Shown: one piece after another, positions 1 to 64,000 of the stretch
Layout: each line of letters opens with the position of its first letter
How positions within the stretch are numbered: the stretch's first letter is position 1
Origin: a virus
DNA length: 64,000 nucleotides
Direction: 5' to 3' (one strand)
Virus record (IMG/VR): IMGVR_UViG_3300025000_000064
Location: 1-64,000 of that record
Position numbers and translations under genes: made by a program
Notes under the pieces: model-generated
Seen by the model: only the letters and a program-made list of their open reading frames with translations
Databases searched by the model: none
Told to the model about the DNA's origin: nothing

Positions 1-918
1 TCCATCATAAAGATTTATTAAATCGTCTTCTTGAATAATAATTTTATAAACACCGTCAGCACTTATTCCTGTAATATTTGCAATACTTGAAATCTCATAA
101 TGTTTGCCATTAGGGAAAGTTATTCCTAAATTTGCATAAGGAGAACCTACTTTGAAACTTACTTCTGTATCAGAAACTTTTGTAATTATATCTGCATAAC
201 CATTTGCATCCGTATTTCCTGAATTAGCACAATAAGTCGTGAAACTTTGTTTTGAATTTAATTGTCCTAAATTAACAGCATTTAAATTACTTGTGCCATC
301 TAATACATCAAATAATTCAGTTGAATCGCCATTTAATTTAGCAAATTCAGTAAATAGACTTGGCGAATAACTTGGAAATAAAGATATGTATGTGTCGTTA
401 GATTTGAAGCATATTTGTTCTTCATTTATAATTGGTAAAGAATTTGTGCATTTTCCCGCAACAGAGTCAGATAAATAATAGTAAGTGTCTTTTGTTAAAG
501 TTGCACCAGCTTCATCTAAAATTCCAGTTGTTGCCAATTCTCCTACTGAATAAGCATAAAAATTATTATCATCAATTCTAACAGCAAAATGAGTTGCCAA
601 AGTTGTTGAACTTGTAGCAATAGCTTTTGTCCATAAAGAAGTTCCTGATTCATAATAAATAAAATCATTTAAAAAATTATGGGTATCTTGAGTAATCAAT
701 CTTCTTTGTCCACCAGATAATTCATCAATAGAATCATCAAAATATTTAACCCATTTTAAAACAAAATTCCAAAACCAGTTAAAATAATTAGCAGGAGGCT
801 TTTCGTTTGCTTGCCATCCAGTTGTTATTTTGCTTGCAGATGGTCTTGTGGATAAAGCACCATCCCATGCTGATGGAATATCGTAATCTGTATCTGTATT
901 ATTTGGTTTAGTTGCCAT
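1..918 (-). CDS. Tail fibre protein, 3' end beyond window
   Basis: Not in ORF track. ATG at 918, frame open to position 1: MATKPNNTDTDY...GWQANEKPPANYFNWFWNF, an N-terminal motif typical of myophage fibres; follows baseplate genes. Confidence 0.8.
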   Translation of the reverse strand, partial: MATKPNNTDTDYDIPSAWDGALSTRPSASKITTGWQANEKPPANYFNWFWNFVLKWVKYFDDSIDELSGGQRRLITQDTHNFLNDFIYYESGTSLWTKAIATSSTTLATHFAVRIDDNNFYAYSVGELATTGILDEAGATLTKDTYYYLSDSVAGKCTNSLPIINEEQICFKSNDTYISLFPSYSPSLFTEFAKLNGDSTELFDVLDGTSNLNAVNLGQLNSKQSFTTYCANSGNTDANGYADIITKVSDTEVSFKVGSPYANLGITFPNGKHYEISSIANITGISADGVYKIIIQEDDLINLYDG

Positions 919-935
919 TATATATATCCTTTATG

Positions 936-1214
936 TTAGAGTGCTATCCATCCAGTATTTCCACTTCCACTCTCCTTTGAATAGAGATTAGATTCGGTAT
1001 TCTGGTCAAGCCTTCTGTATATTGCACCAATATCTGCATCGGTAACTCCTTCTGGAGAACCAGAGCCAGAATATATGCCAATGCTTTCTAATAATGATAA
1101 AAATGTTATCTTTTTAGTGGTATATTCTCCACCATCTTCTTCTTCGACATAGAACAAATCAGCATCTTGAGCTAATGTTAATGCATCATATTCTGTTAAT
1201 CTTTTACCAGTCAT
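936..1214 (-). CDS. Small tail-tip/fibre accessory protein
   Basis: C-terminal GSGSPEG...GAIYRR...LYSKESGSGNTGW resembles a tailspike C-terminal module; lies between baseplate and fibre genes. Confidence 0.55.
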   Translation of the reverse strand: MTGKRLTEYDALTLAQDADLFYVEEEDGGEYTTKKITFLSLLESIGIYSGSGSPEGVTDADIGAIYRRLDQNTESNLYSKESGSGNTGWIAL

Positions 1215-1222
1215 ATTATTAC

Positions 1223-1903
1223 CTATATATTGCTACTTAATAAATCATACCCGTCTGAAGTTTCCAATTGATAATCATCAGAAGTTTCAAACTCTGCGAA
1301 TCTTTTAATTTCTGTTAGTTTTATTCCAGCACCTAATGCTGATTGTATGTATTGTCCAGCGTATTGTTCTTCTGCATCATTTAAATCACCATTATAATAA
1401 ATCTTTATTCCTGCTGGATAATCTGCTTCATAAATAATATCTGTTGAATCTGTTATGAGTTTAGCTAATTCAATTATCTCTTCTGGGGACGCATATCCAT
1501 TGTTTTTTATTATTTTAGCTTTTATGGCTTTTCTGTATAAATTATCATCTCTTGATTCAATAACGTCAGAGTCAGCACCAATACTCCAGAACTTACCAAC
1601 ATCAAATCCATCGCCATATATATTGGATTCAAAAGTAAAATAACCAGCATCTAGGGTTGTTAATGTCTGCCTATCTTCTCCAACTATTTCACCAATATTG
1701 TCTAAATTTACTCCTGTTGCATAAGTTATTGTTCTCGACATTCTCAAATCATATAAGCATTGCTTTATTTCATCATATTCTCTGCAAATTGTATCTAAAT
1801 ATGCTTTAAAATTATCTCCCTTGAAATAAAGAGAAGGATATTGAATCAATTTATCATATGTGTTTGTTTCTAATACTATATCTTGTCTTGACATATTATG
1901 CAC
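1223..1903 (-). CDS. Baseplate wedge subunit (DUF2612-like)
   Basis: A.G.NLD.IGEIVG..R and DD..YRKAIKAKI.KN motifs; directly after baseplate J. Confidence 0.8.
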   Translation of the reverse strand: MHNMSRQDIVLETNTYDKLIQYPSLYFKGDNFKAYLDTICREYDEIKQCLYDLRMSRTITYATGVNLDNIGEIVGEDRQTLTTLDAGYFTFESNIYGDGFDVGKFWSIGADSDVIESRDDNLYRKAIKAKIIKNNGYASPEEIIELAKLITDSTDIIYEADYPAGIKIYYNGDLNDAEEQYAGQYIQSALGAGIKLTEIKRFAEFETSDDYQLETSDGYDLLSSNI

Positions 1904-3068
1904 TCGTCACTTCTATATAAGACTCATCACAAACGGCTTTTTCATCATAATCAATAACTATATCTGTTTCTAATTCAGCAGAGGATGGATATTTGCTTAA
2001 ATCTAAAATAGTAACATTTGTTACGCCAGCTATTGAATATATATAACTATATAACTTTGTTCTTGCAACATCTTCTCCTATTAATAAAGAGTTATTTATA
2101 TAATCCGTAATTGCTGTTTTTATAAGGTCATCACCATCGGTAGGATAATAGCTATTTTTTGTTAAAGAAATATCTACATAAATAGGAACTTCTGTTGCAG
2201 GAGTATATTCAACTGTTTGAGTTCTTCCTGTTGAATCAACAACAGTTTGAGATGAAGTTCCATAGCTTTCTATTCCTGCTGGTTGACAATTCCATATAAC
2301 ATTTGCTATATCTTGAGCTGTACCATTATAAATAATTAATTCAAAAGATTTTCCAGGTCTTCCATATTCGTCTGTGGTTATTTCTCTATTTGAGTAAATC
2401 GCTGCATCGAAAACATCTTCTATCAATAATATATTTGACAATAAAGAACCCTCTGAAGATTTACCAAGAACTGCTAACAGTTGTTCTCTTCTTCTCCTGA
2501 ATTCTGTATCTGTTTCTTCGTATCTTCCTAAGGTTTTCTCAGATAAAGTATTTGTTATCGTTGCCCATCCAACAACAGGTGTTTCTATAACTGTTAATGT
2601 TCCTGCCAAAACAGATATTGGTCCAATTTCAACAGCTTCAACATCTGAGTCAATTGTTCCAGATATAGGAATTGTTATCTCTTCTGTTGTATTGAATATA
2701 TATCCAGTTCCAGTGACAGATACAGTTGAATTGGTTGGTATAATAGTTCCTGCTATTCCAGTAAAGGTACAAGTGACTATTGTATTAGTTCCTGATAATC
2801 TTGTTATATTGTTATATTCAGCAATATTATCTAATTGAGTTGCTTCTGCATAAGATGGAACAAATGCGTAATATAAAGCTTCCATTGTTTCCCATATCTC
2901 TGCTTGTTCCCTAGCAACAGTTAATAGTAATTGGTCTTCTCCCCTGTCTGAATCTCTTCTCAAGACAAAGTTTGGGAAATAAGTTGTTTGCATATATGTT
3001 TGCATAGAACTTTCTATGTCTGTTTGTATTTTTCTCGTAAATCCTGAATCTGAAATTCCAAAAGTCAT
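1896..3068 (-). CDS. Baseplate J-like wedge protein
   Basis: GITDSG-like start, A..QLD.IA, ETDTEFRRR, IA..IW...PAGI.SYG motifs; 390 aa. Confidence 0.9.
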   Translation of the reverse strand: MTFGISDSGFTRKIQTDIESSMQTYMQTTYFPNFVLRRDSDRGEDQLLLTVAREQAEIWETMEALYYAFVPSYAEATQLDNIAEYNNITRLSGTNTIVTCTFTGIAGTIIPTNSTVSVTGTGYIFNTTEEITIPISGTIDSDVEAVEIGPISVLAGTLTVIETPVVGWATITNTLSEKTLGRYEETDTEFRRRREQLLAVLGKSSEGSLLSNILLIEDVFDAAIYSNREITTDEYGRPGKSFELIIYNGTAQDIANVIWNCQPAGIESYGTSSQTVVDSTGRTQTVEYTPATEVPIYVDISLTKNSYYPTDGDDLIKTAITDYINNSLLIGEDVARTKLYSYIYSIAGVTNVTILDLSKYPSSAELETDIVIDYDEKAVCDESYIEVTSA

Positions 3069-3077
3069 TATATATAC

Positions 3078-3434
3078 CTATATTTCAATTGTTGCTATGT
3101 CTTCGCCATCACCATAAATAGAATTTATGGAAAAAGATGCTGTTAAAATTCTGGTTGTTGAATCAAAAGAGTAATCAAAAGATAATAAATCATTAACATC
3201 TGGGGTTTTTAATATTACAATCTTAATCTTCTCGACTGCTAACAATAGGTCCTTTTTCCCCAATATATATTCTTTATATGGAGTTCCTGCTTTAGGAAAA
3301 ATATAAAATGTATTTGTTGCGAAGTTTAGTCTTGAGCGAATATGTTGTAATACAGAAGCTACTCCTTCAGTCCATTGAAGATAGCCTAAACTCATATCTA
3401 GGTCGCCATCCGATGTTAGTTTTACGCTTAACAT
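3078..3434 (-). CDS. Baseplate wedge/sheath initiator (gp25/gp46-like)
   Basis: 118 aa, Q.IRSRL, G.PY...ILGK, IL.TPDV, INSIYG; canonical position. Confidence 0.75.
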   Translation of the reverse strand: MLSVKLTSDGDLDMSLGYLQWTEGVASVLQHIRSRLNFATNTFYIFPKAGTPYKEYILGKKDLLLAVEKIKIVILKTPDVNDLLSFDYSFDSTTRILTASFSINSIYGDGEDIATIEI

Positions 3435-3445
3435 AGTTATTATTC

Positions 3446-4150
3446 CTATTCAAACACTGCTGTTTTTGATGAAGACGATGTGTTTTTAGTGATACTTGCT
3501 TCTCCTGTATATGTTTCTGATAATGAAGAACCATTAATGGTAAAGTTTCCAGTATCGCCTATTTGTATTTTTCCTGCTGTGTTTCCTATATCAACACTTC
3601 CAGTATTTTTTAAATCACCTATTATTTCAACATCGCCAGTTATTTTTGTATCACCTATTATATCTATTGTTGTGTCTTCGTTTAACTTTATTTTCAATAT
3701 GTTGTTTTGCTTTATTGATAGTTCATTGTTGGCAGATATATCAATTGCAATTTCACCTTCGTCTGTTTCATTTTGAGGGTGAAAATCTGGAATGAATATT
3801 GAATTATGAAGAGCAAAATTCTGTAACCATTGAATGTTTTGTTTCCCACCAAACTTTTTATATTTAGATATATCTTTAGAGAATATAACTAATCTTCCTG
3901 TATCTCCAGCAGTTAAAGCCCACTTTATTGAGAACTTGCTCATTCTTATAAATTGAACATTTATTTCTGGCAAAACTGCTATATCTTTATTGTTGCCATC
4001 TTTGTCTCTTCTTCTTGTTAATATCTCTATATTTGCGGTTTGTGTTGAAGCATTATAGGATAGTATTCTTGCTGGCAAGCATGTTTCAACTTGATTCAAA
4101 ATATTTTTTTTCAATAAATTTTCATATTCAAAAAAATCTGCTAAATTCAT
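3446..4150 (-). CDS. Baseplate central spike (Gp138 N-terminal domain type)
   Basis: ETCLPARILSYN..TQTA.I, LT.GD.G..IF, beta-repeat C-terminus. Confidence 0.8.
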   Translation of the reverse strand: MNLADFFEYENLLKKNILNQVETCLPARILSYNASTQTANIEILTRRRDKDGNNKDIAVLPEINVQFIRMSKFSIKWALTAGDTGRLVIFSKDISKYKKFGGKQNIQWLQNFALHNSIFIPDFHPQNETDEGEIAIDISANNELSIKQNNILKIKLNEDTTIDIIGDTKITGDVEIIGDLKNTGSVDIGNTAGKIQIGDTGNFTINGSSLSETYTGEASITKNTSSSSKTAVFE

Positions 4151-5532
4151 TATATAAAATACCCATGTTGTTGTGGGTCTAACGCTGTGCCACTTATATC
4201 CCTGTATTCGTAATGTAAATGAGGACCACTTGACACTCCAGTGTTACCAGTATATCCAATAAGGTCTCCCCTTTTAACTTTTTGTTTTTTATTAACAGCA
4301 AAACTAGATAGATGTCCAAATCTTTCTGTTGTTCCATCTGGATTTGTTAAATATATTGCATTTCCATATCCAGAAACTTGACCAGCAACAGAAACAGTTG
4401 CGTCATTTGGTGCATATATAGGAGTTCCATAAGGAGTTCCAATGTCTATTCCAGAATGTAGGTGGTCTCCTCTGTCTTCCCCAAATTTGCTTGTTATTGG
4501 ATAATTGCCGTTTAATATTGAGCCATTATTTACTGTGGTTTCTCCGTTATTTATTGTTGGCATATATGTTCTTGACTTTCTTTCAACAATTACTGGTTCT
4601 GCCATTTTAGCTTTCACTGCTGAATAAAAAGAAGAATCATAATTAGAACCAGAGTGAATAACTTCTTTAACCACAGCAAATGAATTTATAAATTTGCTTT
4701 CTATTTTTAAATAAGTTCCGACATTGATATTTGGATTCAAAAGAGATTGAAATTCAACATCAAAATCTTGATTCTTTGATTGTCCTTTTGAATTTACTTT
4801 TGCCTTTAATCTAACTATTTTTTCTGGAGAATTGACTAATCCAGTTTCGCTATTTATTAGAACTGCTGTGTTGCCAAATTGACCAGAACTATCAATTGCG
4901 TCTCCGCTTTTAACAACAATGAATACACCGTCTCTTATATAACAATTTAATCCCAATGACAAACATATATCAGATAAGTGATTTTGAACATCCCCATCAA
5001 AAATCATTGGAGTTTCTATGAATACATTCTGTAAATTTTCACTTATGTTAGAGCCTAATAATTTCATGTCTGTTAATAAATAGTTTTCAAGCATATCTTT
5101 AACAGATGTTTTAGCGGGGATATTTTTACTAACGTCTGTTGCCCTATACGCCTCTGCCCCATCTTGAAATTTTATTGTTGTTATTATTTCAGGACCATCT
5201 TTTTTAAAACTTATTTCGGATATATCACCCAATCCAATTAATTTAGAATTTTTACTATATCCAGCATATATAAAAATAGCATCAATTTCTTTTTCTATTT
5301 TTCTTCTGGTTTCTTCGCCTAGTCCATATATTGTAACAGAGGATTCATTAGGTTGTTTTTTGTCATTCTTGTTTATATTAAAAGATATATCATAGTTGGT
5401 TTTTTCACCAAGTTTTCTTGCATTGAATTCAAGTCCGACTCCTTCGTTATTATACATAACAACTCTTATCTCTCTAATATAATTAGAGTTAGATATATTG
5501 TTATTATATTGAGTGCCTGAATTTATTTGCAT
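4150..5532 (-). CDS. Baseplate hub fused to C-terminal M23 peptidase
   Basis: Hub-like N-terminus (ITIYGL, TGLVNSPE, SLLNP.I); C-terminus HSGIDIG...GYGN...GHL...GNTG.SSGPHLHYE with HxxxD and HxH zinc ligands. Confidence 0.85.
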   Translation of the reverse strand: MQINSGTQYNNNISNSNYIREIRVVMYNNEGVGLEFNARKLGEKTNYDISFNINKNDKKQPNESSVTIYGLGEETRRKIEKEIDAIFIYAGYSKNSKLIGLGDISEISFKKDGPEIITTIKFQDGAEAYRATDVSKNIPAKTSVKDMLENYLLTDMKLLGSNISENLQNVFIETPMIFDGDVQNHLSDICLSLGLNCYIRDGVFIVVKSGDAIDSSGQFGNTAVLINSETGLVNSPEKIVRLKAKVNSKGQSKNQDFDVEFQSLLNPNINVGTYLKIESKFINSFAVVKEVIHSGSNYDSSFYSAVKAKMAEPVIVERKSRTYMPTINNGETTVNNGSILNGNYPITSKFGEDRGDHLHSGIDIGTPYGTPIYAPNDATVSVAGQVSGYGNAIYLTNPDGTTERFGHLSSFAVNKKQKVKRGDLIGYTGNTGVSSGPHLHYEYRDISGTALDPQQHGYFI

Positions 5533-5533
5533 G

Positions 5534-5935
5534 TTAGTTCTCTATTGTGACATTTGTAACAACAATTCCGAAACCATCTTCAACATCAAACTGCGTTGGA
5601 TATTCTTCTTTATTTATGCCTATGTTCGTTGTTGTATATAATAAAACTTGTGGTAATCCAGTTTTATATCTATAATTAGAGATTATATCTTTTTCTGGAA
5701 CTAATTTTGTTGTACATAATAATTCGCCATAGTTTGTATAAAATTCCAATGTCCAGAAAGAATATTTTGCATTCCATTTAAACTTTAATATATATCTTTT
5801 ATTATCAATGGTTATGCCATATTGATAATAAGGATTAAAATACATTGGAATATTGTTTATAGAAACCAAAGTTAAATAATTTGCATCTAGCAAGCTGTTT
5901 TGATAGTATATGTTTCCAGAATTGTCTATTGTCAT
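5534..5935 (-). CDS. Baseplate plug-like protein
   Basis: Y.L.FKWN....FW.L..Y pattern; between Dit-like gene and hub. Confidence 0.6.
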   Translation of the reverse strand: MTIDNSGNIYYQNSLLDANYLTLVSINNIPMYFNPYYQYGITIDNKRYILKFKWNAKYSFWTLEFYTNYGELLCTTKLVPEKDIISNYRYKTGLPQVLLYTTTNIGINKEEYPTQFDVEDGFGIVVTNVTIEN

Positions 5936-6861
5936 TATGCCCTAACTCCAGTATCCATCCTTGGTGCTATTGTTGTTCTTGGGTTAGAAGATGATTTTAC
6001 TGTTAATGATTTTCCACTTGGGTTAGAAATAGAAGTAGATGTAGAATTTGTTTGCTTCCAATTTTTGTACGCCTTTGTTGCTTCTTCTTCTGAAAGACTT
6101 CCACCTTTTGATTTTGCAAACAAACCAGCTATTCCTATTTTTTCTTTATCGTCAAAATCCTTACTTGCCCATATTTCAGTATCATAAATAACTTCTTTTG
6201 GTGTTCCATCAGCATTCAAATACAAGTCTGATTTTTTATACCTATCAGACAAATCAGAACGCTCCGCGTCTATTTCTGTTGCTAATAAAGACGTATATCC
6301 TTTGTCTGAATTGTTAGAATTTTGATTTTCGCTATCTTGTTCTTGCTTAGATAATTTTTCAATCTCTTCTTTTGTTATATTCACAGTATTAGGAGAGGTG
6401 AATATGAATTCATGGAATGTTATTTCTATATCATTGCCATTTCCTTCTTCAATATCTCTTTTTCTTGATATGTCTGTTATTATATAATTTTCAAATAAAT
6501 GAACAGTATTAATGTCCTCAATGGCTATACTTGAAATAACCAAGCCGTTATTTTTAATATAGTCTAATTTTTTATAAACATCATAATAGGTAATAGATTT
6601 ACTATTTGGTATAGTTGCAGTTTTAGAGTTATTCTTTTTTATTGTTTTCGATATATCGGAAGTTTGCAATTTTGGAGCAAAAACATTGACTTTTAATTCT
6701 ACATTTTCACAAATTATATTATCGGTAACTTGCTTTGCATTCTCTGTTGGATGAGCTGATTCTCTAGCTTTTCTTGGGTCAGACATCGACAAAACTATTC
6801 TTATATATAAAGAATCTTGTATATTTTTTACTGTATCGTTATATGTTAATGTTATTGGCAT
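5935..6861 (-). CDS. Tail tube initiator / Dit-like protein
   Basis: HPTEN...VTDNI, F.NYII..I, I.I.F.E motifs; immediately after tape measure. Confidence 0.6.
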   Translation of the reverse strand: MPITLTYNDTVKNIQDSLYIRIVLSMSDPRKARESAHPTENAKQVTDNIICENVELKVNVFAPKLQTSDISKTIKKNNSKTATIPNSKSITYYDVYKKLDYIKNNGLVISSIAIEDINTVHLFENYIITDISRKRDIEEGNGNDIEITFHEFIFTSPNTVNITKEEIEKLSKQEQDSENQNSNNSDKGYTSLLATEIDAERSDLSDRYKKSDLYLNADGTPKEVIYDTEIWASKDFDDKEKIGIAGLFAKSKGGSLSEEEATKAYKNWKQTNSTSTSISNPSGKSLTVKSSSNPRTTIAPRMDTGVRA

Positions 6862-6863
6862 AA

Positions 6864-9365
6864 TTACCTTTGGTTTTCTGAAAAAGAATGGAAAGCACCA
6901 TTTGTAAGAGGGCTATATAATGCAGAATGGTCAAATATTGATTTTGTAGCATCAAGCAAACTATCAACTATTCCCTTATCTTGCTCTCCAATATTTATTG
7001 TTATATGTTGATTGTCTATTTTTACTCCAGTTAAAGCAGAACCGTAATTAGTAGCCATTTTAGAAACAGCTCCTAGTTGTCCTGTTCCAAACATTTGTTT
7101 TCTTAAAGCTATCGGCATAGTAGATATTGCTTTACCTAATGCATCTTGAGTTAAGCCTCCCCTAGAAGACCATGTATTAAATTGTCCAGAATCCATTCTA
7201 AATTGAGATTTTATAAATTTTTCTGCTGCTGCCTCTCCTGCTGGTGTTTTGTCAAACATTTCATAAAATTGAACAGAAGAAACTACCTTTTTACCAGCCT
7301 CTTTAGAACCTTTTATTCCATCCATTATTGCTTGTGGTAATCCGAATAAAAGTCTATTAAATACATTCCACATTTCTGTCCAAAACTGATTCCATAGACC
7401 TTTCCAATCTCCAGCTTGTATCATATTTAAGAAAGTAGAAGCATGCTCAAAAAATCCTATTATGGTTGGGAAGAAAGCCATTGCTATATTTAGCCAAGCA
7501 AAACCCTTGGATAAAATACCTCCGAGTGTTGCCACTCCAGATATTCCCCCAACTGTTCCAAAGCCTTTTCCCAATAATCCAGTAGCATTTCCAACTATTC
7601 CTAATGCAGAACCAACGCCTCTTTTTTGCCCAATATTTATTAATCTCGATAATGCTCCTGCACCTTTTCCGCTTGCGGGTAATAACATATTTCCTGCCAT
7701 TCCACCAAGTTTAAGCATTCCTGTCATTAATACGATATTAGCTAAAGATAATAGGGCTGGCATCATTTGAGATAGCTTATCTGCTAAAAATCCTAGTGAA
7801 GCAACCCCCTTTGTAAAAGAATCGCTTTCAAATAATTTTCTTAAAGAGTCAGAAAAGTTACCAATTGCATTACCGAATCCACCTTCTGAAAATATTTTAG
7901 CTAAATCGGTTAAAGAGTTTTGCAAAGCTATAAGTTTTGATTGCGGAGATTGCAAAGCATATGCTAAACCGCTTCCGAATTCTTTATCTAACTGTTTGGC
8001 AAATTTAGGCAAGAAATCTTTAGACATGACTTCGCCATTTTTTACCATTTTGTTGAATTCTTCTTGAGTTTTTCCCATTGACCTTGCAGCTATGCCAAAA
8101 GCACCAGGTATATGTTCACCTAACTGTCTCCTTAATTCTTCCATTGACACAACGCCCTTAGAGGACATCTGTTCAATTGCTAATGAAACCAAATTGAACT
8201 GATATGGCATGATGTGCATGACAGTTGAAGTCATTAATAAGGATTTGTAAATGTGCTGAATATCTTCTTCTGGCATTGTAGAAACAGCAGACGCAAAGAA
8301 CTTAGAATATCCACTTGCAGCATCCAGCATTGGCTGTCTCATATCTTTTGCAGTTTTGTATATCCATTGCATTTGATAAGCTGCGTCTGATGATGATTTT
8401 GCTAAAGCTTGAAATCTAACTTGAACAGCAACAAGTTTGTTTGAAACATCTACTAATCTGTTTATCCATTGCACAAGTTCGCTTGCTGCAATGGCTGCAA
8501 CCAAGTTTCTTATATTAAATAATTTGTCTAATATTGAACCATGTTGCTGAGAATTTCTTCTTAATAAATTTTGTTTCTTTTCTAATTCCCTATTTATTTG
8601 CTGATTAGCTCTCAATTCTTCTTTGGCTTGTTTTGCCATATAGTCTTGGGCTAACGAAAATGCCTTTTGTTGTTTTCTCCCCATGTCGGACTGAGGAGAA
8701 TATGCAGATAGCATGTTTTTTTCGGCTCTTAATTCTGAATTTCTATCAGATAATCTTATTCCAGCTAGTCTTTCTTCTGCCGATTTAGACCATGCTGAAA
8801 ATCCAGAACTAACAGAAGGGCTTATTCTACCAGATGGATTAACGGCATTAGAAAAAGCACCCAATAGATTATTTAATGATTTGTCGCTAGTTTTTGTTAA
8901 GTCTGTTAGTGGCTTCATCCTATCTCTAAATCTATTATTAGAACTAGCACCAATAGCTTTAGAGTAATATACGTCTTGTTTCTTCTGCCATTTCTCTATT
9001 CCGCTTCTAACTCTTTGTTCATATCGTAACTGTGATTCATTTTGTTTTTCTTGAATTCCAGCTAATTTTATTCTTATTTTAGATTCTTCGTCAATTACTT
9101 TGAGTTTTTGTTTTTGGGCAGATACTTGATTTTTTAATTCTTTAGATACTTTTATAGAGCCATCTTCTATTGTCTTATTAGCTTTTACTGTGGCTTCTGA
9201 AACCTTTTTTATGCTTGATGCAAGAGGAGAATTGTTTCCTAATACACCTTTTAGATTATTTAACTTGGCATATATATTATCAAAATATTTAGAAAGTTGC
9301 TCTAAATCCCTCAATGCTTTTGAGGAATCTATCTTTATATCACCATACAGAGAAACATCTGACAT
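6864..9365 (-). CDS. Tape measure protein
   Basis: 833 aa helical protein with QMSSKGVVSMEELRRQLGEHIPGAF tape-measure motif; after chaperone gene. Confidence 0.9.
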   Translation of the reverse strand: MSDVSLYGDIKIDSSKALRDLEQLSKYFDNIYAKLNNLKGVLGNNSPLASSIKKVSEATVKANKTIEDGSIKVSKELKNQVSAQKQKLKVIDEESKIRIKLAGIQEKQNESQLRYEQRVRSGIEKWQKKQDVYYSKAIGASSNNRFRDRMKPLTDLTKTSDKSLNNLLGAFSNAVNPSGRISPSVSSGFSAWSKSAEERLAGIRLSDRNSELRAEKNMLSAYSPQSDMGRKQQKAFSLAQDYMAKQAKEELRANQQINRELEKKQNLLRRNSQQHGSILDKLFNIRNLVAAIAASELVQWINRLVDVSNKLVAVQVRFQALAKSSSDAAYQMQWIYKTAKDMRQPMLDAASGYSKFFASAVSTMPEEDIQHIYKSLLMTSTVMHIMPYQFNLVSLAIEQMSSKGVVSMEELRRQLGEHIPGAFGIAARSMGKTQEEFNKMVKNGEVMSKDFLPKFAKQLDKEFGSGLAYALQSPQSKLIALQNSLTDLAKIFSEGGFGNAIGNFSDSLRKLFESDSFTKGVASLGFLADKLSQMMPALLSLANIVLMTGMLKLGGMAGNMLLPASGKGAGALSRLINIGQKRGVGSALGIVGNATGLLGKGFGTVGGISGVATLGGILSKGFAWLNIAMAFFPTIIGFFEHASTFLNMIQAGDWKGLWNQFWTEMWNVFNRLLFGLPQAIMDGIKGSKEAGKKVVSSVQFYEMFDKTPAGEAAAEKFIKSQFRMDSGQFNTWSSRGGLTQDALGKAISTMPIALRKQMFGTGQLGAVSKMATNYGSALTGVKIDNQHITINIGEQDKGIVDSLLDATKSIFDHSALYSPLTNGAFHSFSENQR

Positions 9366-9373
9366 TTATATAC

Positions 9374-9631
9374 CTATTTATTATTCTGATACATTGGACT
9401 CATGTGAACTTGTTGAATTAATGACATATCGCTTAATGCTTCCATTGTTATGCATATGTCTGAATACACCCATTTTTCTTTGATTGTTATATAATCATCT
9501 TTTATTGATTCGTTTAAAGATAATATATATATTGGTTGCATCCATTCTGGAATGCTTGACTGTCCAACAATTGTTTTTATTGCTTTTTCTCTTCCAAGGT
9601 GTCTTTCAGTTCCAATCCCAGGAATTGGTAC
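9374..9631 (-). CDS. -1 frame extension of the tail chaperone (GT-like product)
   Basis: -1 frame open from before the chaperone stop to TAG at 9374-9376: VPIPGIGTERHLGREKAIKTIVGQSSIPEWMQP...YQNNK. Confidence 0.7.
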   Translation of the reverse strand, partial: VPIPGIGTERHLGREKAIKTIVGQSSIPEWMQPIYILSLNESIKDDYITIKEKWVYSDICITMEALSDMSLIQQVHMSPMYQNNK

Positions 9632-10110
9632 TTTTTTATGGCTTTTTTTAAACCTGTTTCTAAATTTAATCTAAAAGCTTCAATGATTATATCTATTATT
9701 TCGTCCAAATTATCGAAATCAAAATCTTTTTCAAAATCAAATTTAACAGTTTCATTTACTGAACCATCGTCATTTTTAATTTCTATTTTTACGTTTGATA
9801 GAATTGTACAAGTTATATCTTTTATTAATTCAAAATTCTCTTTTATTGTTGCAAAAATATCATATATATTTTCTTTTATCATTTCTTTATTTGAAGCAAC
9901 AAAGTTAAGCATGGTTAATGCTTTCTCTTTTTCTTCTTCATTGCCATAAAATAAAGTGCAAATCAAAGAACCGATAGGCTTCGCTGAAACAAAACCCATC
10001 AGTCCCATAATTCTTAATACCTCAAAACCAGGTATTTTACCTATAATATATGTTTTATTTTCTATTTCTACTTTTCTGTATTTATTTAATGCACTGTTAT
10101 TTACAGTCAT
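9577..10110 (-). CDS. Tail assembly chaperone (G-like)
   Basis: 177 aa acidic protein between tube and tape measure. Confidence 0.75.
   Translation of the reverse strand: MTVNNSALNKYRKVEIENKTYIIGKIPGFEVLRIMGLMGFVSAKPIGSLICTLFYGNEEEKEKALTMLNFVASNKEMIKENIYDIFATIKENFELIKDITCTILSNVKIEIKNDDGSVNETVKFDFEKDFDFDNLDEIIDIIIEAFRLNLETGLKKAIKKYQFLGLELKDTLEEKKQ
9631..9652 (-). other. Programmed -1 frameshift slippery sites
   Basis: In-phase heptamers T TTA AAA (9646-9652) and A AAA AAG (9631-9637). Confidence 0.65.
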
Positions 10111-10141
10111 TTATCCACCCTCAATATTTCACGTTTAATAT

Positions 10142-10615
10142 TTATATTAAATCTGTTTTCTTTGATAAATCAGCAACGGTATTAGCAACACCGATTAAAG
10201 TAAACTCTAAAGAATTCAATTCACCTTGTATGGTTTCTTTAGGGTAGCCTTGTATTAAACCTGTAAAGTTTCTTACAAAATAGTCTAATGGATGCTTATA
10301 AGCAGCATTTATTTGTACCGCTAAAGTTCCAGCTCTTTGTGCTTCAAGAATAGTTGACAAATAAACAGATAGTGGAGTTCCTTTCATTGCTGAAAGAGTT
10401 ATTGTATGCTTTCTACTATTTTTAGTGGAAAACTCTGCATATTTACCAGTTAAATCTTCTTTTAATGTTACCAAATCAGTTGGTCCATCTATTCCTATTT
10501 GGCTTCCTTCTTCCACACCGCTTTGAACAGCATCAAAGTTAGTTGCACCAGGGACGTTAGATGTTATGACTAAAGAAACATCTTTTACGTTATAAAAATT
10601 TGTATTGTTTCCCAT
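10142..10615 (-). CDS. Tail tube protein
   Basis: 157 aa after sheath; YN.KDV.L, TITL, P.....GE...LEFT pattern (DUF3277-like). Confidence 0.75.
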   Translation of the reverse strand: MGNNTNFYNVKDVSLVITSNVPGATNFDAVQSGVEEGSQIGIDGPTDLVTLKEDLTGKYAEFSTKNSRKHTITLSAMKGTPLSVYLSTILEAQRAGTLAVQINAAYKHPLDYFVRNFTGLIQGYPKETIQGELNSLEFTLIGVANTVADLSKKTDLI

Positions 10616-10639
10616 TTTTTATTCCTTTATTTTTTATTA

Positions 10640-11794
10640 TTAAACAGCCATATCTACATCAACTTCAACTTTATGAATAGCTGAAGAGTATCTTACTTTT
10701 ACAGTTATTGTTTTAAATATTCTTAAATTTTTATTAGCTGTAGAAATATCTGCAACTTTAGGAATTATAATTTCGTAAGGAATAGTGTTATTTGCTCCCC
10801 TTGTATCTTTTTTAACATATGATGCAAGTCTGCCACCAGCTAATTCAATATCTAATATTGTTTTAATTGCAGCTTCTAATTGGTTTCCACCTTCGTCAGT
10901 ATAAGGAATTTTGTCTCCGTTAGCAGGATTTTTTAATACTAAAGATATTTCTGATTCCAATTGGTCTTTTAAATAATAACCATATCTTTGAACATCTATA
11001 AACCTTCCAGAAACAGCAGTTCCTTCAGCAACAATATCTCCAACTTTTGATTCTTGCTGAATGTTACAATATTTACCCTTAAGATTTGTTATGTTGGTTG
11101 TGGTTAATCTAGCAACTCCAAGAGTGGTTGAATCAACAGCGGTTATGCCGTTTAATGTCATGAACTTTTGTGTTTCAGAACCAGGTTGTGTTGCTCCCCA
11201 TCTTGAAGCCAAAGCTGCATCTGCATAAGTTCCTGCAACTGGATTAAATATAGCTTCTGTGTTATGATAATTAGCAGCTCCAAGAACACTGACTATATCA
11301 GAAGAGCCACTTCCTTTAACATCAGAATCAGAAGTCTGGAATATATATACTCTATTATTAGCTTCTGCCCATACTGCGTTAGCTGTTATTTCCACACTTG
11401 TATTATCTGAATCAACATCAACAAGAATAAACCAATTTGGATTTTCGTCTATGATAGCATTTAAAGAAGTTCCTCTTGCTGTGTCTGCTGCTCTTGCTTG
11501 ACCAACAATAACTGAAGCTGGAACAATATCTTGAGAAAATATTGCAGAAGCAGCTAAATAAATAGCAGAAGTAGCCCTAAAGTATGTTGCGACATCTGCA
11601 AGTGATGTAAATTCCATCGTTCTTACAGGATTACCACTAACCAATCCATCATCTGTAAAATATTTTCCTGCAACGAGAGGCAGTGTAGCATTGTCGGTAT
11701 ATTCAAACTCGTCTAAAATAAGAGGAGTTGAAAAATCTGTTTGTGTAGCAACTGCATCAGAAACAGTTAGTGTTATAGTTAAAAAATCTGACAT
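10640..11794 (-). CDS. Tail sheath protein (DUF3383-like)
   Basis: AIFSQ...P...IVG, KFMTLNGIT, EG...SGRFIDV, KIPYTDEG...L, SAIH.V.V motifs. Confidence 0.9.
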   Translation of the reverse strand: MSDFLTITLTVSDAVATQTDFSTPLILDEFEYTDNATLPLVAGKYFTDDGLVSGNPVRTMEFTSLADVATYFRATSAIYLAASAIFSQDIVPASVIVGQARAADTARGTSLNAIIDENPNWFILVDVDSDNTSVEITANAVWAEANNRVYIFQTSDSDVKGSGSSDIVSVLGAANYHNTEAIFNPVAGTYADAALASRWGATQPGSETQKFMTLNGITAVDSTTLGVARLTTTNITNLKGKYCNIQQESKVGDIVAEGTAVSGRFIDVQRYGYYLKDQLESEISLVLKNPANGDKIPYTDEGGNQLEAAIKTILDIELAGGRLASYVKKDTRGANNTIPYEIIIPKVADISTANKNLRIFKTITVKVRYSSAIHKVEVDVDMAV

Positions 11795-11808
11795 TTGTTG
11801 TCTCCATT

Positions 11809-12366
11809 TTATGTTATATCTTCATAGTCCACATTTATATTTAAAGTGAATTCATTAGTGTCTAAGTCATAATCAGTATCAATATCCAAATCTGTTTCTA
11901 CTGATTCTATTGGGAATATTGTTTCAGTCGTGTAAACCAATATGTTAAACTGAATATCTACTTGTGCTTGAGGTAAAAAATCTGTGAAATTAAAATCATT
12001 GCTTATTTTTATTTGCCCTGTTTTTCCATATCCTAGATATGCCGTATCTCTTAAATAGTTTATCCATTCTCCATGAATAGAATTTGTTGTTTTTAATATA
12101 TTTGAAGTGCAACTATCTCCATATATAGTTATTCTTGCACTTAATGTTTTATGATTCTTTATCGTTGAAGTCGTTGCTCCGCTATTTATTTCTTTCCAAG
12201 GTGTCCCTTTATTAGATATATTTATAAATTCTATTGTAAAATATTCATCTAAAGAAGGTGTCTTCTTTCCTACATAGAACCCATCTAATGACGTTACTGA
12301 TTTTATCCAGTATATTAAATGCGATTCAAAAACCTCTATGTTTGTTCCAGTAAAAGCATTAGACAT
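11809..12366 (-). CDS. Neck / tail terminator protein
   Basis: 185 aa directly before sheath; I.IYG..C, AQVDIQF. Confidence 0.6.
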   Translation of the reverse strand: MSNAFTGTNIEVFESHLIYWIKSVTSLDGFYVGKKTPSLDEYFTIEFINISNKGTPWKEINSGATTSTIKNHKTLSARITIYGDSCTSNILKTTNSIHGEWINYLRDTAYLGYGKTGQIKISNDFNFTDFLPQAQVDIQFNILVYTTETIFPIESVETDLDIDTDYDLDTNEFTLNINVDYEDIT

Positions 12367-12367
12367 A

Positions 12368-12799
12368 TTATTGTTTTTCCTGTAATAGGGCTAACCCTTC
12401 GCTATACACATATTCTTCTTCGTAAGAATTATCAAATTTAGAATAATATCTATCTGTCCACTCAAATACTTCATACGTCTTACTTTGATAAGTAATTAAA
12501 TCTTTTTCGGTTAAAGCATTCTCTGTTGTTGACTTAATCTTTATAACTCCCTTTAATAAAGAGCCTCTTTTTTCAAAATCTATAAAGTTTTTATCTTTTA
12601 TATCATTAGCAGAAGGAAATTGTATATTTAATAATTTACTGGAAGAGGTTGGTGTCCTTGCAGTTAATTTGCCGTAATTAGCATTTGTAGAAGGAGTCCC
12701 TGTAAAGTCAGCTTCGTCATCTCCAGAATAAGTTGTAACTGTGTAATAAGAAGATACTTTATTAATAGCGTCTTGTATTTTATCTTTTATTACACCCAT
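12368..12799 (-). CDS. Head closure protein
   Basis: Position; D.ITYQ.K.YEV..W pattern. Confidence 0.55.
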   Translation of the reverse strand: MGVIKDKIQDAINKVSSYYTVTTYSGDDEADFTGTPSTNANYGKLTARTPTSSSKLLNIQFPSANDIKDKNFIDFEKRGSLLKGVIKIKSTTENALTEKDLITYQSKTYEVFEWTDRYYSKFDNSYEEEYVYSEGLALLQEKQ

Positions 12800-12806
12800 T
12801 ATTTAC

Positions 12807-13364
12807 CTATTTCTTGTTTGCTTTCATTCGCATATCTTTTTTAACTTCAAAGTCAATTGCATTATATAATTGTTCTGTTTCTATTAACGGTATATTGTGA
12901 CCTTTTTTAAACACTGTTATATATTCGTTCAATGGCACTCCGTTAAAGGTTTTTATTGCATCTTGCACTTCGCTTTTACAGAACTTACCAATTTGTTTTA
13001 GGAAATTATCTGCATTATTAGAGCCAACCCATAATAATTTAAACTGAGTTCTCATAACATCTAACAGAGAGCCTTTTATGTTCATTGTACCGCTAAAAAA
13101 GAAAGCTCTTGATGGAATAGTTATTTTTGTCCCTCTGAAAAGCCATCTTATTTCTCCGCTAGTATTTGTTATTGCAACATTGCTCTTTAGTTTAAAACTT
13201 CTGCCTTCTTCATGTATTCTGGCTATTTGCCCAACAGATAGATTGCTATTATTGTGTTTCTCTTTCGCTTTGTTTCCGAATATCCCAAACTTAACAGATG
13301 AATTATGTAGAGAGTTTAAAGAATTTATCTTTTTTAATAAACCACTCTTATCTAACTTAGCCAT
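12807..13364 (-). CDS. Neck / tail completion protein
   Basis: V.FGIFG, IARIHE.G, IPSR.F, KG.N.PLI.T.QL.NAI.F motifs. Confidence 0.75.
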   Translation of the reverse strand: MAKLDKSGLLKKINSLNSLHNSSVKFGIFGNKAKEKHNNSNLSVGQIARIHEEGRSFKLKSNVAITNTSGEIRWLFRGTKITIPSRAFFFSGTMNIKGSLLDVMRTQFKLLWVGSNNADNFLKQIGKFCKSEVQDAIKTFNGVPLNEYITVFKKGHNIPLIETEQLYNAIDFEVKKDMRMKANKK

Positions 13365-13818
13365 TATCTAAATCCGATAATTGATGAACAGGAAAGGTGT
13401 CGAATACATCAACTGGAAAATCATCTGATTTAAGAACGCCATCTGCTCTGCTTTGTAAATTACTATTTAAATCAGTATTATAAACACCGCCAAAGAAGAA
13501 ATCAGGCAATTCATCAGGGTCTAATCCCATTGTGATAGCATGCTCTAATTGTTTAGCTAATTCTAAGTACTTACTGGCTTTAGATATTCCAGAATCTTTT
13601 ATTGATATGTCATCAACTTTAATGTCAGAAGAAGAACTCATTGTATATTTAGAATGTAGTGCATAGCATGCTTGAATCATTGCTCTTGTTACACTGCCAA
13701 AAATATCTATTAAAGCAGTTATTTCATCATCTTGAAATATAGGATTGTCTGAATCTGTATCCCACATTCTTAATCTGAATTTGCCTATATTTGTTGATAA
13801 ATCATAAGTAAAAGACAT
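13357..13818 (-). CDS. Head-tail adaptor
   Basis: MSFTY......GK.RL...DTD...P.FQDDEI..L pattern. Confidence 0.7.
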   Translation of the reverse strand: MSFTYDLSTNIGKFRLRMWDTDSDNPIFQDDEITALIDIFGSVTRAMIQACYALHSKYTMSSSSDIKVDDISIKDSGISKASKYLELAKQLEHAITMGLDPDELPDFFFGGVYNTDLNSNLQSRADGVLKSDDFPVDVFDTFPVHQLSDLDNG

Positions 13819-13819
13819 G

Positions 13820-14383
13820 TTATACCTTATTATTTAGATATGTTAAAATTATAAAGTTTACCGTTTTAATATTTTCTTGTTTTATTATTTTTACTGGAGA
13901 CACTCTTTTTTCTCCAATAATTTGTTTGCCTTCTTTTTTAGATGATAAAATATCCCATACTTCTTTAGAAGATATATTAAAGCATTTTGCTATTTCGTGT
14001 ATTTTATAATCTAAATTTTCGTCAAGTATTTTGACATTAGTTTTTTTATTTTTTATTTCTGTTTCTAATTTTAAAGATACTTTTTTAACTATTGTTCCAT
14101 TTATTATTAACTTCTCTAAGTTGGGCATATTTGAAACATCTAATACGTCACCATATTTTTTCTTTTCGCCACCATAGAAAGAATTATTTATTCCAACAAT
14201 ATAATCAATTTTATATTTACTATTATCGGATTCAATAGGAACAATCCATTTAGCCAAAACAAATCTTTTATGATTTAAGTTATTGGGTTCATAATAAAAT
14301 ATGTCGCCAGAATAATATCTTTTATCTAATGCAAAATTTTGTTTTACTTCATAAGGTATCTGAATAACTTTATACTGTATCAT
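13820..14383 (-). CDS. Hypothetical protein with two Y..GD repeats and a C-terminal HTH-like segment
   Basis: KRYYSGDIF / KKKYGDVL; KIHEIAKCFNISSKEVWDIL. Confidence 0.55.
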   Translation of the reverse strand: MIQYKVIQIPYEVKQNFALDKRYYSGDIFYYEPNNLNHKRFVLAKWIVPIESDNSKYKIDYIVGINNSFYGGEKKKYGDVLDVSNMPNLEKLIINGTIVKKVSLKLETEIKNKKTNVKILDENLDYKIHEIAKCFNISSKEVWDILSSKKEGKQIIGEKRVSPVKIIKQENIKTVNFIILTYLNNKV

Positions 14384-14463
14384 ATAATTCCCATCAATTT
14401 TATCACTATATTATTATATTGCTGGGAGCTAAATTAATAACTCCCACACAACATATTGTATAA

Positions 14464-15408
14464 CTAAGGGGTCATAACTGTTTTTATTTTTAAGCCAAGA
14501 CATGTTGCTTTAACAACAGGCATGAAATATCCTTTTGTTCTTAAGATATCGCATTCTGCATCTTCGTCTCTACCTTCTAACATATTGATTAGGTTTCCAC
14601 CATATATAGGATCATTACAATATATGATTTGAGCAGCACCAGGAGCATTGATAGCACTAACGCCTCTGTGGTAAACCAAGATTGTATTGGTTGCTTGATA
14701 AGAAGCCGTTTGTGTTGCGTTGCCTTTATTAGCAGTGTTTTCTACACCTTTGGCAACAAAAACATTTTGAACTCCGAATAACTCAGCCAACGCAGCATCA
14801 GAAGCGGTTCTAAGACCAACATTCTGACCAATTCTACCAATAATATCAGCATGATTTCTAAGTTTTCTATGAACATCTTTTGTTAAAAGAATAGAATCAG
14901 CAGGAAGACCAGTTGTTTGACCAACATAATCAACATATTCTGTGATAACACCAATTGGGTCTCCAGATGTTGCGTCATCAAGATAAGTAAAATCAGAATT
15001 GCCAGTTTTGGTATTGTCAAATATGCTATCAGCTAATACTTTATCAATGGTTAATTTATCAATATATCTATATGCATCAACGATAGAAATATTTGCTTCC
15101 ATTTGCATTGCATTAGAAATTCTTTTTTTCTTTTCGTCTGCAATTGAAACGTCAACACCATGTTTGTAAAGTTCAATGGTTTTCCATTCTAAATCTCTGC
15201 TTACTTTTTTGAATGCAGAACCAGGTGCTACTCTTTCCATGGTTGTTCTTAAAACATCTTCTAATTTATATTGAGGATAAGAACCGTATTCATCAGGAGA
15301 AGAAACTAATGGAAATGCTGAAGTTGCGAAGAAATCACTTGTGTCTTGAAGAAATCCAAGAGCTGTATCTGTGATTAGTTTATTAAATTTTAAATCTGTT
15401 ACTGACAT
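14464..15408 (-). CDS. Major capsid protein
   Basis: 314 aa after cement gene; LTD.ALGF.Q...F.A...FP.V, H..I..RI, A..L..LFGV motifs (lambda gpE-like). Confidence 0.85.
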   Translation of the reverse strand: MSVTDLKFNKLITDTALGFLQDTSDFFATSAFPLVSSPDEYGSYPQYKLEDVLRTTMERVAPGSAFKKVSRDLEWKTIELYKHGVDVSIADEKKKRISNAMQMEANISIVDAYRYIDKLTIDKVLADSIFDNTKTGNSDFTYLDDATSGDPIGVITEYVDYVGQTTGLPADSILLTKDVHRKLRNHADIIGRIGQNVGLRTASDAALAELFGVQNVFVAKGVENTANKGNATQTASYQATNTILVYHRGVSAINAPGAAQIIYCNDPIYGGNLINMLEGRDEDAECDILRTKGYFMPVVKATCLGLKIKTVMTP

Positions 15409-15435
15409 TTATGTTTTCCTTCTATTTATTTACTA

Positions 15436-15825
15436 TTAATACACAAAGAATCTAAGTTGAACTGGAATGAAATCTCCTGCAACGCCAGTGCCAAGAGCTA
15501 CAGCTACAACATTATCTGTTCCACTACCAAGAGATGTTACTAATGCTCCGTTGGAATCTGTTTTTAAGAAATCTCCAACTGTTGCTCCACCAGTTCCCAA
15601 TATAGCCATTTCAACAGAACCAGAAACAACAACGCAAACTTCGTCTCCAGATTGTCTTCCACCATCTTCAACAATACCAATTACGTTTGCAGCATTAGCA
15701 CCAGCCAATGTAACTTTTGGTTGTTTGTTGAATCCAATAGTGGCATTAACATATACAGCGTAACCTTTTTTGGCTGAATAGTCTGCTTGGCTTATAAAAG
15801 ATTTTGTTACTTTTGTGTTATCCAT
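15436..15825 (-). CDS. Capsid cement/decoration protein (DUF2190-like)
   Basis: Gly/Ala/Val-rich 129 aa; GD.L..D.NG...., A.AL..G.AGD.I.V. Confidence 0.8.
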   Translation of the reverse strand: MDNTKVTKSFISQADYSAKKGYAVYVNATIGFNKQPKVTLAGANAANVIGIVEDGGRQSGDEVCVVVSGSVEMAILGTGGATVGDFLKTDSNGALVTSLGSGTDNVVAVALGTGVAGDFIPVQLRFFVY

Positions 15826-15850
15826 TTTTTAATTTTCCTTCTATTTGCTA

Positions 15851-16630
15851 TTATTTATTTAATCTATACAATGCTTGTTCTACAGTTATGCCATCTTTTT
15901 TAGACATCTCTTCTGCTTTTACTCTAAGTTCTTTTTCTTTTTTAGCCATTTCGTCTTCAATGGCATCTCCAGAAGATGTTCCTAATTCTTTAGTTAGGTC
16001 AGTATTTGCTTCTGCCTCTTTTTTAAGATTTTCAAGCAATTCATTTCTTAATTCTTCGTCTTCGATTGCTTCAATCTTTCTTAGTTTAGAGCCTATTTCT
16101 TCAGGTGTTCCAGATAAGCCAATATAATCAACTGCTTTTGCTGTATATTGAGCAACAATTAATTCTTCCGCTTTATTGGCTTCTTCTGATTCTTTAGCTA
16201 ACAATTTGGCTTCAAGTTCTTCTTTTAAAACTTTAACTGATGCTAATTCGTCAACCAATACTTGCTTTTCTGCTTTTTCTGACTCTAGTGAAGCTTTGAT
16301 TTCTTCAAGTTCAACATTGGCTTCAGGTTTTTTACCGAAATTTTCAACTGCTAATGCAATTTTTTCCAGTAGGGTAATTTGTTTTTCGTCCATTATTTCT
16401 AAATTCTCCGTATTGACATCTGTGATTTCATTTAAAGCATTTTCATTACTTGTAACAGATGCACTATTATCTTCTACACTATTTGTCTGTGATGTGTTAC
16501 TTTTTATAGTTGAAATAGGTATGTTATCAAAAGATATTTTCTGCAATAAATTATTTTCTTTAGGTAACATGTCTTCTATTTTTTTAATATTATTTTCTTC
16601 TTTTTGTTTAATAAATTTTTGCCAAAACAT
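15851..16630 (-). CDS. Capsid scaffold protein
   Basis: Long Glu/Lys coiled coil between protease and cement; true start uncertain. Confidence 0.65.
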   Translation of the reverse strand: MFWQKFIKQKEENNIKKIEDMLPKENNLLQKISFDNIPISTIKSNTSQTNSVEDNSASVTSNENALNEITDVNTENLEIMDEKQITLLEKIALAVENFGKKPEANVELEEIKASLESEKAEKQVLVDELASVKVLKEELEAKLLAKESEEANKAEELIVAQYTAKAVDYIGLSGTPEEIGSKLRKIEAIEDEELRNELLENLKKEAEANTDLTKELGTSSGDAIEDEMAKKEKELRVKAEEMSKKDGITVEQALYRLNK

Positions 16631-17256
16631 TAGCTCACCTCTTCGTTTGGATATGTTTCAGGGTCTTCCTTCGGCTCTGTTTCTATATTTGCTTGTTTCC
16701 ATTTAAGCAATAAGTCATCCATATTTTTTAATTTATTTATTCCGCCAACTTCATTAAAGAATCCCATCTTTACTGCATCTTCACCAAAGAATGATAAATC
16801 TGCATTAAAATTGTCCTTTATAAGACCTTTTGTATATCCAGATTTCCTTTTGGCTGCTTTGTCACATTTATCATAAACAAACTTATCAGCCATTTGATTC
16901 AATAGTTTTGATTCTGATTCTACATCTGCTGCCTTGCCCCAAGCACAACCACTAGGCTGATGAATCATAAACTCGGTATTTGGACCTATGAATCTCAGTC
17001 CATCAGAGCCAGACATTGCTAATGCTGCTCCACATGATGCAACTACGCCTGTTGCAACTGTCATTATTGGTTTTTCACTAGTATCTATACAATCTAAAAT
17101 TTCCGCAAGGGCTGAGACATAACCTCCAAAAGAGTTTACCTCAATTGGAATTATTGGTTGCTCGCTATCATGTATCATCCTAAATACTCTAACAAAATAA
17201 TCTGATGTAATCGGATGGAATGGATAATTAAATCTAATATATTGTATTTCTGCCAT
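16630..17256 (-). CDS. ClpP-like prohead protease
   Basis: INS.GG.V, G..AS.G (catalytic Ser), FMIHQP (catalytic His). Confidence 0.9.
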   Translation of the reverse strand: MAEIQYIRFNYPFHPITSDYFVRVFRMIHDSEQPIIPIEVNSFGGYVSALAEILDCIDTSEKPIMTVATGVVASCGAALAMSGSDGLRFIGPNTEFMIHQPSGCAWGKAADVESESKLLNQMADKFVYDKCDKAAKRKSGYTKGLIKDNFNADLSFFGEDAVKMGFFNEVGGINKLKNMDDLLLKWKQANIETEPKEDPETYPNEEVS

Positions 17257-17341
17257 TTTAAACTCTCTTTGGTTTTGGTTTACATTTGCCTTTTGAAATT
17301 CTCAATTTTTTCTCCTAAATATATAAAAATATGATTATTTT

Positions 17342-18754
17342 TTACAGAGGAAGCCCAAACGATTCTGCTTCCCCATTTATGAAATCGCCTTCAGCATGTT
17401 CGTCAACCGCTTGGCTGTTCCCTTTTGTATCTGAATTAGCATTTGCACTTGTGTTATTTGTGGTAGCATTTGATTTGTTAAGTTCATTTTTAAGTTTGTT
17501 GAATGAATTTTCATCAATGGTTGGAAATCCAGCTCCCATAAACTTTTTCATTAAGTAGTTGTATTGCTCTGCGTTTCCTATACTTCTAATCCATTGTCCT
17601 GCTGACTGAATAAGTAGCGCAGCTTCTATATTTAATAATTCAGATAAGTTTTCATGCTGTAGATAAGGCAATTTATCATATTTTATATTGTTTACTTCTA
17701 ATAATATCGGTATTAGTTTTTTATTAACTTGGTATTTTATAATATCCATTAAAGATGCAACAAATGATGAAAATATTCTTATTTTAGGTTGAATCAATCC
17801 ACCTGTTCCACCAGACTTTAATCCCAATAATAGGAAATCACTTAATAGGTTTGTTGCAATATATCTATCACATCTGTCAATGATTAAACTTGTATCTTTT
17901 GTTAAATCTCCTTCTATTTTTAGAGTATCTAAATCATAATATTCTTCAGAAGGGAATAACATACATGTGTCTTTGGCATTAGAGATATTAGACAATGATT
18001 TCTTTAATTTTTCTAATAAGTCAACGACTTTTGGTTCTTTGGAAGATAACATAGTGGCTGGAACTTTTGCTACAATGTTTCCTCTTGCATCTTTACTAAC
18101 TCTGATTCTTTCTTGGCTTTCAATGAATTTCTTTGTATAATATGCAGGAAAACAATTTCTCGTTAGGGCTATTCCTTCATAAGAGCCATCTACATCATCT
18201 AATTTACAGTGAAGTAATTTATTATACGGAATAGTATATTTATTTAAGTTATTAGGGTCTTGTTGGACTATCCCATTTATGTTATCATTATTATCAACAA
18301 TCCATTCATATGTTGTTGAGGCTAATCTTTTAGCTAATTTTTTAAGAACATATCTTCCGTCTTTTTTTCTTTTCTTTAAAACTATTTCAGATAAAGAAAA
18401 TCCATAAGTAAACATTGAACCCAATGTAAATTTTACAAACTCAGAAAAATCGCCCTCTAAATCTTCAAATAAATTTTCTCTTATGAATTCAGAAGCTTTT
18501 CTATCTCGTAATGAATCGCTTCCTTCTTTAACGCTCCATTCTCCTTTAGCACCCAAAATGGTAGTCATTTTATAGTTAGCACCTATAAATGGGTCATTAA
18601 CGACCATCTCTTTATACCATTTATATTTTTTATCGCCACGCAATAACTCTAAAGTTTCATCATCTATCTTGATATTACCAGAGCCACCATAGGAAAATGA
18701 TTTTATGCCTATTTCGCCTATTTCTGATATATAATCTTTTTGTTTAGTTGGCAT
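17342..18754 (-). CDS. Portal protein (DUF935-like)
   Basis: M..ND..IGA, GFS..EIV, G..L.R.C...Y..K, IA..LL..FL.LG; follows TerL. Confidence 0.85.
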   Translation of the reverse strand: MPTKQKDYISEIGEIGIKSFSYGGSGNIKIDDETLELLRGDKKYKWYKEMVVNDPFIGANYKMTTILGAKGEWSVKEGSDSLRDRKASEFIRENLFEDLEGDFSEFVKFTLGSMFTYGFSLSEIVLKKRKKDGRYVLKKLAKRLASTTYEWIVDNNDNINGIVQQDPNNLNKYTIPYNKLLHCKLDDVDGSYEGIALTRNCFPAYYTKKFIESQERIRVSKDARGNIVAKVPATMLSSKEPKVVDLLEKLKKSLSNISNAKDTCMLFPSEEYYDLDTLKIEGDLTKDTSLIIDRCDRYIATNLLSDFLLLGLKSGGTGGLIQPKIRIFSSFVASLMDIIKYQVNKKLIPILLEVNNIKYDKLPYLQHENLSELLNIEAALLIQSAGQWIRSIGNAEQYNYLMKKFMGAGFPTIDENSFNKLKNELNKSNATTNNTSANANSDTKGNSQAVDEHAEGDFINGEAESFGLPL

Positions 18755-18765
18755 ATTTCTTCCTA

Positions 18766-20541
18766 TTAACTAAATACTGAGAATGAAAAATTATTTGCTG
18801 CGAATAATAAATCTGAATTTGTTCTTGCTGTTGCCATCAATAATGAAGACAATTCATCTGGAGATTTCTTTAATACTTTTTTTAATTCATCGTTTGATAT
18901 AACTTGAATTTGATTTTTAGCATTTTTCTTATAGACCATTGCAGCCAATGCTTTTTTTAAATCTTCTGAGAACTTTAATAATATTGGAGGCTTTTCTGAA
19001 TTTCTTGGGTCGAGCATTTCTCTCAACCTCCACATATTTTCATCTCTCTTACAGTAAAACTGTTTTTTTAAATCTTCTGTTTCTTTAACCTGTTCACTGG
19101 TAATTGCGTTTTCGTATCCGCAACCTCCACCAGATTGTATTTTTATAATAGGTAAGTTATAATCAGAAATACATATATCTGCTATTGGATTACCTATTGC
19201 ATCTCTTTCAATTCTTATTTCTTTTGGCTTATATGTTTCATAAACTTCTTTTATTTTTTCAATCAACGGTCTTGCAGATAAGTTAAATTGTTCTCTGTAT
19301 ATTTCTTTGTTTCCGTTTAATATTGAGATACTTGAGTTATCTGCTCCTAATCCTGCTGCAACGTCAACTCCCATTATTATGTCGCCAACTATATGTTTAT
19401 CAGGATTATTGTAATTGTTGAAAGATTGAATATACCAATCATAAGGGAATAAAGAAGCGTCATTTTCGTCTGGGAATTCTGCTAAAACCCTTGTCTTGAA
19501 TTCGTAGTGTTGTGGGTTCATGCCACAAGAGAACAATTCATCATATACTTCAAAGGGATTTACAATATGTGTGCAGAATGGTAATACTATTTTTGCTATT
19601 TGTTTATGAAGAGAATCTTGAGCTGGAGTTTTTATTTTTTTATGAGGAAATACTTCTTTTATTTTTACTTCAAGCTCTTCAATTGAGTTTATATTAAGTG
19701 GAGCAAAATCAGATATATTGGTTTCTTTATATTTTGTGATAACATATCTGTCAATTTTATTTCGCCAATAAGATTTATCGTTTTCTTCTTTTAAATAATC
19801 TTCTAATTTTAAATCTAGTTCTATAAAAACATGTGTCTGGAAAGCAGATATGTGAACTTTGTGATATGTGGAGTTGTTTCCAAATGATTCGTAAAACTGT
19901 CCACTTTTTCCATCTGGTAATGTAGTGTTGCCTATCATTACCTGTTTTACTATTGCCCCAGACTTTGTTATTCCTTTAAAATCAGAATAAGCCGTCTCTG
20001 TAACGCCTTGTGCTTCATCATAGATAACCAAAACATAAGTTCCATGCTTTCCTGATAGTTGGTTATCTTTTTTGTTAGATGTTACACCTTTTATATAATC
20101 TTTTTTTCTATTAGGTAAAGATATTTGAGCTACATTTCTGTCTCCAGATACTTTGCCTACAAATTTTACACCTTCACCAAATTTTTCAGTTATATGTGTG
20201 TTTGCTGATTCTATGAATTGACATACTTGAGAAAATATATTGTCTCTTACTTGGTCAAATGATGGAGCTGTAAATATTATTATTACATTCCTATCTGGAT
20301 TAGGGTCTAAATAACAAAAGAAAAACCAAAGTATTAAAGCTGACAAGATATATGATTTTCCCGAAGAATTGCAAGACCTGATAGATACTTTTTCAAAATC
20401 TCTTATCGCATCTATTATCTGTTTTTGGTGGATTGGGAGCTTTATTCCTAACACTTCTTCTAAAAATAAATTAGGGTATTCTCTCCAAACAGGTCTTCTC
20501 TCGTAGAAACTTATTAATTCTTTTTGTTTGTCTCTTGACAT
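18766..20541 (-). CDS. terL: Terminase large subunit
   Basis: RSCNSSGKS Walker A, TAPSFDQV, IYDEAQG Walker B, GVDVA.G.G.D.S nuclease, KKSPDE. Confidence 0.95.
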   Translation of the reverse strand: MSRDKQKELISFYERRPVWREYPNLFLEEVLGIKLPIHQKQIIDAIRDFEKVSIRSCNSSGKSYILSALILWFFFCYLDPNPDRNVIIIFTAPSFDQVRDNIFSQVCQFIESANTHITEKFGEGVKFVGKVSGDRNVAQISLPNRKKDYIKGVTSNKKDNQLSGKHGTYVLVIYDEAQGVTETAYSDFKGITKSGAIVKQVMIGNTTLPDGKSGQFYESFGNNSTYHKVHISAFQTHVFIELDLKLEDYLKEENDKSYWRNKIDRYVITKYKETNISDFAPLNINSIEELEVKIKEVFPHKKIKTPAQDSLHKQIAKIVLPFCTHIVNPFEVYDELFSCGMNPQHYEFKTRVLAEFPDENDASLFPYDWYIQSFNNYNNPDKHIVGDIIMGVDVAAGLGADNSSISILNGNKEIYREQFNLSARPLIEKIKEVYETYKPKEIRIERDAIGNPIADICISDYNLPIIKIQSGGGCGYENAITSEQVKETEDLKKQFYCKRDENMWRLREMLDPRNSEKPPILLKFSEDLKKALAAMVYKKNAKNQIQVISNDELKKVLKKSPDELSSLLMATARTNSDLLFAANNFSFSVFS

Positions 20542-20562
20542 ACATTCTCGATATGTTATAAT
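20535..20562 (+). promoter_or_regulatory. Sigma70-consensus promoter overlapping the terL start codon, pointing away from terL
   Basis: TTGACA (20535-40), 16 nt ending TGt, TATAAT (20557-62). Confidence 0.5.
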
Positions 20563-20689
20563 AAAAATGGAAAAGTGAAGAAGGAATATAATTTAAATAT
20601 ATGTACAAATGATATAATCATTTTATGTACCAGTTTATTCCCTCATTTTCACAAATATTCCAAATAAAATATTTTACCCTCTATTATAT

Positions 20690-20698
20690 ATTATAGCA
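20690..20698 (-). promoter_or_regulatory. Extended -10 element upstream of the virion operon
   Basis: TGCTATAAT on minus strand; no -35 match. Confidence 0.35.
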
Positions 20699-20730
20699 TG
20701 TTTTTTATAAAAGGTGCTATATATTTTATT

Positions 20731-21042
20731 TTATTTTTTATTATTTAACTTAAATGCTTTCATAGTGTAGAATTTTTCCATAATTATTTTTTTATTATTT
20801 ATGGATGAATTTTCAAAATATCTTTTTATGCAATATATTGGGATTGAAAAATCTGTTATATCTAAATTGTTTTTTAATATATATGATTTACATTCGGTAC
20901 ATAATACCACTGTGTTGCTTTGTAAGTATTTTTTATCTGGGTTAATTCTGTGAAGATGTTTGTTTTCATATCTATCTAAATATAATCCACACAAAAAACA
21001 ATGTCTTGTATTGTTCTTTAGCTTATTCTTCTTACCAGCCAC
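20731..21042 (-). CDS. Small HNH-like zinc protein
   Basis: CFLC...H.HRI.P...N.VVLC..C. Confidence 0.6.
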   Translation of the reverse strand: MAGKKNKLKNNTRHCFLCGLYLDRYENKHLHRINPDKKYLQSNTVVLCTECKSYILKNNLDITDFSIPIYCIKRYFENSSINNKKIIMEKFYTMKAFKLNNKK

Positions 21043-21958
21043 TTCTCTCCTTTACGATATAGTCCTCAATCATATCTTCAACATTTAAATCAGATAATTT
21101 ATCCATTCTTGTATGTACCCACTTAAAACCATTATTAAATACAATATCAGTAGCTTTGTCTATTTTAAATACTATTCCAGCGTCAGTTATTATAAAGCTT
21201 CCAAACCCATTTAAATAAACATTTCTTCCGCTATTTAATTCAGATATTACATATTTTATAAAGGATATAATAGTTTTATCAACCTGTCTTGAATAAATAT
21301 TGTATTTTTTAGATATGAATTCTTGTATTGATTTACTTGAAGATTTTTGAATATGATTTGAATTATTAGTATTGTTTTCTATTATATTTAAACTTTTATA
21401 TAACTTTTCTCTTAATTTGTCAGGTATAAATAGATTGTATTCAGCTTTATGTGTATTTATTATGTTAAATCCATTATTATCTTTAGATATTTCTTCTATA
21501 TATTCTTTATTAATATAAAAGTAATGCTTAAAACCCACTGTTTTATTATCTTTTAAATGCCTCAGTGTTCCCAATAAATACATATAAATTATATATTCTA
21601 TCAGCGTTCTATCGAATTTAAGCTCAAAATATCTTAATAATGAATAAAAGCAATGCTCTGTTATTTCTTTGGGTATTTCTATTTTATATTGCTGATAATA
21701 TTTATTCTTGCATAAATGCTTTCTGTGTTTTTTTAAATTCCTTTTATGCCTTGCGTTTAAATATATATATAACTGATTCCTAAGTATTTTAGTATAATCG
21801 CCATACGTTTGCTTGATGCACATCTCGTAGAATAGCTTATCGTGGAGCATTGTTTTTTCTCTATTTTTATATGTATCAATCATGTGAGGTAGGTATATTT
21901 TACAAAGTTCTGTTATCTCATCATTCCATTTTTGTTTTGTTTTAGAGACCCTGCACAT
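21032..21958 (-). CDS. DNA-binding protein with C-terminal HU/IHF-like domain
   Basis: ISKKYNIYSRQVDKTIISFIKYVISELNSGRNVYLNGFGSF. Confidence 0.6.
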   Translation of the reverse strand: MCRVSKTKQKWNDEITELCKIYLPHMIDTYKNREKTMLHDKLFYEMCIKQTYGDYTKILRNQLYIYLNARHKRNLKKHRKHLCKNKYYQQYKIEIPKEITEHCFYSLLRYFELKFDRTLIEYIIYMYLLGTLRHLKDNKTVGFKHYFYINKEYIEEISKDNNGFNIINTHKAEYNLFIPDKLREKLYKSLNIIENNTNNSNHIQKSSSKSIQEFISKKYNIYSRQVDKTIISFIKYVISELNSGRNVYLNGFGSFIITDAGIVFKIDKATDIVFNNGFKWVHTRMDKLSDLNVEDMIEDYIVKERSGW

Positions 21959-22427
21959 TTTTACTCCTGATATATTTATATAAATCTTTAGAGAATAATT
22001 CAGATTCTTTCCATTTTTTCATAGAATAGTTATTTTCAAGATATGATAAAGGTTTTTCTTTTTTAATATCTGCTGTTTTCCAATACTCTGAATTGGGATT
22101 ATATTTCTTTATAACAAACCACTTAGCTATTTGTTTTTCTATATCATTTATCCAGCTTATATCTGTGTCGGTTAGTTTTTTTAATAAGTTTAATTCATTC
22201 TTAGTCAGGGCAATATGCAACACATCGGAACGCCTTTTAAACTTTAATATATATGCTTCTTCTACTTTCAAATATTTTTCATATATCTCTGAGAATTGGT
22301 CTTCCAAGTCTTCTCTTTTTATTTTTAATATAAACTTTCCAGTGGATGATAATAGCTCAAATATTTCAGAGGATGGGTTCATAATGTTCATTTCTTTTAT
22401 TTTTATTATTATTTTATAAGAAAGCAT
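21942..22427 (-). CDS. Hypothetical protein
   Basis: ORF; start moved to 22427 because GGAGG precedes it. Confidence 0.6.
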   Translation of the reverse strand: MLSYKIIIKIKEMNIMNPSSEIFELLSSTGKFILKIKREDLEDQFSEIYEKYLKVEEAYILKFKRRSDVLHIALTKNELNLLKKLTDTDISWINDIEKQIAKWFVIKKYNPNSEYWKTADIKKEKPLSYLENNYSMKKWKESELFSKDLYKYIRSKNVQGL

Positions 22428-22507
22428 ATCATCCTCCAAACACAAAAATATATCTCTATAATATATTATAACATATTTTTTATAAAAATTGTAATACGCA
22501 ACATATA

Positions 22508-22536
22508 TTGACAAAACAAATTGATAATGCTATATT
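22508..22536 (+). promoter_or_regulatory. Sigma70-like promoter of the plus-strand operon
   Basis: TTGACA-17-TATATT with TGn. Confidence 0.7.
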
Positions 22537-22578
22537 TATTTATAGGCAAAGATTATTAAACAAAGAGGAGTTTTTAAA

Positions 22579-23049
22579 ATGAGCGAATTGACTTATATTG
22601 AACAGCTAGAAGACGAAAACACCGCATTAAAAGAACAGCTTGCTAATAAATGTAAAACTTGTCCTGACTGGGGAATGTCTTTGACGGTACAGGGTCTTGA
22701 AGAACAGCTTGCTAAATATGAACAAGACACTCTAAGCCTCGAAGATTATGAACAAGTAATGGATTCAATTAAAACCCCTAAATATAACGAAAAATTGGCT
22801 AATGCACTAAAAAGACCGCTGCCTTTTGAAAAAGAAACAACTTGTCCCGACTGTATTAAACTTGAAAAACAACTTGCGGAGGCGGTGAAAGTTATTGAGG
22901 ATGAAGTCAAAGACCGCTGCAACATGTGCGCTGACCATTTCGGTACTAAATGTAGTGATAGTATTGCTTGCGCATCCAACAAAGAACTGGAAAATACACA
23001 ACATACTTTAAAAAGGTTTTTACAATCCCTGAAAGGCGGTGAAGAATGA
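22579..23049 (+). CDS. Hypothetical Cys/coiled-coil protein
   Basis: GAGGAG SD; internal repeats of E.QLA and TCPD. Confidence 0.7.
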   Translation: MSELTYIEQLEDENTALKEQLANKCKTCPDWGMSLTVQGLEEQLAKYEQDTLSLEDYEQVMDSIKTPKYNEKLANALKRPLPFEKETTCPDCIKLEKQLAEAVKVIEDEVKDRCNMCADHFGTKCSDSIACASNKELENTQHTLKRFLQSLKGGEE

Positions 23050-23249
23050 GTAAAGCAATAATAAAATGTCCTTATTGTGGACATGAAATAAAAAATGGTT
23101 TTGATTATGGAGAAGATAGCGTTTTGAAAGAATGCGAAGAATTAGAAGATATTGAATGCCCCGTCTGCTTAAAAATATTTGATGCTGTAGTTGATGAAAT
23201 TATTGCAAAAATAAGCACTTATAAACGGGAGGGCTGTAAAAGTGAATAA
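23046..23249 (+). CDS. Zinc-ribbon protein
   Basis: CPYC...CPVC. Confidence 0.7.
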   Translation: MSKAIIKCPYCGHEIKNGFDYGEDSVLKECEELEDIECPVCLKIFDAVVDEIIAKISTYKREGCKSE

Positions 23250-23601
23250 ATGTCAATATTACGATATAAAGTGTTACCAAGATGATTACAGACTGGCTAC
23301 TAAAGGTTTATCATACACACCAGTTAATTGTGAATTAAGACCAAACTGCTATTATAAACAACTCCAAAAAGCAAAAGCAGAAATATCTATCCAGAAAAAA
23401 ACAGGAGAATTTTGCCAAGATTGCAAAACAGCAGAGCAATATGAAACCATAACCGCCGAGCGTGATAGATATAAAAAGGCTTTGGAAAAAGTTAAAAATT
23501 TGCTAAATAATTTTAATAATATGGATTTAGACCCAGCTATTTATAATGCTAATGAAGCATTTAACATAGCAAAACAATCTTTGGAGGAGGTTAAGGAATA
23601 A
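23242..23601 (+). CDS. Hypothetical protein
   Basis: Coupled ORF; CYYKQL motif. Confidence 0.65.
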   Translation: MNKCQYYDIKCYQDDYRLATKGLSYTPVNCELRPNCYYKQLQKAKAEISIQKKTGEFCQDCKTAEQYETITAERDRYKKALEKVKNLLNNFNNMDLDPAIYNANEAFNIAKQSLEEVKE

Positions 23602-23963
23602 TGAATTATGTTCAAGACAACAGAATATTAACAGTTGAAAAGATACATGAAGTACTTTTGGCTCATATCTACGAAAATGAAAACAATACACCTGTCGTAT
23701 TAATGCATCCTGACCTTTCACCGCTTATGGAGCAGTTTAAAGAAGTTGCAAAAGAACCAGATAAACAACTCCAAACTATAACAGCCAAGTCCGAGCGATA
23801 TGAGAAAGCTTTTAATGACATAGGAGAAATAAATAAATCTAAATGTAAGGCTAAGTTTAAATGTGATGTATATGCAGAACCTAACAGCTTAGATTGTTAT
23901 GAATGTTTCTTTAGGTCTGCTCAGGACATAGCTAAACAAGCATTACAGGAGAATAAAAGATGA
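23601..23963 (+). CDS. Hypothetical protein
   Basis: Coupled ORF; C-terminus similar to the previous gene. Confidence 0.65.
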   Translation: MNYVQDNRILTVEKIHEVLLAHIYENENNTPVVLMHPDLSPLMEQFKEVAKEPDKQLQTITAKSERYEKAFNDIGEINKSKCKAKFKCDVYAEPNSLDCYECFFRSAQDIAKQALQENKR

Positions 23964-24130
23964 GAAGTGAATCAGAGATAAAAGAAAAAATAGAAGAAAT
24001 TAATTATTTTTTAAAAGAAATCGTGCCAAATGACTATAATTCTGTTGATAGGATGCAAAGAGACGATGCAGAGTCTTTTAAAAGGGCTTTAATTTATGTA
24101 CTTAACGAACAAAAAGAGGAGCAAGAATAA
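23960..24130 (+). CDS. Hypothetical 56 aa protein
   Basis: Not in track; AGGAG SD, ATGA overlap, MRSESEIKEKIEE. Confidence 0.65.
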   Translation: MRSESEIKEKIEEINYFLKEIVPNDYNSVDRMQRDDAESFKRALIYVLNEQKEEQE

Positions 24131-24132
24131 AG

Positions 24133-24357
24133 ATGAAATTAGATACAAAAATAAAAGTAAAAGATTTAAACCCTGAATTTGAAATAAATGTTAAAAAAAT
24201 TATGGAAATATTTAAGGTTGATGAGTTAAAGGCTGCAAAACTTTGGCTTGATATGAAAATAGCAGAAAAAGAAGTAGTGCTTGGAGGTCAGGCTTTGGTT
24301 AAAACATTCTTTTATCTGTTTGCAACTATTTTATGTATTAAATTTATTTTTAATTAA
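24133..24357 (+). CDS. Hypothetical protein, C-terminal hydrophobic helix
   Basis: ORF in operon. Confidence 0.6.
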   Translation: MKLDTKIKVKDLNPEFEINVKKIMEIFKVDELKAAKLWLDMKIAEKEVVLGGQALVKTFFYLFATILCIKFIFN

Positions 24358-24368
24358 GGAGCAAGCCA

Positions 24369-24560
24369 ATGCCAGAAAATAAAACATTAACTATTGAGCA
24401 GATACGGGAAATAGTTTTTAAAACATTAAGAAATGACTTATTTCAAAATTATACATGCCGCCTTTATAATCAGAGTTTTAAAATTTGCGGAATAAAAAAC
24501 ACAAGGGATTGTCGAGAATGCCTTATGAAAGAATTTGAAAGGGCTGCTAATGATAAATAA
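24369..24560 (+). CDS. Hypothetical protein
   Basis: AAGGAG SD. Confidence 0.6.
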   Translation: MPENKTLTIEQIREIVFKTLRNDLFQNYTCRLYNQSFKICGIKNTRDCRECLMKEFERAANDK

Positions 24561-24981
24561 AATGTATGAATATTTTGGAGTTGAGCCTAAATATTTCGCA
24601 ATAAAGTTTGAACAAAACGAATATGGACATAATAAAGCTGAAAAATTATCTAAAGAAGATTATGAATTAGTTTCAAATTCAGACTTGAAAAGTTTTTACA
24701 AGGAACTAAAAGAAATAAAACCTGACTTCACCCCAGATAAAGCTTGGAAGCTTGAGGAAATGATTTTAAGGAATTATGTAAATATTAACTATTCTGTTGA
24801 TACAGGTGATGATAACTATTATGTTCCAGAAAAGTATTGTTTACAGGTTGAATATATGGAAGATTCTTATACTTATAAAGCTTATGGTAATACCCGCCTC
24901 GAAGCCCTCGCCTCTCTAATCCCCAAAATTGACTGGACAGAGCAGGAAAAAGAACAGACAAAAGCAATTTTAGAGAAATAA
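24550..24981 (+). CDS. Hypothetical protein
   Basis: ORF in operon; start taken at MINKMYEY. Confidence 0.6.
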   Translation: MINKMYEYFGVEPKYFAIKFEQNEYGHNKAEKLSKEDYELVSNSDLKSFYKELKEIKPDFTPDKAWKLEEMILRNYVNINYSVDTGDDNYYVPEKYCLQVEYMEDSYTYKAYGNTRLEALASLIPKIDWTEQEKEQTKAILEK

Positions 24982-25026
24982 ATAAAATTAGTGAAAAAGT
25001 TAATTTATTTAGAAGGATAATTAATT

Positions 25027-25257
25027 ATGAAATATGCTTTTGGAGACATAGTTATTGTAGAAGATAACCTAATAGGTGTAATTGTAAAAAGTTGGAGCAA
25101 AAGCAATTTAGGAACTCCAGTCCACCACGAAGTTTATGTCAGAAGTTTTAATTGCATAAAAGAATACAAAGAAGATGAAATTCGCAGATATCTAGTAAGA
25201 CATAAAGAACTTGACGATGATGAAATTTACTACCAAGAGTGTTGTGAAAATTCTTAA
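25027..25257 (+). CDS. Hypothetical protein
   Basis: MKYAFGDIVIVE...GVIVK, small SH3-like phage protein. Confidence 0.65.
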   Translation: MKYAFGDIVIVEDNLIGVIVKSWSKSNLGTPVHHEVYVRSFNCIKEYKEDEIRRYLVRHKELDDDEIYYQECCENS

Positions 25258-25275
25258 TAAGAGAATGGAGAAAAA

Positions 25276-25452
25276 ATGCCAATATATACATACAAGTGCG
25301 ATAACTGCGATAAAGAGTTTGAGGCAATAAAGTCAATTGCCAATAATGAAACAACATATTGTTCGTGTTCCAATTTAGCAAATAGGGTTTATAAATATGG
25401 AACATGTTTAATCAAAGGCAAAGATTTCTATCAAGCAAAGAAAGTGAGATGA
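25276..25452 (+). CDS. FmdB-family zinc ribbon protein, 58 aa
   Basis: Not in track; GGAG SD; MPIYTYKCDNCDKEFE...CSC. Confidence 0.8.
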   Translation: MPIYTYKCDNCDKEFEAIKSIANNETTYCSCSNLANRVYKYGTCLIKGKDFYQAKKVR

Positions 25453-25778
25453 TGATGAAAGACAACAAAGAAATCAAAAAGAAGAAACTAACAAGAACAG
25501 AGATGGAGACAACAATCAATTACAATGATTTATCAGACAATGCAGATATTTATACACATAATCCTGCGTTGATAAGGAAGCTGAATATATGTTGTGAGAA
25601 ACATCCTGAATCATTCAAGATGATAAAGTACGATGCTGAATTTGGAAGTTATTGCTATGTTGTTCCAAAGAAATATATCAAGGTGAATGCTCCGAGAAAA
25701 GGCATGACGGAAGAACAGAAAGAAGCTGTTTCAGAAAGATTTAAAAAGTTGAGAGAAGCAGAAGATAATATGTTATAA
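25449..25778 (+). CDS. Conserved hypothetical protein
   Basis: ETTINYN...IYT.N..LIRKL...Y.VPKK.I....PR..TEEQ; ATGA overlap. Confidence 0.7.
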   Translation: MMMKDNKEIKKKKLTRTEMETTINYNDLSDNADIYTHNPALIRKLNICCEKHPESFKMIKYDAEFGSYCYVVPKKYIKVNAPRKGMTEEQKEAVSERFKKLREAEDNML

Positions 25779-26019
25779 ATTGATAGTAATTCAGGCAAGA
25801 AAAATATGTTAAATTTTGTTTTGATATAAATATACCTAAATGAGATGCAATATATTTTTTTATCCTGAGTTAGTTGATGAAAAAGTCTGAGAATTGATTC
25901 AAACTTATATTAGTTTTATGCAGATAATCTGCTTAGAAAATTTTATCAGTTTGAATCTTTTATTTTGCATATATGATATTTATAATTGGTAACATATAAA
26001 ATATATTATATTTATTAGA

Positions 26020-26410
26020 ATAATTCTAATTAGAATAAATATTAACTTACAACAATTAACTAAATACAATAACTTATTACTTAACTTACTACTAACTTAA
26101 TACTAATTAACTAAATTATATAACTTACTACAATTTAACTTACTTCAATTAACTTATATCTAATTAGAATAATACATTAACTTATAACTTAACTAAATAC
26201 ATAACTAAATACTTAATTAGAATAATACATTAACTTATAACATAATTAACTTACTACTTATTAACTGACTACAATATAACTTAATACATATTAACTAAAT
26301 ACAATAACTTATATCTTAACTTACTACATAGAATAATACATAACTTACTACTAACTAAATACTTATTAGACTAATATATATTTAATACTAATTAGAATAA
26401 TACTATATAG
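26020..26410. repeat. G-depleted low-complexity repeat array (TAACTT/TAACTA units)
   Basis: No G in 26034-26166; 28 nt exact repeat at 26161 and 26214; 22 nt repeat at 26056 and 26291. Confidence 0.9.
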
Positions 26411-26422
26411 TATTATATATAA

Positions 26423-26444
26423 ATGTTACCTATATAGGTAACAT
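26423..26444. repeat. Perfect 22 bp palindrome
   Basis: ATGTTACCTATATAGGTAACAT. Confidence 0.95.
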
Positions 26445-26644
26445 ATAATTATAGCATGTTTTTAGAAAAAGTTCCTAAAATAAATAATTAATTTTCCAAC
26501 TTTATATTTTAGTCTAAATTAACTAAAATTTTTTCATGCAAATTTTGGGATAAATATGTGAGGAGTACCCATGCTAACATCAATTTAACTAATAACATTT
26601 ATAGGGGAGGGGATAACCTCCTTTACATATGTTATGTTAATTAG

Positions 26645-26662
26645 ATTCATACTAGTATGAAT
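26645..26662. repeat. Perfect 18 bp palindrome
   Basis: ATTCATACTAGTATGAAT. Confidence 0.95.
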
Positions 26663-27117
26663 TAAATTTTCTGGAGTAAATAATAATAATTTTAGTTAAA
26701 TAGAATAATAATAATTAATTTATTTTCAGGCATGGTTATATCATTATAAGTTAATAATAATCTATGTATTAAGTTATAATTAGCATGCCTATATCAATTA
26801 AACTATATCTATTAGAAATAGTCCGATAATAATTATTATGTAATTAGTTATGTAGTAAGTTTAAGGTATATATCTAACTGTATTAACTTAATACGCCTTA
26901 AACTTAATGCTATTAGTTTTATATTAAACTTATTGAATTAACTTAATCATATATATTCAACAGGCTAAACAATTAACTTAATTCAACATGCCATGCCCTT
27001 AACTTATAACTTAACTTATATCTGATATAAGTTTAATATAAAATTTTGCTTAGCTCTTACGGCTGCAAAATTATAATTATTAAATTGAACTAAAAACAAT
27101 TAGAATTATACGAGCAT

Positions 27118-27141
27118 GCTCATGCGGTCGTTACCGCATGC
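27118..27141 (+). repeat. CATG hairpin box, inverted variant
   Basis: GCTCATGCGGTCGTTACCGCATGC, 19/24 identical to the reverse complement of the other copies. Confidence 0.8.
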
Positions 27142-27642
27142 CACGTATCTTTATTATGTTTCAAAGGAAACATTTGTATAATACGTTACATGTAATGTAA
27201 AGATTCTATAAAGATTATTCATTATATTTTACAACATTAGACTATAACTTATATGGTTATTACTTATTAGACTAATGTTAAGTAATGTAACAATATTAGA
27301 TTACTACTTATAAATTAAATTTATATACATACAGTTCATGTATGTTAGTATACATTTTGTATGTTAGTCTTTCGACTAATAATTTATTTGTATACTAAAC
27401 TTTAGACTTAGACTAAAGGACTTACTCCTCATGGGTAATTGACTAATGATTTAAATTTGTGGTACTCCTCAAATCTGTAAAATACAATCTGTGAAAAATC
27501 ACATTTTAATGTTTTACTCCTCAATTTTACAAAATACATAAATTATATATTTGCACTTAAAACTGTTAAGAGGAATTTTGTAATATATAACTTACTATAA
27601 ACCATACAAGTTAACCCTAAGGTATATGACAAGCTCATAAAG

Positions 27643-27671
27643 AGCATGCAATTGCGACAGCATGAGCTTTA
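27643..27671 (-). repeat. CATG hairpin box
   Basis: AGCATGCAATTGCGACAGCATGAGCTTTA, identical to 31161-31189. Confidence 0.95.
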
Positions 27672-27795
27672 AATATATGTTGATGTTAAGGCATTCAAAA
27701 GCATCCAAAGTAAGTTTTTTAATATATAACTAGCTTTCCAGCTTTATTATAATTCTTATAATCAAGTTTTTTAACAGTCTATATAAGCATATTAA

Positions 27796-27833
27796 TATAT
27801 TCGAATATTCATATATATGAATATTCGAATATA
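27796..27833. repeat. Perfect 38 bp palindrome
   Basis: TATATTCGAATATTCATATATATGAATATTCGAATATA. Confidence 0.95.
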
Positions 27834-27843
27834 GATTTAAAAG

Positions 27844-27873
27844 AAAAAAAGACAGTTATTTGTTTAACTGTCT
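27844..27873 (-). terminator. Rho-independent terminator
   Basis: AGACAGTTA/TAACTGTCT 9 bp stem followed by T7 on minus strand. Confidence 0.7.
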
Positions 27874-28184
27874 AGTTGTGTGTGTTAGTCTGGATATGTT
27901 TAATTATTTTTTAAATCTTTGATTATCAAATCATAAAATTTAATATTGTGTTTACAGTTTTTTATAATATCTGGATTATGTGAACTTCTCATTATTTCTA
28001 CAGATTTATTTTTATATGTTTGTGCCTTTTCTATAGTCCAATTATTCATTTAATAAACTCCTATTAACTAACAACATGTTTATTATAACATCTATTTTAT
28101 TAAAAATATCGTCTAGTTAGCTTGTTTGTAGCATTTATTTACAATTGATTTAACAATAACTAATTAAAATATTTATACAATAAT

Positions 28185-28379
28185 TTATCTAGTTGCTAAT
28201 ATTGCTTTTCTTAAATAACTAATATCGCTGGCAAGTTCTTTTCCTTCTTTGCTACTAATTAATTGCACATGCTTGTCTAAGTCTTTACATATAACATCTA
28301 AAGTATAAATCTTATAACCTTCGATATAATTCTCAATTTTAATAACATGTTTCATAATATTTCTAACTCTCCTATTCAT
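28185..28379 (-). CDS. Hypothetical protein
   Basis: ORF in small-gene run. Confidence 0.55.
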   Translation of the reverse strand: MNRRVRNIMKHVIKIENYIEGYKIYTLDVICKDLDKHVQLISSKEGKELASDISYLRKAILATR

Positions 28380-28620
28380 ATTTTGTACCTCTTAAATTAT
28401 TCTTAATACAATTTACAGCTTCATTGAGTTTATTACTTAATTCATTAATATGCTCAAAGTCTTTTGATTCATTGGTTAATATTTTCAATTTTAATTCTTT
28501 TATACTATCCTCTAATTTTTTATTTTTATTAATTTCTGTCATTAGTAAATCAATCAATATACTTTTTTCATAGTCTTTATATTTTAATTTTTCTACACTC
28601 CATAAAGATTGTTTATTCAT
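28372..28620 (-). CDS. Hypothetical coiled-coil protein
   Basis: GAGGT SD. Confidence 0.6.
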   Translation of the reverse strand: MNKQSLWSVEKLKYKDYEKSILIDLLMTEINKNKKLEDSIKELKLKILTNESKDFEHINELSNKLNEAVNCIKNNLRGTKYE

Positions 28621-28649
28621 TTATTCTTAAATACCTCCGTTAAATTGTC

Positions 28650-28733
28650 TTACCTTGCTTTTTTAATCAATCCTTCTATAAATACACTTTCATTCAATCC
28701 TTTTTTTGCTTGTAATTTTTCTATATCAGTCAT
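28650..28733 (-). CDS. 27 aa internally deleted paralog of the adjacent RHH-like gene
   Basis: Not in track; GAGGT SD; MTDIEKLQAKKGLNESVFIEGLIKKAR. Confidence 0.55.
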   Translation of the reverse strand: MTDIEKLQAKKGLNESVFIEGLIKKAR

Positions 28734-28807
28734 GTTTTTTATTACCTCCTATTATCTAAACTACATTTTAAGCCTGTTAAATTACTTCCTATTGTCTCTA
28801 AAATTGA

Positions 28808-28972
28808 TTATACTAAACTATTCTTTTTTTGTTTTTTGATTAATAAGTCAATAATTACAGATTGATTAAGATTATTATACTCTATTAACTCCTCCAGTCT
28901 TTTTATAGCTTGTAAACTCAAATAAATGCATCTAGCCTTCTTTTTTGCCTGTAATTTTTCTATATTGGTCAT
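28808..28972 (-). CDS. Ribbon-helix-helix-like DNA-binding protein
   Basis: ARCIYLSLQAIKRLEELIEYNNLNQSVIIDLLI; GAGGT SD before ATG at 28972. Confidence 0.65.
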   Translation of the reverse strand: MTNIEKLQAKKKARCIYLSLQAIKRLEELIEYNNLNQSVIIDLLIKKQKKNSLV

Positions 28973-28986
28973 GTTAATACCTCTTA

Positions 28987-29226
28987 TTATAATATACAAT
29001 TGTTATTTATATCTTGTTGTGAAGGTTCATAACTTATACGGTTAAATATTTCTTGTAAATCTAAAAGAGTTCTTTTATTATACGCCTGTCTCATATCATA
29101 TAAATCCTGTGTTAAAAATTGCATTTTTTTCATTCTTGAATCAAAATTTTTTGTTTTATTTATCCTAGTTAGTTCATTATTTTTGTAAATTGATAATATT
29201 TCTTGAATTAAATTCTCTTTATCCAT
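28987..29226 (-). CDS. Hypothetical protein
   Basis: GAGGT SD. Confidence 0.6.
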   Translation of the reverse strand: MDKENLIQEILSIYKNNELTRINKTKNFDSRMKKMQFLTQDLYDMRQAYNKRTLLDLQEIFNRISYEPSQQDINNNCIL

Positions 29227-29418
29227 GCTTTTATACCTCTCTTAATTACAATACTGATAAATTTTATTATTTTCATTGCTACAAAATATTTGATGGTTAG
29301 TCTTTATAAGCCCTAGCTGTAAAGCAAATACAAAGGCAATACAAAGAACTATAAAGATATTTATCAGTGTTTGATTCATGATTGTTTTATACCTCTTAAA
29401 ATTTTTCTGTATAAACTT

Positions 29419-29745
29419 TTAAATATCTAAACATAAAGTCATTACTGGATTTTTTTCAGATATACTATCTAAAACTACTTTTAATTTTTCAATTGTTTTT
29501 GAATCTATCCATATACATCTAGCTACTTTTTTAATAACATCACTTTCAAAATTTAAATATTCGCTACCGTATAGCCCATGCCCATTGTTAATATGTATTG
29601 TAAAAAGGTCTATTACTTGTATGCATGGGTTTGCTTCATGATAATTCCTCCAGTCACTTATTAATATTTTTTGCCCTTCATTGTTTTTGATTTCAATATC
29701 AATACATCCGTATTCTTTGTTTAATGTTTTTGTAATTTTAATCAT
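29419..29745 (-). CDS. Hypothetical protein
   Basis: GGAG SD in a leader repeated at 33295. Confidence 0.65.
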   Translation of the reverse strand: MIKITKTLNKEYGCIDIEIKNNEGQKILISDWRNYHEANPCIQVIDLFTIHINNGHGLYGSEYLNFESDVIKKVARCIWIDSKTIEKLKVVLDSISEKNPVMTLCLDI

Positions 29746-30210
29746 TTTTTAAACTCCATTTATTAACTGATTACATTATGATTATGATTGATAATAAAAA
29801 TAATGGAATCCTTTTGATGGTGTATTGTAACAAAAGTTTACAATTAATTTTAAAATTAATCAATATTCAATCTATATCTATATTATAGAATTTTATAATG
29901 ATATTAATTTAATATTTTATTAATATTAAATAGCTATTAATCAAATATAACAATAATTTTCAGGCTTGATATATATTAAAACATAGTCATAATAATATAA
30001 TATAGGTTTTTTTGTTATTTTTATTAAATATATATAAAGAATAGCAAAAATATTAGTTGCAACAACAACTAAAAATAGTTGTTTTAACAATCATTAAAAT
30101 TTATCCAGAAAAAATATTTTATTTACAACATACGAATAATTCTAAAATGTAAATATGTATAAAATTCTAAAAACATAAATATACAAATTTTAAAAATACA
30201 ATACATATAA

Positions 30211-30282
30211 AAAATCAAATTGTACTTGAGTCGAGAATTTCAAAAACCGCTTGAGTCTATAAAATGAGTTTTGGCTTGAGCC
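30211..30282. repeat. Three degenerate direct repeats with 25 bp period
   Basis: CTTGAG cores at 30225, 30250, 30275. Confidence 0.75.
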
Positions 30283-30304
30283 TAGAATTAATATACATAC
30301 AATA

Positions 30305-30331
30305 AAAAGAGCCTATTTTATAGGCTCTTTT
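30305..30331. terminator. Bidirectional Rho-independent terminator
   Basis: AAAAGAGCCTAT-TTT-ATAGGCTCTTTT. Confidence 0.85.
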
Positions 30332-30389
30332 GTGATGTGTTAACAGGAGTTTTATCTAGTTTATAATGTTAAATTGTCTTTACTGATTT

Positions 30390-30665
30390 TTATTTCTTCT
30401 GATAACAATTGAAATATATCGAAAAAGTTTGAAGTCTCCAGCTTATCAAAAAATTATATATATCTTGCAAATTATCATGATAACAGATAAAGCATTTTAT
30501 ATTATTGCTAAAATCCAAAAACAAAGAATATTTTTTATTATAATCATGATATTGAATAGCAATAAATCTGATATTATTATTTTTTAATTGCTCATTAACT
30601 CTATTCATTAAAGTTAATACATGATTGTATTGTCTTTGTATGATTAAGTCTTTAATATCTCTCAT
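30390..30665 (-). CDS. Hypothetical protein
   Basis: ORF in small-gene run. Confidence 0.6.
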   Translation of the reverse strand: MRDIKDLIIQRQYNHVLTLMNRVNEQLKNNNIRFIAIQYHDYNKKYSLFLDFSNNIKCFICYHDNLQDIYNFLISWRLQTFSIYFNCYQKK

Positions 30666-30681
30666 TTTATTTAATCCTATA

Positions 30682-30939
30682 TTATCTTTTAAACTGTCTT
30701 AATGCTTCTTTAATAAATTTCTTTATTAATAAATCTTCCTCAAATTCAGATATTTCTCTTTTTAATTCATCCTCTATACCTTCAATTTCAAGAGAAAAAT
30801 CATGATTTATATCTAAATCTGTTTTTAGGTCTTTGCATTTATATTTTTTATATCTATCATTCCAACAGTCTAAATGACTTTCAACAATATCATGCAAATT
30901 TTCTTTTATATAATTTGAAAAATCTTTTTTTGTATTCAT
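30682..30939 (-). CDS. Hypothetical protein
   Basis: ORF in small-gene run. Confidence 0.6.
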   Translation of the reverse strand: MNTKKDFSNYIKENLHDIVESHLDCWNDRYKKYKCKDLKTDLDINHDFSLEIEGIEDELKREISEFEEDLLIKKFIKEALRQFKR

Positions 30940-30954
30940 TTTGTTTTATTCCTT

Positions 30955-31155
30955 TCAATTAACTTTAAATATATTTATAATTTCAGTTTTATATATTTGA
31001 TTGTTTTCTAAATACCCATGACGATATTGTTTAATTATAATTCCATTTTTATTATATTTATATATTGTGTTGTCTTTCATTCCTGCTATAAATATAATAT
31101 TTATAGCAATGATAACAATATTTATTTTTATTATTTTATTTATCATTTTTATCAA
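30955..31155 (-). CDS. Hypothetical protein with N-terminal hydrophobic helix
   Basis: ORF; start uncertain. Confidence 0.45.
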   Translation of the reverse strand: MIKMINKIIKINIVIIAINIIFIAGMKDNTIYKYNKNGIIIKQYRHGYLENNQIYKTEIINIFKVN

Positions 31156-31160
31156 TTCTA

Positions 31161-31189
31161 AGCATGCAATTGCGACAGCATGAGCTTTA
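31161..31189 (-). repeat. CATG hairpin box
   Basis: 29/29 identical to 27643-27671. Confidence 0.95.
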
Positions 31190-31299
31190 TTTATTAACTA
31201 CATACAATAAAAACTTTATCTCAAATATATTTTATGTATGTTTGTATCACTTTAATATTTGAGACGCTTTAAACTCCATTTAGCCTTTATCACTTAATC

Positions 31300-31330
31300 A
31301 TTATGACAGGTAAATTTAAAAAGTCAACCT
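31300..31330 (-). promoter_or_regulatory. Early-type promoter
   Basis: AGG-TTGACT-16-CATAAT. Confidence 0.5.
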
Positions 31331-31547
31331 ATTTTATAAATGCTACATTCAAGGGATAAACTCCGTTTTTACAAAATTCTTTTAAATTAACAATTCTGTT
31401 TGTATCAATGTATTTAAATCTTATACTATCATCTAAATTTTTGATACTTATCCTATTATTTTGTACGCTTTTCCTTATTTCAAATTTAAATCCCGCTTCA
31501 TTTAATATTTTTTCAGCAAGTAAAATATCCTTTTTTGAAACATCCAT
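31329..31547 (-). CDS. Hypothetical protein
   Basis: ORF in small-gene run. Confidence 0.6.
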   Translation of the reverse strand: MDVSKKDILLAEKILNEAGFKFEIRKSVQNNRISIKNLDDSIRFKYIDTNRIVNLKEFCKNGVYPLNVAFIK

Positions 31548-31560
31548 TTTTATAAATCCT

Positions 31561-31893
31561 TTAGTTTGTATATTCGTCTAATACTTTAATGCAGTAAATA
31601 TCAGGCTTATTAAAAATAGACTTTCTTAATTTTTTAATTCCTTCTATCTCTAACAAACATTGCTCACTGAAAAATATTTCTTTAATTAAATATAAATCAG
31701 GGATATAATAAACAGTTAAAGCCATATAATATAAGTTATATTTATATGTGTAAATATATAGATATTTTTCATTTTTATAAACTTTTATTTCATCATTGCT
31801 TCCAGCTTTTATATAATAATCATTATTATTATATTTTACAATAATATTGTTTTTATCATCTACATTTTTAATAAAATTTACTCTTTTAAACAT
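31561..31893 (-). CDS. Hypothetical protein
   Basis: ORF in small-gene run. Confidence 0.6.
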   Translation of the reverse strand: MFKRVNFIKNVDDKNNIIVKYNNNDYYIKAGSNDEIKVYKNEKYLYIYTYKYNLYYMALTVYYIPDLYLIKEIFFSEQCLLEIEGIKKLRKSIFNKPDIYCIKVLDEYTN

Positions 31894-31905
31894 GTTAATA
31901 ATCCT

Positions 31906-32154
31906 TTATTTTAATAAAATATAATCACTTTGTAAATTGCATAAATAAAATTGCCCTTCTGTATATTTTGTAAAGCTATGAGAAATTAAAACAACATCAT
32001 TTAATTTATTTACATAATCAATAAATATCTTTTTAGCTTCTTTTTCACTTTCTGCAATACATGACTTTTTATATATTGCTTTGCTTAATTTTGTTTGAAA
32101 TTCGCAACTATAAAATTTTTGCTTTTCTTTTGGTAAATCTGAAAATAAAACCAT
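31906..32154 (-). CDS. Hypothetical protein
   Basis: AGGAG SD. Confidence 0.6.
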   Translation of the reverse strand: MVLFSDLPKEKQKFYSCEFQTKLSKAIYKKSCIAESEKEAKKIFIDYVNKLNDVVLISHSFTKYTEGQFYLCNLQSDYILLK

Positions 32155-32359
32155 GATTACTCCTTAAAATTTTATATTATTTTTTGTTAATAGCTTTCTA
32201 TAATAAACACAATCTTTATTTAAATCGTTTATTCTTAATTTTAATCTTACTAACTCTTTGTCTTGAGTTTCAAGAGTGTTTAAATTATATCTTTGTTGAT
32301 TTAAATATATATTTTTTAAATTTTCTATTGCTTCAATCATGTTTGTTTCTCTTTCTTAA

Positions 32360-32548
32360 TTAATTTTTATTGTTTATTTCTTCTATAAGATTTAAAATAA
32401 AATAACCTTGTTCGATGCTGTAATTATCTGATTTTTTTAAATTTTCATCAAATAAAATACAATCCTCGTTTTTACGTTTATCATATACGGTTAAAATATC
32501 TTCTATGTATTCGACTTGATATTTTTTATTTTCGTAAATAATAGCCAT
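32360..32548 (-). CDS. Hypothetical protein
   Basis: ORF in small-gene run. Confidence 0.6.
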   Translation of the reverse strand: MAIIYENKKYQVEYIEDILTVYDKRKNEDCILFDENLKKSDNYSIEQGYFILNLIEEINNKN

Positions 32549-32553
32549 CTTGT

Positions 32554-32985
32554 TTAGTCCTCTTCAGATTCTTTTAATATTAACATTATATAATTAAATT
32601 GTTCATAAAGAATATTTAAACATTCTTTGATAGCTTCTTTTATTTCTTCTTTTTTTATTTGCTCAATACAATCGTAATATATAGCATTAGTTAAAATATT
32701 TATTATTTTATCAATACATGGAATACTTGAATTTTTCAAAATATATTTAACTGTCTTTTTATCATTCTGAAAATCTTTTGTGTTGCCATAACTTCCCGAT
32801 AAATATAAATCAAGTAATTGCATGAATTTATAATCATGTCCATTAAAACCATGATTTAAGTCTTTTAAATTCATTAAAAATATTATATCTTCTTTTATTG
32901 TCTTTGATAAACAGTTATTTTTATAATCTCTATTATAGCCGTAATTGTCAAGTGTTTGCAATTCTGTTAAATTCTTTTTTGTCAT
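32554..32985 (-). CDS. Hypothetical protein
   Basis: AGGAG SD. Confidence 0.65.
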   Translation of the reverse strand: MTKKNLTELQTLDNYGYNRDYKNNCLSKTIKEDIIFLMNLKDLNHGFNGHDYKFMQLLDLYLSGSYGNTKDFQNDKKTVKYILKNSSIPCIDKIINILTNAIYYDCIEQIKKEEIKEAIKECLNILYEQFNYIMLILKESEED

Positions 32986-33010
32986 TGTTTTAAACTCCTA
33001 TTGATTAATT

Positions 33011-33289
33011 TTAATATTTATTAGCTATGTTGTTTTTGCAATAGTTCAATATTCTTTCTTTATAACATGCGTCTATTTCTTCTATTTTTATACCCTTAAC
33101 TAATTCTTTCTTTTGTGTTTGTTCTAGCCATATTTGCCATCTTTTTGATTTATTATTTTCTGTCGTATCAATATTAATAGTAATACATGGGTGAAATGAC
33201 ATTTCTATATCTTTTAAAGATTTAATATAGTTATATTCATCTTTACTTATAAAGCCCCATGTTGTATTATGCAATTTATTCATAACCAT
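33011..33289 (-). CDS. Hypothetical protein
   Basis: GGAG SD. Confidence 0.6.
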   Translation of the reverse strand: MVMNKLHNTTWGFISKDEYNYIKSLKDIEMSFHPCITINIDTTENNKSKRWQIWLEQTQKKELVKGIKIEEIDACYKERILNYCKNNIANKY

Positions 33290-33327
33290 TTTTCAAACTC
33301 CATTTATTAACTAACTTTTATATAATC

Positions 33328-33358
33328 ATGATAACATCTTATAATAAATTGTCAACCT
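33328..33358 (-). promoter_or_regulatory. Early-type promoter
   Basis: AGG-TTGACA-16-TATCAT with TGn. Confidence 0.7.
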
Positions 33359-33363
33359 TTTTA

Positions 33364-33609
33364 TTAACTTATTTTAAAAGTATATTCTGATTTATTATTT
33401 AATAAGCCTTTTTGTTTTAACTCTTTTGTTTTCCATTTTAAACTTTGTATTTCTTCATTGCTTAACTGTTTTATATCTAATATTTCTAAAAATATATTAA
33501 AGCTTTTATATTCTTCTAACTCTTTAAAATCAACATATTTATTATATATATTTTCAGAATTTAAGTATTTATAAGTTATATAATACACACTATAAATATA
33601 ATTAATCAT
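33364..33609 (-). CDS. Hypothetical protein
   Basis: ATGA-coupled ORF. Confidence 0.55.
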   Translation of the reverse strand: MINYIYSVYYITYKYLNSENIYNKYVDFKELEEYKSFNIFLEILDIKQLSNEEIQSLKWKTKELKQKGLLNNKSEYTFKIS

Positions 33610-34121
33610 CTTAAGTCAATCCTTATATCAAATTTATCATTAATAGCATAGTTTATTTTTTCGTTAAATTCTTTTATTTTCTTTTTTAACTCTTCAGATT
33701 CCTCAATTAATCCATCAATAATATCTATTTTATTTTGCTCCCTTGTTTTTATCGCTTGCTCTTTCCTGTAATTCATATTTTTATTTAAATCAGCGATAGC
33801 AACATCGGCAATTATAACGCCATTTTGTTCTACTCCATCCCCATAAGAAGAGGATATAGAGGCATGAACAATATTAATATCATAGCTTACATGCTCAATT
33901 ATCCATGAATTATATTGTGTTTTAAATCTTAAATTTTTGTCAATATTTTTCAAGGCTGTGTCAAGTCTTTTATTGCTTTGTTTACCATCAAATTTTTTAA
34001 TTACTTCTATTATTGCAGGGCAAAGCTTAAAAACTTCCTCTTTCCTCAGCAATTCCTTTTCTATTGAATTAATTTTATTAAGTTTTTCTTCTACTTGTAT
34101 CTTGTCGTCTAATTCTTTCAT
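33606..34121 (-). CDS. Hypothetical protein
   Basis: 171 aa ORF. Confidence 0.65.
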   Translation of the reverse strand: MKELDDKIQVEEKLNKINSIEKELLRKEEVFKLCPAIIEVIKKFDGKQSNKRLDTALKNIDKNLRFKTQYNSWIIEHVSYDINIVHASISSSYGDGVEQNGVIIADVAIADLNKNMNYRKEQAIKTREQNKIDIIDGLIEESEELKKKIKEFNEKINYAINDKFDIRIDLR

Positions 34122-34302
34122 TTTTGTTAAAATATCGGTTTTTTAGCTTCTTCAAAACTCATGCTTCTTAATTGGCTTGTTAATCCTTTTCTTTGTTCTT
34201 GTAAATTTGTCATTGTTTTATTTTCCTTTTCTTGTTTTAATTAACTACAATATTTTTATAAAATTATACCATTATTTAAATATATTTTAATTGTCAACTA
34301 TT

Positions 34303-34527
34303 TTAATAAATATTTTTATCTTCTTTTATATTTTTTAATTCAATAAATAAATTTAAATTATTATCAATATATTCAAGTATATTAATATATTTGCAATCTG
34401 TTTTAATTATATCATTAGCTATTTTACATATTAAATTACCATATTCTTTTTCAAGATGTTTTTGAGCATTTTCTATTGTTTCATGCTCTTTATCGTCTAA
34501 AGTTTTATATTTTAATATTTCTATCAT
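34303..34527 (-). CDS. Hypothetical protein
   Basis: TAATG-coupled ORF. Confidence 0.6.
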   Translation of the reverse strand: MIEILKYKTLDDKEHETIENAQKHLEKEYGNLICKIANDIIKTDCKYINILEYIDNNLNLFIELKNIKEDKNIY

Positions 34528-34889
34528 TATAAAATTATCCTTTCAATTTCTCTTAAATAATCATGAAAATTATATTTTTTATATACTGTTTTTTGTTCCT
34601 CTTCGTTTAATTTTAATTCTGTTAAACTGCTTTTTGCTGATTCGTTTATATAATAAATATCTTGAATTTGATAATACTCTGTGTCAAATTCACAATCAAT
34701 ATTTTTGCATATTATTTTAAAATACTCATTGTTTTTTGTTTCATAATCATAAGATACAGGAATTTTAAAAACAATTTCTTTTGATATTTCAATATTGTTT
34801 AAAAACTCTTCTTTGTCTTCTTCTGTTTTTAATTCGTCATCAAATAAACTTGTATTTAAATTGACTTTTAATAACTCTGTAATTTGCAT
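34527..34889 (-). CDS. Hypothetical protein
   Basis: ORF in small-gene run. Confidence 0.6.
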   Translation of the reverse strand: MQITELLKVNLNTSLFDDELKTEEDKEEFLNNIEISKEIVFKIPVSYDYETKNNEYFKIICKNIDCEFDTEYYQIQDIYYINESAKSSLTELKLNEEEQKTVYKKYNFHDYLREIERIIL

Positions 34890-35073
34890 TTTATTAACCC
34901 TTTCTTTTTACTCTGTTAATTTTTTTGTGTTCATTTAAAATTAAATCTGTTATTAAATCCGATTCACTTCTTTTATGTTTTTCCTCTTTTATTTCCTCCA
35001 GTTTTTCTATGACTTCAGAATCAAATTTCCAATTTTTTCTTTTTGTTCCCATGCTTGTTCCCTTTATATAATA

Positions 35074-35616
35074 TTAATAACCATATATTCCTTTTATATA
35101 ATGTCCCATAGGCTTAGTGTAATAGTTTAATAATGAACGGCTTATTTCTTCATTATTATAAATCTTATTACATAAATTATCTATATTATCAGAGTTTCTT
35201 ATTTCTCTAAATTCTATATAGTTTGTGCCGTCATGGTGATAACCTTCAAATTTTATATTATAGTTATCGGTATATATTTTATATTCGTCACAGCTAAAAG
35301 AGGCTATAACATCATTTAAATTATTACCTATTATTTTATAGCCTGATTTTTTGCCGTTCCATAACCCCATTGAAGCGATACATATAATATTATTATCAAG
35401 AGTTTTATTTAAATTTTCTTTTTCATCATTATAAAATAAATTAATATCTTCGCATATACAATCTGATAAACTTTCTATTGTATCTTTTTCCTCACCTTCC
35501 ATGCGATTTTCATTTTCTGCATTTACAAAATCTTGCAATTCTTCATCCGTATAAAAACCATAAGTTTTAAAAATTAGATGTTCTTTAACTTGGTATTTTC
35601 TTTTTGTTTTAATCAT
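35074..35616 (-). CDS. Conserved phage hypothetical protein
   Basis: GLWNG...GY and HHDGTNY..FRE motifs; GGAG SD before ATG at 35616. Confidence 0.7.
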   Translation of the reverse strand: MIKTKRKYQVKEHLIFKTYGFYTDEELQDFVNAENENRMEGEEKDTIESLSDCICEDINLFYNDEKENLNKTLDNNIICIASMGLWNGKKSGYKIIGNNLNDVIASFSCDEYKIYTDNYNIKFEGYHHDGTNYIEFREIRNSDNIDNLCNKIYNNEEISRSLLNYYTKPMGHYIKGIYGY

Positions 35617-35648
35617 TTTATAAACTCCGTTTACTTCCAACAAAATTA

Positions 35649-35680
35649 AATATAAACGATTCAATTTCAAAAGTCAACCT
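35649..35680 (-). promoter_or_regulatory. Early-type promoter
   Basis: AGG-TTGACT-17-TATATT. Confidence 0.65.
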
Positions 35681-35960
35681 TTTATTTTAAATGTAAATAT
35701 TTTGTTACAATTCAGCTATATTCAATCTATATTTAAAATTTTAAAAAACTTATATGTATAAATAACTTTACAAAAACTTCTAAAAGCGTTATTTTCAATC
35801 TATGACTAGATTTAAGGCAATTTATAAAATATAATTGTTTTATTCCAGTAAAAAATATTTTATTTAAATTCCTATAACATATTTTATATGTATAAAGAAA
35901 ATAAATAAAATAACACAAAAGTTTTATTTGTCAATATTAATTTTTGACATTAATTTTATA

Positions 35961-35982
35961 TTTTAGAAATGCATTTCTAAAA
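35961..35982. repeat. Perfect 22 bp palindrome
   Basis: TTTTAGAAATGCATTTCTAAAA. Confidence 0.9.
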
Positions 35983-36062
35983 CTTTGTATTTTTGCATGC
36001 TTTTAGAAGTAGAATTTAAAAACCTTTATAGTTGCAAAAATATATTTCTTGAATATGAGCAA

Positions 36063-36205
36063 AAAATGAAAGTAGTTCGAGCCTTCAAAATGAAAAAGTG
36101 CTTGAGTGGATAATTGCACATGCACATGCAATTGCGACAGCATGAGCTGTGCTAAGTAAAATCAAAAGTGGTTCGAGTCGATAAAATGAAAAGGTGTTCG
36201 AGCTG
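36063..36205. repeat. Two pairs of 25 bp-period repeats flanking a CATG hairpin box
   Basis: Cores TTCGAG/CTTGAG at 36076, 36101, 36172, 36197; box CATGCAATTGCGACAGCATGAGCT at 36125-36148. Confidence 0.85.
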
Positions 36206-36211
36206 AAAATT

Positions 36212-36439
36212 TTATCTTGTTCGTTTAGGCTTAGGTTTATTTTTAATATGTTCTCTTGTAGAAAGAATAGCTTTAACGTCATCTGCATAAATCTCAGATG
36301 CAAAATCGTTTCCGCAACAATTATTATTTAATTCCCAACACTCATCATAAATTCCACCATGTTGCCTACATAGTTGCAATATAGCCAATAATCTTTTTGT
36401 GGATTTCCTTTGAAGTTCTTCTATTGGAAATTTAGCCAT
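36212..36439 (-). CDS. Hypothetical protein
   Basis: GGAG SD; L..STKRLL...and KA.L.TREHI pattern seen in phage proteins. Confidence 0.65.
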   Translation of the reverse strand: MAKFPIEELQRKSTKRLLAILQLCRQHGGIYDECWELNNNCCGNDFASEIYADDVKAILSTREHIKNKPKPKRTR

Positions 36440-36598
36440 TTTATTTTATACTCCAATATGTTCTTTTTTATAAATCTTTTAATTATCTTGAAACATAAAT
36501 TTCAGCTTCTGGATATTCTTTGCATTTTTCTAAATATCTATCAACAAATTTTAACAAACCTTCATAATTACCCCATCCATTTATTAACCTCTTTATCC

Positions 36599-36952
36599 TT
36601 ATATTGCTTCTTCCATTAACTTTTTTAATTCTAAAGGTATTGCTTCGTTGCTGAATAGTTTATAATAATATTCCCTTTTTGGAATAAATTCATTGATAGC
36701 AATTATATTATTTATTATATTGCAAATATCAATTTTCTTTATGTATTCTTTTAATTTGGAATTATTCTTTTTCATATTGCATGATTTGCATGAGATAAAA
36801 TAATTATCCAATCTGTTTTCACCGCCTCTAAATTTTGCTTTTATATGGTCAACAGTTACGGTATGCATATTTACTTCTTCGCCACAATAAGCACAGGGAA
36901 TCTTATGAGCTACAGCTATATTTTTTATTCTCTTTTGTGTTACATTGCACAT
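36599..36952 (-). CDS. HNH endonuclease
   Basis: CAYC...TVDHI....GG.N.LDN....C..CN..K. Confidence 0.85.
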   Translation of the reverse strand: MCNVTQKRIKNIAVAHKIPCAYCGEEVNMHTVTVDHIKAKFRGGENRLDNYFISCKSCNMKKNNSKLKEYIKKIDICNIINNIIAINEFIPKREYYYKLFSNEAIPLELKKLMEEAI

Positions 36953-36953
36953 A

Positions 36954-37067
36954 TCAATCTCTTTTTCTGGCGAATATTGTTATTCTCACATTAATACCCT
37001 TAATTTTTTTTACAATATTTAAATCTTTATAAGTGTTTTCAAATCTGCAATAAGACATGTTTGACAT
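36954..37067 (-). CDS. Small protein, MSNMSYCRFENT family (possibly truncated)
   Basis: Not in track; AGGAG SD; 37 aa. Confidence 0.5.
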   Translation of the reverse strand: MSNMSYCRFENTYKDLNIVKKIKGINVRITIFARKRD

Positions 37068-37382
37068 TATTGCTTCTCCTTATTTATAATTTGTAACCGA
37101 AGGACACATAAGCTAAAATCTTCACATTTTTCCTTATTTAATAAACTTTCTTCTCTTTTTTTATCACCATTAACTTTGCAACTAAATCTTCTATCATTTT
37201 CACATATATCACATTGAGTTATCATTTTGTAAAACCTTTCTCAATTATACAATTTGCAGTTTCTTGTTCTACTTCCATGAACATCAAATTGCAATTTTTA
37301 CATATAATCACATCCACATAATTGGGCAGATATATTCTGCTTTTTATAAAGCCCTTATTGCCACATAGACAAGTTCTTTCCA

Positions 37383-37757
37383 TTATTTAATTACCTCTTT
37401 TAATTTTTCCTGTATTAAATTAAATCCTATTTCGTTTCTGTCTACATTTAATATCTTAGAGCATTTATCAATATGTTCTTCAATCATATTTCTGCTATTT
37501 TCATAATAAGAAATAAACTTGCCGAGTTCTAAAACAAAATACTGAAGGTCTTCTTTATCTATGTCTTCTATACTTATTGTTTGCCATTCATCCTGTCCAC
37601 ACCATTCTCTTCTTTCAATAGTAAATTTATTTATAGCATAACTTCCGTTTTCATTTAGTTCAACATCTTTATTTTTTATTACTCTATAACTATAATAACC
37701 TCTTATTCTTGATATTACATTATTGCTATGCCATTTTGTTGATTCAATTCTATTCAT
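37383..37757 (-). CDS. Hypothetical protein
   Basis: AGGAG SD. Confidence 0.65.
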   Translation of the reverse strand: MNRIESTKWHSNNVISRIRGYYSYRVIKNKDVELNENGSYAINKFTIERREWCGQDEWQTISIEDIDKEDLQYFVLELGKFISYYENSRNMIEEHIDKCSKILNVDRNEIGFNLIQEKLKEVIK

Positions 37758-37770
37758 TTTTTTATTCTCC

Positions 37771-38535
37771 TTAACGATTTATTACCAAAATACAAGTTTC
37801 AACCAATGTTCCTGATTCTTTAAATGCTCCTTTATCTAATTTAATAATCTCTGCATTATTATCTTCAACAAATTGCTTAAATAATTTATCCTTTTTTGAA
37901 GAATTAAACTGCCATGATGGTGGGCAAATTGCAACCATATTTCCACCTTTATTTAAAAGACTATATGCTTTCATTATATGGTCAATATAGGCATTTTTTG
38001 AGAAAGGAGGATTCATTATAATACAATCGTATTTAATGTCCTCATTTGCCTTCAGAAAGTCCTCTCCTAGATAGTTGATATTGCTGCTTAAATTATCCTG
38101 TAAATATTTTACATTAACATTGAAAGCTTCATAGCAATCAATTTTAATATCATTATGATAATTTTTCAACGCTTTTATCAAAGCACCCTTTCCAGCAGAG
38201 GGTTCTAATATTCTTGACTTTAAAGTTTTTGATGGAGTTTCATGCCAATTATAACATGCTAAATCTGCAACCATATTTGCTACTTCTTCTGGGGTTTCAA
38301 AAAATTGGTATTCTTTTTTTAAATTAATCGAGTCTCCGTTGCATATATCTTCAAAATAATCAAGGCAACCTTCTTCAAAAACAAATCCTTGTACTTTCTT
38401 TGTCCATTTGCCTGATATTAATTCAATCTTTTTTGCAACATCTTGATATAATTTTCTTTCCATTTTAATATCTGGAAGCTTCAATACATTATCTTCAATT
38501 GTGCATTGTTTTAATATTTCTAATACTTGACTCAT
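37771..38535 (-). CDS. Amino-group DNA methyltransferase (class I SAM)
   Basis: YQFFETP, ILEPSAGKG, IMNPPF. Confidence 0.9.
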   Translation of the reverse strand: MSQVLEILKQCTIEDNVLKLPDIKMERKLYQDVAKKIELISGKWTKKVQGFVFEEGCLDYFEDICNGDSINLKKEYQFFETPEEVANMVADLACYNWHETPSKTLKSRILEPSAGKGALIKALKNYHNDIKIDCYEAFNVNVKYLQDNLSSNINYLGEDFLKANEDIKYDCIIMNPPFSKNAYIDHIMKAYSLLNKGGNMVAICPPSWQFNSSKKDKLFKQFVEDNNAEIIKLDKGAFKESGTLVETCILVINR

Positions 38536-38660
38536 TTTTACAGTTCCTCTATTAATTCTTTAAACTCAGGCAATATAGCTTTTCTTTTTATCCATTCTTT
38601 AAAAGCTATTTCTAATACTTCTTTATGGTTTTGTTTTTCTTTCTCGCTCATATATTCCTC

Positions 38661-38894
38661 TTAAAAATTTAATATTGGTTGCTCTACATATCCCTTTATC
38701 GGATTAATCTTATGAACAATAACCCAATCATTTTCTGACAATCTAAACCCATGAACATCTTCAAGTCTTATGTTATTTGATTTAGCATATTCTCTCATTT
38801 GCCAATCTCCTAGCATTTTTGTTTCGTAATGTTTTTTAGAATAGATATTAAATCCATTGTTTTCTATTTCTTTCCAGCTCCAATTTATTGACAT
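38661..38894 (-). CDS. Hypothetical protein
   Basis: First ORF after promoter. Confidence 0.6.
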   Translation of the reverse strand: MSINWSWKEIENNGFNIYSKKHYETKMLGDWQMREYAKSNNIRLEDVHGFRLSENDWVIVHKINPIKGYVEQPILNF

Positions 38895-38924
38895 ATATCG
38901 TTTCCTTTAGTTTGTTACATATTC

Positions 38925-38955
38925 ATGATATCACAGATGATGTTTTTGTCAACCT
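38925..38955 (-). promoter_or_regulatory. Early-type promoter
   Basis: AGG-TTGACA-16-TATCAT with TGn. Confidence 0.7.
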
Positions 38956-38983
38956 TTTATTCAATACCTATTGTTTTAGATAT

Positions 38984-39187
38984 TTATTTTACCTCACAAT
39001 GTTCTATTGTTATTAAAATCACATATTGAAGTGCATCTTTGAATCCTTGCTCGTGGTAATAATCTTCCGTTGATTCTTGGTTTTCGCACATTGAATTGCT
39101 TTCCTTATAATCATTAATAATTTTTTCAGCCAATTCAGTATCAATAAAACATTTTCTAAATTTATTTAAAGCTTCTTCGGTTAACAT
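38984..39187 (-). CDS. Hypothetical protein
   Basis: AGGAG SD. Confidence 0.6.
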   Translation of the reverse strand: MLTEEALNKFRKCFIDTELAEKIINDYKESNSMCENQESTEDYYHEQGFKDALQYVILITIEHCEVK

Positions 39188-39198
39188 ATTATTTCTCC

Positions 39199-39618
39199 TT
39201 ATTTAATACCAATTATTGCTTTAATTTGATACATTTTATTTAATGATTCAGGGAAACCATATTTTGCCTCTATATAAGAATATAAAAATGATAATACAAT
39301 TTCCAAATTTATGATACTATTTGTGTCGTTTATTTCTTTCTTTTCATGGTTAATATAAAAATCATCAAACCATTTTCCAAAAGATTCTTCTGTTGGCTCT
39401 ACTGTCTGTAAAGCCTCTAATCTTCTTTTATATAAATCCAATAAAGACACTTTCTTATTAATATCTTGGACAAGTGAAGCCTCTTTATATAACAAAAAAC
39501 CTATTTTGAATGAGTCCTCATTAATGTCTTTTTGCAAATCTTCTTTATTGTATTTAATTGCATCAGTTAATCTTTCTGTTGTTTCTTCTAACTTTTGTGC
39601 ATTGCTTTTTCTACCCAT
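39199..39618 (-). CDS. Hypothetical protein
   Basis: ORF in run. Confidence 0.65.
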   Translation of the reverse strand: MGRKSNAQKLEETTERLTDAIKYNKEDLQKDINEDSFKIGFLLYKEASLVQDINKKVSLLDLYKRRLEALQTVEPTEESFGKWFDDFYINHEKKEINDTNSIINLEIVLSFLYSYIEAKYGFPESLNKMYQIKAIIGIK

Positions 39619-39630
39619 TGTTTTGTCCTT

Positions 39631-39870
39631 TTATTTCAAATAACAATCATTTAAATAAACAATATCTATTCTTCTGGCAAGCATTTTGCATTGTATTGTA
39701 TGTATATCTTCTTTTGTTCCAGATATTGTTATTTTTGTTTCTTCGTTTGTATTGATATTATTTTCCAACATCATCATGCTTATTTCCTCATCAAAGCATG
39801 GATAATCTTGCTTGAATACTTCTAGTTCTGCTTTATTCTCAAACGCTATTTCTAAAGATGTTCTAATCAT
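39631..39870 (-). CDS. Hypothetical protein
   Basis: ORF in run. Confidence 0.6.
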   Translation of the reverse strand: MIRTSLEIAFENKAELEVFKQDYPCFDEEISMMMLENNINTNEETKITISGTKEDIHTIQCKMLARRIDIVYLNDCYLK

Positions 39871-40087
39871 GACAATCCCCTAATTATTTAAACCTAATAC
39901 ATCTGAAGCGAAAGTACCAAAATCATAATATGTATCTGTTAGTTTGTTTGATTTGCAGAAAAACATAAATGATGTAAAGTCTTTGGCTAAGCTTTTACCA
40001 ATGCAAAAGTTATCAAACCAATATCTGATGTTTTCTATTTCTTCGTTGTACGTCATAGATTCTCCTTACCTTTGCTTCCACTCTATT

Positions 40088-40119
40088 ATCTTAATCTGTA
40101 ATATATATTTTGTCAACCT
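40088..40119 (-). promoter_or_regulatory. Early-type promoter
   Basis: AGG-TTGACA-17-TAAGAT. Confidence 0.7.
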
Positions 40120-40125
40120 TTATTT

Positions 40126-40350
40126 TTATTTGTTACAATAAATTAATCTTTTCAAGTATTTATTCAATAATACCCAATCATATCCTATCTTCTCAAAGTT
40201 ATATGTTTTGCCAAATATTTTTAAAGAAGGTATTCCGTCATTATATATTAATTTCCTTCTTCCTGCAAATGGCACTGTGATATATCCACCCTGAATATAG
40301 TTACTGGATAAAACTAAATCTTTCCCTTTTATAATTTCAGATATGTGCAT
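40126..40350 (-). CDS. Hypothetical protein
   Basis: ORF in run. Confidence 0.55.
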   Translation of the reverse strand: MHISEIIKGKDLVLSSNYIQGGYITVPFAGRRKLIYNDGIPSLKIFGKTYNFEKIGYDWVLLNKYLKRLIYCNK

Positions 40351-40388
40351 TTAAATTATTCCCCTATTTAATTTGTTTTATCTTTTAG

Positions 40389-40664
40389 TTATGTATAAAA
40401 GAACCACATTGTTGCTCTAGGATTAAATCTTGCTAATTCTTCTATCTCGTAATCAGTTAAACCAATATCTTTCATATCTTCTTTAGAAGCATAATCTTTT
40501 ATATCAAAACTTCTGAGTATTTGTTGTTCTTCTTCAATTAATTTTCTTAAAAAAGTTATTTCTACTATACGACCATCTGAATGGATAACCTCAGATTGAA
40601 TTCGTGCTTTATTATCTATCTTATATATTGTATTAATTATTGTTTTAAATTTTTTAATGTCCAT
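40389..40664 (-). CDS. Hypothetical protein
   Basis: Coupled ORF. Confidence 0.6.
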   Translation of the reverse strand: MDIKKFKTIINTIYKIDNKARIQSEVIHSDGRIVEITFLRKLIEEEQQILRSFDIKDYASKEDMKDIGLTDYEIEELARFNPRATMWFFYT

Positions 40665-40959
40665 TTATAACTTCTTTCTTTTTACTTGGATAAACATTAT
40701 AAGCTGATGTTAGAACAGTAACTTTCTTGCCTGTTTGATTTGCTAAAGACTGAGCTTCTTTCAATGCAGAATCTAAGCCAGAACAGACAGGAGTTTCTTT
40801 GTGTTTAAAATTAAAATATGGTATTAGATTTAATAATTGTTCTAATTTACCTTTTTTGAGTTTTGCTTTTCTTTTTGAATCCAAATGTTTATAGTGATTA
40901 TCTTTTGGGCTTCCTGATACAATACAGATTGAATACTTTCTTTTGTCTTCTTTAATCAT
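40654..40959 (-). CDS. Hypothetical protein
   Basis: AGGAG SD. Confidence 0.6.
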   Translation of the reverse strand: MIKEDKRKYSICIVSGSPKDNHYKHLDSKRKAKLKKGKLEQLLNLIPYFNFKHKETPVCSGLDSALKEAQSLANQTGKKVTVLTSAYNVYPSKKKEVINGH

Positions 40960-40960
40960 T

Positions 40961-41146
40961 CTAATTCTCCTTATTTATTTTTTCCATATATTCATTAACT
41001 TTTCTTAATTTAATCTTGCTTTTTGCGATGTTTGCCAATGTTGACAATATCTTTATTTTTTTGCCTTCCAATTCTTCTATATTATTCTTTGCTTCCGTTG
41101 TTAGCCTAAACATCTTTCTTTCTGTTTTTATTTCTTTTTTAATCAT
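40961..41146 (-). CDS. Hypothetical basic protein
   Basis: AGGAG SD. Confidence 0.6.
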   Translation of the reverse strand: MIKKEIKTERKMFRLTTEAKNNIEELEGKKIKILSTLANIAKSKIKLRKVNEYMEKINKEN

Positions 41147-41156
41147 TTATTTCTCC

Positions 41157-41450
41157 TTATATAAACAGTTCGCTCCATTCATAATCTAACTCTACAATGT
41201 TTTTTAAAGCTATATCATTATATCTTTTATTATAGTTTAAATTATTTAATCTCAAACAAAATAAAAAATAAAACAATTGAGATATTGCACTATGCTCTTT
41301 TATGCTGAATTTTACCATTAGAAACTTAACGGCATTATAGAATATATCTAAATTAAAACAATGCCTTACTCCTGTTCCTGAGATAACATATCCTGTTTTA
41401 CTATTTAATTTGTTTGTAACTAATTTTCTCGCAAAATTATAGCCTTTCAT
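41157..41450 (-). CDS. Hypothetical protein
   Basis: AGGAG SD. Confidence 0.6.
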   Translation of the reverse strand: MKGYNFARKLVTNKLNSKTGYVISGTGVRHCFNLDIFYNAVKFLMVKFSIKEHSAISQLFYFLFCLRLNNLNYNKRYNDIALKNIVELDYEWSELFI

Positions 41451-41463
41451 ATTTTCTCCTTTG

Positions 41464-42123
41464 TTAATTGCCTTCTAACTGTGAATTATTTGTTCTGTAA
41501 ATAGCATCTTTTTTTATTTTATCCAAAAAAACGTATTGTTCAGCGGTCATATTGTCATGATAAAAAATAGTATTATTCTGTACTTTAACCCATATTTTTT
41601 CTAAATCGCATTCCTTTTGTTTTAAAATATGTTCCACTAAACTTCTATGACTGCCAGAACCAACACCAATAATAGAGCCATCTGGTAGCAACCAAAAATT
41701 ATTATAGTTTTTGTAAATTTCCATATCATAAAAGAAATAAACCAACGCTCTTGTTTCTTTTGCTTTTATTTTGTTAAATAAAATATCAAATGCTTGGTTA
41801 TATCTTCCCACTTTTTCTGTTAAGTGAGATAGTATAAAATGATACAAATATTTTCCATCTTTGCAGGAATTTTCGTCAATAGGAACACAGGCAAAAGTCC
41901 AATCATATTTTTCTAGATTTAATTGTTTTGCTTTGTCGGCAATAAGCCTTTCTGCTTGGTCTATAAAGCTAGCATGGTTGCCTTTTCTCCAATTAAATTC
42001 TGGCAAGCAAATCAGCTCTTCGTACTCAATTCCAGAATGGAGATATATTAATTTTAAACAATTTCTACTGTCTGTATCTTTGTTCATTTTCTTTCCTACG
42101 AATGTCTTAATTTTATTACTCAA
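41464..42123 (-). CDS. Hypothetical protein
   Basis: 219 aa; FWLLPDG.I.....H motif. Confidence 0.7.
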   Translation of the reverse strand: MSNKIKTFVGKKMNKDTDSRNCLKLIYLHSGIEYEELICLPEFNWRKGNHASFIDQAERLIADKAKQLNLEKYDWTFACVPIDENSCKDGKYLYHFILSHLTEKVGRYNQAFDILFNKIKAKETRALVYFFYDMEIYKNYNNFWLLPDGSIIGVGSGSHRSLVEHILKQKECDLEKIWVKVQNNTIFYHDNMTAEQYVFLDKIKKDAIYRTNNSQLEGN

Positions 42124-42147
42124 CGATATTGCTTTATCATGATTATC

Positions 42148-42179
42148 ATCTTAAACCATAACAAAATAAATGTCAACCT
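42148..42179 (-). promoter_or_regulatory. Early-type promoter
   Basis: AGG-TTGACA-17-TAAGAT. Confidence 0.7.
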
Positions 42180-42206
42180 ATTTCATAAAATAAAATAATA
42201 CTTAAT

Positions 42207-42229
42207 AAAAATAGTGCATTTCTGCACTA
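42207..42229 (-). terminator. Rho-independent terminator closing the MII operon
   Basis: TAGTGCA-GAAA-TGCACTA followed by T5. Confidence 0.75.
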
Positions 42230-42255
42230 ATTAAAATATCTACATAAATAAGGGA

Positions 42256-42594
42256 TTATAACGAACTTACACGCACATTGTTTATTGTTAAACTTACCAT
42301 TGCTGGCAAAATATTTCTTAATCGTTTATGTAAAAAGAATAATTCTACATTTGATATATTGTCTAAATAAAGTTTTAAATAATGATTATTTATGACAATA
42401 CCAATATTGTCATATCCAATTCTATATAGGATATCTCTTAAATTTTGCTCTGAGGATATACAATACATACCAGAGGTATAAGAATCATTCAAGATATTAT
42501 TTAATCTATCAAGATTTATTTCTTCAAATTGAAAATCACGAAATCCTCGTTCTATTATTCTCGTATTTTTAAAATCAATATCTTTAATAATCAT
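42256..42594 (-). CDS. MII-family small protein (MIIKDIDF, 112 aa)
   Basis: Starts inside the YDY-stop of the upstream gene (ATGATTATTAA overlap). Confidence 0.7.
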   Translation of the reverse strand: MIIKDIDFKNTRIIERGFRDFQFEEINLDRLNNILNDSYTSGMYCISSEQNLRDILYRIGYDNIGIVINNHYLKLYLDNISNVELFFLHKRLRNILPAMVSLTINNVRVSSL

Positions 42595-42781
42595 AAAAAT
42601 TCTCTATCTTTAATTTAGTTTGAGCCTCTATCCAATGTTTAAATCTTGAAAAACACTGTTTTTTATAACAATATGTCATGAGTGGCTTTAAAGATGAAAA
42701 TTCCTGCAAATTTATCAACCCTATCATTCTTTCTATTGATATAGGCTTGTTATAATCACACATAATTGTTTTGATAATCAT
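42584..42781 (-). CDS. MII-family small protein (MIIKTIMC, 65 aa)
   Basis: TAATG overlap with the HNH gene. Confidence 0.7.
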   Translation of the reverse strand: MIIKTIMCDYNKPISIERMIGLINLQEFSSLKPLMTYCYKKQCFSRFKHWIEAQTKLKIENFYDY

Positions 42782-43620
42782 TATGCAACCTTGTTTAATT
42801 TACTATCAACTTTATCTTTTATCCATTGTGGAATATCTGATTGATTGATATCTTTTACCAAATAAGAATTAGGGAAAATATATTTTAAGGCATATTTTGC
42901 TATTGCAATAGCCTCATTCCTGTCTTTATAAAATCCAAAATCTATATTTTTCTTATTTTTTATAAAACTTATTCTATATCCCCATTTAGTTTCAATAACT
43001 CCTCGAAACAAACCATTAAATTTAGTTATATTTTGATTATTTTCTACCATTGTACATATTCTCAAATTTTCACGTCTATTATCTAATGGGTTTCCGTTTA
43101 TATGGTCAACAACCATGCCTTTTGGACAATTCATTATAAATCTATGTAGGGATATAGAATCTTTCTTGGTAATCATTACATAATTATTTTTTTTAACATA
43201 CCATCTGTTTCTAATTACCCTTCCTAAGTCTTCTAAAGAAATTAGAAATTCTTTTGTTTCTGCGTTGTCTTTATGTACATAAATAATTACATAATTATTA
43301 CATATTTTATAATTATTGTTTGTATTTAGTTTGTATTTTCTTAAATTATGCAATTTTCTTCTGTTGTCCACACATGAAACTTTACATCCAATAAGTTTCG
43401 CAAGTTCTTTATCGGGCAAGCTTGCATTGTTTTTTAATATTTCTGTGTGTTCATTCGTCCAGATAAAAAAATTACTTTTGCGCAATTTTAATTTTTTGGC
43501 TTTTGCCGAAATAGATTTTTTAGACCTGTTTGGCAGCAACATTAAGAGATTATCAATGTCCAGTTTTGAATAATTATCTTTTAGCAATTTTTCTTCTTTT
43601 TCTGTCCACAATTCTGCCAT
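42781..43620 (-). CDS. HNH endonuclease with N-terminal Myb-like repeats and AP2-like C-terminus
   Basis: WTEKEEKLLKDNY / WTNEHTEILKNN; LHRFIM....VDHINGNPLDNRRENLR; FRGV...GFY....EA. Confidence 0.85.
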   Translation of the reverse strand: MAELWTEKEEKLLKDNYSKLDIDNLLMLLPNRSKKSISAKAKKLKLRKSNFFIWTNEHTEILKNNASLPDKELAKLIGCKVSCVDNRRKLHNLRKYKLNTNNNYKICNNYVIIYVHKDNAETKEFLISLEDLGRVIRNRWYVKKNNYVMITKKDSISLHRFIMNCPKGMVVDHINGNPLDNRRENLRICTMVENNQNITKFNGLFRGVIETKWGYRISFIKNKKNIDFGFYKDRNEAIAIAKYALKYIFPNSYLVKDINQSDIPQWIKDKVDSKLNKVA

Positions 43621-44177
43621 TAGTCAATCTGCTTCCTAATATATCCACTAATATCGACACTGTTTTGTTGTCTCACTTCATAGAAACCTCTGCATAGCAC
43701 TCTCTGACCATGTTCTTGGTGGGCTAAGAACGTACCCTCGCCTAGTTCTATATACATATTTCCAACTGTTGTGCTTTTCATCCAATCAGAAACAGGCAAT
43801 CCCATTTTTGAATAAGCTTCGTGTTGGTTTATGCCTTTTGATTCATAAATTTTAAATGCGCTATTGGCACTTACTAACCTGTGAGTATTCCCATTTAAAG
43901 TGGACTGGGTGAGAATATCTGTATTGGATATTTTTAATTCTAAATCAAATTTTTTAGGGTCAACGAAATGCCTTGAAGAATTTCTTAAAATCAAACAATC
44001 TCCCTGTCTTGCAATTGGAGTCTTTTCATTAATGGTAATATCTGACCAGTCTTCTTTATTTCTTCCTAATAAGTCGCATATGTCTTGAACTGTCCAGTCT
44101 TCTGTAACTGGGGCTATTTTTTGAATGTTTTCTGTTGATAGCTCAATGGCTTCTCTTGTTAAAATTTTTGTTTCCAT
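43620..44177 (-). CDS. RQGD...H...HxEH family protein
   Basis: ARQGDCLI, GNTHRL, LAHQEHG...L..G.YEVRQQ. Confidence 0.65.
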   Translation of the reverse strand: METKILTREAIELSTENIQKIAPVTEDWTVQDICDLLGRNKEDWSDITINEKTPIARQGDCLILRNSSRHFVDPKKFDLELKISNTDILTQSTLNGNTHRLVSANSAFKIYESKGINQHEAYSKMGLPVSDWMKSTTVGNMYIELGEGTFLAHQEHGQRVLCRGFYEVRQQNSVDISGYIRKQID

Positions 44178-44207
44178 TTTGTTCTCTCTTTCTTTTGTTT
44201 GTAAATT

Positions 44208-44363
44208 CTAATTAAATACTAAATATTTTGTTCTTATCAATTCTTTTATTGTTCTTTCAAACCTACCATTAATTAAACTTTGAGTCGCACAAAATCCTCT
44301 GTTTTTATACCATCCAAAATCCACATTATTGACTTTGATTATTTTAACTTCTTTTATTATCAT
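44208..44363 (-). CDS. MII-family small protein (MIIKEVKI, 51 aa)
   Basis: Hand-translated, not in track. Confidence 0.5.
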   Translation of the reverse strand: MIIKEVKIIKVNNVDFGWYKNRGFCATQSLINGRFERTIKELIRTKYLVFN

Positions 44364-44366
44364 AAT

Positions 44367-44414
44367 CTAATATCTGTCCTTTGTCAATCTGTTGAACATT
44401 TGCTTAATAATCAT
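44367..44414 (-). pseudogene. MII-family 15 aa fragment (MIIKQMFNRLTKDRY)
   Basis: Overlaps upstream YDY-stop; ends TAG, in frame with the next MII ORF. Confidence 0.4.
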
Positions 44415-44616
44415 AACTTCTACCAAAAATATTATAGCTATCATATAGCCTCGTACATCTTTCTCCAATTTGCAAGCCTATATTTTTCATTGGAACAGAA
44501 ATACGATAATGCTCATTGTCAAATATCTTTATTAATGTTTCTTCCAAAGTCACTTCCGTGAACATATTTATCTCAAATGTTCCAGTGTCTATGATTCTGA
44601 AAGTCTTAATTATCAT
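44404..44616 (-). CDS. MII-family small protein (MIIKTFRI, 70 aa)
   Basis: ORF track; coupled at both ends. Confidence 0.7.
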   Translation of the reverse strand: MIIKTFRIIDTGTFEINMFTEVTLEETLIKIFDNEHYRISVPMKNIGLQIGERCTRLYDSYNIFGRSYDY

Positions 44617-44779
44617 AGTATCTCCACCTTAATCGATATAAGGAAGAGGCATAATCCTTATAATCTAAAGGGTCTGTTATAAGAAACTCTGGGTAAATAT
44701 ATTTTTCATGATACTTATATCCCATAGTTAAGAAATAATTTTCTTTTAATTTACTCTTTGTGGCTTTTATTATTATCAT
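44606..44779 (-). CDS. MII-family small protein (MIIIKATK, 57 aa)
   Basis: Hand-translated; KYIYPEFLI; ends YYDN-stop over the next ATG. Confidence 0.7.
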   Translation of the reverse strand: MIIIKATKSKLKENYFLTMGYKYHEKYIYPEFLITDPLDYKDYASSLYRLRWRYYDN

Positions 44780-44931
44780 TGCAATCTATACTCATAACAT
44801 GCCCACATACAACATTTTTTATCATTAAACGTAAATGATTTATTCTTAACAAAGCCTCTACATATATGCCAAACTAATCCATTGCATGGAACATATAATA
44901 TTTCAAAATCCTTTATTGCTTTAATTATCAT
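44776..44931 (-). CDS. MII-family small protein (MIIKAIKD, 51 aa, Cys/Trp-rich)
   Basis: Hand-translated; AAGGAG SD; ATGA overlap. Confidence 0.7.
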   Translation of the reverse strand: MIIKAIKDFEILYVPCNGLVWHICRGFVKNKSFTFNDKKCCMWACYEYRLQ

Positions 44932-44956
44932 TTATTATTTCTCCTTATGCAGTTTG

Positions 44957-45106
44957 CTAAAAATCGCAATGATTCCAGAACCTATTAGTATAACGCTCTT
45001 TAGTATATTCGTTATATTCAGGATACATAAATAAATACACAGTATCTGTCAACAAATAATCTCCATCATCAAATATAGGAATACGGATTGCGTTCTTAAT
45101 TATCAT
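44957..45106 (-). CDS. MII-family small protein (MIIKNAIR, 49 aa)
   Basis: GGAGG SD before ATG at 45106; LFMYPEY. Confidence 0.7.
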   Translation of the reverse strand: MIIKNAIRIPIFDDGDYLLTDTVYLFMYPEYNEYTKERYTNRFWNHCDF

Positions 45107-45407
45107 ATAAATATTCCTCCAAGCTATTATTCCATGAGCCATAATTGGGTTCTCTACTACTTGTATAATAATTCTTAATCATAACCTCTTTGCATGACTT
45201 TGAATATTTTACCAAAAACTCTGGGTATAAATGCTTATTATATACAGCTTGATATGATTTAAATACTTCTTTATTTATATCTAAATAATACAAATTATTA
45301 TTGTCATTTTTATTATAAAATTTATAACATGGTATTCTATAAAAATATTTTCTGAGTCTCCCAGATTGACTTGCAAAGTTTTTACTGTAAGCATCTTTTA
45401 TTATCAT
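45096..45407 (-). CDS. MII-family small protein (MIIKDAYS, 103 aa)
   Basis: ATGA overlap at 45404-45407; KHLYPEFLV. Confidence 0.7.
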   Translation of the reverse strand: MIIKDAYSKNFASQSGRLRKYFYRIPCYKFYNKNDNNNLYYLDINKEVFKSYQAVYNKHLYPEFLVKYSKSCKEVMIKNYYTSSREPNYGSWNNSLEEYLYDN

Positions 45408-45577
45408 ACTGCAACCCATTCTATCAAATAACCATTTTCATTCTTGCTTCTTTTGGCTCGTTTAACATCTCCGCTAATAAATGGATAACAGACAATTCCT
45501 TTATCAAATGTTCTGTTCCAGATAAAAATTTCTACTTCATAATATTTTTTGTTAATTCTGATTTCTCTAATTATCAT
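45404..45577 (-). CDS. MII-family small protein (MIIREIRI, 57 aa)
   Basis: Hand-translated; AGGA SD; IVCYPF. Confidence 0.7.
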   Translation of the reverse strand: MIIREIRINKKYYEVEIFIWNRTFDKGIVCYPFISGDVKRAKRSKNENGYLIEWVAV

Positions 45578-45584
45578 AATAAAA

Positions 45585-45755
45585 TCATCCTATTAATTTC
45601 CAGTTAAAGTCAGTTGTATTCATTTGAGGTTTTCCATATGCTATTAAGCCAGTATTGTGATGATAATAACAATCCTCTATATAATTCAAAAGGGTTCTGC
45701 TATTGTAAAATGGCTTGTCTATTCCTGTTATTATCCTAAATTGTTTAATAATCAC
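45585..45755 (-). CDS. MII-family small protein (GTG start, IIKQFRI, 56 aa)
   Basis: Hand-translated; GTGA overlap. Confidence 0.65.
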   Translation of the reverse strand: MIIKQFRIITGIDKPFYNSRTLLNYIEDCYYHHNTGLIAYGKPQMNTTDFNWKLIG

Positions 45756-45928
45756 AATATATCACTCAATTTTAATCCGTATAAATAATAGTATTTTTCG
45801 ATATATTCATCTAAGTCGTTGTATTGGGCTGGATAATATATCTTAAACCAATAATCTTTAAACATAGAGCATAATTGACCATGTTTATTTGTTGCAGATT
45901 TTATTAATTTTATTGTTTTGATAATCAT
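45752..45928 (-). CDS. MII-family small protein (MIIKTIKL, 58 aa)
   Basis: Hand-translated; TAATG overlap; KIYYPAQY. Confidence 0.7.
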   Translation of the reverse strand: MIIKTIKLIKSATNKHGQLCSMFKDYWFKIYYPAQYNDLDEYIEKYYYLYGLKLSDIL

Positions 45929-46086
45929 TATATCTCTTTTCTGAAGCTATAAAATGCGTTTGTATTATACCCAATCAAAGCTCTCTTACAAATAATAAAC
46001 TCTGGATATATTTTTATTCTATCTTGGCTATTTGTATGCAATATAAAAACTTCATGGTAATGCTTATAGGCATCCAATATAATCAT
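45928..46086 (-). CDS. MII-family small protein (MIILDAYK, 52 aa)
   Basis: Hand-translated; ATGA overlap; IKIYPEFII. Confidence 0.7.
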   Translation of the reverse strand: MIILDAYKHYHEVFILHTNSQDRIKIYPEFIICKRALIGYNTNAFYSFRKEI

Positions 46087-46235
46087 AGTAATTCCTTTAT
46101 CATATCATCAAATATGAAATCCTCCTTTGATAAATATTCATAAAAGCATGCATCAAATTCTTTTAAAAATATTCTATTTGATATATAGTTTCTCTGAAAA
46201 TATTTTCTTAAAAATGATTTATCTATTATTATCAT
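46083..46235 (-). CDS. MII-family small protein (MIIIDKSF, 50 aa)
   Basis: Hand-translated; 3 nt after the upstream stop. Confidence 0.65.
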   Translation of the reverse strand: MIIIDKSFLRKYFQRNYISNRIFLKEFDACFYEYLSKEDFIFDDMIKELL

Positions 46236-46238
46236 TAT

Positions 46239-46514
46239 TTATCCATCTCTTCTAAAATTAAACTTGGACTCAATTAGATATTTTATTTTAAAGATATCTT
46301 TAATGTTTAAGCTTTTTATTGCTTTGTTTAACTCTAAATACAACTTCTTCCTTATATCACATTCTGGAATTAATGTTAGTTGCTTACAGTGGCTCTTATA
46401 TTCAATTCCACCTATCTCTGGGCAAAATTTGTTCCCAAAATAGTCTGTTTCAAATCTTAAGAATGCATCATCTGGCAAGTCTTTTATTAATTCTCTAAAT
46501 TCTTTTAAATACAT
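46239..46514 (-). CDS. Hypothetical protein
   Basis: MYLKEFRELIKDLPDDA, common phage N-terminus. Confidence 0.65.
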   Translation of the reverse strand: MYLKEFRELIKDLPDDAFLRFETDYFGNKFCPEIGGIEYKSHCKQLTLIPECDIRKKLYLELNKAIKSLNIKDIFKIKYLIESKFNFRRDG

Positions 46515-46674
46515 TGCTTTCCTTCCATTTGCTATTTTTAAAAAAATAAGCCATATCGAATTTATGATAATCTTCTGCCATCTTTACAATATCATCCTTG
46601 TCGGAAATATCACTAAATAATGCAGAAATTAATAAATAGTTAAATTTATAAGATATAACTCTTCTTAATATCAT
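46495..46674 (-). CDS. MII-like small protein (MILRRVIS, 59 aa)
   Basis: Hand-translated; ATGA overlap with the upstream gene. Confidence 0.55.
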   Translation of the reverse strand: MILRRVISYKFNYLLISALFSDISDKDDIVKMAEDYHKFDMAYFFKNSKWKESNVFKRI

Positions 46675-47336
46675 ATCTGAAAAGCAATTCCTTCTTCTGC
46701 AAAATCAATACCAGCATTCATGCAACACAGATGCTCTTTGACTGTATTAAATGTTGAAGGTTGAATATAATGTCTATTAGATGTCGGACACCAGTATTCT
46801 ATAAAAGATATGCCCCTTATTGCATTATCTCTTCTGCTGAATCCGTTTCTGTTATCAAACAATGAATCATCTTTTAATCTATATAAATTATATAAAGAAC
46901 CTTTAACTTCGCAAGAATCTATTTTGTTGAATAAATCAGGACTCATAATTTTTGCTAAATCAACTCTTTCCATAAACCATGCAATCAAATCTGCATTTGT
47001 TATTGATAGAATATCTTGAATTGTGATATTCTTTAAATCAACAAGTTTTTCTTCTATTGGCGTGAATGGAGATGATGTTTCAAACACTGCTTGCTCAACA
47101 TAATTAAAACTTGATTCGTCTTTGGCATGTGTTTTAATTTCACCTTTTGGCACTTCTGTTAATACAAAGAATTGGTATTTGTCTTCAACGATATCATAGC
47201 AACACATGAAGTCCAAGCCAATATCTCTCAGGTCATGTGTGATGATTCTTTTGTTGACGTTAATCTCTGAATTGAAATAGTTCAATGATTGTTCTTTAAC
47301 AAAACTCTTGATTTCTTTTAAGTCTTTTGCTGTCAT
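46671..47336 (-). CDS. DUF6745-like protein
   Basis: I.DIL.I.NA......., YNLYRL, Y.CPTS.R.Y motifs recalled for this family. Confidence 0.55.
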   Translation of the reverse strand: MTAKDLKEIKSFVKEQSLNYFNSEINVNKRIITHDLRDIGLDFMCCYDIVEDKYQFFVLTEVPKGEIKTHAKDESSFNYVEQAVFETSSPFTPIEEKLVDLKNITIQDILSITNADLIAWFMERVDLAKIMSPDLFNKIDSCEVKGSLYNLYRLKDDSLFDNRNGFSRRDNAIRGISFIEYWCPTSNRHYIQPSTFNTVKEHLCCMNAGIDFAEEGIAFQI

Positions 47337-47351
47337 TGTTTTCTCCTTTTT

Positions 47352-47609
47352 CTATTTACTGTATACTTTTACTGGTAACCCTTTATTATATATAAATCTG
47401 TATAATTCTGCAACGTATGTTTTTGCCCATTTTGATTTTTCTAAATTGTATGTATTCAGTTTGGCAATTATTAAATCTTCTGGTATATATCTCATCAAGA
47501 AAGAGCCTAAATTATACATTCTGAATCTTCTACTTTCTATATTGTTAGAAATATAGGCAATATCATGAGATGGAGCGAAAGCATATATTTTATTTTTCAT
47601 GATTATCAT
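47352..47609 (-). CDS. MII-family small protein (MIIMKNKI, 85 aa)
   Basis: ORF track; RYIPED. Confidence 0.65.
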   Translation of the reverse strand: MIIMKNKIYAFAPSHDIAYISNNIESRRFRMYNLGSFLMRYIPEDLIIAKLNTYNLEKSKWAKTYVAELYRFIYNKGLPVKVYSK

Positions 47610-47790
47610 TATATCATACCATTATATTTATCTGCAATATGTTCATTAAAATATTCACGTCCATGCCTTAGAGAGGCTTTCATATATCCAGCCACCCATA
47701 TCTTAAGCCTTCTGGATAAAGGACAAACTCATTATTTGCATAATTATAAACAATGGCATTTCTTATATATTTGTCTCTCAATATTATCAT
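47609..47790 (-). pseudogene. Split MII-family gene: 36 aa MIILRDKY (47680-47790) plus 24 aa MKASLRHG (47609-47683)
   Basis: Hand-translated; FVLYPEG in first part; parts overlap by ATGA and sum to about one member length. Confidence 0.45.
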
Positions 47791-47800
47791 ACATTTATTC

Positions 47801-48016
47801 CTATGTCTTTTTTAAAATATTTACATTTTCATAAGGGACTTTTAGTTTATCTTCAAATTGTTTTCTTAATTTAGCATGAAGATTATAAGAATTATAATAT
47901 TCTATCGCCCCTAATAAACAGTATTCTGGAAGAACATATTCTAAAACACATGAGTTTATGAATTGCACTTTAAGGTTTTTGTTAGGAGATTTATCTAAGA
48001 AATTTACTATTATCAT
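47801..48016 (-). CDS. MII-family small protein (MIIVNFLD, 71 aa)
   Basis: ORF track; YVLPEY. Confidence 0.65.
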   Translation of the reverse strand: MIIVNFLDKSPNKNLKVQFINSCVLEYVLPEYCLLGAIEYYNSYNLHAKLRKQFEDKLKVPYENVNILKKT

Positions 48017-48081
48017 TCTTCCCTTTCTAAAAATTTTTTATTTGGTAACAATATACTTGCGCATTTTTGAGGTATTCCTAA

Positions 48082-48261
48082 TTATAAACTTTGATAATAC
48101 TTCTTTGCCTCTTTTAAAAGAGAAAGTAGTTCTATATATTTTTTTTTATCCTCTATTGCTTTCTCTATTCTGGGGACAAGTACTGGACAATCTTTTTTAA
48201 AATAATCCCTTCTTTGTTCCAATTCTCTTAATGTTTGAGCATGTATATATGTATATTTCAT
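48082..48261 (-). CDS. Hypothetical 59 aa protein
   Basis: Not in track; AGGAG SD; MKYTYIHAQTLRELE. Confidence 0.6.
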   Translation of the reverse strand: MKYTYIHAQTLRELEQRRDYFKKDCPVLVPRIEKAIEDKKKYIELLSLLKEAKKYYQSL

Positions 48262-48274
48262 TTGATATTTTCTC

Positions 48275-48712
48275 CTATTTTATTTCTATTGCCTCTTTAT
48301 TTTTATGTTTTGTGTGCCAATAATAATCATAGCATGGAATATCATTTGGAAATATGTCTTTATAAAATTCATAATTCTTAAATAATAAAGCTTGCCTATG
48401 ACTTCTATGAAATTCTTCTAAGCCAATGAATTCTGGCAATGAAAAATTATCATTAATATTGACATCATATAATTTCATTGTGTTTTTATATCCTCGTCTT
48501 ATCCATTCTAAAATCATACAATTGCAATAATATTTTAATGCTTCTATATTATCTTTCCACATCAATGTTGCAGGGTGATTCTTCCAGCCTTTTGATTTAT
48601 TTTCTAATGTATTTATAATCTGAAAAGCCTCCACTCTTTGCTTTCCGAGCCTTCTATAGTCTAAAGCTTTTGCTGATTCATTAAAGTCAGGAAACGGTAA
48701 AAATGTTTGCAT
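48275..48712 (-). CDS. Pyrimidine dimer DNA glycosylase-like protein (MSMEG_6728 family)
   Basis: MQTFLPFPDF..SA..LD.RRLGKQRVEA.QI, HPA..MW, H.SHR..LL.K. Confidence 0.85.
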   Translation of the reverse strand: MQTFLPFPDFNESAKALDYRRLGKQRVEAFQIINTLENKSKGWKNHPATLMWKDNIEALKYYCNCMILEWIRRGYKNTMKLYDVNINDNFSLPEFIGLEEFHRSHRQALLFKNYEFYKDIFPNDIPCYDYYWHTKHKNKEAIEIK

Positions 48713-48765
48713 ATATTTCTCCTATATATAATGTATAAACTTTGCCTTATTTATTAATTAATCTC

Positions 48766-48797
48766 ATAATATATCCACTTGGGGGATTTGTCAACCT
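48766..48797 (-). promoter_or_regulatory. Early-type promoter heading the MII operon
   Basis: AGG-TTGACA-17-TATTAT. Confidence 0.7.
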
Positions 48798-48909
48798 AAA
48801 TTTATATTATTATATAATTATGTTACAAAATAAATAAAAGAAAGGATATTTGAATATCATTATAATCTATATCTATAAAAAGTAAAGCATTAATTACAAA
48901 GGAGAAATC

Positions 48910-49365
48910 ATGAACAAGCTAACACTATTAAGACAAGTCATTGAAAGAGAAGACATTTTGGATGAAAGATTCATTGAGAAATCTTATTTTAAAAATGAAG
49001 AAGATTATTTGTCAATTCTAACAAACACAATTAAAACATTAAAAAAACATGGAATCAATTCACTCATCGGAAACAAAGATTTAAAGATACTTTATTCGCA
49101 AAGAAAAAATGTTTTATTTATATCTCAGCATGCCATCATGGATATTGAAGAAATAATCTCCGTAACAGACGATATGAAGAAAGCAGGAATAAAAGGAGAA
49201 ACGATAACACAAAAATATTCTTTGGAAGATGAGTTCATACTGCACACAATTAGAAATCCTAAAAATGAACTTCTATCAGACTTATCAATTAAGAAATTAC
49301 CAAAACCAAAAATTGACAACAGACAAGTTATAAACACAGTTAAAGATATCAAGAAAGCAAGCTGA
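48910..49365 (+). CDS. Hypothetical protein
   Basis: AGGAG SD; divergent from the MII operon. Confidence 0.7.
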   Translation: MNKLTLLRQVIEREDILDERFIEKSYFKNEEDYLSILTNTIKTLKKHGINSLIGNKDLKILYSQRKNVLFISQHAIMDIEEIISVTDDMKKAGIKGETITQKYSLEDEFILHTIRNPKNELLSDLSIKKLPKPKIDNRQVINTVKDIKKAS

Positions 49366-49444
49366 TACAAATATATCTAAAACATATTTAAGATGTTTTT
49401 ATCACAGTAACTATGCAGAGAATTAATTTAAAGAAAGGCAAATT

Positions 49445-49849
49445 ATGAATACTAAATTAGATAAAGAAATAAATGAATACCAAACAATAATAGAAGATGC
49501 TCAAAAAATTATAGAAAAGTTAAAAGCAAAAAGTGAAGTTATAAAAAATATAGAAAATGAAAAAATAAAGACAGAACATAAGAAGCCAAAACTCTCAGAC
49601 TTTAAAAGATTATATTTCAAAGGTGATAAAATATTAGAAGAGAATCATGACAACATAGAACTAACAGTTAATGATGAAGACTTCACTAAAACAACGCAAA
49701 AAAGATTCTCTGAATATTCTAAAACTTATGACATACCTTTGGATATTCATGGAATAAAAGTTGATGATAAAGTTCAATGGTGCAAAGAGATAACATATAA
49801 GGGCATAAATAAAGAGTTTAAAAATAATAGATTATTATTAGCTAAATAA
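49445..49849 (+). CDS. Hypothetical protein
   Basis: N-terminal coiled coil. Confidence 0.7.
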   Translation: MNTKLDKEINEYQTIIEDAQKIIEKLKAKSEVIKNIENEKIKTEHKKPKLSDFKRLYFKGDKILEENHDNIELTVNDEDFTKTTQKRFSEYSKTYDIPLDIHGIKVDDKVQWCKEITYKGINKEFKNNRLLLAK

Positions 49850-49872
49850 AATGTAAAGAAACATTGCAAAAT

Positions 49873-49912
49873 AAAAGAGCCTATTGACTAGGCTCTTTTT
49901 GTCGTTTATAAT
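49873..49912 (+). promoter_or_regulatory. Terminator hairpin with embedded promoter
   Basis: AAAAGAGCCTA-TTGAC-TAGGCTCTTTT; TTGACT (49884-89)-17-TATAAT (49907-12). Confidence 0.7.
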
Positions 49913-49944
49913 AAAGATTGAGTAAGTAATATTTAGGAGGTTGT

Positions 49945-50163
49945 ATGCGTTGTATTGATTGTTTTAAATACGAAAAAGAAATTGTTTCTATCAAGATGGA
50001 TTTGGAAACACTAATAGAAGAGTTATTAGATATTGATACAAATAATATCAAAGCAAATTCCATATTAAGTAAATATTTTGATTTATCAATGAATAGAAAA
50101 AAAGATATTGATAAATTTTATATTGATAAGTTACCAGTTAGGAAAGTAGTGAGTATAAGATAG
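49945..50163 (+). CDS. Hypothetical protein
   Basis: AGGAGG SD; C..C start. Confidence 0.7.
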   Translation: MRCIDCFKYEKEIVSIKMDLETLIEELLDIDTNNIKANSILSKYFDLSMNRKKDIDKFYIDKLPVRKVVSIR

Positions 50164-50170
50164 GAGCATC

Positions 50171-50929
50171 ATGGGATATTTAGCTTTAACAAAACCAAAA
50201 ATAAATAAAATGTTCAAACTTATTTTATTGTTGGATTCAGACAAATTGGTTGCCAATAGGTTGAATATTGGGCTTCTTTGCTTTAGAAGATATATTTCTG
50301 AAGGGAAAGAGATAGAAACAAAGTTTGAAAAGCTGCTTGAGCTTCATGGTTTTTATTCTTACGATATATCTGATAAGTTAGATGATTTTGAAAACTTAAA
50401 ATTTGAATATGAAAGACAGTTCATGGAAGAAAATGACTTGGAAAAATTGGATTATTATTCAAGAAGACAGTTCAAGCATTACTTAAAATATCAAGAGGCT
50501 GTATATTTAGAAGAAATTGTTTCTGATATTGAATGGAACATATTGAAAAATATAACTTTTTCTAAAAATAACGATGTCCTGAATAGCAATATAAAAATAT
50601 ATATTCATTTTTACAGAACCTATATGAGAGCCAAATGCGCATTAGAAGAAGATTATTTAGCTAAACTTAAAGAAGTTATAACAGATGCCAAGAATATCAG
50701 AAGCTTAGAGAAGAGGCTTGCCAAATTAGACAAAGAGGAATTTCAAGACGAAGTTCCAGATAAAACCGTTAATAATAATTACAACTTTACAATTCTGGAT
50801 GGCTTATTGCAATATGAAAAAAATAAAACTTTGCCAAATCCAAATGTTCCAAGATTGACAGATGAATCAAATATCATTGATGTAGAATACGAAGTTGATA
50901 AAAACAAAGACGAGGAGTATGATTTATAA
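50171..50929 (+). CDS. Possible terminase small subunit
   Basis: N-terminal HTH-like part, Y..AK.ALE..YL..L helix, LEKR, C-terminal IIDVEYEV. Confidence 0.35.
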   Translation: MGYLALTKPKINKMFKLILLLDSDKLVANRLNIGLLCFRRYISEGKEIETKFEKLLELHGFYSYDISDKLDDFENLKFEYERQFMEENDLEKLDYYSRRQFKHYLKYQEAVYLEEIVSDIEWNILKNITFSKNNDVLNSNIKIYIHFYRTYMRAKCALEEDYLAKLKEVITDAKNIRSLEKRLAKLDKEEFQDEVPDKTVNNNYNFTILDGLLQYEKNKTLPNPNVPRLTDESNIIDVEYEVDKNKDEEYDL

Positions 50930-51339
50930 TGGACAGAATGGAAGAAGGTTGTGAATTTTTTGTTAAAGATACAAAAGGTTGCATGCTTGCAAATAATGTT
51001 AGCAAAGGTTGGAAAACAATAACCAATTTTAAATGCGAATATAATGATTGTTATTATAAACAATTTAAAGAGAAAAGCAAAAGGCTTAATGATTTATACA
51101 ATAACAGTTTAAAATTTAAGACCAATATATTTGATGCTTTAGAATTAGACGTTGATGGAAAACCCATTAGTGAAATAAAGACATTAAAAGATAGGGTTAG
51201 TGATTCTGAAAAAATATTGCATGATATAATAAGTAGAAAGAAGGGTTGTGATTGCGAATTACAATCTTGGGGATGTTCTGGTTTGGAACTATGTACTGTT
51301 ATTAGCCTAGTGGAAGATTATCTGAGAGGAATAAAATGA
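50929..51339 (+). CDS. Cys-rich hypothetical protein
   Basis: CYYKQF motif as in 23242-23601. Confidence 0.65.
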   Translation: MDRMEEGCEFFVKDTKGCMLANNVSKGWKTITNFKCEYNDCYYKQFKEKSKRLNDLYNNSLKFKTNIFDALELDVDGKPISEIKTLKDRVSDSEKILHDIISRKKGCDCELQSWGCSGLELCTVISLVEDYLRGIK

Positions 51340-51482
51340 GTTTAACATTAAAACAAATTAGAGAAGTATTAAAGAGCTGTGCAGATGACGATGATTATAT
51401 TTTCGTAAAAGTAGAAGACTTAATGGAAGAATTAGAAAAAGCAGAACAATATCCTTAAATAATAAACAATAAGCAAACTAAA

Positions 51483-51505
51483 AGCCCTCTTTCGAGGGCT
51501 TGTTT
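51483..51505. terminator. Terminator between convergent operons
   Basis: AGCCCTC-TTTC-GAGGGCT (GAAA loop on minus strand). Confidence 0.75.
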
Positions 51506-51529
51506 ATGTCTAATTAGTTTACAATAATG

Positions 51530-51775
51530 TCAAACAACCTTTTCTGTTTCATAAACATTTTTAATATTTGTATTAAAGTATTTACCAATGCTTTCTGCTG
51601 CAATCAATTCATTAAAGACAACTTCTGGAACTTTATAGTAATTGTAAAGATTGCCTCTTGTAAATTCCACAACCAATGTTTGTGTTTTTGCCGAATATTC
51701 AACTGAAGCTATCATGCTTGAGTCAACTATTTGCTTCTTAATAACCCATACTTTGTTTTCTAAATTGTTTTCCAT
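51530..51775 (-). CDS. KTSC domain protein
   Basis: VDSSMIASVEY......L.VEF..G..Y.Y..VP..VF..L..A.S.GKYFN..IK. Confidence 0.9.
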   Translation of the reverse strand: MENNLENKVWVIKKQIVDSSMIASVEYSAKTQTLVVEFTRGNLYNYYKVPEVVFNELIAAESIGKYFNTNIKNVYETEKVV

Positions 51776-52219
51776 TTACATCTCCTTAATATATTCTTTT
51801 ATAACATTAAACAAAAATGAATATTGCTGATATGTGAATTCTTGTCTTTCAAATAAATCATTTCTTATTTTTTCATTGTTGAATGTTAATTTTATTATCT
51901 TATTATATCTCATGTCATTTATAAATGCAATGATATATTTTGTTGATTTATTTAAATATAACATTTTTAATATTTCAAAAACTTCTAATTGAGATATGTC
52001 ATATTCTCTGCCAGTCTTATTTTCAGGTCTATATTCGTCCAAATATATTTCCAATATCATTCTAGCGTCTTCAATGGTCATATATCTTAGACATTTTAAG
52101 TTTGGAATTAATTTATGTCTTAACATACAGGGAGGAGATTTAACATGTTTTTCTCCCTGTTCATACAATGAATCCGCAACGGAGAATGAATCATCAATAA
52201 CATCTTTAACACATAACAT
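51776..52219 (-). CDS. Hypothetical protein
   Basis: ORF in operon. Confidence 0.65.
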   Translation of the reverse strand: MLCVKDVIDDSFSVADSLYEQGEKHVKSPPCMLRHKLIPNLKCLRYMTIEDARMILEIYLDEYRPENKTGREYDISQLEVFEILKMLYLNKSTKYIIAFINDMRYNKIIKLTFNNEKIRNDLFERQEFTYQQYSFLFNVIKEYIKEM

Positions 52220-52298
52220 ATATACTTCCCTTTCTTATCTTTCTACTATTTAATTATATACCATTGGGCAATATAAATAAACATATATTTAGAGGATG

Positions 52299-52571
52299 TT
52301 ATATATTTGTTACAATATTAAAAGGCTGTACATTTGTCATGCTCTTTGTTAATTCTATGGTAAAACAAAGCTTTCTCTCTTTTTTATATTTCTTCTTCAG
52401 TTTCCTTGGAAGTTTTGTTCTCTTTACCTTGTATCTGATTATATTATTTTTAGCACACATATTATCAAGATAAAGAGATATATTATTTTTATATAATTTT
52501 TGCTTGTCTATAATAGGTGTGACTAAATAATGTTTTAAATACTCACATAATTCATTCTTTATATTTTCCAT
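52299..52571 (-). CDS. Hypothetical protein
   Basis: Overlaps the end of the A1-like gene. Confidence 0.5.
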   Translation of the reverse strand: MENIKNELCEYLKHYLVTPIIDKQKLYKNNISLYLDNMCAKNNIIRYKVKRTKLPRKLKKKYKKERKLCFTIELTKSMTNVQPFNIVTNI

Positions 52572-54418
52572 GAATATTTACCTTTATGATTTATCATATT
52601 GATTAGAGTTCTGCTTCCATTTGGATATATAATTCCCATGCAGTGAATCCATGCACTTGGACCTTTAACATATGTTAATTTTAGTTTAGACAATGTTCCT
52701 GTCTGATAAACTCCTCTATGGATGCATGGAGAATGAGAGTGACATATAAATGATTTTTCATAGCATCTTTCTATATTTTTAGCAGAACCCTTACTTCCAT
52801 TTGGACCAAGATGTCCATGATTATTCATCTGAATACCACTTATTTTATAATCTTCATCATAATCTAGCCATTTTACTTCTATATCTTTAGATATTCCGAT
52901 TTGTTCTTCCATCATAAATTTTAAAGGATTTTTGCCATCTATCAAAGCTTTGCATAAATCTAAAGAATATCTTAAATTACATGGGTCATTTATGAATCTT
53001 CCCTCTTCCAAATATCTATCAAGAAAAGCATCATGGTTTGACCGAACAATAAATATTTTGCCATCAATCCAACTCCCAACATCTTCAAGATATGCTTTTA
53101 TTATGTTGCCTTCTTTTTCTATTGAGCTTATCCCCTGCAAGTTATTTATGGCTCTTATTGCTGGTTTATTTTGTATATGGTGACTTATGCATTCCCCATC
53201 AAATATATCGTGTAAAAATATGTCTTTTATATTATTAAAATAAACAATTTTTTTTACTTCTTTGTGAATATTATCATCTTTTACTGATATGTGAGAATCA
53301 CCAAAGACAGCCGTTGAGCCAAATATATCCTGTATGCTTCCATCTGAGAAATATTCTGTATTTAAATCGGCTATACTATTATTGTCGCTTATTTGTATTT
53401 GCCTGAAATGAAATATTTCATCACTCTCTATTTCTACAACTATAGCTCCTATTATATGGTCATTTTCTGCTATTTTAGATAATCTCTTACTCATATAATA
53501 GTCATTAGAATTATAATCATTCTCCGTTATTGCACCTGTACTCATTATAGCTAAAGGTAGCTTATAATTAGAAGTGGGAATGAACTCTAAGAATTGCTTT
53601 GTTGAGGCTAAAATCATGCTTCCATTTTTTTGAGCTAAACGAGATAAGCCAGTTAAAGGCAATATTTGTTTGGCTGATACTTTTATGTCGGACAGAAATA
53701 TATTATTATTAAGATAAGTATCATCATGAATAACACAAAAATCTTTTAATTTAGGAGGAAGTTGCCATTGGTATTCGCTAATTCTGCTTGCTATATCTTC
53801 ACATGGCAATATTAAAACTAAGGCATCGTTATTTTCTGAATAATTCTTTAAAGCTTTATAAAAACCTTCATGTATTTTCTTTCCAGAAACTGCGGTTGTT
53901 ATTACGAATCTTTTATATCTCTTTATTTTTTCATTTACTTTGTCATCGTATTCTTTTGTTAGCATACTTTCGTTTAATATATTTTCATTCAATTCTGGAT
54001 AATCTAATAATGTTTGATTATATAGTTCCATCATATTAGAATATTCTTCTTTAAAATTTAATTTTGTTTTAAAGAAACTTTCATAGTCTTTTTTTGTTGG
54101 AACAAAATTATTTAATTCTATATATTTTTTTAAATTATCTTTAATTACTTTAAATGTCAAATCTTCGCTTTTTATATTTAGCTTAAGTTGAGGCTGAGTA
54201 ATCGGCACTGGAAAAAATAAATTTCTTGCAACTGCAAAGCCACCAAGTTCTGTTAAGTTGTCTTTATGGATACGAGGACTAAAATTATTATCAATAACAC
54301 AACGTATATATTCATCTCTTTTTATTTCATTAACGGGAATGTTTAATAAAACAGAAACTTCTTTCATTGAAGATTTAAATAATTCAATTAAATCTTTATT
54401 GGGAATATTCTTAACCAT
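52559..54418 (-). CDS. T5 A1-like protein, metallophosphoesterase/nuclease fold
   Basis: RFVITTA, PLTGL, STGAIT...Y, H.IGA..VEI, FGDSH, HDIFDG..ISHH, SNHD.FLDRY, HGH.GPNG, HSHSP. Confidence 0.7.
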   Translation of the reverse strand: MVKNIPNKDLIELFKSSMKEVSVLLNIPVNEIKRDEYIRCVIDNNFSPRIHKDNLTELGGFAVARNLFFPVPITQPQLKLNIKSEDLTFKVIKDNLKKYIELNNFVPTKKDYESFFKTKLNFKEEYSNMMELYNQTLLDYPELNENILNESMLTKEYDDKVNEKIKRYKRFVITTAVSGKKIHEGFYKALKNYSENNDALVLILPCEDIASRISEYQWQLPPKLKDFCVIHDDTYLNNNIFLSDIKVSAKQILPLTGLSRLAQKNGSMILASTKQFLEFIPTSNYKLPLAIMSTGAITENDYNSNDYYMSKRLSKIAENDHIIGAIVVEIESDEIFHFRQIQISDNNSIADLNTEYFSDGSIQDIFGSTAVFGDSHISVKDDNIHKEVKKIVYFNNIKDIFLHDIFDGECISHHIQNKPAIRAINNLQGISSIEKEGNIIKAYLEDVGSWIDGKIFIVRSNHDAFLDRYLEEGRFINDPCNLRYSLDLCKALIDGKNPLKFMMEEQIGISKDIEVKWLDYDEDYKISGIQMNNHGHLGPNGSKGSAKNIERCYEKSFICHSHSPCIHRGVYQTGTLSKLKLTYVKGPSAWIHCMGIIYPNGSRTLINMINHKGKYSWKI

Positions 54419-54536
54419 GATTCTCTCTTTCTATTTTACTAAAGCTTCTAACAAATGAATATTATATCCTATTGTAAATCCTATTAAGCAGAAAAATATT
54501 GCTACTGCAAACATAAATTCTATGATGTATTTATTT

Positions 54537-55031
54537 TTATTCATAGCTATTCACATATTTCGTATAATGCCAAGTATCAATGCCATATTTTTTAAACATA
54601 TCACAATTTTTTTTAGAATCGTCTATTGCTAATATTGGATTGTAATCAGGCAATATCATTTTAGTTAATATTTCTTCTTTTACAATATCTGAATGGTTAT
54701 AATCATTATATTTTCTCATTAATAATTTATGAGGAGATTGTATTGGAGCAAAGCCGTTGAATGCCAAATCTAATTGATTTAAAGTTATATTCAAAGTATT
54801 ATGTCCAACTAAAGACAGTTCTCTGCTCGTGACAAAGAATATGGGATATTTTTGAGATAGATATTTGATATAGTCAATCATAAAATAATTAGGCTTGCAT
54901 AGATGATACATTGTATTGAATCTATCCCATCCTTTTCTGTCTGTTTTAATCAAGGGAACTTCTTTTTCTAGTTCTCTTGAATCAAAAATGCAATTGTCAA
55001 TATCTGCTATTATTATCTTTACTTTGTCCAT
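54537..55031 (-). CDS. HAD-family phosphatase (polynucleotide kinase phosphatase-domain-like)
   Basis: ADIDNC, VTSR, LLMR, K..I, IDD....C.MF...GI. Confidence 0.8.
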   Translation of the reverse strand: MDKVKIIIADIDNCIFDSRELEKEVPLIKTDRKGWDRFNTMYHLCKPNYFMIDYIKYLSQKYPIFFVTSRELSLVGHNTLNITLNQLDLAFNGFAPIQSPHKLLMRKYNDYNHSDIVKEEILTKMILPDYNPILAIDDSKKNCDMFKKYGIDTWHYTKYVNSYE

Positions 55032-55646
55032 TTACGAATATTTATCCTGCTTTATCAATTCTAAATCAACTTCGATTGAATTACCAGAAATCTCATTGCC
55101 TACACAAACCCAATTACTTCGCTGTCTTCTAGCAAAAACTTCCAACATATTTCCTTCTGTTCCATAAAGTTGCTCTATTCTATTTTGTGCTTCTTCTGGT
55201 TTTTTAGAATGTATCCCTCTTGGCTCAATCATTATTTGCTTTATGTCTTTTCTTATTCTTTTTAGACCTTTTCCTCTTTTACCAATCAATAATAATTCAG
55301 CATTTCCATTAAAATAATGACCAAGCCCAGAATATATTCCACCTTTTAGCGTTATATCTTTACCTTCTTTTGTCACTTCTCCCTTTGGGTTAATTTTTAC
55401 CCATACCAAACCACAAGTTATATATTTAAATCCATTTCTTTCTATAAATTCAATACCTTCTTTGAGCTTTGGCATTGTTGACCACGAGAATAATAATGAA
55501 TCATTTTCTGCAACATCTGACAAGTTTAAATTATATAGGTCTTCATTTACCATGCTTTTATATGTTAGTCCACCCATAGCTGGGTCATTATTTTTTTTAT
55601 CGTTATAATCCCAAGGACAATCCGCAACTATTTTTGAAAATTTCAT
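55032..55646 (-). CDS. MT-A70-family adenine methyltransferase
   Basis: IVADCPW.Y, Y..M, LF.W.T, W.K, HS.KP.E....IE.L, LEVFAR. Confidence 0.85.
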   Translation of the reverse strand: MKFSKIVADCPWDYNDKKNNDPAMGGLTYKSMVNEDLYNLNLSDVAENDSLLFSWSTMPKLKEGIEFIERNGFKYITCGLVWVKINPKGEVTKEGKDITLKGGIYSGLGHYFNGNAELLLIGKRGKGLKRIRKDIKQIMIEPRGIHSKKPEEAQNRIEQLYGTEGNMLEVFARRQRSNWVCVGNEISGNSIEVDLELIKQDKYS

Positions 55647-55882
55647 ACGCTCTCACTTAATCATAAATTAAAACTTAAAATAAAAATATTTGGGGAAATA
55701 GATATATTAAAAATTATTTACCCAAATATAAACAAAATCACGCTTATCCCACAATATCTAACAGCCTACCTGTTTTGTTATTTCTTCTATCTGGCAACAG
55801 AGAAGTTTCAACTGGTCTGAATTCTAAACTGCTTTTATGTATTTTAGAATCATAATTTGGATTATAAATTTCTGTTGGTATT

Positions 55883-56209
55883 TTATTGATTTCCACTCTC
55901 TTCATCTTTTAACAAATCTCTTAATTTTTGACTGAATAATTTTGCCTTTGGAATTGATGTTAAAACAAATCTTGTTTTTTCTTCTAAGGAGTTAATCTTT
56001 GTTTCAAATTGAGAAATGATTTCATGCATTTTTTCTTTTAACAAAATTGTTTCTTCGCTGAATTCACTCACTTCTAAGTAAGCTTTGTCGATTGATTTAT
56101 CAATAACATCTGCTAATAAATTTGTTACTTTGTTGATTAAATCAACTGTTTTTGATAACTTTGGAATAAACATATTCACCTCTTTATTCTTAAAACTAAA
56201 ACCAAACAT
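55883..56209 (-). CDS. Hypothetical coiled-coil protein
   Basis: ORF in operon. Confidence 0.6.
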   Translation of the reverse strand: MFGFSFKNKEVNMFIPKLSKTVDLINKVTNLLADVIDKSIDKAYLEVSEFSEETILLKEKMHEIISQFETKINSLEEKTRFVLTSIPKAKLFSQKLRDLLKDEESGNQ

Positions 56210-56398
56210 TTATTTCTCTCCCTTGCAGCGTTCTATAAAATCTCCAATCCACTCTGGGGTATCTATTGTCCTGCTTTTTTGATGATAATATCTATAACAT
56301 CTTTGGCATTGCACATATCTCATCTCTGGCTTTGCAAAATACATAACTTTGCAATTTGGACATATTATTTGTTTTAAACTATTTATTAATGCACTCAT
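56210..56398 (-). CDS. Zinc-ribbon protein
   Basis: CPNC...CQRC. Confidence 0.7.
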   Translation of the reverse strand: MSALINSLKQIICPNCKVMYFAKPEMRYVQCQRCYRYYHQKSRTIDTPEWIGDFIERCKGEK

Positions 56399-56432
56399 GT
56401 TATATCCATCTTTATATCTCTTACACTTATAA

Positions 56433-56461
56433 ATTATGTATCATCTTATATATTTTGTCAA
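56433..56461 (-). promoter_or_regulatory. Sigma70-like promoter
   Basis: TTGACA-17-CATAAT. Confidence 0.5.
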
Positions 56462-56646
56462 GACACCTTTGATTTCCATTTTGATTTAGAAGATGTTATA
56501 TGGAATCCATTACAGGACCTGCAATAATAAACAGACAACTTAACTTTCTTGTTCTTTGCTGCCTTCATAGCTTTATCTGCTGTGTCAAATCTTTTCTTTC
56601 TTAAACATCCATTTAAGAAACTCTTAACAAATTTATCATTGCTCAT
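56458..56646 (-). CDS. Small zinc-binding phage protein
   Basis: C.RK.RF...A.....Y.C..C.GFH.TS. Confidence 0.7.
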   Translation of the reverse strand: MSNDKFVKSFLNGCLRKKRFDTADKAMKAAKNKKVKLSVYYCRSCNGFHITSSKSKWKSKVS

Positions 56647-56654
56647 CTTAGCAC

Positions 56655-56894
56655 CTAATTCGACATATACTCTTTTCTTGCTTTTCTGATAAAGTTTAAA
56701 GCATCAATTTTACTAACTCTGTGTTTTTTCCACTTACCATAAGTTGTGCAATCTTCAACAATAGTAAAGCCTTTATCATATCCTAAGCCATAATCATTTG
56801 AATATACTAACTTGTTATTGTTTGAATTTATATATCCATAATAATGAGGATTGCTTCTTTTATTATAGTTTATATTCTCATAAAAGTTTTTCAT
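56655..56894 (-). CDS. Hypothetical protein
   Basis: ORF in operon. Confidence 0.6.
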   Translation of the reverse strand: MKNFYENINYNKRSNPHYYGYINSNNNKLVYSNDYGLGYDKGFTIVEDCTTYGKWKKHRVSKIDALNFIRKARKEYMSN

Positions 56895-57018
56895 TTAAAA
56901 GATAGCTTTACATGCTAGAAAAATAATAACAGCAGACAATAAGAGAAATGTTAACTGCGACACTACGATGGCTATTATTTGCTCAACTTTATTCATCATA
57001 TTTCCTTTCATGAAGTTA

Positions 57019-57855
57019 TCATAAATACCTATTTAATTCATCTCTTATAATTACATTATCGTCTATAAGCTTATCTTTGTCAATATGTGTTATTTTTGAA
57101 TATTCTTCTTTAAATAAATTTTCTGATTGCAAATATATGTTATATAATAGTCTCCAGTGACTACCAATATTTTTATTAAATTCTTTATTATTATTATAAG
57201 CAGTTCCACCCTGAATTATCTTGTTTTTAAATCTATCATAACTTAATATTGGATAGTGTCTAATTATCATCTCTTTAGATATTAAAGGATAACAATCTAA
57301 AGACAGGTCAACACCATGATTCCCCTGCCAATTTGAAACGAAATTAGATAAAGAATATATGGCTTTATATTTATTTGCTTCGCAAGAATTTACAGCATTG
57401 AATAAGTTATATATCTTGCTTAATAATTCAGATGAATATTCTTTGCCTGTTGTTCTGTACTTAAATTCAGTAAAGTGTTTATTTACCTCTGGGAAATAAT
57501 TATGGAAAGGTATTTTTATTATATCCGAAACCAAAAATCCTGATTCTAATTGTTCTCTGTCAATATCCCAGAACTCATCAGCATCGCAACAAAAACAATG
57601 AGTGCAATTATATTTATGTTTAGCCAACAAGGACATTCTGTTATTCCAAACATATTGATTATAGTTATTGTCTTTTTCTATAATCAACTCATCAATAACC
57701 TGTTTTTGATATAGACTTTCCAATATCTCCCTTGTTTTATCATCAGAGTTATTATCGGTTACAATAATAACATCTGCAATATTTTTATGATAAGAGATAT
57801 TGTATTTTATTATATCTTCTTCGTTTTTTACCAACAAGCATTGTGCTAATTTCAT
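57019..57855 (-). CDS. Glycosyltransferase family 2
   Basis: LLVKNE.D.I...I.YH, DNNS.D.T.EIL, DADEFW, HG, HY. Confidence 0.85.
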   Translation of the reverse strand: MKLAQCLLVKNEEDIIKYNISYHKNIADVIIVTDNNSDDKTREILESLYQKQVIDELIIEKDNNYNQYVWNNRMSLLAKHKYNCTHCFCCDADEFWDIDREQLESGFLVSDIIKIPFHNYFPEVNKHFTEFKYRTTGKEYSSELLSKIYNLFNAVNSCEANKYKAIYSLSNFVSNWQGNHGVDLSLDCYPLISKEMIIRHYPILSYDRFKNKIIQGGTAYNNNKEFNKNIGSHWRLLYNIYLQSENLFKEEYSKITHIDKDKLIDDNVIIRDELNRYL

Positions 57856-57862
57856 AATTTAC

Positions 57863-58546
57863 CTATTCAAGTATTTCTACGTCTAATTGTTTTACAGGGC
57901 ACACTTCTCCATCTCCTAATGCCTCATAAAGAGTTTTGTTAATAAACTTCTTGCCAGTCACTTGCTCCAAACTCCATCTTAAGAACTCTTCTTGTGTGTC
58001 GAATTGATAAATATTTTCATCTAAAAATATTTCTATAAACTTCTTTATGTCTTTCATACATCCTTGTCCACTACGAATGTTACCCCTATTATGTGAAAGT
58101 TCTTTAAAAATATAAGAGAGGTTTTGTTCTTTGGTTAAAATATTTATTTCGCCATCGATATATGATGCATATATCTTATACTTGTCAATATCGTTAATAC
58201 TAACTTCGTCAGGATGCCAAACTAATTCTTCTTCAGTTTTTATTTCTTCAACTTTAGGAAACTCTCTACAACCCATTATGAATCTTGCTAAGTCTTGTTG
58301 GTTGTCTAGGATGTAGATAGGTGTTGCCACACAAGTTAACACATTTAAAAAGCCTTCAAATTCACTTACTAATTTACTTGAATTTAGCTCTCTTATTTCA
58401 AAACTATGATTAAAGTTTCTAGTTATTTGTCTTAATGTTTCAGGTTTACCAAGTGTTTCATAGACATAAATCTTAGAGCTATCAAACTCAGGAAACTTCT
58501 TAACTGTCTGTGTTTTTGGTTTATTTACTACTATTTTAATTGCCAT
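57863..58546 (-). CDS. Hypothetical protein with two similar domains
   Basis: KIY...IY.(L/F)D.Q.(D/E)...(F/W) twice. Confidence 0.65.
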   Translation of the reverse strand: MAIKIVVNKPKTQTVKKFPEFDSSKIYVYETLGKPETLRQITRNFNHSFEIRELNSSKLVSEFEGFLNVLTCVATPIYILDNQQDLARFIMGCREFPKVEEIKTEEELVWHPDEVSINDIDKYKIYASYIDGEINILTKEQNLSYIFKELSHNRGNIRSGQGCMKDIKKFIEIFLDENIYQFDTQEEFLRWSLEQVTGKKFINKTLYEALGDGEVCPVKQLDVEILE

Positions 58547-58690
58547 TATTTATCATCTCCATCTTTAACATCTAAAAACATTGATTCCCATGAACCCTTA
58601 CCAACTTCTCCAAAGTTGTCCCCATAAATAATACTGCTTTCTTCTTTTTCTAATTCTTTATAAATATCATAAGCTGTTCTTGCTGACATA

Positions 58691-59080
58691 TTAATATTCC
58701 TTTATGTTTAAGTTATATCTTCCATTTAACATTTTGCTGACTAAGTGTCTATGGCAGAAATCATTTTTATTCTCATAACATAATAGAAATATATTTTCTT
58801 CATTTATTGATTCAAAAAATTTACTTATTCCACCAGAAGCTTCTATTTTATATAATTTATAAAACAATGATTCATTGAATGATTTGACATACTCTTCTTC
58901 GTCAATTAATCTATTTTTATATAAAGATAAAAGTTCTTTACTTGGCATAAATTCATATATTGCTTCATCGATATATTCTCTAAATTTAGCATAATATCTT
59001 GCAATTGTGCAAAAATAAGGATTATTAATTTCTTTTTTTATTCTCTTTATGTTTCCAAAATATGATGTATAAATATTCAT
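58691..59080 (-). CDS. DUF488-family protein
   Basis: IYTSYF, P..ELL, LLCYE...FCHRHLV. Confidence 0.8.
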   Translation of the reverse strand: MNIYTSYFGNIKRIKKEINNPYFCTIARYYAKFREYIDEAIYEFMPSKELLSLYKNRLIDEEEYVKSFNESLFYKLYKIEASGGISKFFESINEENIFLLCYENKNDFCHRHLVSKMLNGRYNLNIKEY

Positions 59081-59109
59081 TTCATGCGTATTCCTTTATT
59101 ACTTCATAT

Positions 59110-59138
59110 ATTATGAATTATTTTATTATTTTTGTCAA
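59110..59138 (-). promoter_or_regulatory. Sigma70-like promoter
   Basis: TTGACA-17-CATAAT. Confidence 0.5.
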
Positions 59139-59935
59139 GCAATTATATCATTTACATTAATTATATTATATTTTTGTGATATGTTATATGTTAAAAGCTT
59201 TTCATTCAATATAGATAAGCATTTCATCTTAAAGAATTCATATGTTTCTTTTGTTACTTTAAATTTAGAATGCCATTTATTTTCAATCCAATTACCAATA
59301 TTTCTTTGCAAATCAATACTTATTTTATTCATAAAGGGGTTATTTATATTATCTGAAATATAATTGCTCGTATCTTCTTTTTTTATAGAAACAAATGATA
59401 TTTCATTAACAATGCTCTTTGGCATATAAAAAATATTTGTTCTCATCCATGAATGAATATCTTTATAGTCGTTATTATATTCTATCGTAAATAATTTGCA
59501 ATTATTTTCTTTTCTATTATATAAATTGTCTACTTTCCCAACAACTACATTGTCTTCAATGCATTTATCAATACATGTTTTATCAAATAATTTCTTGTTA
59601 AGAAAATAATCATTTGTAATAAAACTATCATTAATAAGCAGAACTGAATCATATGAATATTCATATCTTATTATATAGTTTCTAGCCTTTTGCCATCCGC
59701 TAAATTCCCATTCATGATTATTACCTTTTATTTTTATTGTCTTAAATTTAGAAAAAATTTCATCAGCACAAATCCAATCATCTGGATAATAACATTCTTC
59801 ACATTTATTATCTATTTTTACAATTTCAATATTATAAAAGGGTTTTAATTTATTTAGATATATTTGTAATATATCCCATGAATAAGGATATTTATTATTA
59901 TCATATTCAACATATAAAACACATATATTTTTCAT
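59135..59935 (-). CDS. Putative GT-A-like sugar transferase, paralog 3
   Basis: YVEY..KYP, IDN, GNN..WEFSGW, INDSF, RTN.F. Confidence 0.55.
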   Translation of the reverse strand: MKNICVLYVEYDNNKYPYSWDILQIYLNKLKPFYNIEIVKIDNKCEECYYPDDWICADEIFSKFKTIKIKGNNHEWEFSGWQKARNYIIRYEYSYDSVLLINDSFITNDYFLNKKLFDKTCIDKCIEDNVVVGKVDNLYNRKENNCKLFTIEYNNDYKDIHSWMRTNIFYMPKSIVNEISFVSIKKEDTSNYISDNINNPFMNKISIDLQRNIGNWIENKWHSKFKVTKETYEFFKMKCLSILNEKLLTYNISQKYNIINVNDIIA

Positions 59936-59936
59936 A

Positions 59937-60662
59937 TTATCCTATGTCCTCTGTTATTCTTGTATATAAAGATAATTCATTTAGCAACATCAAACTTTTC
60001 ATCCTGAAGAAATCCCACTCTTTTTCTATATTTATAGGGCTATGCCAATGCAATTGTAAGTTTCTTACAATATTGTTTTTTGCAACTGAATTAATAGGAG
60101 CGCCTAATAATATGTATGGATAACTTGCATTTGAAGAGATGCATTTATCTATGAAATCAATATTGAGAGTTACCAGTGTTTTTATTTTATTTATAATATT
60201 TTTGGACAACATGAAACAATGCGTTCTCATGTATTTTTTTATATTATACTTATCAATTATTAGTTCATATGGTTCTGCATCTAATATATTACCAATAATT
60301 TTATCATTTTTTCTGCATTCATAAACACAGTTGTCGTTAATAATAACCGAAGGGCTATCATTTCCACCTGGGGCTAAAAATGAATCATTAACAAATAATA
60401 TAGAACTATAATCATCGTTAATGGATTTTAAATATTCGATAACCTTTGTGTGACCAGAAAACTCCCAACAAGTATTATCTCCATCAATATATGTTATATT
60501 ATCTTTAATTATTGGATTGAATAAATTGCTAGACCTTTTATTGTCCACAACAATTATTTCAACATAATGATTTTTAATTTTTTTAAGATATTTTATAAGA
60601 TATAATAATGAGCTTGGATATTTTTCAGTATTATATTGTACAAAAGAAACAATTAATTTCAT
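59937..60662 (-). CDS. Putative GT-A-like sugar transferase, paralog 2
   Basis: FVQY..KYP, VDN, GDN..WEFSG, VNDSF, RTHCF. Confidence 0.55.
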   Translation of the reverse strand: MKLIVSFVQYNTEKYPSSLLYLIKYLKKIKNHYVEIIVVDNKRSSNLFNPIIKDNITYIDGDNTCWEFSGHTKVIEYLKSINDDYSSILFVNDSFLAPGGNDSPSVIINDNCVYECRKNDKIIGNILDAEPYELIIDKYNIKKYMRTHCFMLSKNIINKIKTLVTLNIDFIDKCISSNASYPYILLGAPINSVAKNNIVRNLQLHWHSPINIEKEWDFFRMKSLMLLNELSLYTRITEDIG

Positions 60663-60672
60663 ATAATTTCCT

Positions 60673-61713
60673 TTAGTTATATAAAGATTCTATAGTTTTT
60701 ATTTTTAGTAATTCTATTTGGCTCTTTATTGTATTGGGTTCAAATAGTGTATAAATAGCAAAATCATATTCTATATTTTTCTCAATAAATTCTTCTGGCG
60801 TATAAATATTAATATCGTTTAATTTGCCTTTTGCTTTATTGTCCAGAAAAGCCACTATGTTTTTAGATAATAAATTACTTTCAATAAACATTTTTTTGAC
60901 GCATGTTGATGCTCCAATGCATACTATTTTTTTATTATCTGGAATGCTGTTTATAATATCTTTTAATTCATATTCTGCTCTATTATATCCCAATATTCTC
61001 ATTATTCTGGTATATAGGGTTAATTCATTTAATAGCATTAAACTTTTCATTCTAAATAATTCCCAATTTTTTGATATGTCAAAAGAACTGTGCCAATTAG
61101 TTGTTAAATTATTAACAAGATTTCTTTTGACATTAATGCAAATTGGAGCGTCTTTCAAAAAATACATGTTATCTTTTTTATATAAATCAATGCATTTATC
61201 TACAAAATCAGCATCCACCGTAACTAATGAGCCTATTTTATCAACTACTAATTTAGATAACATAAAGCAATGAGTTCTCGTATATTTATTTACTAAATAT
61301 TTACCTATTTTAAAATTTATTGCGGTATTGCAAAAATTACCAATAATACTATTATTTTCTACACAATTAAATACATTATTATCATTTATTATTGTAAGTG
61401 GTGAATCATAACCGCTTGGGGCTAAAAATGAATCATTTGCGAATAAGATAGCATCATAATCAATATTTTTTTCTTTAAGATATTGTAAGCCTTTATCCCA
61501 ACCGCTAAATTCCCAAACTGAATTATCTCCCGATATTGTAGTAACACCATTAAGATAACCACTCTCAGAACCTTCTTCATCTTTATTGTCTATGACAATT
61601 ATTTTCACACTATTTTCTTTTATCTTGTTCAAATATTTCTGTAAATAAAATAAAGAATTTGGGTATTTTTTAGTATCATACTGCACAAAAAGAACAACTA
61701 ATTTATAATACAT
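60673..61713 (-). CDS. Putative GT-A-like sugar transferase, paralog 1, with C-terminal Rossmann-like domain
   Basis: Same motifs plus KIVCIGAS...IVAFLDN...IYTPEE tail. Confidence 0.55.
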   Translation of the reverse strand: MYYKLVVLFVQYDTKKYPNSLFYLQKYLNKIKENSVKIIVIDNKDEEGSESGYLNGVTTISGDNSVWEFSGWDKGLQYLKEKNIDYDAILFANDSFLAPSGYDSPLTIINDNNVFNCVENNSIIGNFCNTAINFKIGKYLVNKYTRTHCFMLSKLVVDKIGSLVTVDADFVDKCIDLYKKDNMYFLKDAPICINVKRNLVNNLTTNWHSSFDISKNWELFRMKSLMLLNELTLYTRIMRILGYNRAEYELKDIINSIPDNKKIVCIGASTCVKKMFIESNLLSKNIVAFLDNKAKGKLNDINIYTPEEFIEKNIEYDFAIYTLFEPNTIKSQIELLKIKTIESLYN

Positions 61714-61715
61714 GC

Positions 61716-62648
61716 TTATTTATTTCCTTCTTTGTTTAATAATTCATTCCAAAATTTTAATATATCATTCTCTTCTATTTCTTTTGTATAATTTTGTTTT
61801 ATGAAATTGATATCCTCTTCTTCAATATAAAGTTCACACTTTATTACATGCTCTATTCTTTTAACGAAGTCTATTATATCTCCATGTTCAACAATATGAC
61901 ATAAATCAAAATATTCTCTGCAACCCATACCTGTATATCCAATAACTGTACATCCGCAAGCCATAGCTTCAAGTGGAGGAGCTGCACATCCTTCATTTTT
62001 GCTGAATGACAAGAATATCTCAGATTCTTGATATGTTTTTATTAACTCCTCTTCTGTCATATTTTCTATGGCAATAAATTTATAATCTTTTAATCTCCCC
62101 CTAAGTTTTAAAATAGATATTACTTGGTCAACATCCTGTTTGTTTTTTCTTGGCATATAACAGCATTGCTTTTTCTTTTCTACTATTGGAAAAAACTTGT
62201 TAAAATCAATTGAGATATGCACTCTATGGATTTTTCTATCTAAAAACATTTCTAAATATTGTTTACTATCTTCCGAAACGACCATTATGCCAATAACGTC
62301 AGGATTGTTATAGTTAAAAATAGTATTTTCGTTTATTGTTCCATATGGGGCAAATGTATTATAACAACTCTGATTGAAAATAACTTTTTTACATTTTGGT
62401 ACAGTGTTAAATGCATGATGATTATATATTTCAGGAAAAACTACAATATCATCTTCTTTAATTACAGTTTTGTCATAGGTTATCTTCGTATTGTTTGGGA
62501 ACCAGTTGCATCTAAATGCTTCTGTATCATCAAAATGTAAAACATATGCTTCTATGCCATTTTTATTAAGAATATCCACATGGTCATACAACTTTTTTAT
62601 TCCTCCACATGGAACACTATTTTCAGGACATCTAAAGTAAACTACCAT
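61716..62648 (-). CDS. GT-B glycosyltransferase (GT4-like)
   Basis: GGIK.LY, NEG...PPLEAMACGC.VIG. Confidence 0.85.
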   Translation of the reverse strand: MVVYFRCPENSVPCGGIKKLYDHVDILNKNGIEAYVLHFDDTEAFRCNWFPNNTKITYDKTVIKEDDIVVFPEIYNHHAFNTVPKCKKVIFNQSCYNTFAPYGTINENTIFNYNNPDVIGIMVVSEDSKQYLEMFLDRKIHRVHISIDFNKFFPIVEKKKQCCYMPRKNKQDVDQVISILKLRGRLKDYKFIAIENMTEEELIKTYQESEIFLSFSKNEGCAAPPLEAMACGCTVIGYTGMGCREYFDLCHIVEHGDIIDFVKRIEHVIKCELYIEEEDINFIKQNYTKEIEENDILKFWNELLNKEGNK

Positions 62649-63224
62649 CTATTTATCACCTATCACTATTATATAAAATATATTACCTTGAATCCATTCT
62701 TCTATTATGCACTTGTTTGGGAAATTTTGCAACGCTTCTTCATAATATTGTTTAATTTCTTCTTTATTCAATGCAAACTTATGGAAGAGCGAAGGTTTAT
62801 TTATAGGGACAGATATAATTGCCAAATCACTTTTCTCAATAATTTTATTTAATATTTTTTTTGATAAATCAATATCAATATGTTCTAAAAACTCAAAAGA
62901 AACAATTGCATCATAATGTTCTGTTAAAAAATCAGGATTGGAACAATCATTTGTAAAATAATTTATATTATCTCTTTTATAATATTTATTAGCAAAACAA
63001 ATTGCTTCTTCTGAAATATCATATGAATTAATAAAGTAATTAAGTTCAGACAATATAAATGACCCATAACCAATACCGCATCCAATGTCAGCTATTTTTA
63101 AATTATTCTTTGGCAATAATTCTTTTATTTTATTTCTAGCAAAAGAATATCTTTCTAAATGTTTTTGTTCAACACCATCCAGTGTTTTACTTACTTGTCT
63201 TTCGCCTGTAAATTCTAAATCCAT
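62649..63224 (-). CDS. Class I SAM methyltransferase
   Basis: H.ERY.FA, DIGCGIGYG, SFE.LEH; TAATG-coupled start at 63224. Confidence 0.85.
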   Translation of the reverse strand: MDLEFTGERQVSKTLDGVEQKHLERYSFARNKIKELLPKNNLKIADIGCGIGYGSFILSELNYFINSYDISEEAICFANKYYKRDNINYFTNDCSNPDFLTEHYDAIVSFEFLEHIDIDLSKKILNKIIEKSDLAIISVPINKPSLFHKFALNKEEIKQYYEEALQNFPNKCIIEEWIQGNIFYIIVIGDK

Positions 63225-63901
63225 TATATAGCCCTCTTTTGAATAATACATATTCCGCTAGGGTCTTTATAGCTTGTTCTATTTTGTTCTAATGTATTTT
63301 TATTGCTTACATAATCGTTTATATTTATCATGCTTACTTCAGTATTTTTCTCTTTAAATTCTTCCAATGCTCTTTTTACACCACCTTGACCAGAAGCGTC
63401 ACATCTCTTTGCTAGCTCAGAAGAATCATGTAGTATAATAAATCCACCATGCTGTAACATATCATAATAGATGTTTAATTCCTTTATTGTTTGTTCATAC
63501 TCATGAGAGCTATCTATTACTATAAGATTAGGTCTGTTATTTTTACAAATATCTACAAATGATTCATCGGTAGAACTATATGTATATGTTTTTACATAAT
63601 CTATTAGACCAAACTTCTTTACAAAGTTATCCGTTATTTCTGTATGAAATGGATTTATGTCTACTGATATGAATGAATTTTTTGTTTCACTTTGTCTTAA
63701 AATCATTGCTATTATGATTGACGAATATCCTAAAAAGTGTCCTAATTGAACAATATTAGTTATATTGTTTGCCGATATTAGAGAAGCAATAAAGGATATA
63801 AATGGATAGCCACACTCCCCCATCCAGCTTTTTTCTTTCATTACTTTGAAAAATTCATCTATATTTTTCTTTTCTTCTATTGATAAATAATTATATTTCA
63901 T
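63224..63901 (-). CDS. Class I SAM methyltransferase (Methyltransf_24-like)
   Basis: S.D, IDSSH.YE, GG.I.LHD, GGV..A..EF; GGAGG SD before ATG at 63901. Confidence 0.8.
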   Translation of the reverse strand: MKYNYLSIEEKKNIDEFFKVMKEKSWMGECGYPFISFIASLISANNITNIVQLGHFLGYSSIIIAMILRQSETKNSFISVDINPFHTEITDNFVKKFGLIDYVKTYTYSSTDESFVDICKNNRPNLIVIDSSHEYEQTIKELNIYYDMLQHGGFIILHDSSELAKRCDASGQGGVKRALEEFKEKNTEVSMININDYVSNKNTLEQNRTSYKDPSGICIIQKRAI

Positions 63902-64000
63902 TTCTTCCCTCCGCTTTATCATTTTTAAAAGAAGATATTATGTCTTCTTTAATCCTTCTTCCTGCATTTCCATCAAAAAATGGAATATATTTCTTTATTG
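63891..64000 (-). CDS. C-terminus of an upstream gene, possibly a GT-B/phosphotransferase fold
   Basis: Open frame from window edge: IKKYIPFFDGNAGRRIKEDII, like the DG.A..RI terminal helix of TagF/epimerase-type enzymes. Confidence 0.35.
   Translation of the reverse strand, partial: IKKYIPFFDGNAGRRIKEDIISSFKNDKAEGRNEI

Follow-up and report, generated by a model that had tools for sequence, protein, structure and literature searches.

Gene content of the array unit

The array lies in the genome of an uncultured tailed phage (123.6 kb, 28% GC), of which the window analysed is a 64,000-nt stretch. It belongs to a single co-directional, tightly packed minus-strand unit of ~6.5 kb, in which 17 mini-genes encode products starting Met-Ile-Ile (MII). 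All 17 ORFs that the earlier note had described (15-112 aa, 12 of them consecutive in 44208-46235) were found in place on the minus strand, together with its MILR ORF (start at 46674), and the promoter and terminator that it assigned to the unit ends are both present as consensus matches. Features are given in the direction of transcription.

48766..48794 (-) putative promoter at the unit head, TTGACA-17-TATTAT (consensus scan, 11/12 matches)
48275..48712 (-) pyrimidine-dimer DNA glycosylase (DenV-like), 145 aa, first gene of the unit (PF03013, E = 2.3e-26)
48082..48261 (-) 59-aa ORF, MKY start, without family match
47801..48016 (-) MII ORF, 71 aa (MIIV...), LPEY motif, possible YPEF-group member
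47680..47790 (-) MII ORF, 36 aa (MIIL...), YPEG motif, YPEF group (leave-one-out rank 26 of ~2225)
47352..47609 (-) MII ORF, 85 aa (MIIM...), IPED motif, possible YPEF-group member
46671..47336 (-) 221-aa acidic protein within the array, MTAK start
46495..46674 (-) 59-aa ORF, MILR start, near miss to the motif (public gene calls)
46239..46514 (-) 91-aa ORF, MYLK start, without family match
46083..46235 (-) MII ORF, 50 aa (MIII...)
45928..46086 (-) MII ORF, 52 aa (MIIL...), YPEF motif, core YPEF group (leave-one-out rank 1)
45752..45928 (-) MII ORF, 58 aa (MIIKTIKLIK...)
45585..45755 (-) MII ORF, 56 aa (MIIKQFRII...), GTG start at 45755
45404..45577 (-) MII ORF, 57 aa (MIIREIRIN...)
45096..45407 (-) MII ORF, 103 aa (MIIKDAYS...), YPEF motif (leave-one-out rank 29)
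44957..45106 (-) MII ORF, 49 aa (MIIKNAIR...), YPEY motif (leave-one-out rank 53)
44776..44931 (-) MII ORF, 51 aa (MIIKAIKD...), 5 Cys
44606..44779 (-) MII ORF, 57 aa (MIIIKATK...), YPEF motif, core YPEF group (leave-one-out rank 1)
44404..44616 (-) MII ORF, 70 aa (MIIKTFRII...)
44367..44414 (-) 15-aa MIIKQMFNRLTKDRY ORF, probably a decayed array member
44208..44363 (-) MII ORF, 51 aa (MIIKEVKII...)
43620..44177 (-) 185-aa protein (phrog_27831, E = 1.4e-5)
42781..43620 (-) HNH homing endonuclease, 279 aa (PF13392, 9e-11; phrog_99, 1.6e-20)
42584..42781 (-) MII ORF, 65 aa (MIIKTIMCDYNK...)
42256..42594 (-) MII ORF, 112 aa (MIIKDIDFK...)
42212..42229 (-) terminator-like hairpin (GAAA loop) followed by a T run, at the unit end (consensus match)

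Searches of Pfam, PHROG, PDB and Atlas gave no match for the 221-aa acidic protein. The 185-aa protein and the 65-aa and 112-aa MII ORFs have orthologues in L001 (59%, 91% and 77% identical, respectively), that of the 65-aa ORF also starting MIIK. The HNH endonuclease gene, missing between the corresponding neighbours in L001, is an insertion in the present strain. The array sits among nucleic-acid-metabolism genes (methyltransferases, polynucleotide kinase and an A1-like gene in the neighbourhood), >20 kb from the head module. With the DenV-like glycosylase, the HNH endonuclease and a sigma-70-like promoter this context looks early, and the consensus promoter match suggests the timing of expression. 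The phage encodes a head-maturation protease and scaffold, and its major head protein is ~30% identical to those of Roseobacter and Arthrobacter siphophages.

Coding status of the ORFs

The array ORFs look like real genes, and in sequence comparisons behave as such. Identical copies of them are present in public gene calls from 5-12 contigs (12 for the 85-aa ORF), and between strains the differences are confined to substitutions, in-frame indels and small shifts of the stop, e.g. P0009, a variant of the 71-aa ORF with a 3-aa in-frame deletion, and P0008, a variant of the 49-aa ORF with an MIV start and with YPEFILGINGYNEY kept, a 7-aa in-frame indel. Their dicodon scores exceed those of shadow ORFs by a wide margin (p = 2e-8) and are below those of other small genes. 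For one member, the 112-aa ORF, comparison with its L001 orthologue (dN/dS 0.37 over 108 codons) shows purifying selection. Purine-rich runs resembling ribosome-binding sites precede about half of the MII ORFs, including GGAGGA 8 nt upstream of the 49-aa ORF. Alternative in-frame ATGs lie upstream of the 103-aa ORF (12 nt, at 45419, giving 107 aa) and the 49-aa ORF (at 45142), and public gene callers picked these longer forms.

That these are chance open frames or decayed remnants, with the ATGATWAT repeats acting as a DNA or RNA element, is extremely improbable. The dicodon scores do trail those of other small genes, homologues are absent outside the lineage and the 15-aa copy is clearly degenerate. 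Against this stand 16 open frames that follow one another end to end along one strand, each of 36-112 codons, in DNA of 27% GC, the margin over shadow ORFs, the in-frame indels and the dN/dS value of one member, Ile codons free at their wobble positions, and an Rfam search without match.

The common N-terminus

MII starts are found in 17 of the 22 array genes and in about 2 of about 203 genes elsewhere in the genome. Among genes coupled by stop/start arrangement the counts are 12/15 in the array and 1/92 outside it (Fisher p = 2e-12), with none among 43 small coupled genes outside; the possibility, raised in the earlier note, that MII is an artefact of AT-rich stop-start overlaps is thus rejected, and MII is kept also where a member has no overlap with the adjacent gene. 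What the members share is a short motif, M-I-I-(K/aliphatic)-x-hydrophobic, with a weak signal at position 4 (z = 4.1) and position 6 (z = 2.8) and none beyond; residue 4 is K in 10 members, I in 2, L in 2, and R, V and M in 1 each. Across the genome, K, N and I are frequent in the first residues of other products too (MNK 15, MIK 7, MIN 5, MKI 5).

The earlier note had taken variation of the Ile codons as a sign of selection on the peptide, and codon usage agrees. Positions 1 and 2 of both codons are invariant, and the wobble bases (codon 2: ATA 11, ATT 6; codon 3: ATA 7, ATT 7, ATC 3) follow genome usage (ATA 57%, ATT 36.5%, ATC 6.6%), a sign of selection at the amino-acid level and an indication that the starts were not simply homogenised by gene conversion. 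The first 17 nt and the 3 nt upstream are identical between the ORFs starting at 45928 and 42781.

Distances from the upstream stop are -11 (4 genes), -4 (4), -1 (2), +3 (2), +7, +10, +25, +65 and +70 nt. The description of nearly all members as overlapping or abutting the previous gene was therefore slightly generous: 10 of 17 overlap and 14 lie within 10 nt, but three have real spacers. The 11-nt overlap form forces YDN or YDY as the upstream C-terminus, and, as ATGATWATTAA holds stops in both other frames, any upstream frame ends within the next start.

Similarity among the protein bodies

The bodies had been called mostly unalignable, which holds for ~10 members but not for 5-7 that share a central YPEF motif. 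The pattern hPE[FYGD] occurs in 7 of 16 bodies (mean 0.13 and maximum 2 in 2000 shuffles), and body-only HMMs built leaving one member out placed five YPEF-group members at ranks 1, 1, 26, 29 and 53 of ~2225 ORFs; the 71-aa and 85-aa ORFs were not recovered in this way. DNA similarity over 20-38 nt connects several 5′ ends and YPEF-coding segments. Residues 5-6 vary with the family of the body, being [DNK]-A in the YPEF group, a pattern consistent with origin by duplication. By these comparisons partial paralogy within the array is shown, and the set consists in part of diverged paralogues rather than of unrelated cargo.

The remaining ~10 bodies detectably resemble neither one another nor the YPEF group: pairwise Smith-Waterman scores are no higher than for shuffles, hhalign probabilities are <1%, and leave-one-out tests of a putative second group fail. 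Common descent of the whole set is thus assumed rather than demonstrated. Compositionally, the members are rich in Tyr and other aromatics (Y 9.7%, vs 5.6% in other small genes) and mostly basic (median pI 8.9); 12 of the 17 are 49-71 aa long. Structure prediction gave no usable model (pLDDT 47, and 44 for the AF2 model of the 70-aa ORF).

Distribution across phages

No homologues of the MII proteins were found beyond near-identical strains; for the 103-aa ORF, phmmer against 1.8 billion representatives returned only itself. Neither 75 phage loci sharing a T5 A1-like gene nor a pattern scan of IMG/VR at the DNA level yielded a comparable array. The MII pattern is shown to be real and confined to this array and phage lineage. 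The strain relatives compared carry the same genes at 74-100% identity and lend no support to the idea of an interchangeable library.

Origin and possible role of the array

The best explanation, to which we give an even chance, is that a family of small early accessory proteins expanded in tandem within this lineage, keeping an ancestral N-terminal element. Successive rounds of tandem duplication and copy loss would have produced the 17 genes, and the 15-aa truncated copy is in keeping with this; the bodies would then have diverged very fast, 5-7 keeping the YPEF motif and the remainder passing beyond alignment, while selection at the amino-acid level held the first residues. Most members would be translated as a coupled chain. 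The N-terminal element is probably the ancestral first hydrophobic strand or anchor, which each mini-protein would need for folding or for seating on one shared partner, the variable remainder setting individual specificity. Genomic context suggests accessory early functions, e.g. host takeover or counter-defence. Weighing against duplication, the best-kept residues are exactly 2-3, in proteins of 36-112 aa, whereas in ordinary diverged families they are scattered core positions.

Conservation confined to residues 2-3 fits a body-independent signal better than ordinary family divergence. M-I-I-(K) could be a minimal tag on otherwise unrelated small early proteins, with the variable bodies as effectors. 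The one partner recognising it might be a chaperone, a modifying enzyme, a lifetime-shortening protease, or a host or phage machine that offers a docking site. Such a tagged effector library, as proposed in the earlier note, is possible, though we put it at clearly less than an even chance. Residues 2-3 are invariant in 17/17 members despite ~10 unalignable bodies and lengths of 36 to 112 aa, the conservation pattern fits selection on amino acids, members without stop/start coupling keep the motif, and the strains show a single change at the start, the conservative I3V of P0008. Methionine aminopeptidase specificity is expected to leave the initiator Met in place before Ile, so that every member would present the same N-terminus. 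However, 3-6 residues are very few for specific recognition, no candidate partner or enzyme was identified, the 221-aa and 185-aa genes of the unit giving no informative match, and residues 5-6 co-vary with body family, as under descent and not as in a portable module; the motif-plus-array combination occurs in no other phage in the searched loci and IMG/VR, giving no sign of a conserved system. A translational role is less probable again: AUG-AUH-AUH-(AAR) may be kept for its effect on protein output, in that the opening codons or residues would determine how much is made from very short cistrons coupled in series, both by making re-initiation efficient once the upstream stop is reached and by providing a favourable ramp for early elongation. 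The 10 overlapping starts, four of them in the 11-nt form, and the K-, N- and I-rich N-termini across the genome suit this, as do E. coli reporter libraries, in which the identity of codons 3-5 strongly alters yield and K, N, Y and I are favoured (PMC6920384). Ile and Lys directly after the start belong to that favoured class, but the E. coli ramp is a general preference and here an invariant tripeptide marks one gene cluster. A general rule would be expected in other coupled or highly expressed genes, where MII is found in only 1/92 coupled and 0/43 small coupled ones; other A/U-rich codons would serve equally, yet Ile-Ile is invariant; seven members lack an overlap, three having 25-70 nt spacers; and a search of the genome for a RegA-type translational repressor found none.

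Comparison with known systems

The T4 internal proteins IPI, IPII, IPIII and Alt are likewise small proteins from a variable cluster of a large lytic phage, dissimilar to one another except for a shared N-terminal sequence. An MII leader that packs proteins into the head for injection with the DNA, as for IPI, IPII and IPIII, is nonetheless very improbable here. The small, mostly basic proteins with one common N-terminus and the head-maturation protease and scaffold would suit it, as would the DenV-like gene, denV also adjoining ipII and ipIII in T4. The T4 set counters host restriction (PMC3012670; PMC9026906). Its capsid-targeting sequence comprises 10 residues, of which 4 and 7 are determinants of targeting, while 8 and 10 are the positions of processing, which follows L/I-x-E (PMC9026906). 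Where testable, the analogy drawn in the earlier note fails: residues 1-4 (to 6) are common here, no protease site follows at a fixed position ([LI]xE in the first 22 residues of only 4/17, at differing positions), and the array stands in an early-type unit behind a sigma-70-like promoter, distant from head genes that are themselves of a different lineage. T4 internal proteins have no sequence similarity to the MII proteins.

Arrays of RiPP precursors (e.g. prochlorosin-type), with a conserved leader and hypervariable core, likewise consist of many tandem short genes with a constant N-terminal part and variable remainder. However, the MII leader is far too short, members reach 112 aa, and the unit yielded no gene resembling a maturase. 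Hyperplastic regions of large phages, in which small paralogous early or accessory genes form tandem families, also resemble the array in their back-to-back, co-oriented, coupled and fast-diverging mini-genes without database relatives, and the YPEF group is demonstrably paralogous. In ordinary tandem families similarity runs along the whole protein, whereas here the invariant N-terminal tripeptide is the sole feature common to all.

Organisation of the array

Seventeen small ORFs starting Met-Ile-Ile (MII) lie on the minus strand from 48016 to 42256, 12 of them consecutive in 44208-46235, together with one ORF starting MILR. The 17 copies are confined to 5.8 kb of one strand and 12 measure 49-71 aa, i.e. 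they are tandem, co-oriented and similar in size. The co-directional block in which they are found runs from a promoter-like sequence to a terminator-like hairpin; besides the genes listed below it includes unknowns of 59, 221, 91 and 185 aa. The first gene of the transcription unit is DenV-like, and the resemblance to T4, where denV adjoins the internal-protein genes ipII and ipIII, is probably a coincidence.

Main features of the array block and its surroundings.
48794-48766: promoter-like sequence (TTGACA-17-TATTAT) at the head of the block
48275-48712 (-): DenV-like pyrimidine-dimer glycosylase, opening the transcription unit of the array
44367-44414 (-): 15-aa ORF, MIIKQMFNRLTKDRY, between two full members
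42781-43620 (-): HNH homing endonuclease, inside the block
42229-42212: terminator-like hairpin with GAAA loop, at the end of the block
52559-54418 (-): T5 A1-like metallophosphatase ('DNA transfer protein'; phrog_1745, 2e-89)

Four junctions between members have the sequence ATGATWATTAA, in which the upstream stop falls within the fourth codon of the next gene, so that the upstream C-terminus is forced to YDN or YDY. ATGATWAT was considered as an internal -10 promoter element and dropped: a transcript initiated at that point would not include the start codon of the gene itself. The 15-aa ORF looks like a decayed copy. A second promoter-like match (TTGACA-17-TATGAT, 44387-44359) overlaps this ORF and the start that follows it.

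Excess of MII starts

In a crude gene call of the whole genome (225 genes), MII starts 17 of the 22 array genes and two of the 203 genes elsewhere, confirming the Met-Ile-Ile array described in an earlier note on this DNA, with its 17 ORFs and run of 12. MNK, next in frequency with 15 genes, is spread over the genome. A stop-start artefact of AT-rich sequence, which the earlier note had itself raised against its reading, fails to account for the excess: among coupled genes, where the start overlaps or abuts the upstream stop, MII is present in 12/15 inside the array versus 1/92 outside (Fisher p = 2e-12), and in 0/43 of the small coupled genes outside. Coupling cannot be the cause of MII, since overlap with the neighbour is lacking in seven MII genes, three of which have spacers of 25-70 nt.

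Evidence that the ORFs are genes

The array ORFs look like genes. All members that were looked up have exact, letter-for-letter copies in public gene-call collections (5-12 contigs each), and strain variants differ by substitutions, in-frame indels of 3 and 7 aa and small shifts of the stop. The one relative returned by a metagenome scan, a 1.47-kb contig (L001), contains orthologues of the final two members, which are 91% and 77% identical and likewise start MIIK; for the larger pair (the 112-aa member) dN/dS over 108 codons is 0.37, while the smaller pair has too few changes for a judgement. Dicodon scores, measured against a stop-free background, far exceed those of control shadow ORFs inside long genes (p = 2e-8) and are below those of the phage's other small genes. 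A clear purine-rich run resembling a ribosome-binding site precedes about half of the members. The true N-terminus of two members is uncertain because public gene callers chose in-frame ATGs located 12 nt (45419) and 36 nt (45142) upstream of the MII starts on the minus strand, giving longer forms of 107 aa and 61 aa, respectively; GGAGGA directly precedes the MII start of the member beginning at 45106.

The shared N-terminus

Positions 2-3 do not vary. At position 4 the residue is K, R or aliphatic (z = 4.1 versus other small genes), a weak bias towards hydrophobic residues marks position 6 (z = 2.8), and no column from position 7 on stands out from background. Over both Ile codons the wobble bases (ATA 18, ATT 13, ATC 3) match Ile usage in the genome (57/36.5/6.6%), implying that the starts are not copies kept alike by gene conversion. 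The constraint is thus shaped like the Ile codon box and agrees with selection on the peptide, as had been proposed at first reading. Two otherwise unrelated ORFs, 42781 and 45928, share 20 identical nt at their starts (42765-42784 and 45912-45931; TAATGATTATCAAAACAAT plus one base), which points to a recent exchange of 5' ends or their duplication. One strain variant starts MIV, the single base change also converting the overlapping upstream C-terminus from YDN to YDS.

Partial paralogy of the bodies

Overall, pairwise similarity between the bodies (the parts after the shared N-terminus) is not above that of shuffles. However, the motif hPE[FYGD], typically YPEF, is found in 7/16 bodies, whereas 2000 shuffles gave 0.13 on average and never more than 2; it lies at residues 25-29 in 5/7 carriers. 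When each was left out in turn of a body-only HMM, five YPEF members were recovered, ranking 1, 1, 26, 29 and 53 among some 2225 ORFs of the genome; members 48016 and 47609 were not recovered. A strain variant of the 45106 member brings back the canonical YPEFIL, and residues 5-6 follow the body family, being [DNK]-A in the YPEF group. The view that the bodies are unalignable therefore stands for about 10 members, which have no detectable similarity past the shared terminus, but not for the five (to seven) linked by the motif and the HMM.

All members are rich in Tyr and other aromatic residues (Y 9.7% versus 5.6% in other small genes) and mildly basic. Alignment of the YPEF bodies with the remaining bodies (hhalign) gave a probability below 1%. 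A second sub-family, 'W..R-G/N/T-F', picked out by eye (post-hoc motif count, p about 0.01), failed the leave-one-out test and was rejected. AlphaFold2 models of the YPEF alignment (pLDDT 47) and of the 70-aa member (pLDDT 44) were unusable.

Distribution and relatives

In collections of 5.8 billion and 1.8 billion proteins, the only matches were the proteins themselves and strain variants of at least 74% identity. Ten members had no Pfam or PHROG match below E = 0.01, the YPEF alignment, used as a profile against PDB, matched only at E >= 0.14, further PDB sequence searches were empty, and the ESM Atlas held no usable neighbours of the 112-aa or 221-aa protein. No close relatives were found by single-protein pattern scans of IMG/VR (221-aa gene, terminase, A1-like protein, 112-aa pair, 70-aa member), and there was no match to the array by blastn against GenBank phages or in an Rfam search. 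An IMG/VR DNA scan for three array-spaced MIIK starts gave two matches, both due to chance (a repeat protein on the opposite strand and an unrelated virus). Among 75 phage loci anchored on the A1-like gene, the maximum was four scattered MII ORFs per 20 kb, none in tandem, and the 83-kb contig CAYQSO010000002.1 has just six proteins in common with the phage and no array. Within the scope of these collections, then, the array is confined to the phage lineage.

In L001 (633-785) the same two neighbours have no HNH endonuclease gene between them, which identifies the one at 42781-43620 as a strain-specific insertion. Around it, divergence from L001 is mosaic: identity is 59% for the 185-aa gene, 91% for the 65-aa gene (the last-but-one member) and 77% for the 112-aa gene.

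What the N-terminus may encode

The array is real and statistically striking: a family of small genes, new and restricted to this lineage, whose invariant tripeptide sits in an unusual place. What best fits the tandem arrangement, the similar sizes and common composition of the members, their partial paralogy, the residues 5-6 that go with the body family and the 15-aa remnant is a small-gene family that would have expanded in tandem, its bodies diverging fast while an ancestral N-terminal element stayed; to this we give an even chance. Were the motif merely such an inherited remnant, this would be an ordinary lineage-specific gene family. Met-Ile-Ile-(Lys) might instead be a minimal, body-independent N-terminal signal that marks otherwise unrelated early mini-proteins for one fate, perhaps docking to a single machine of host or phage, perhaps degradation at a set time or modification. 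The survival of exactly residues 2-3 in proteins of 36-112 aa with unalignable bodies speaks for such a signal, but it is very short and has no partner in sight, and we consider it unlikely. It would make the array an effector library on a tag of only 3-6 residues, among the shortest shared tags known in phages; the tagged library proposed in the earlier note is, to that extent, a possible reading.

A signal acting at the level of translation has a precedent in the 'ramp' at codons 3-5, with its preference for K, N, Y and I (PMC6920384), but it leaves both the invariance here and the absence of MII from other coupled genes unexplained and appears rather improbable. No match to PF01818 (RegA-like repressor) was found in the whole 123.6-kb genome. 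[quoted passage not shown] In T4 a conserved propeptide of about 10 residues occupies the N-terminus, positions 4 and 7 determine targeting, and a prohead-protease site, L/I-x-E, forms its end (PMC9026906), whereas here just positions 2-3 are invariant, with background from position 7 on, and [LI]xE is present within the first 22 residues in only 4/17 members, at positions 3, 3, 11 and 13. Leader length, protease site and the genomic context all speak against targeting of the T4 type, which is very improbable.

From their context, the members would be early accessory, host-takeover or counter-defence proteins. Early regions of phages are rich in tiny genes of unknown function and have been the source of many known counter-defence and host-takeover proteins. 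Because selection visibly keeps the first three residues while nearly all else changes, the array is a natural experiment, and a clean one, on what the very N-terminal end of a small protein can encode, be it a folding nucleus, a docking tag, a signal for lifetime or a translational ramp, with seventeen parallel replicates in one operon.

The phage genome

The virus record is a single sequence of 123,605 bp with 28% GC, of which the window is the first 64 kb. It belongs to a tailed phage with a head and tail module at 1-22 kb (terminase, portal, maturation protease, scaffold, major head protein, tape measure); the head-maturation protease (phrog_94, 1.3e-19) and scaffold-like gene are located at 15.4-17.3 kb, and the major head protein has <=30% identity to any GenBank phage. 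The A1-like protein has hundreds of relatives (40-58% identical) in uncultured phage contigs, its nearest GenBank match being from an Ochrobactrum jumbo phage (40% identity). The A1-like gene is common to many phages and not a marker of T5 kinship. The label 'T5-like' was weakened accordingly and is not applied to this phage, since A1-like proteins are present in many unrelated phages.

CAYQSO010000002.1 (83,277 bp; L079-L085), from a 'Candidatus Saccharibacteria' MAG bin, shares an A1-like gene (53% identity) and five other proteins with the phage, and looks like a phage contig within a bacterial bin. Upstream of the array, the minus strand of 28000-41200 (21-28% GC) carries many small genes with M-I-(K/N/E/R/T) starts, none of them MII; 'MI' begins 24 of the 203 genes outside the array and is a general flavour of the small genes of this phage.
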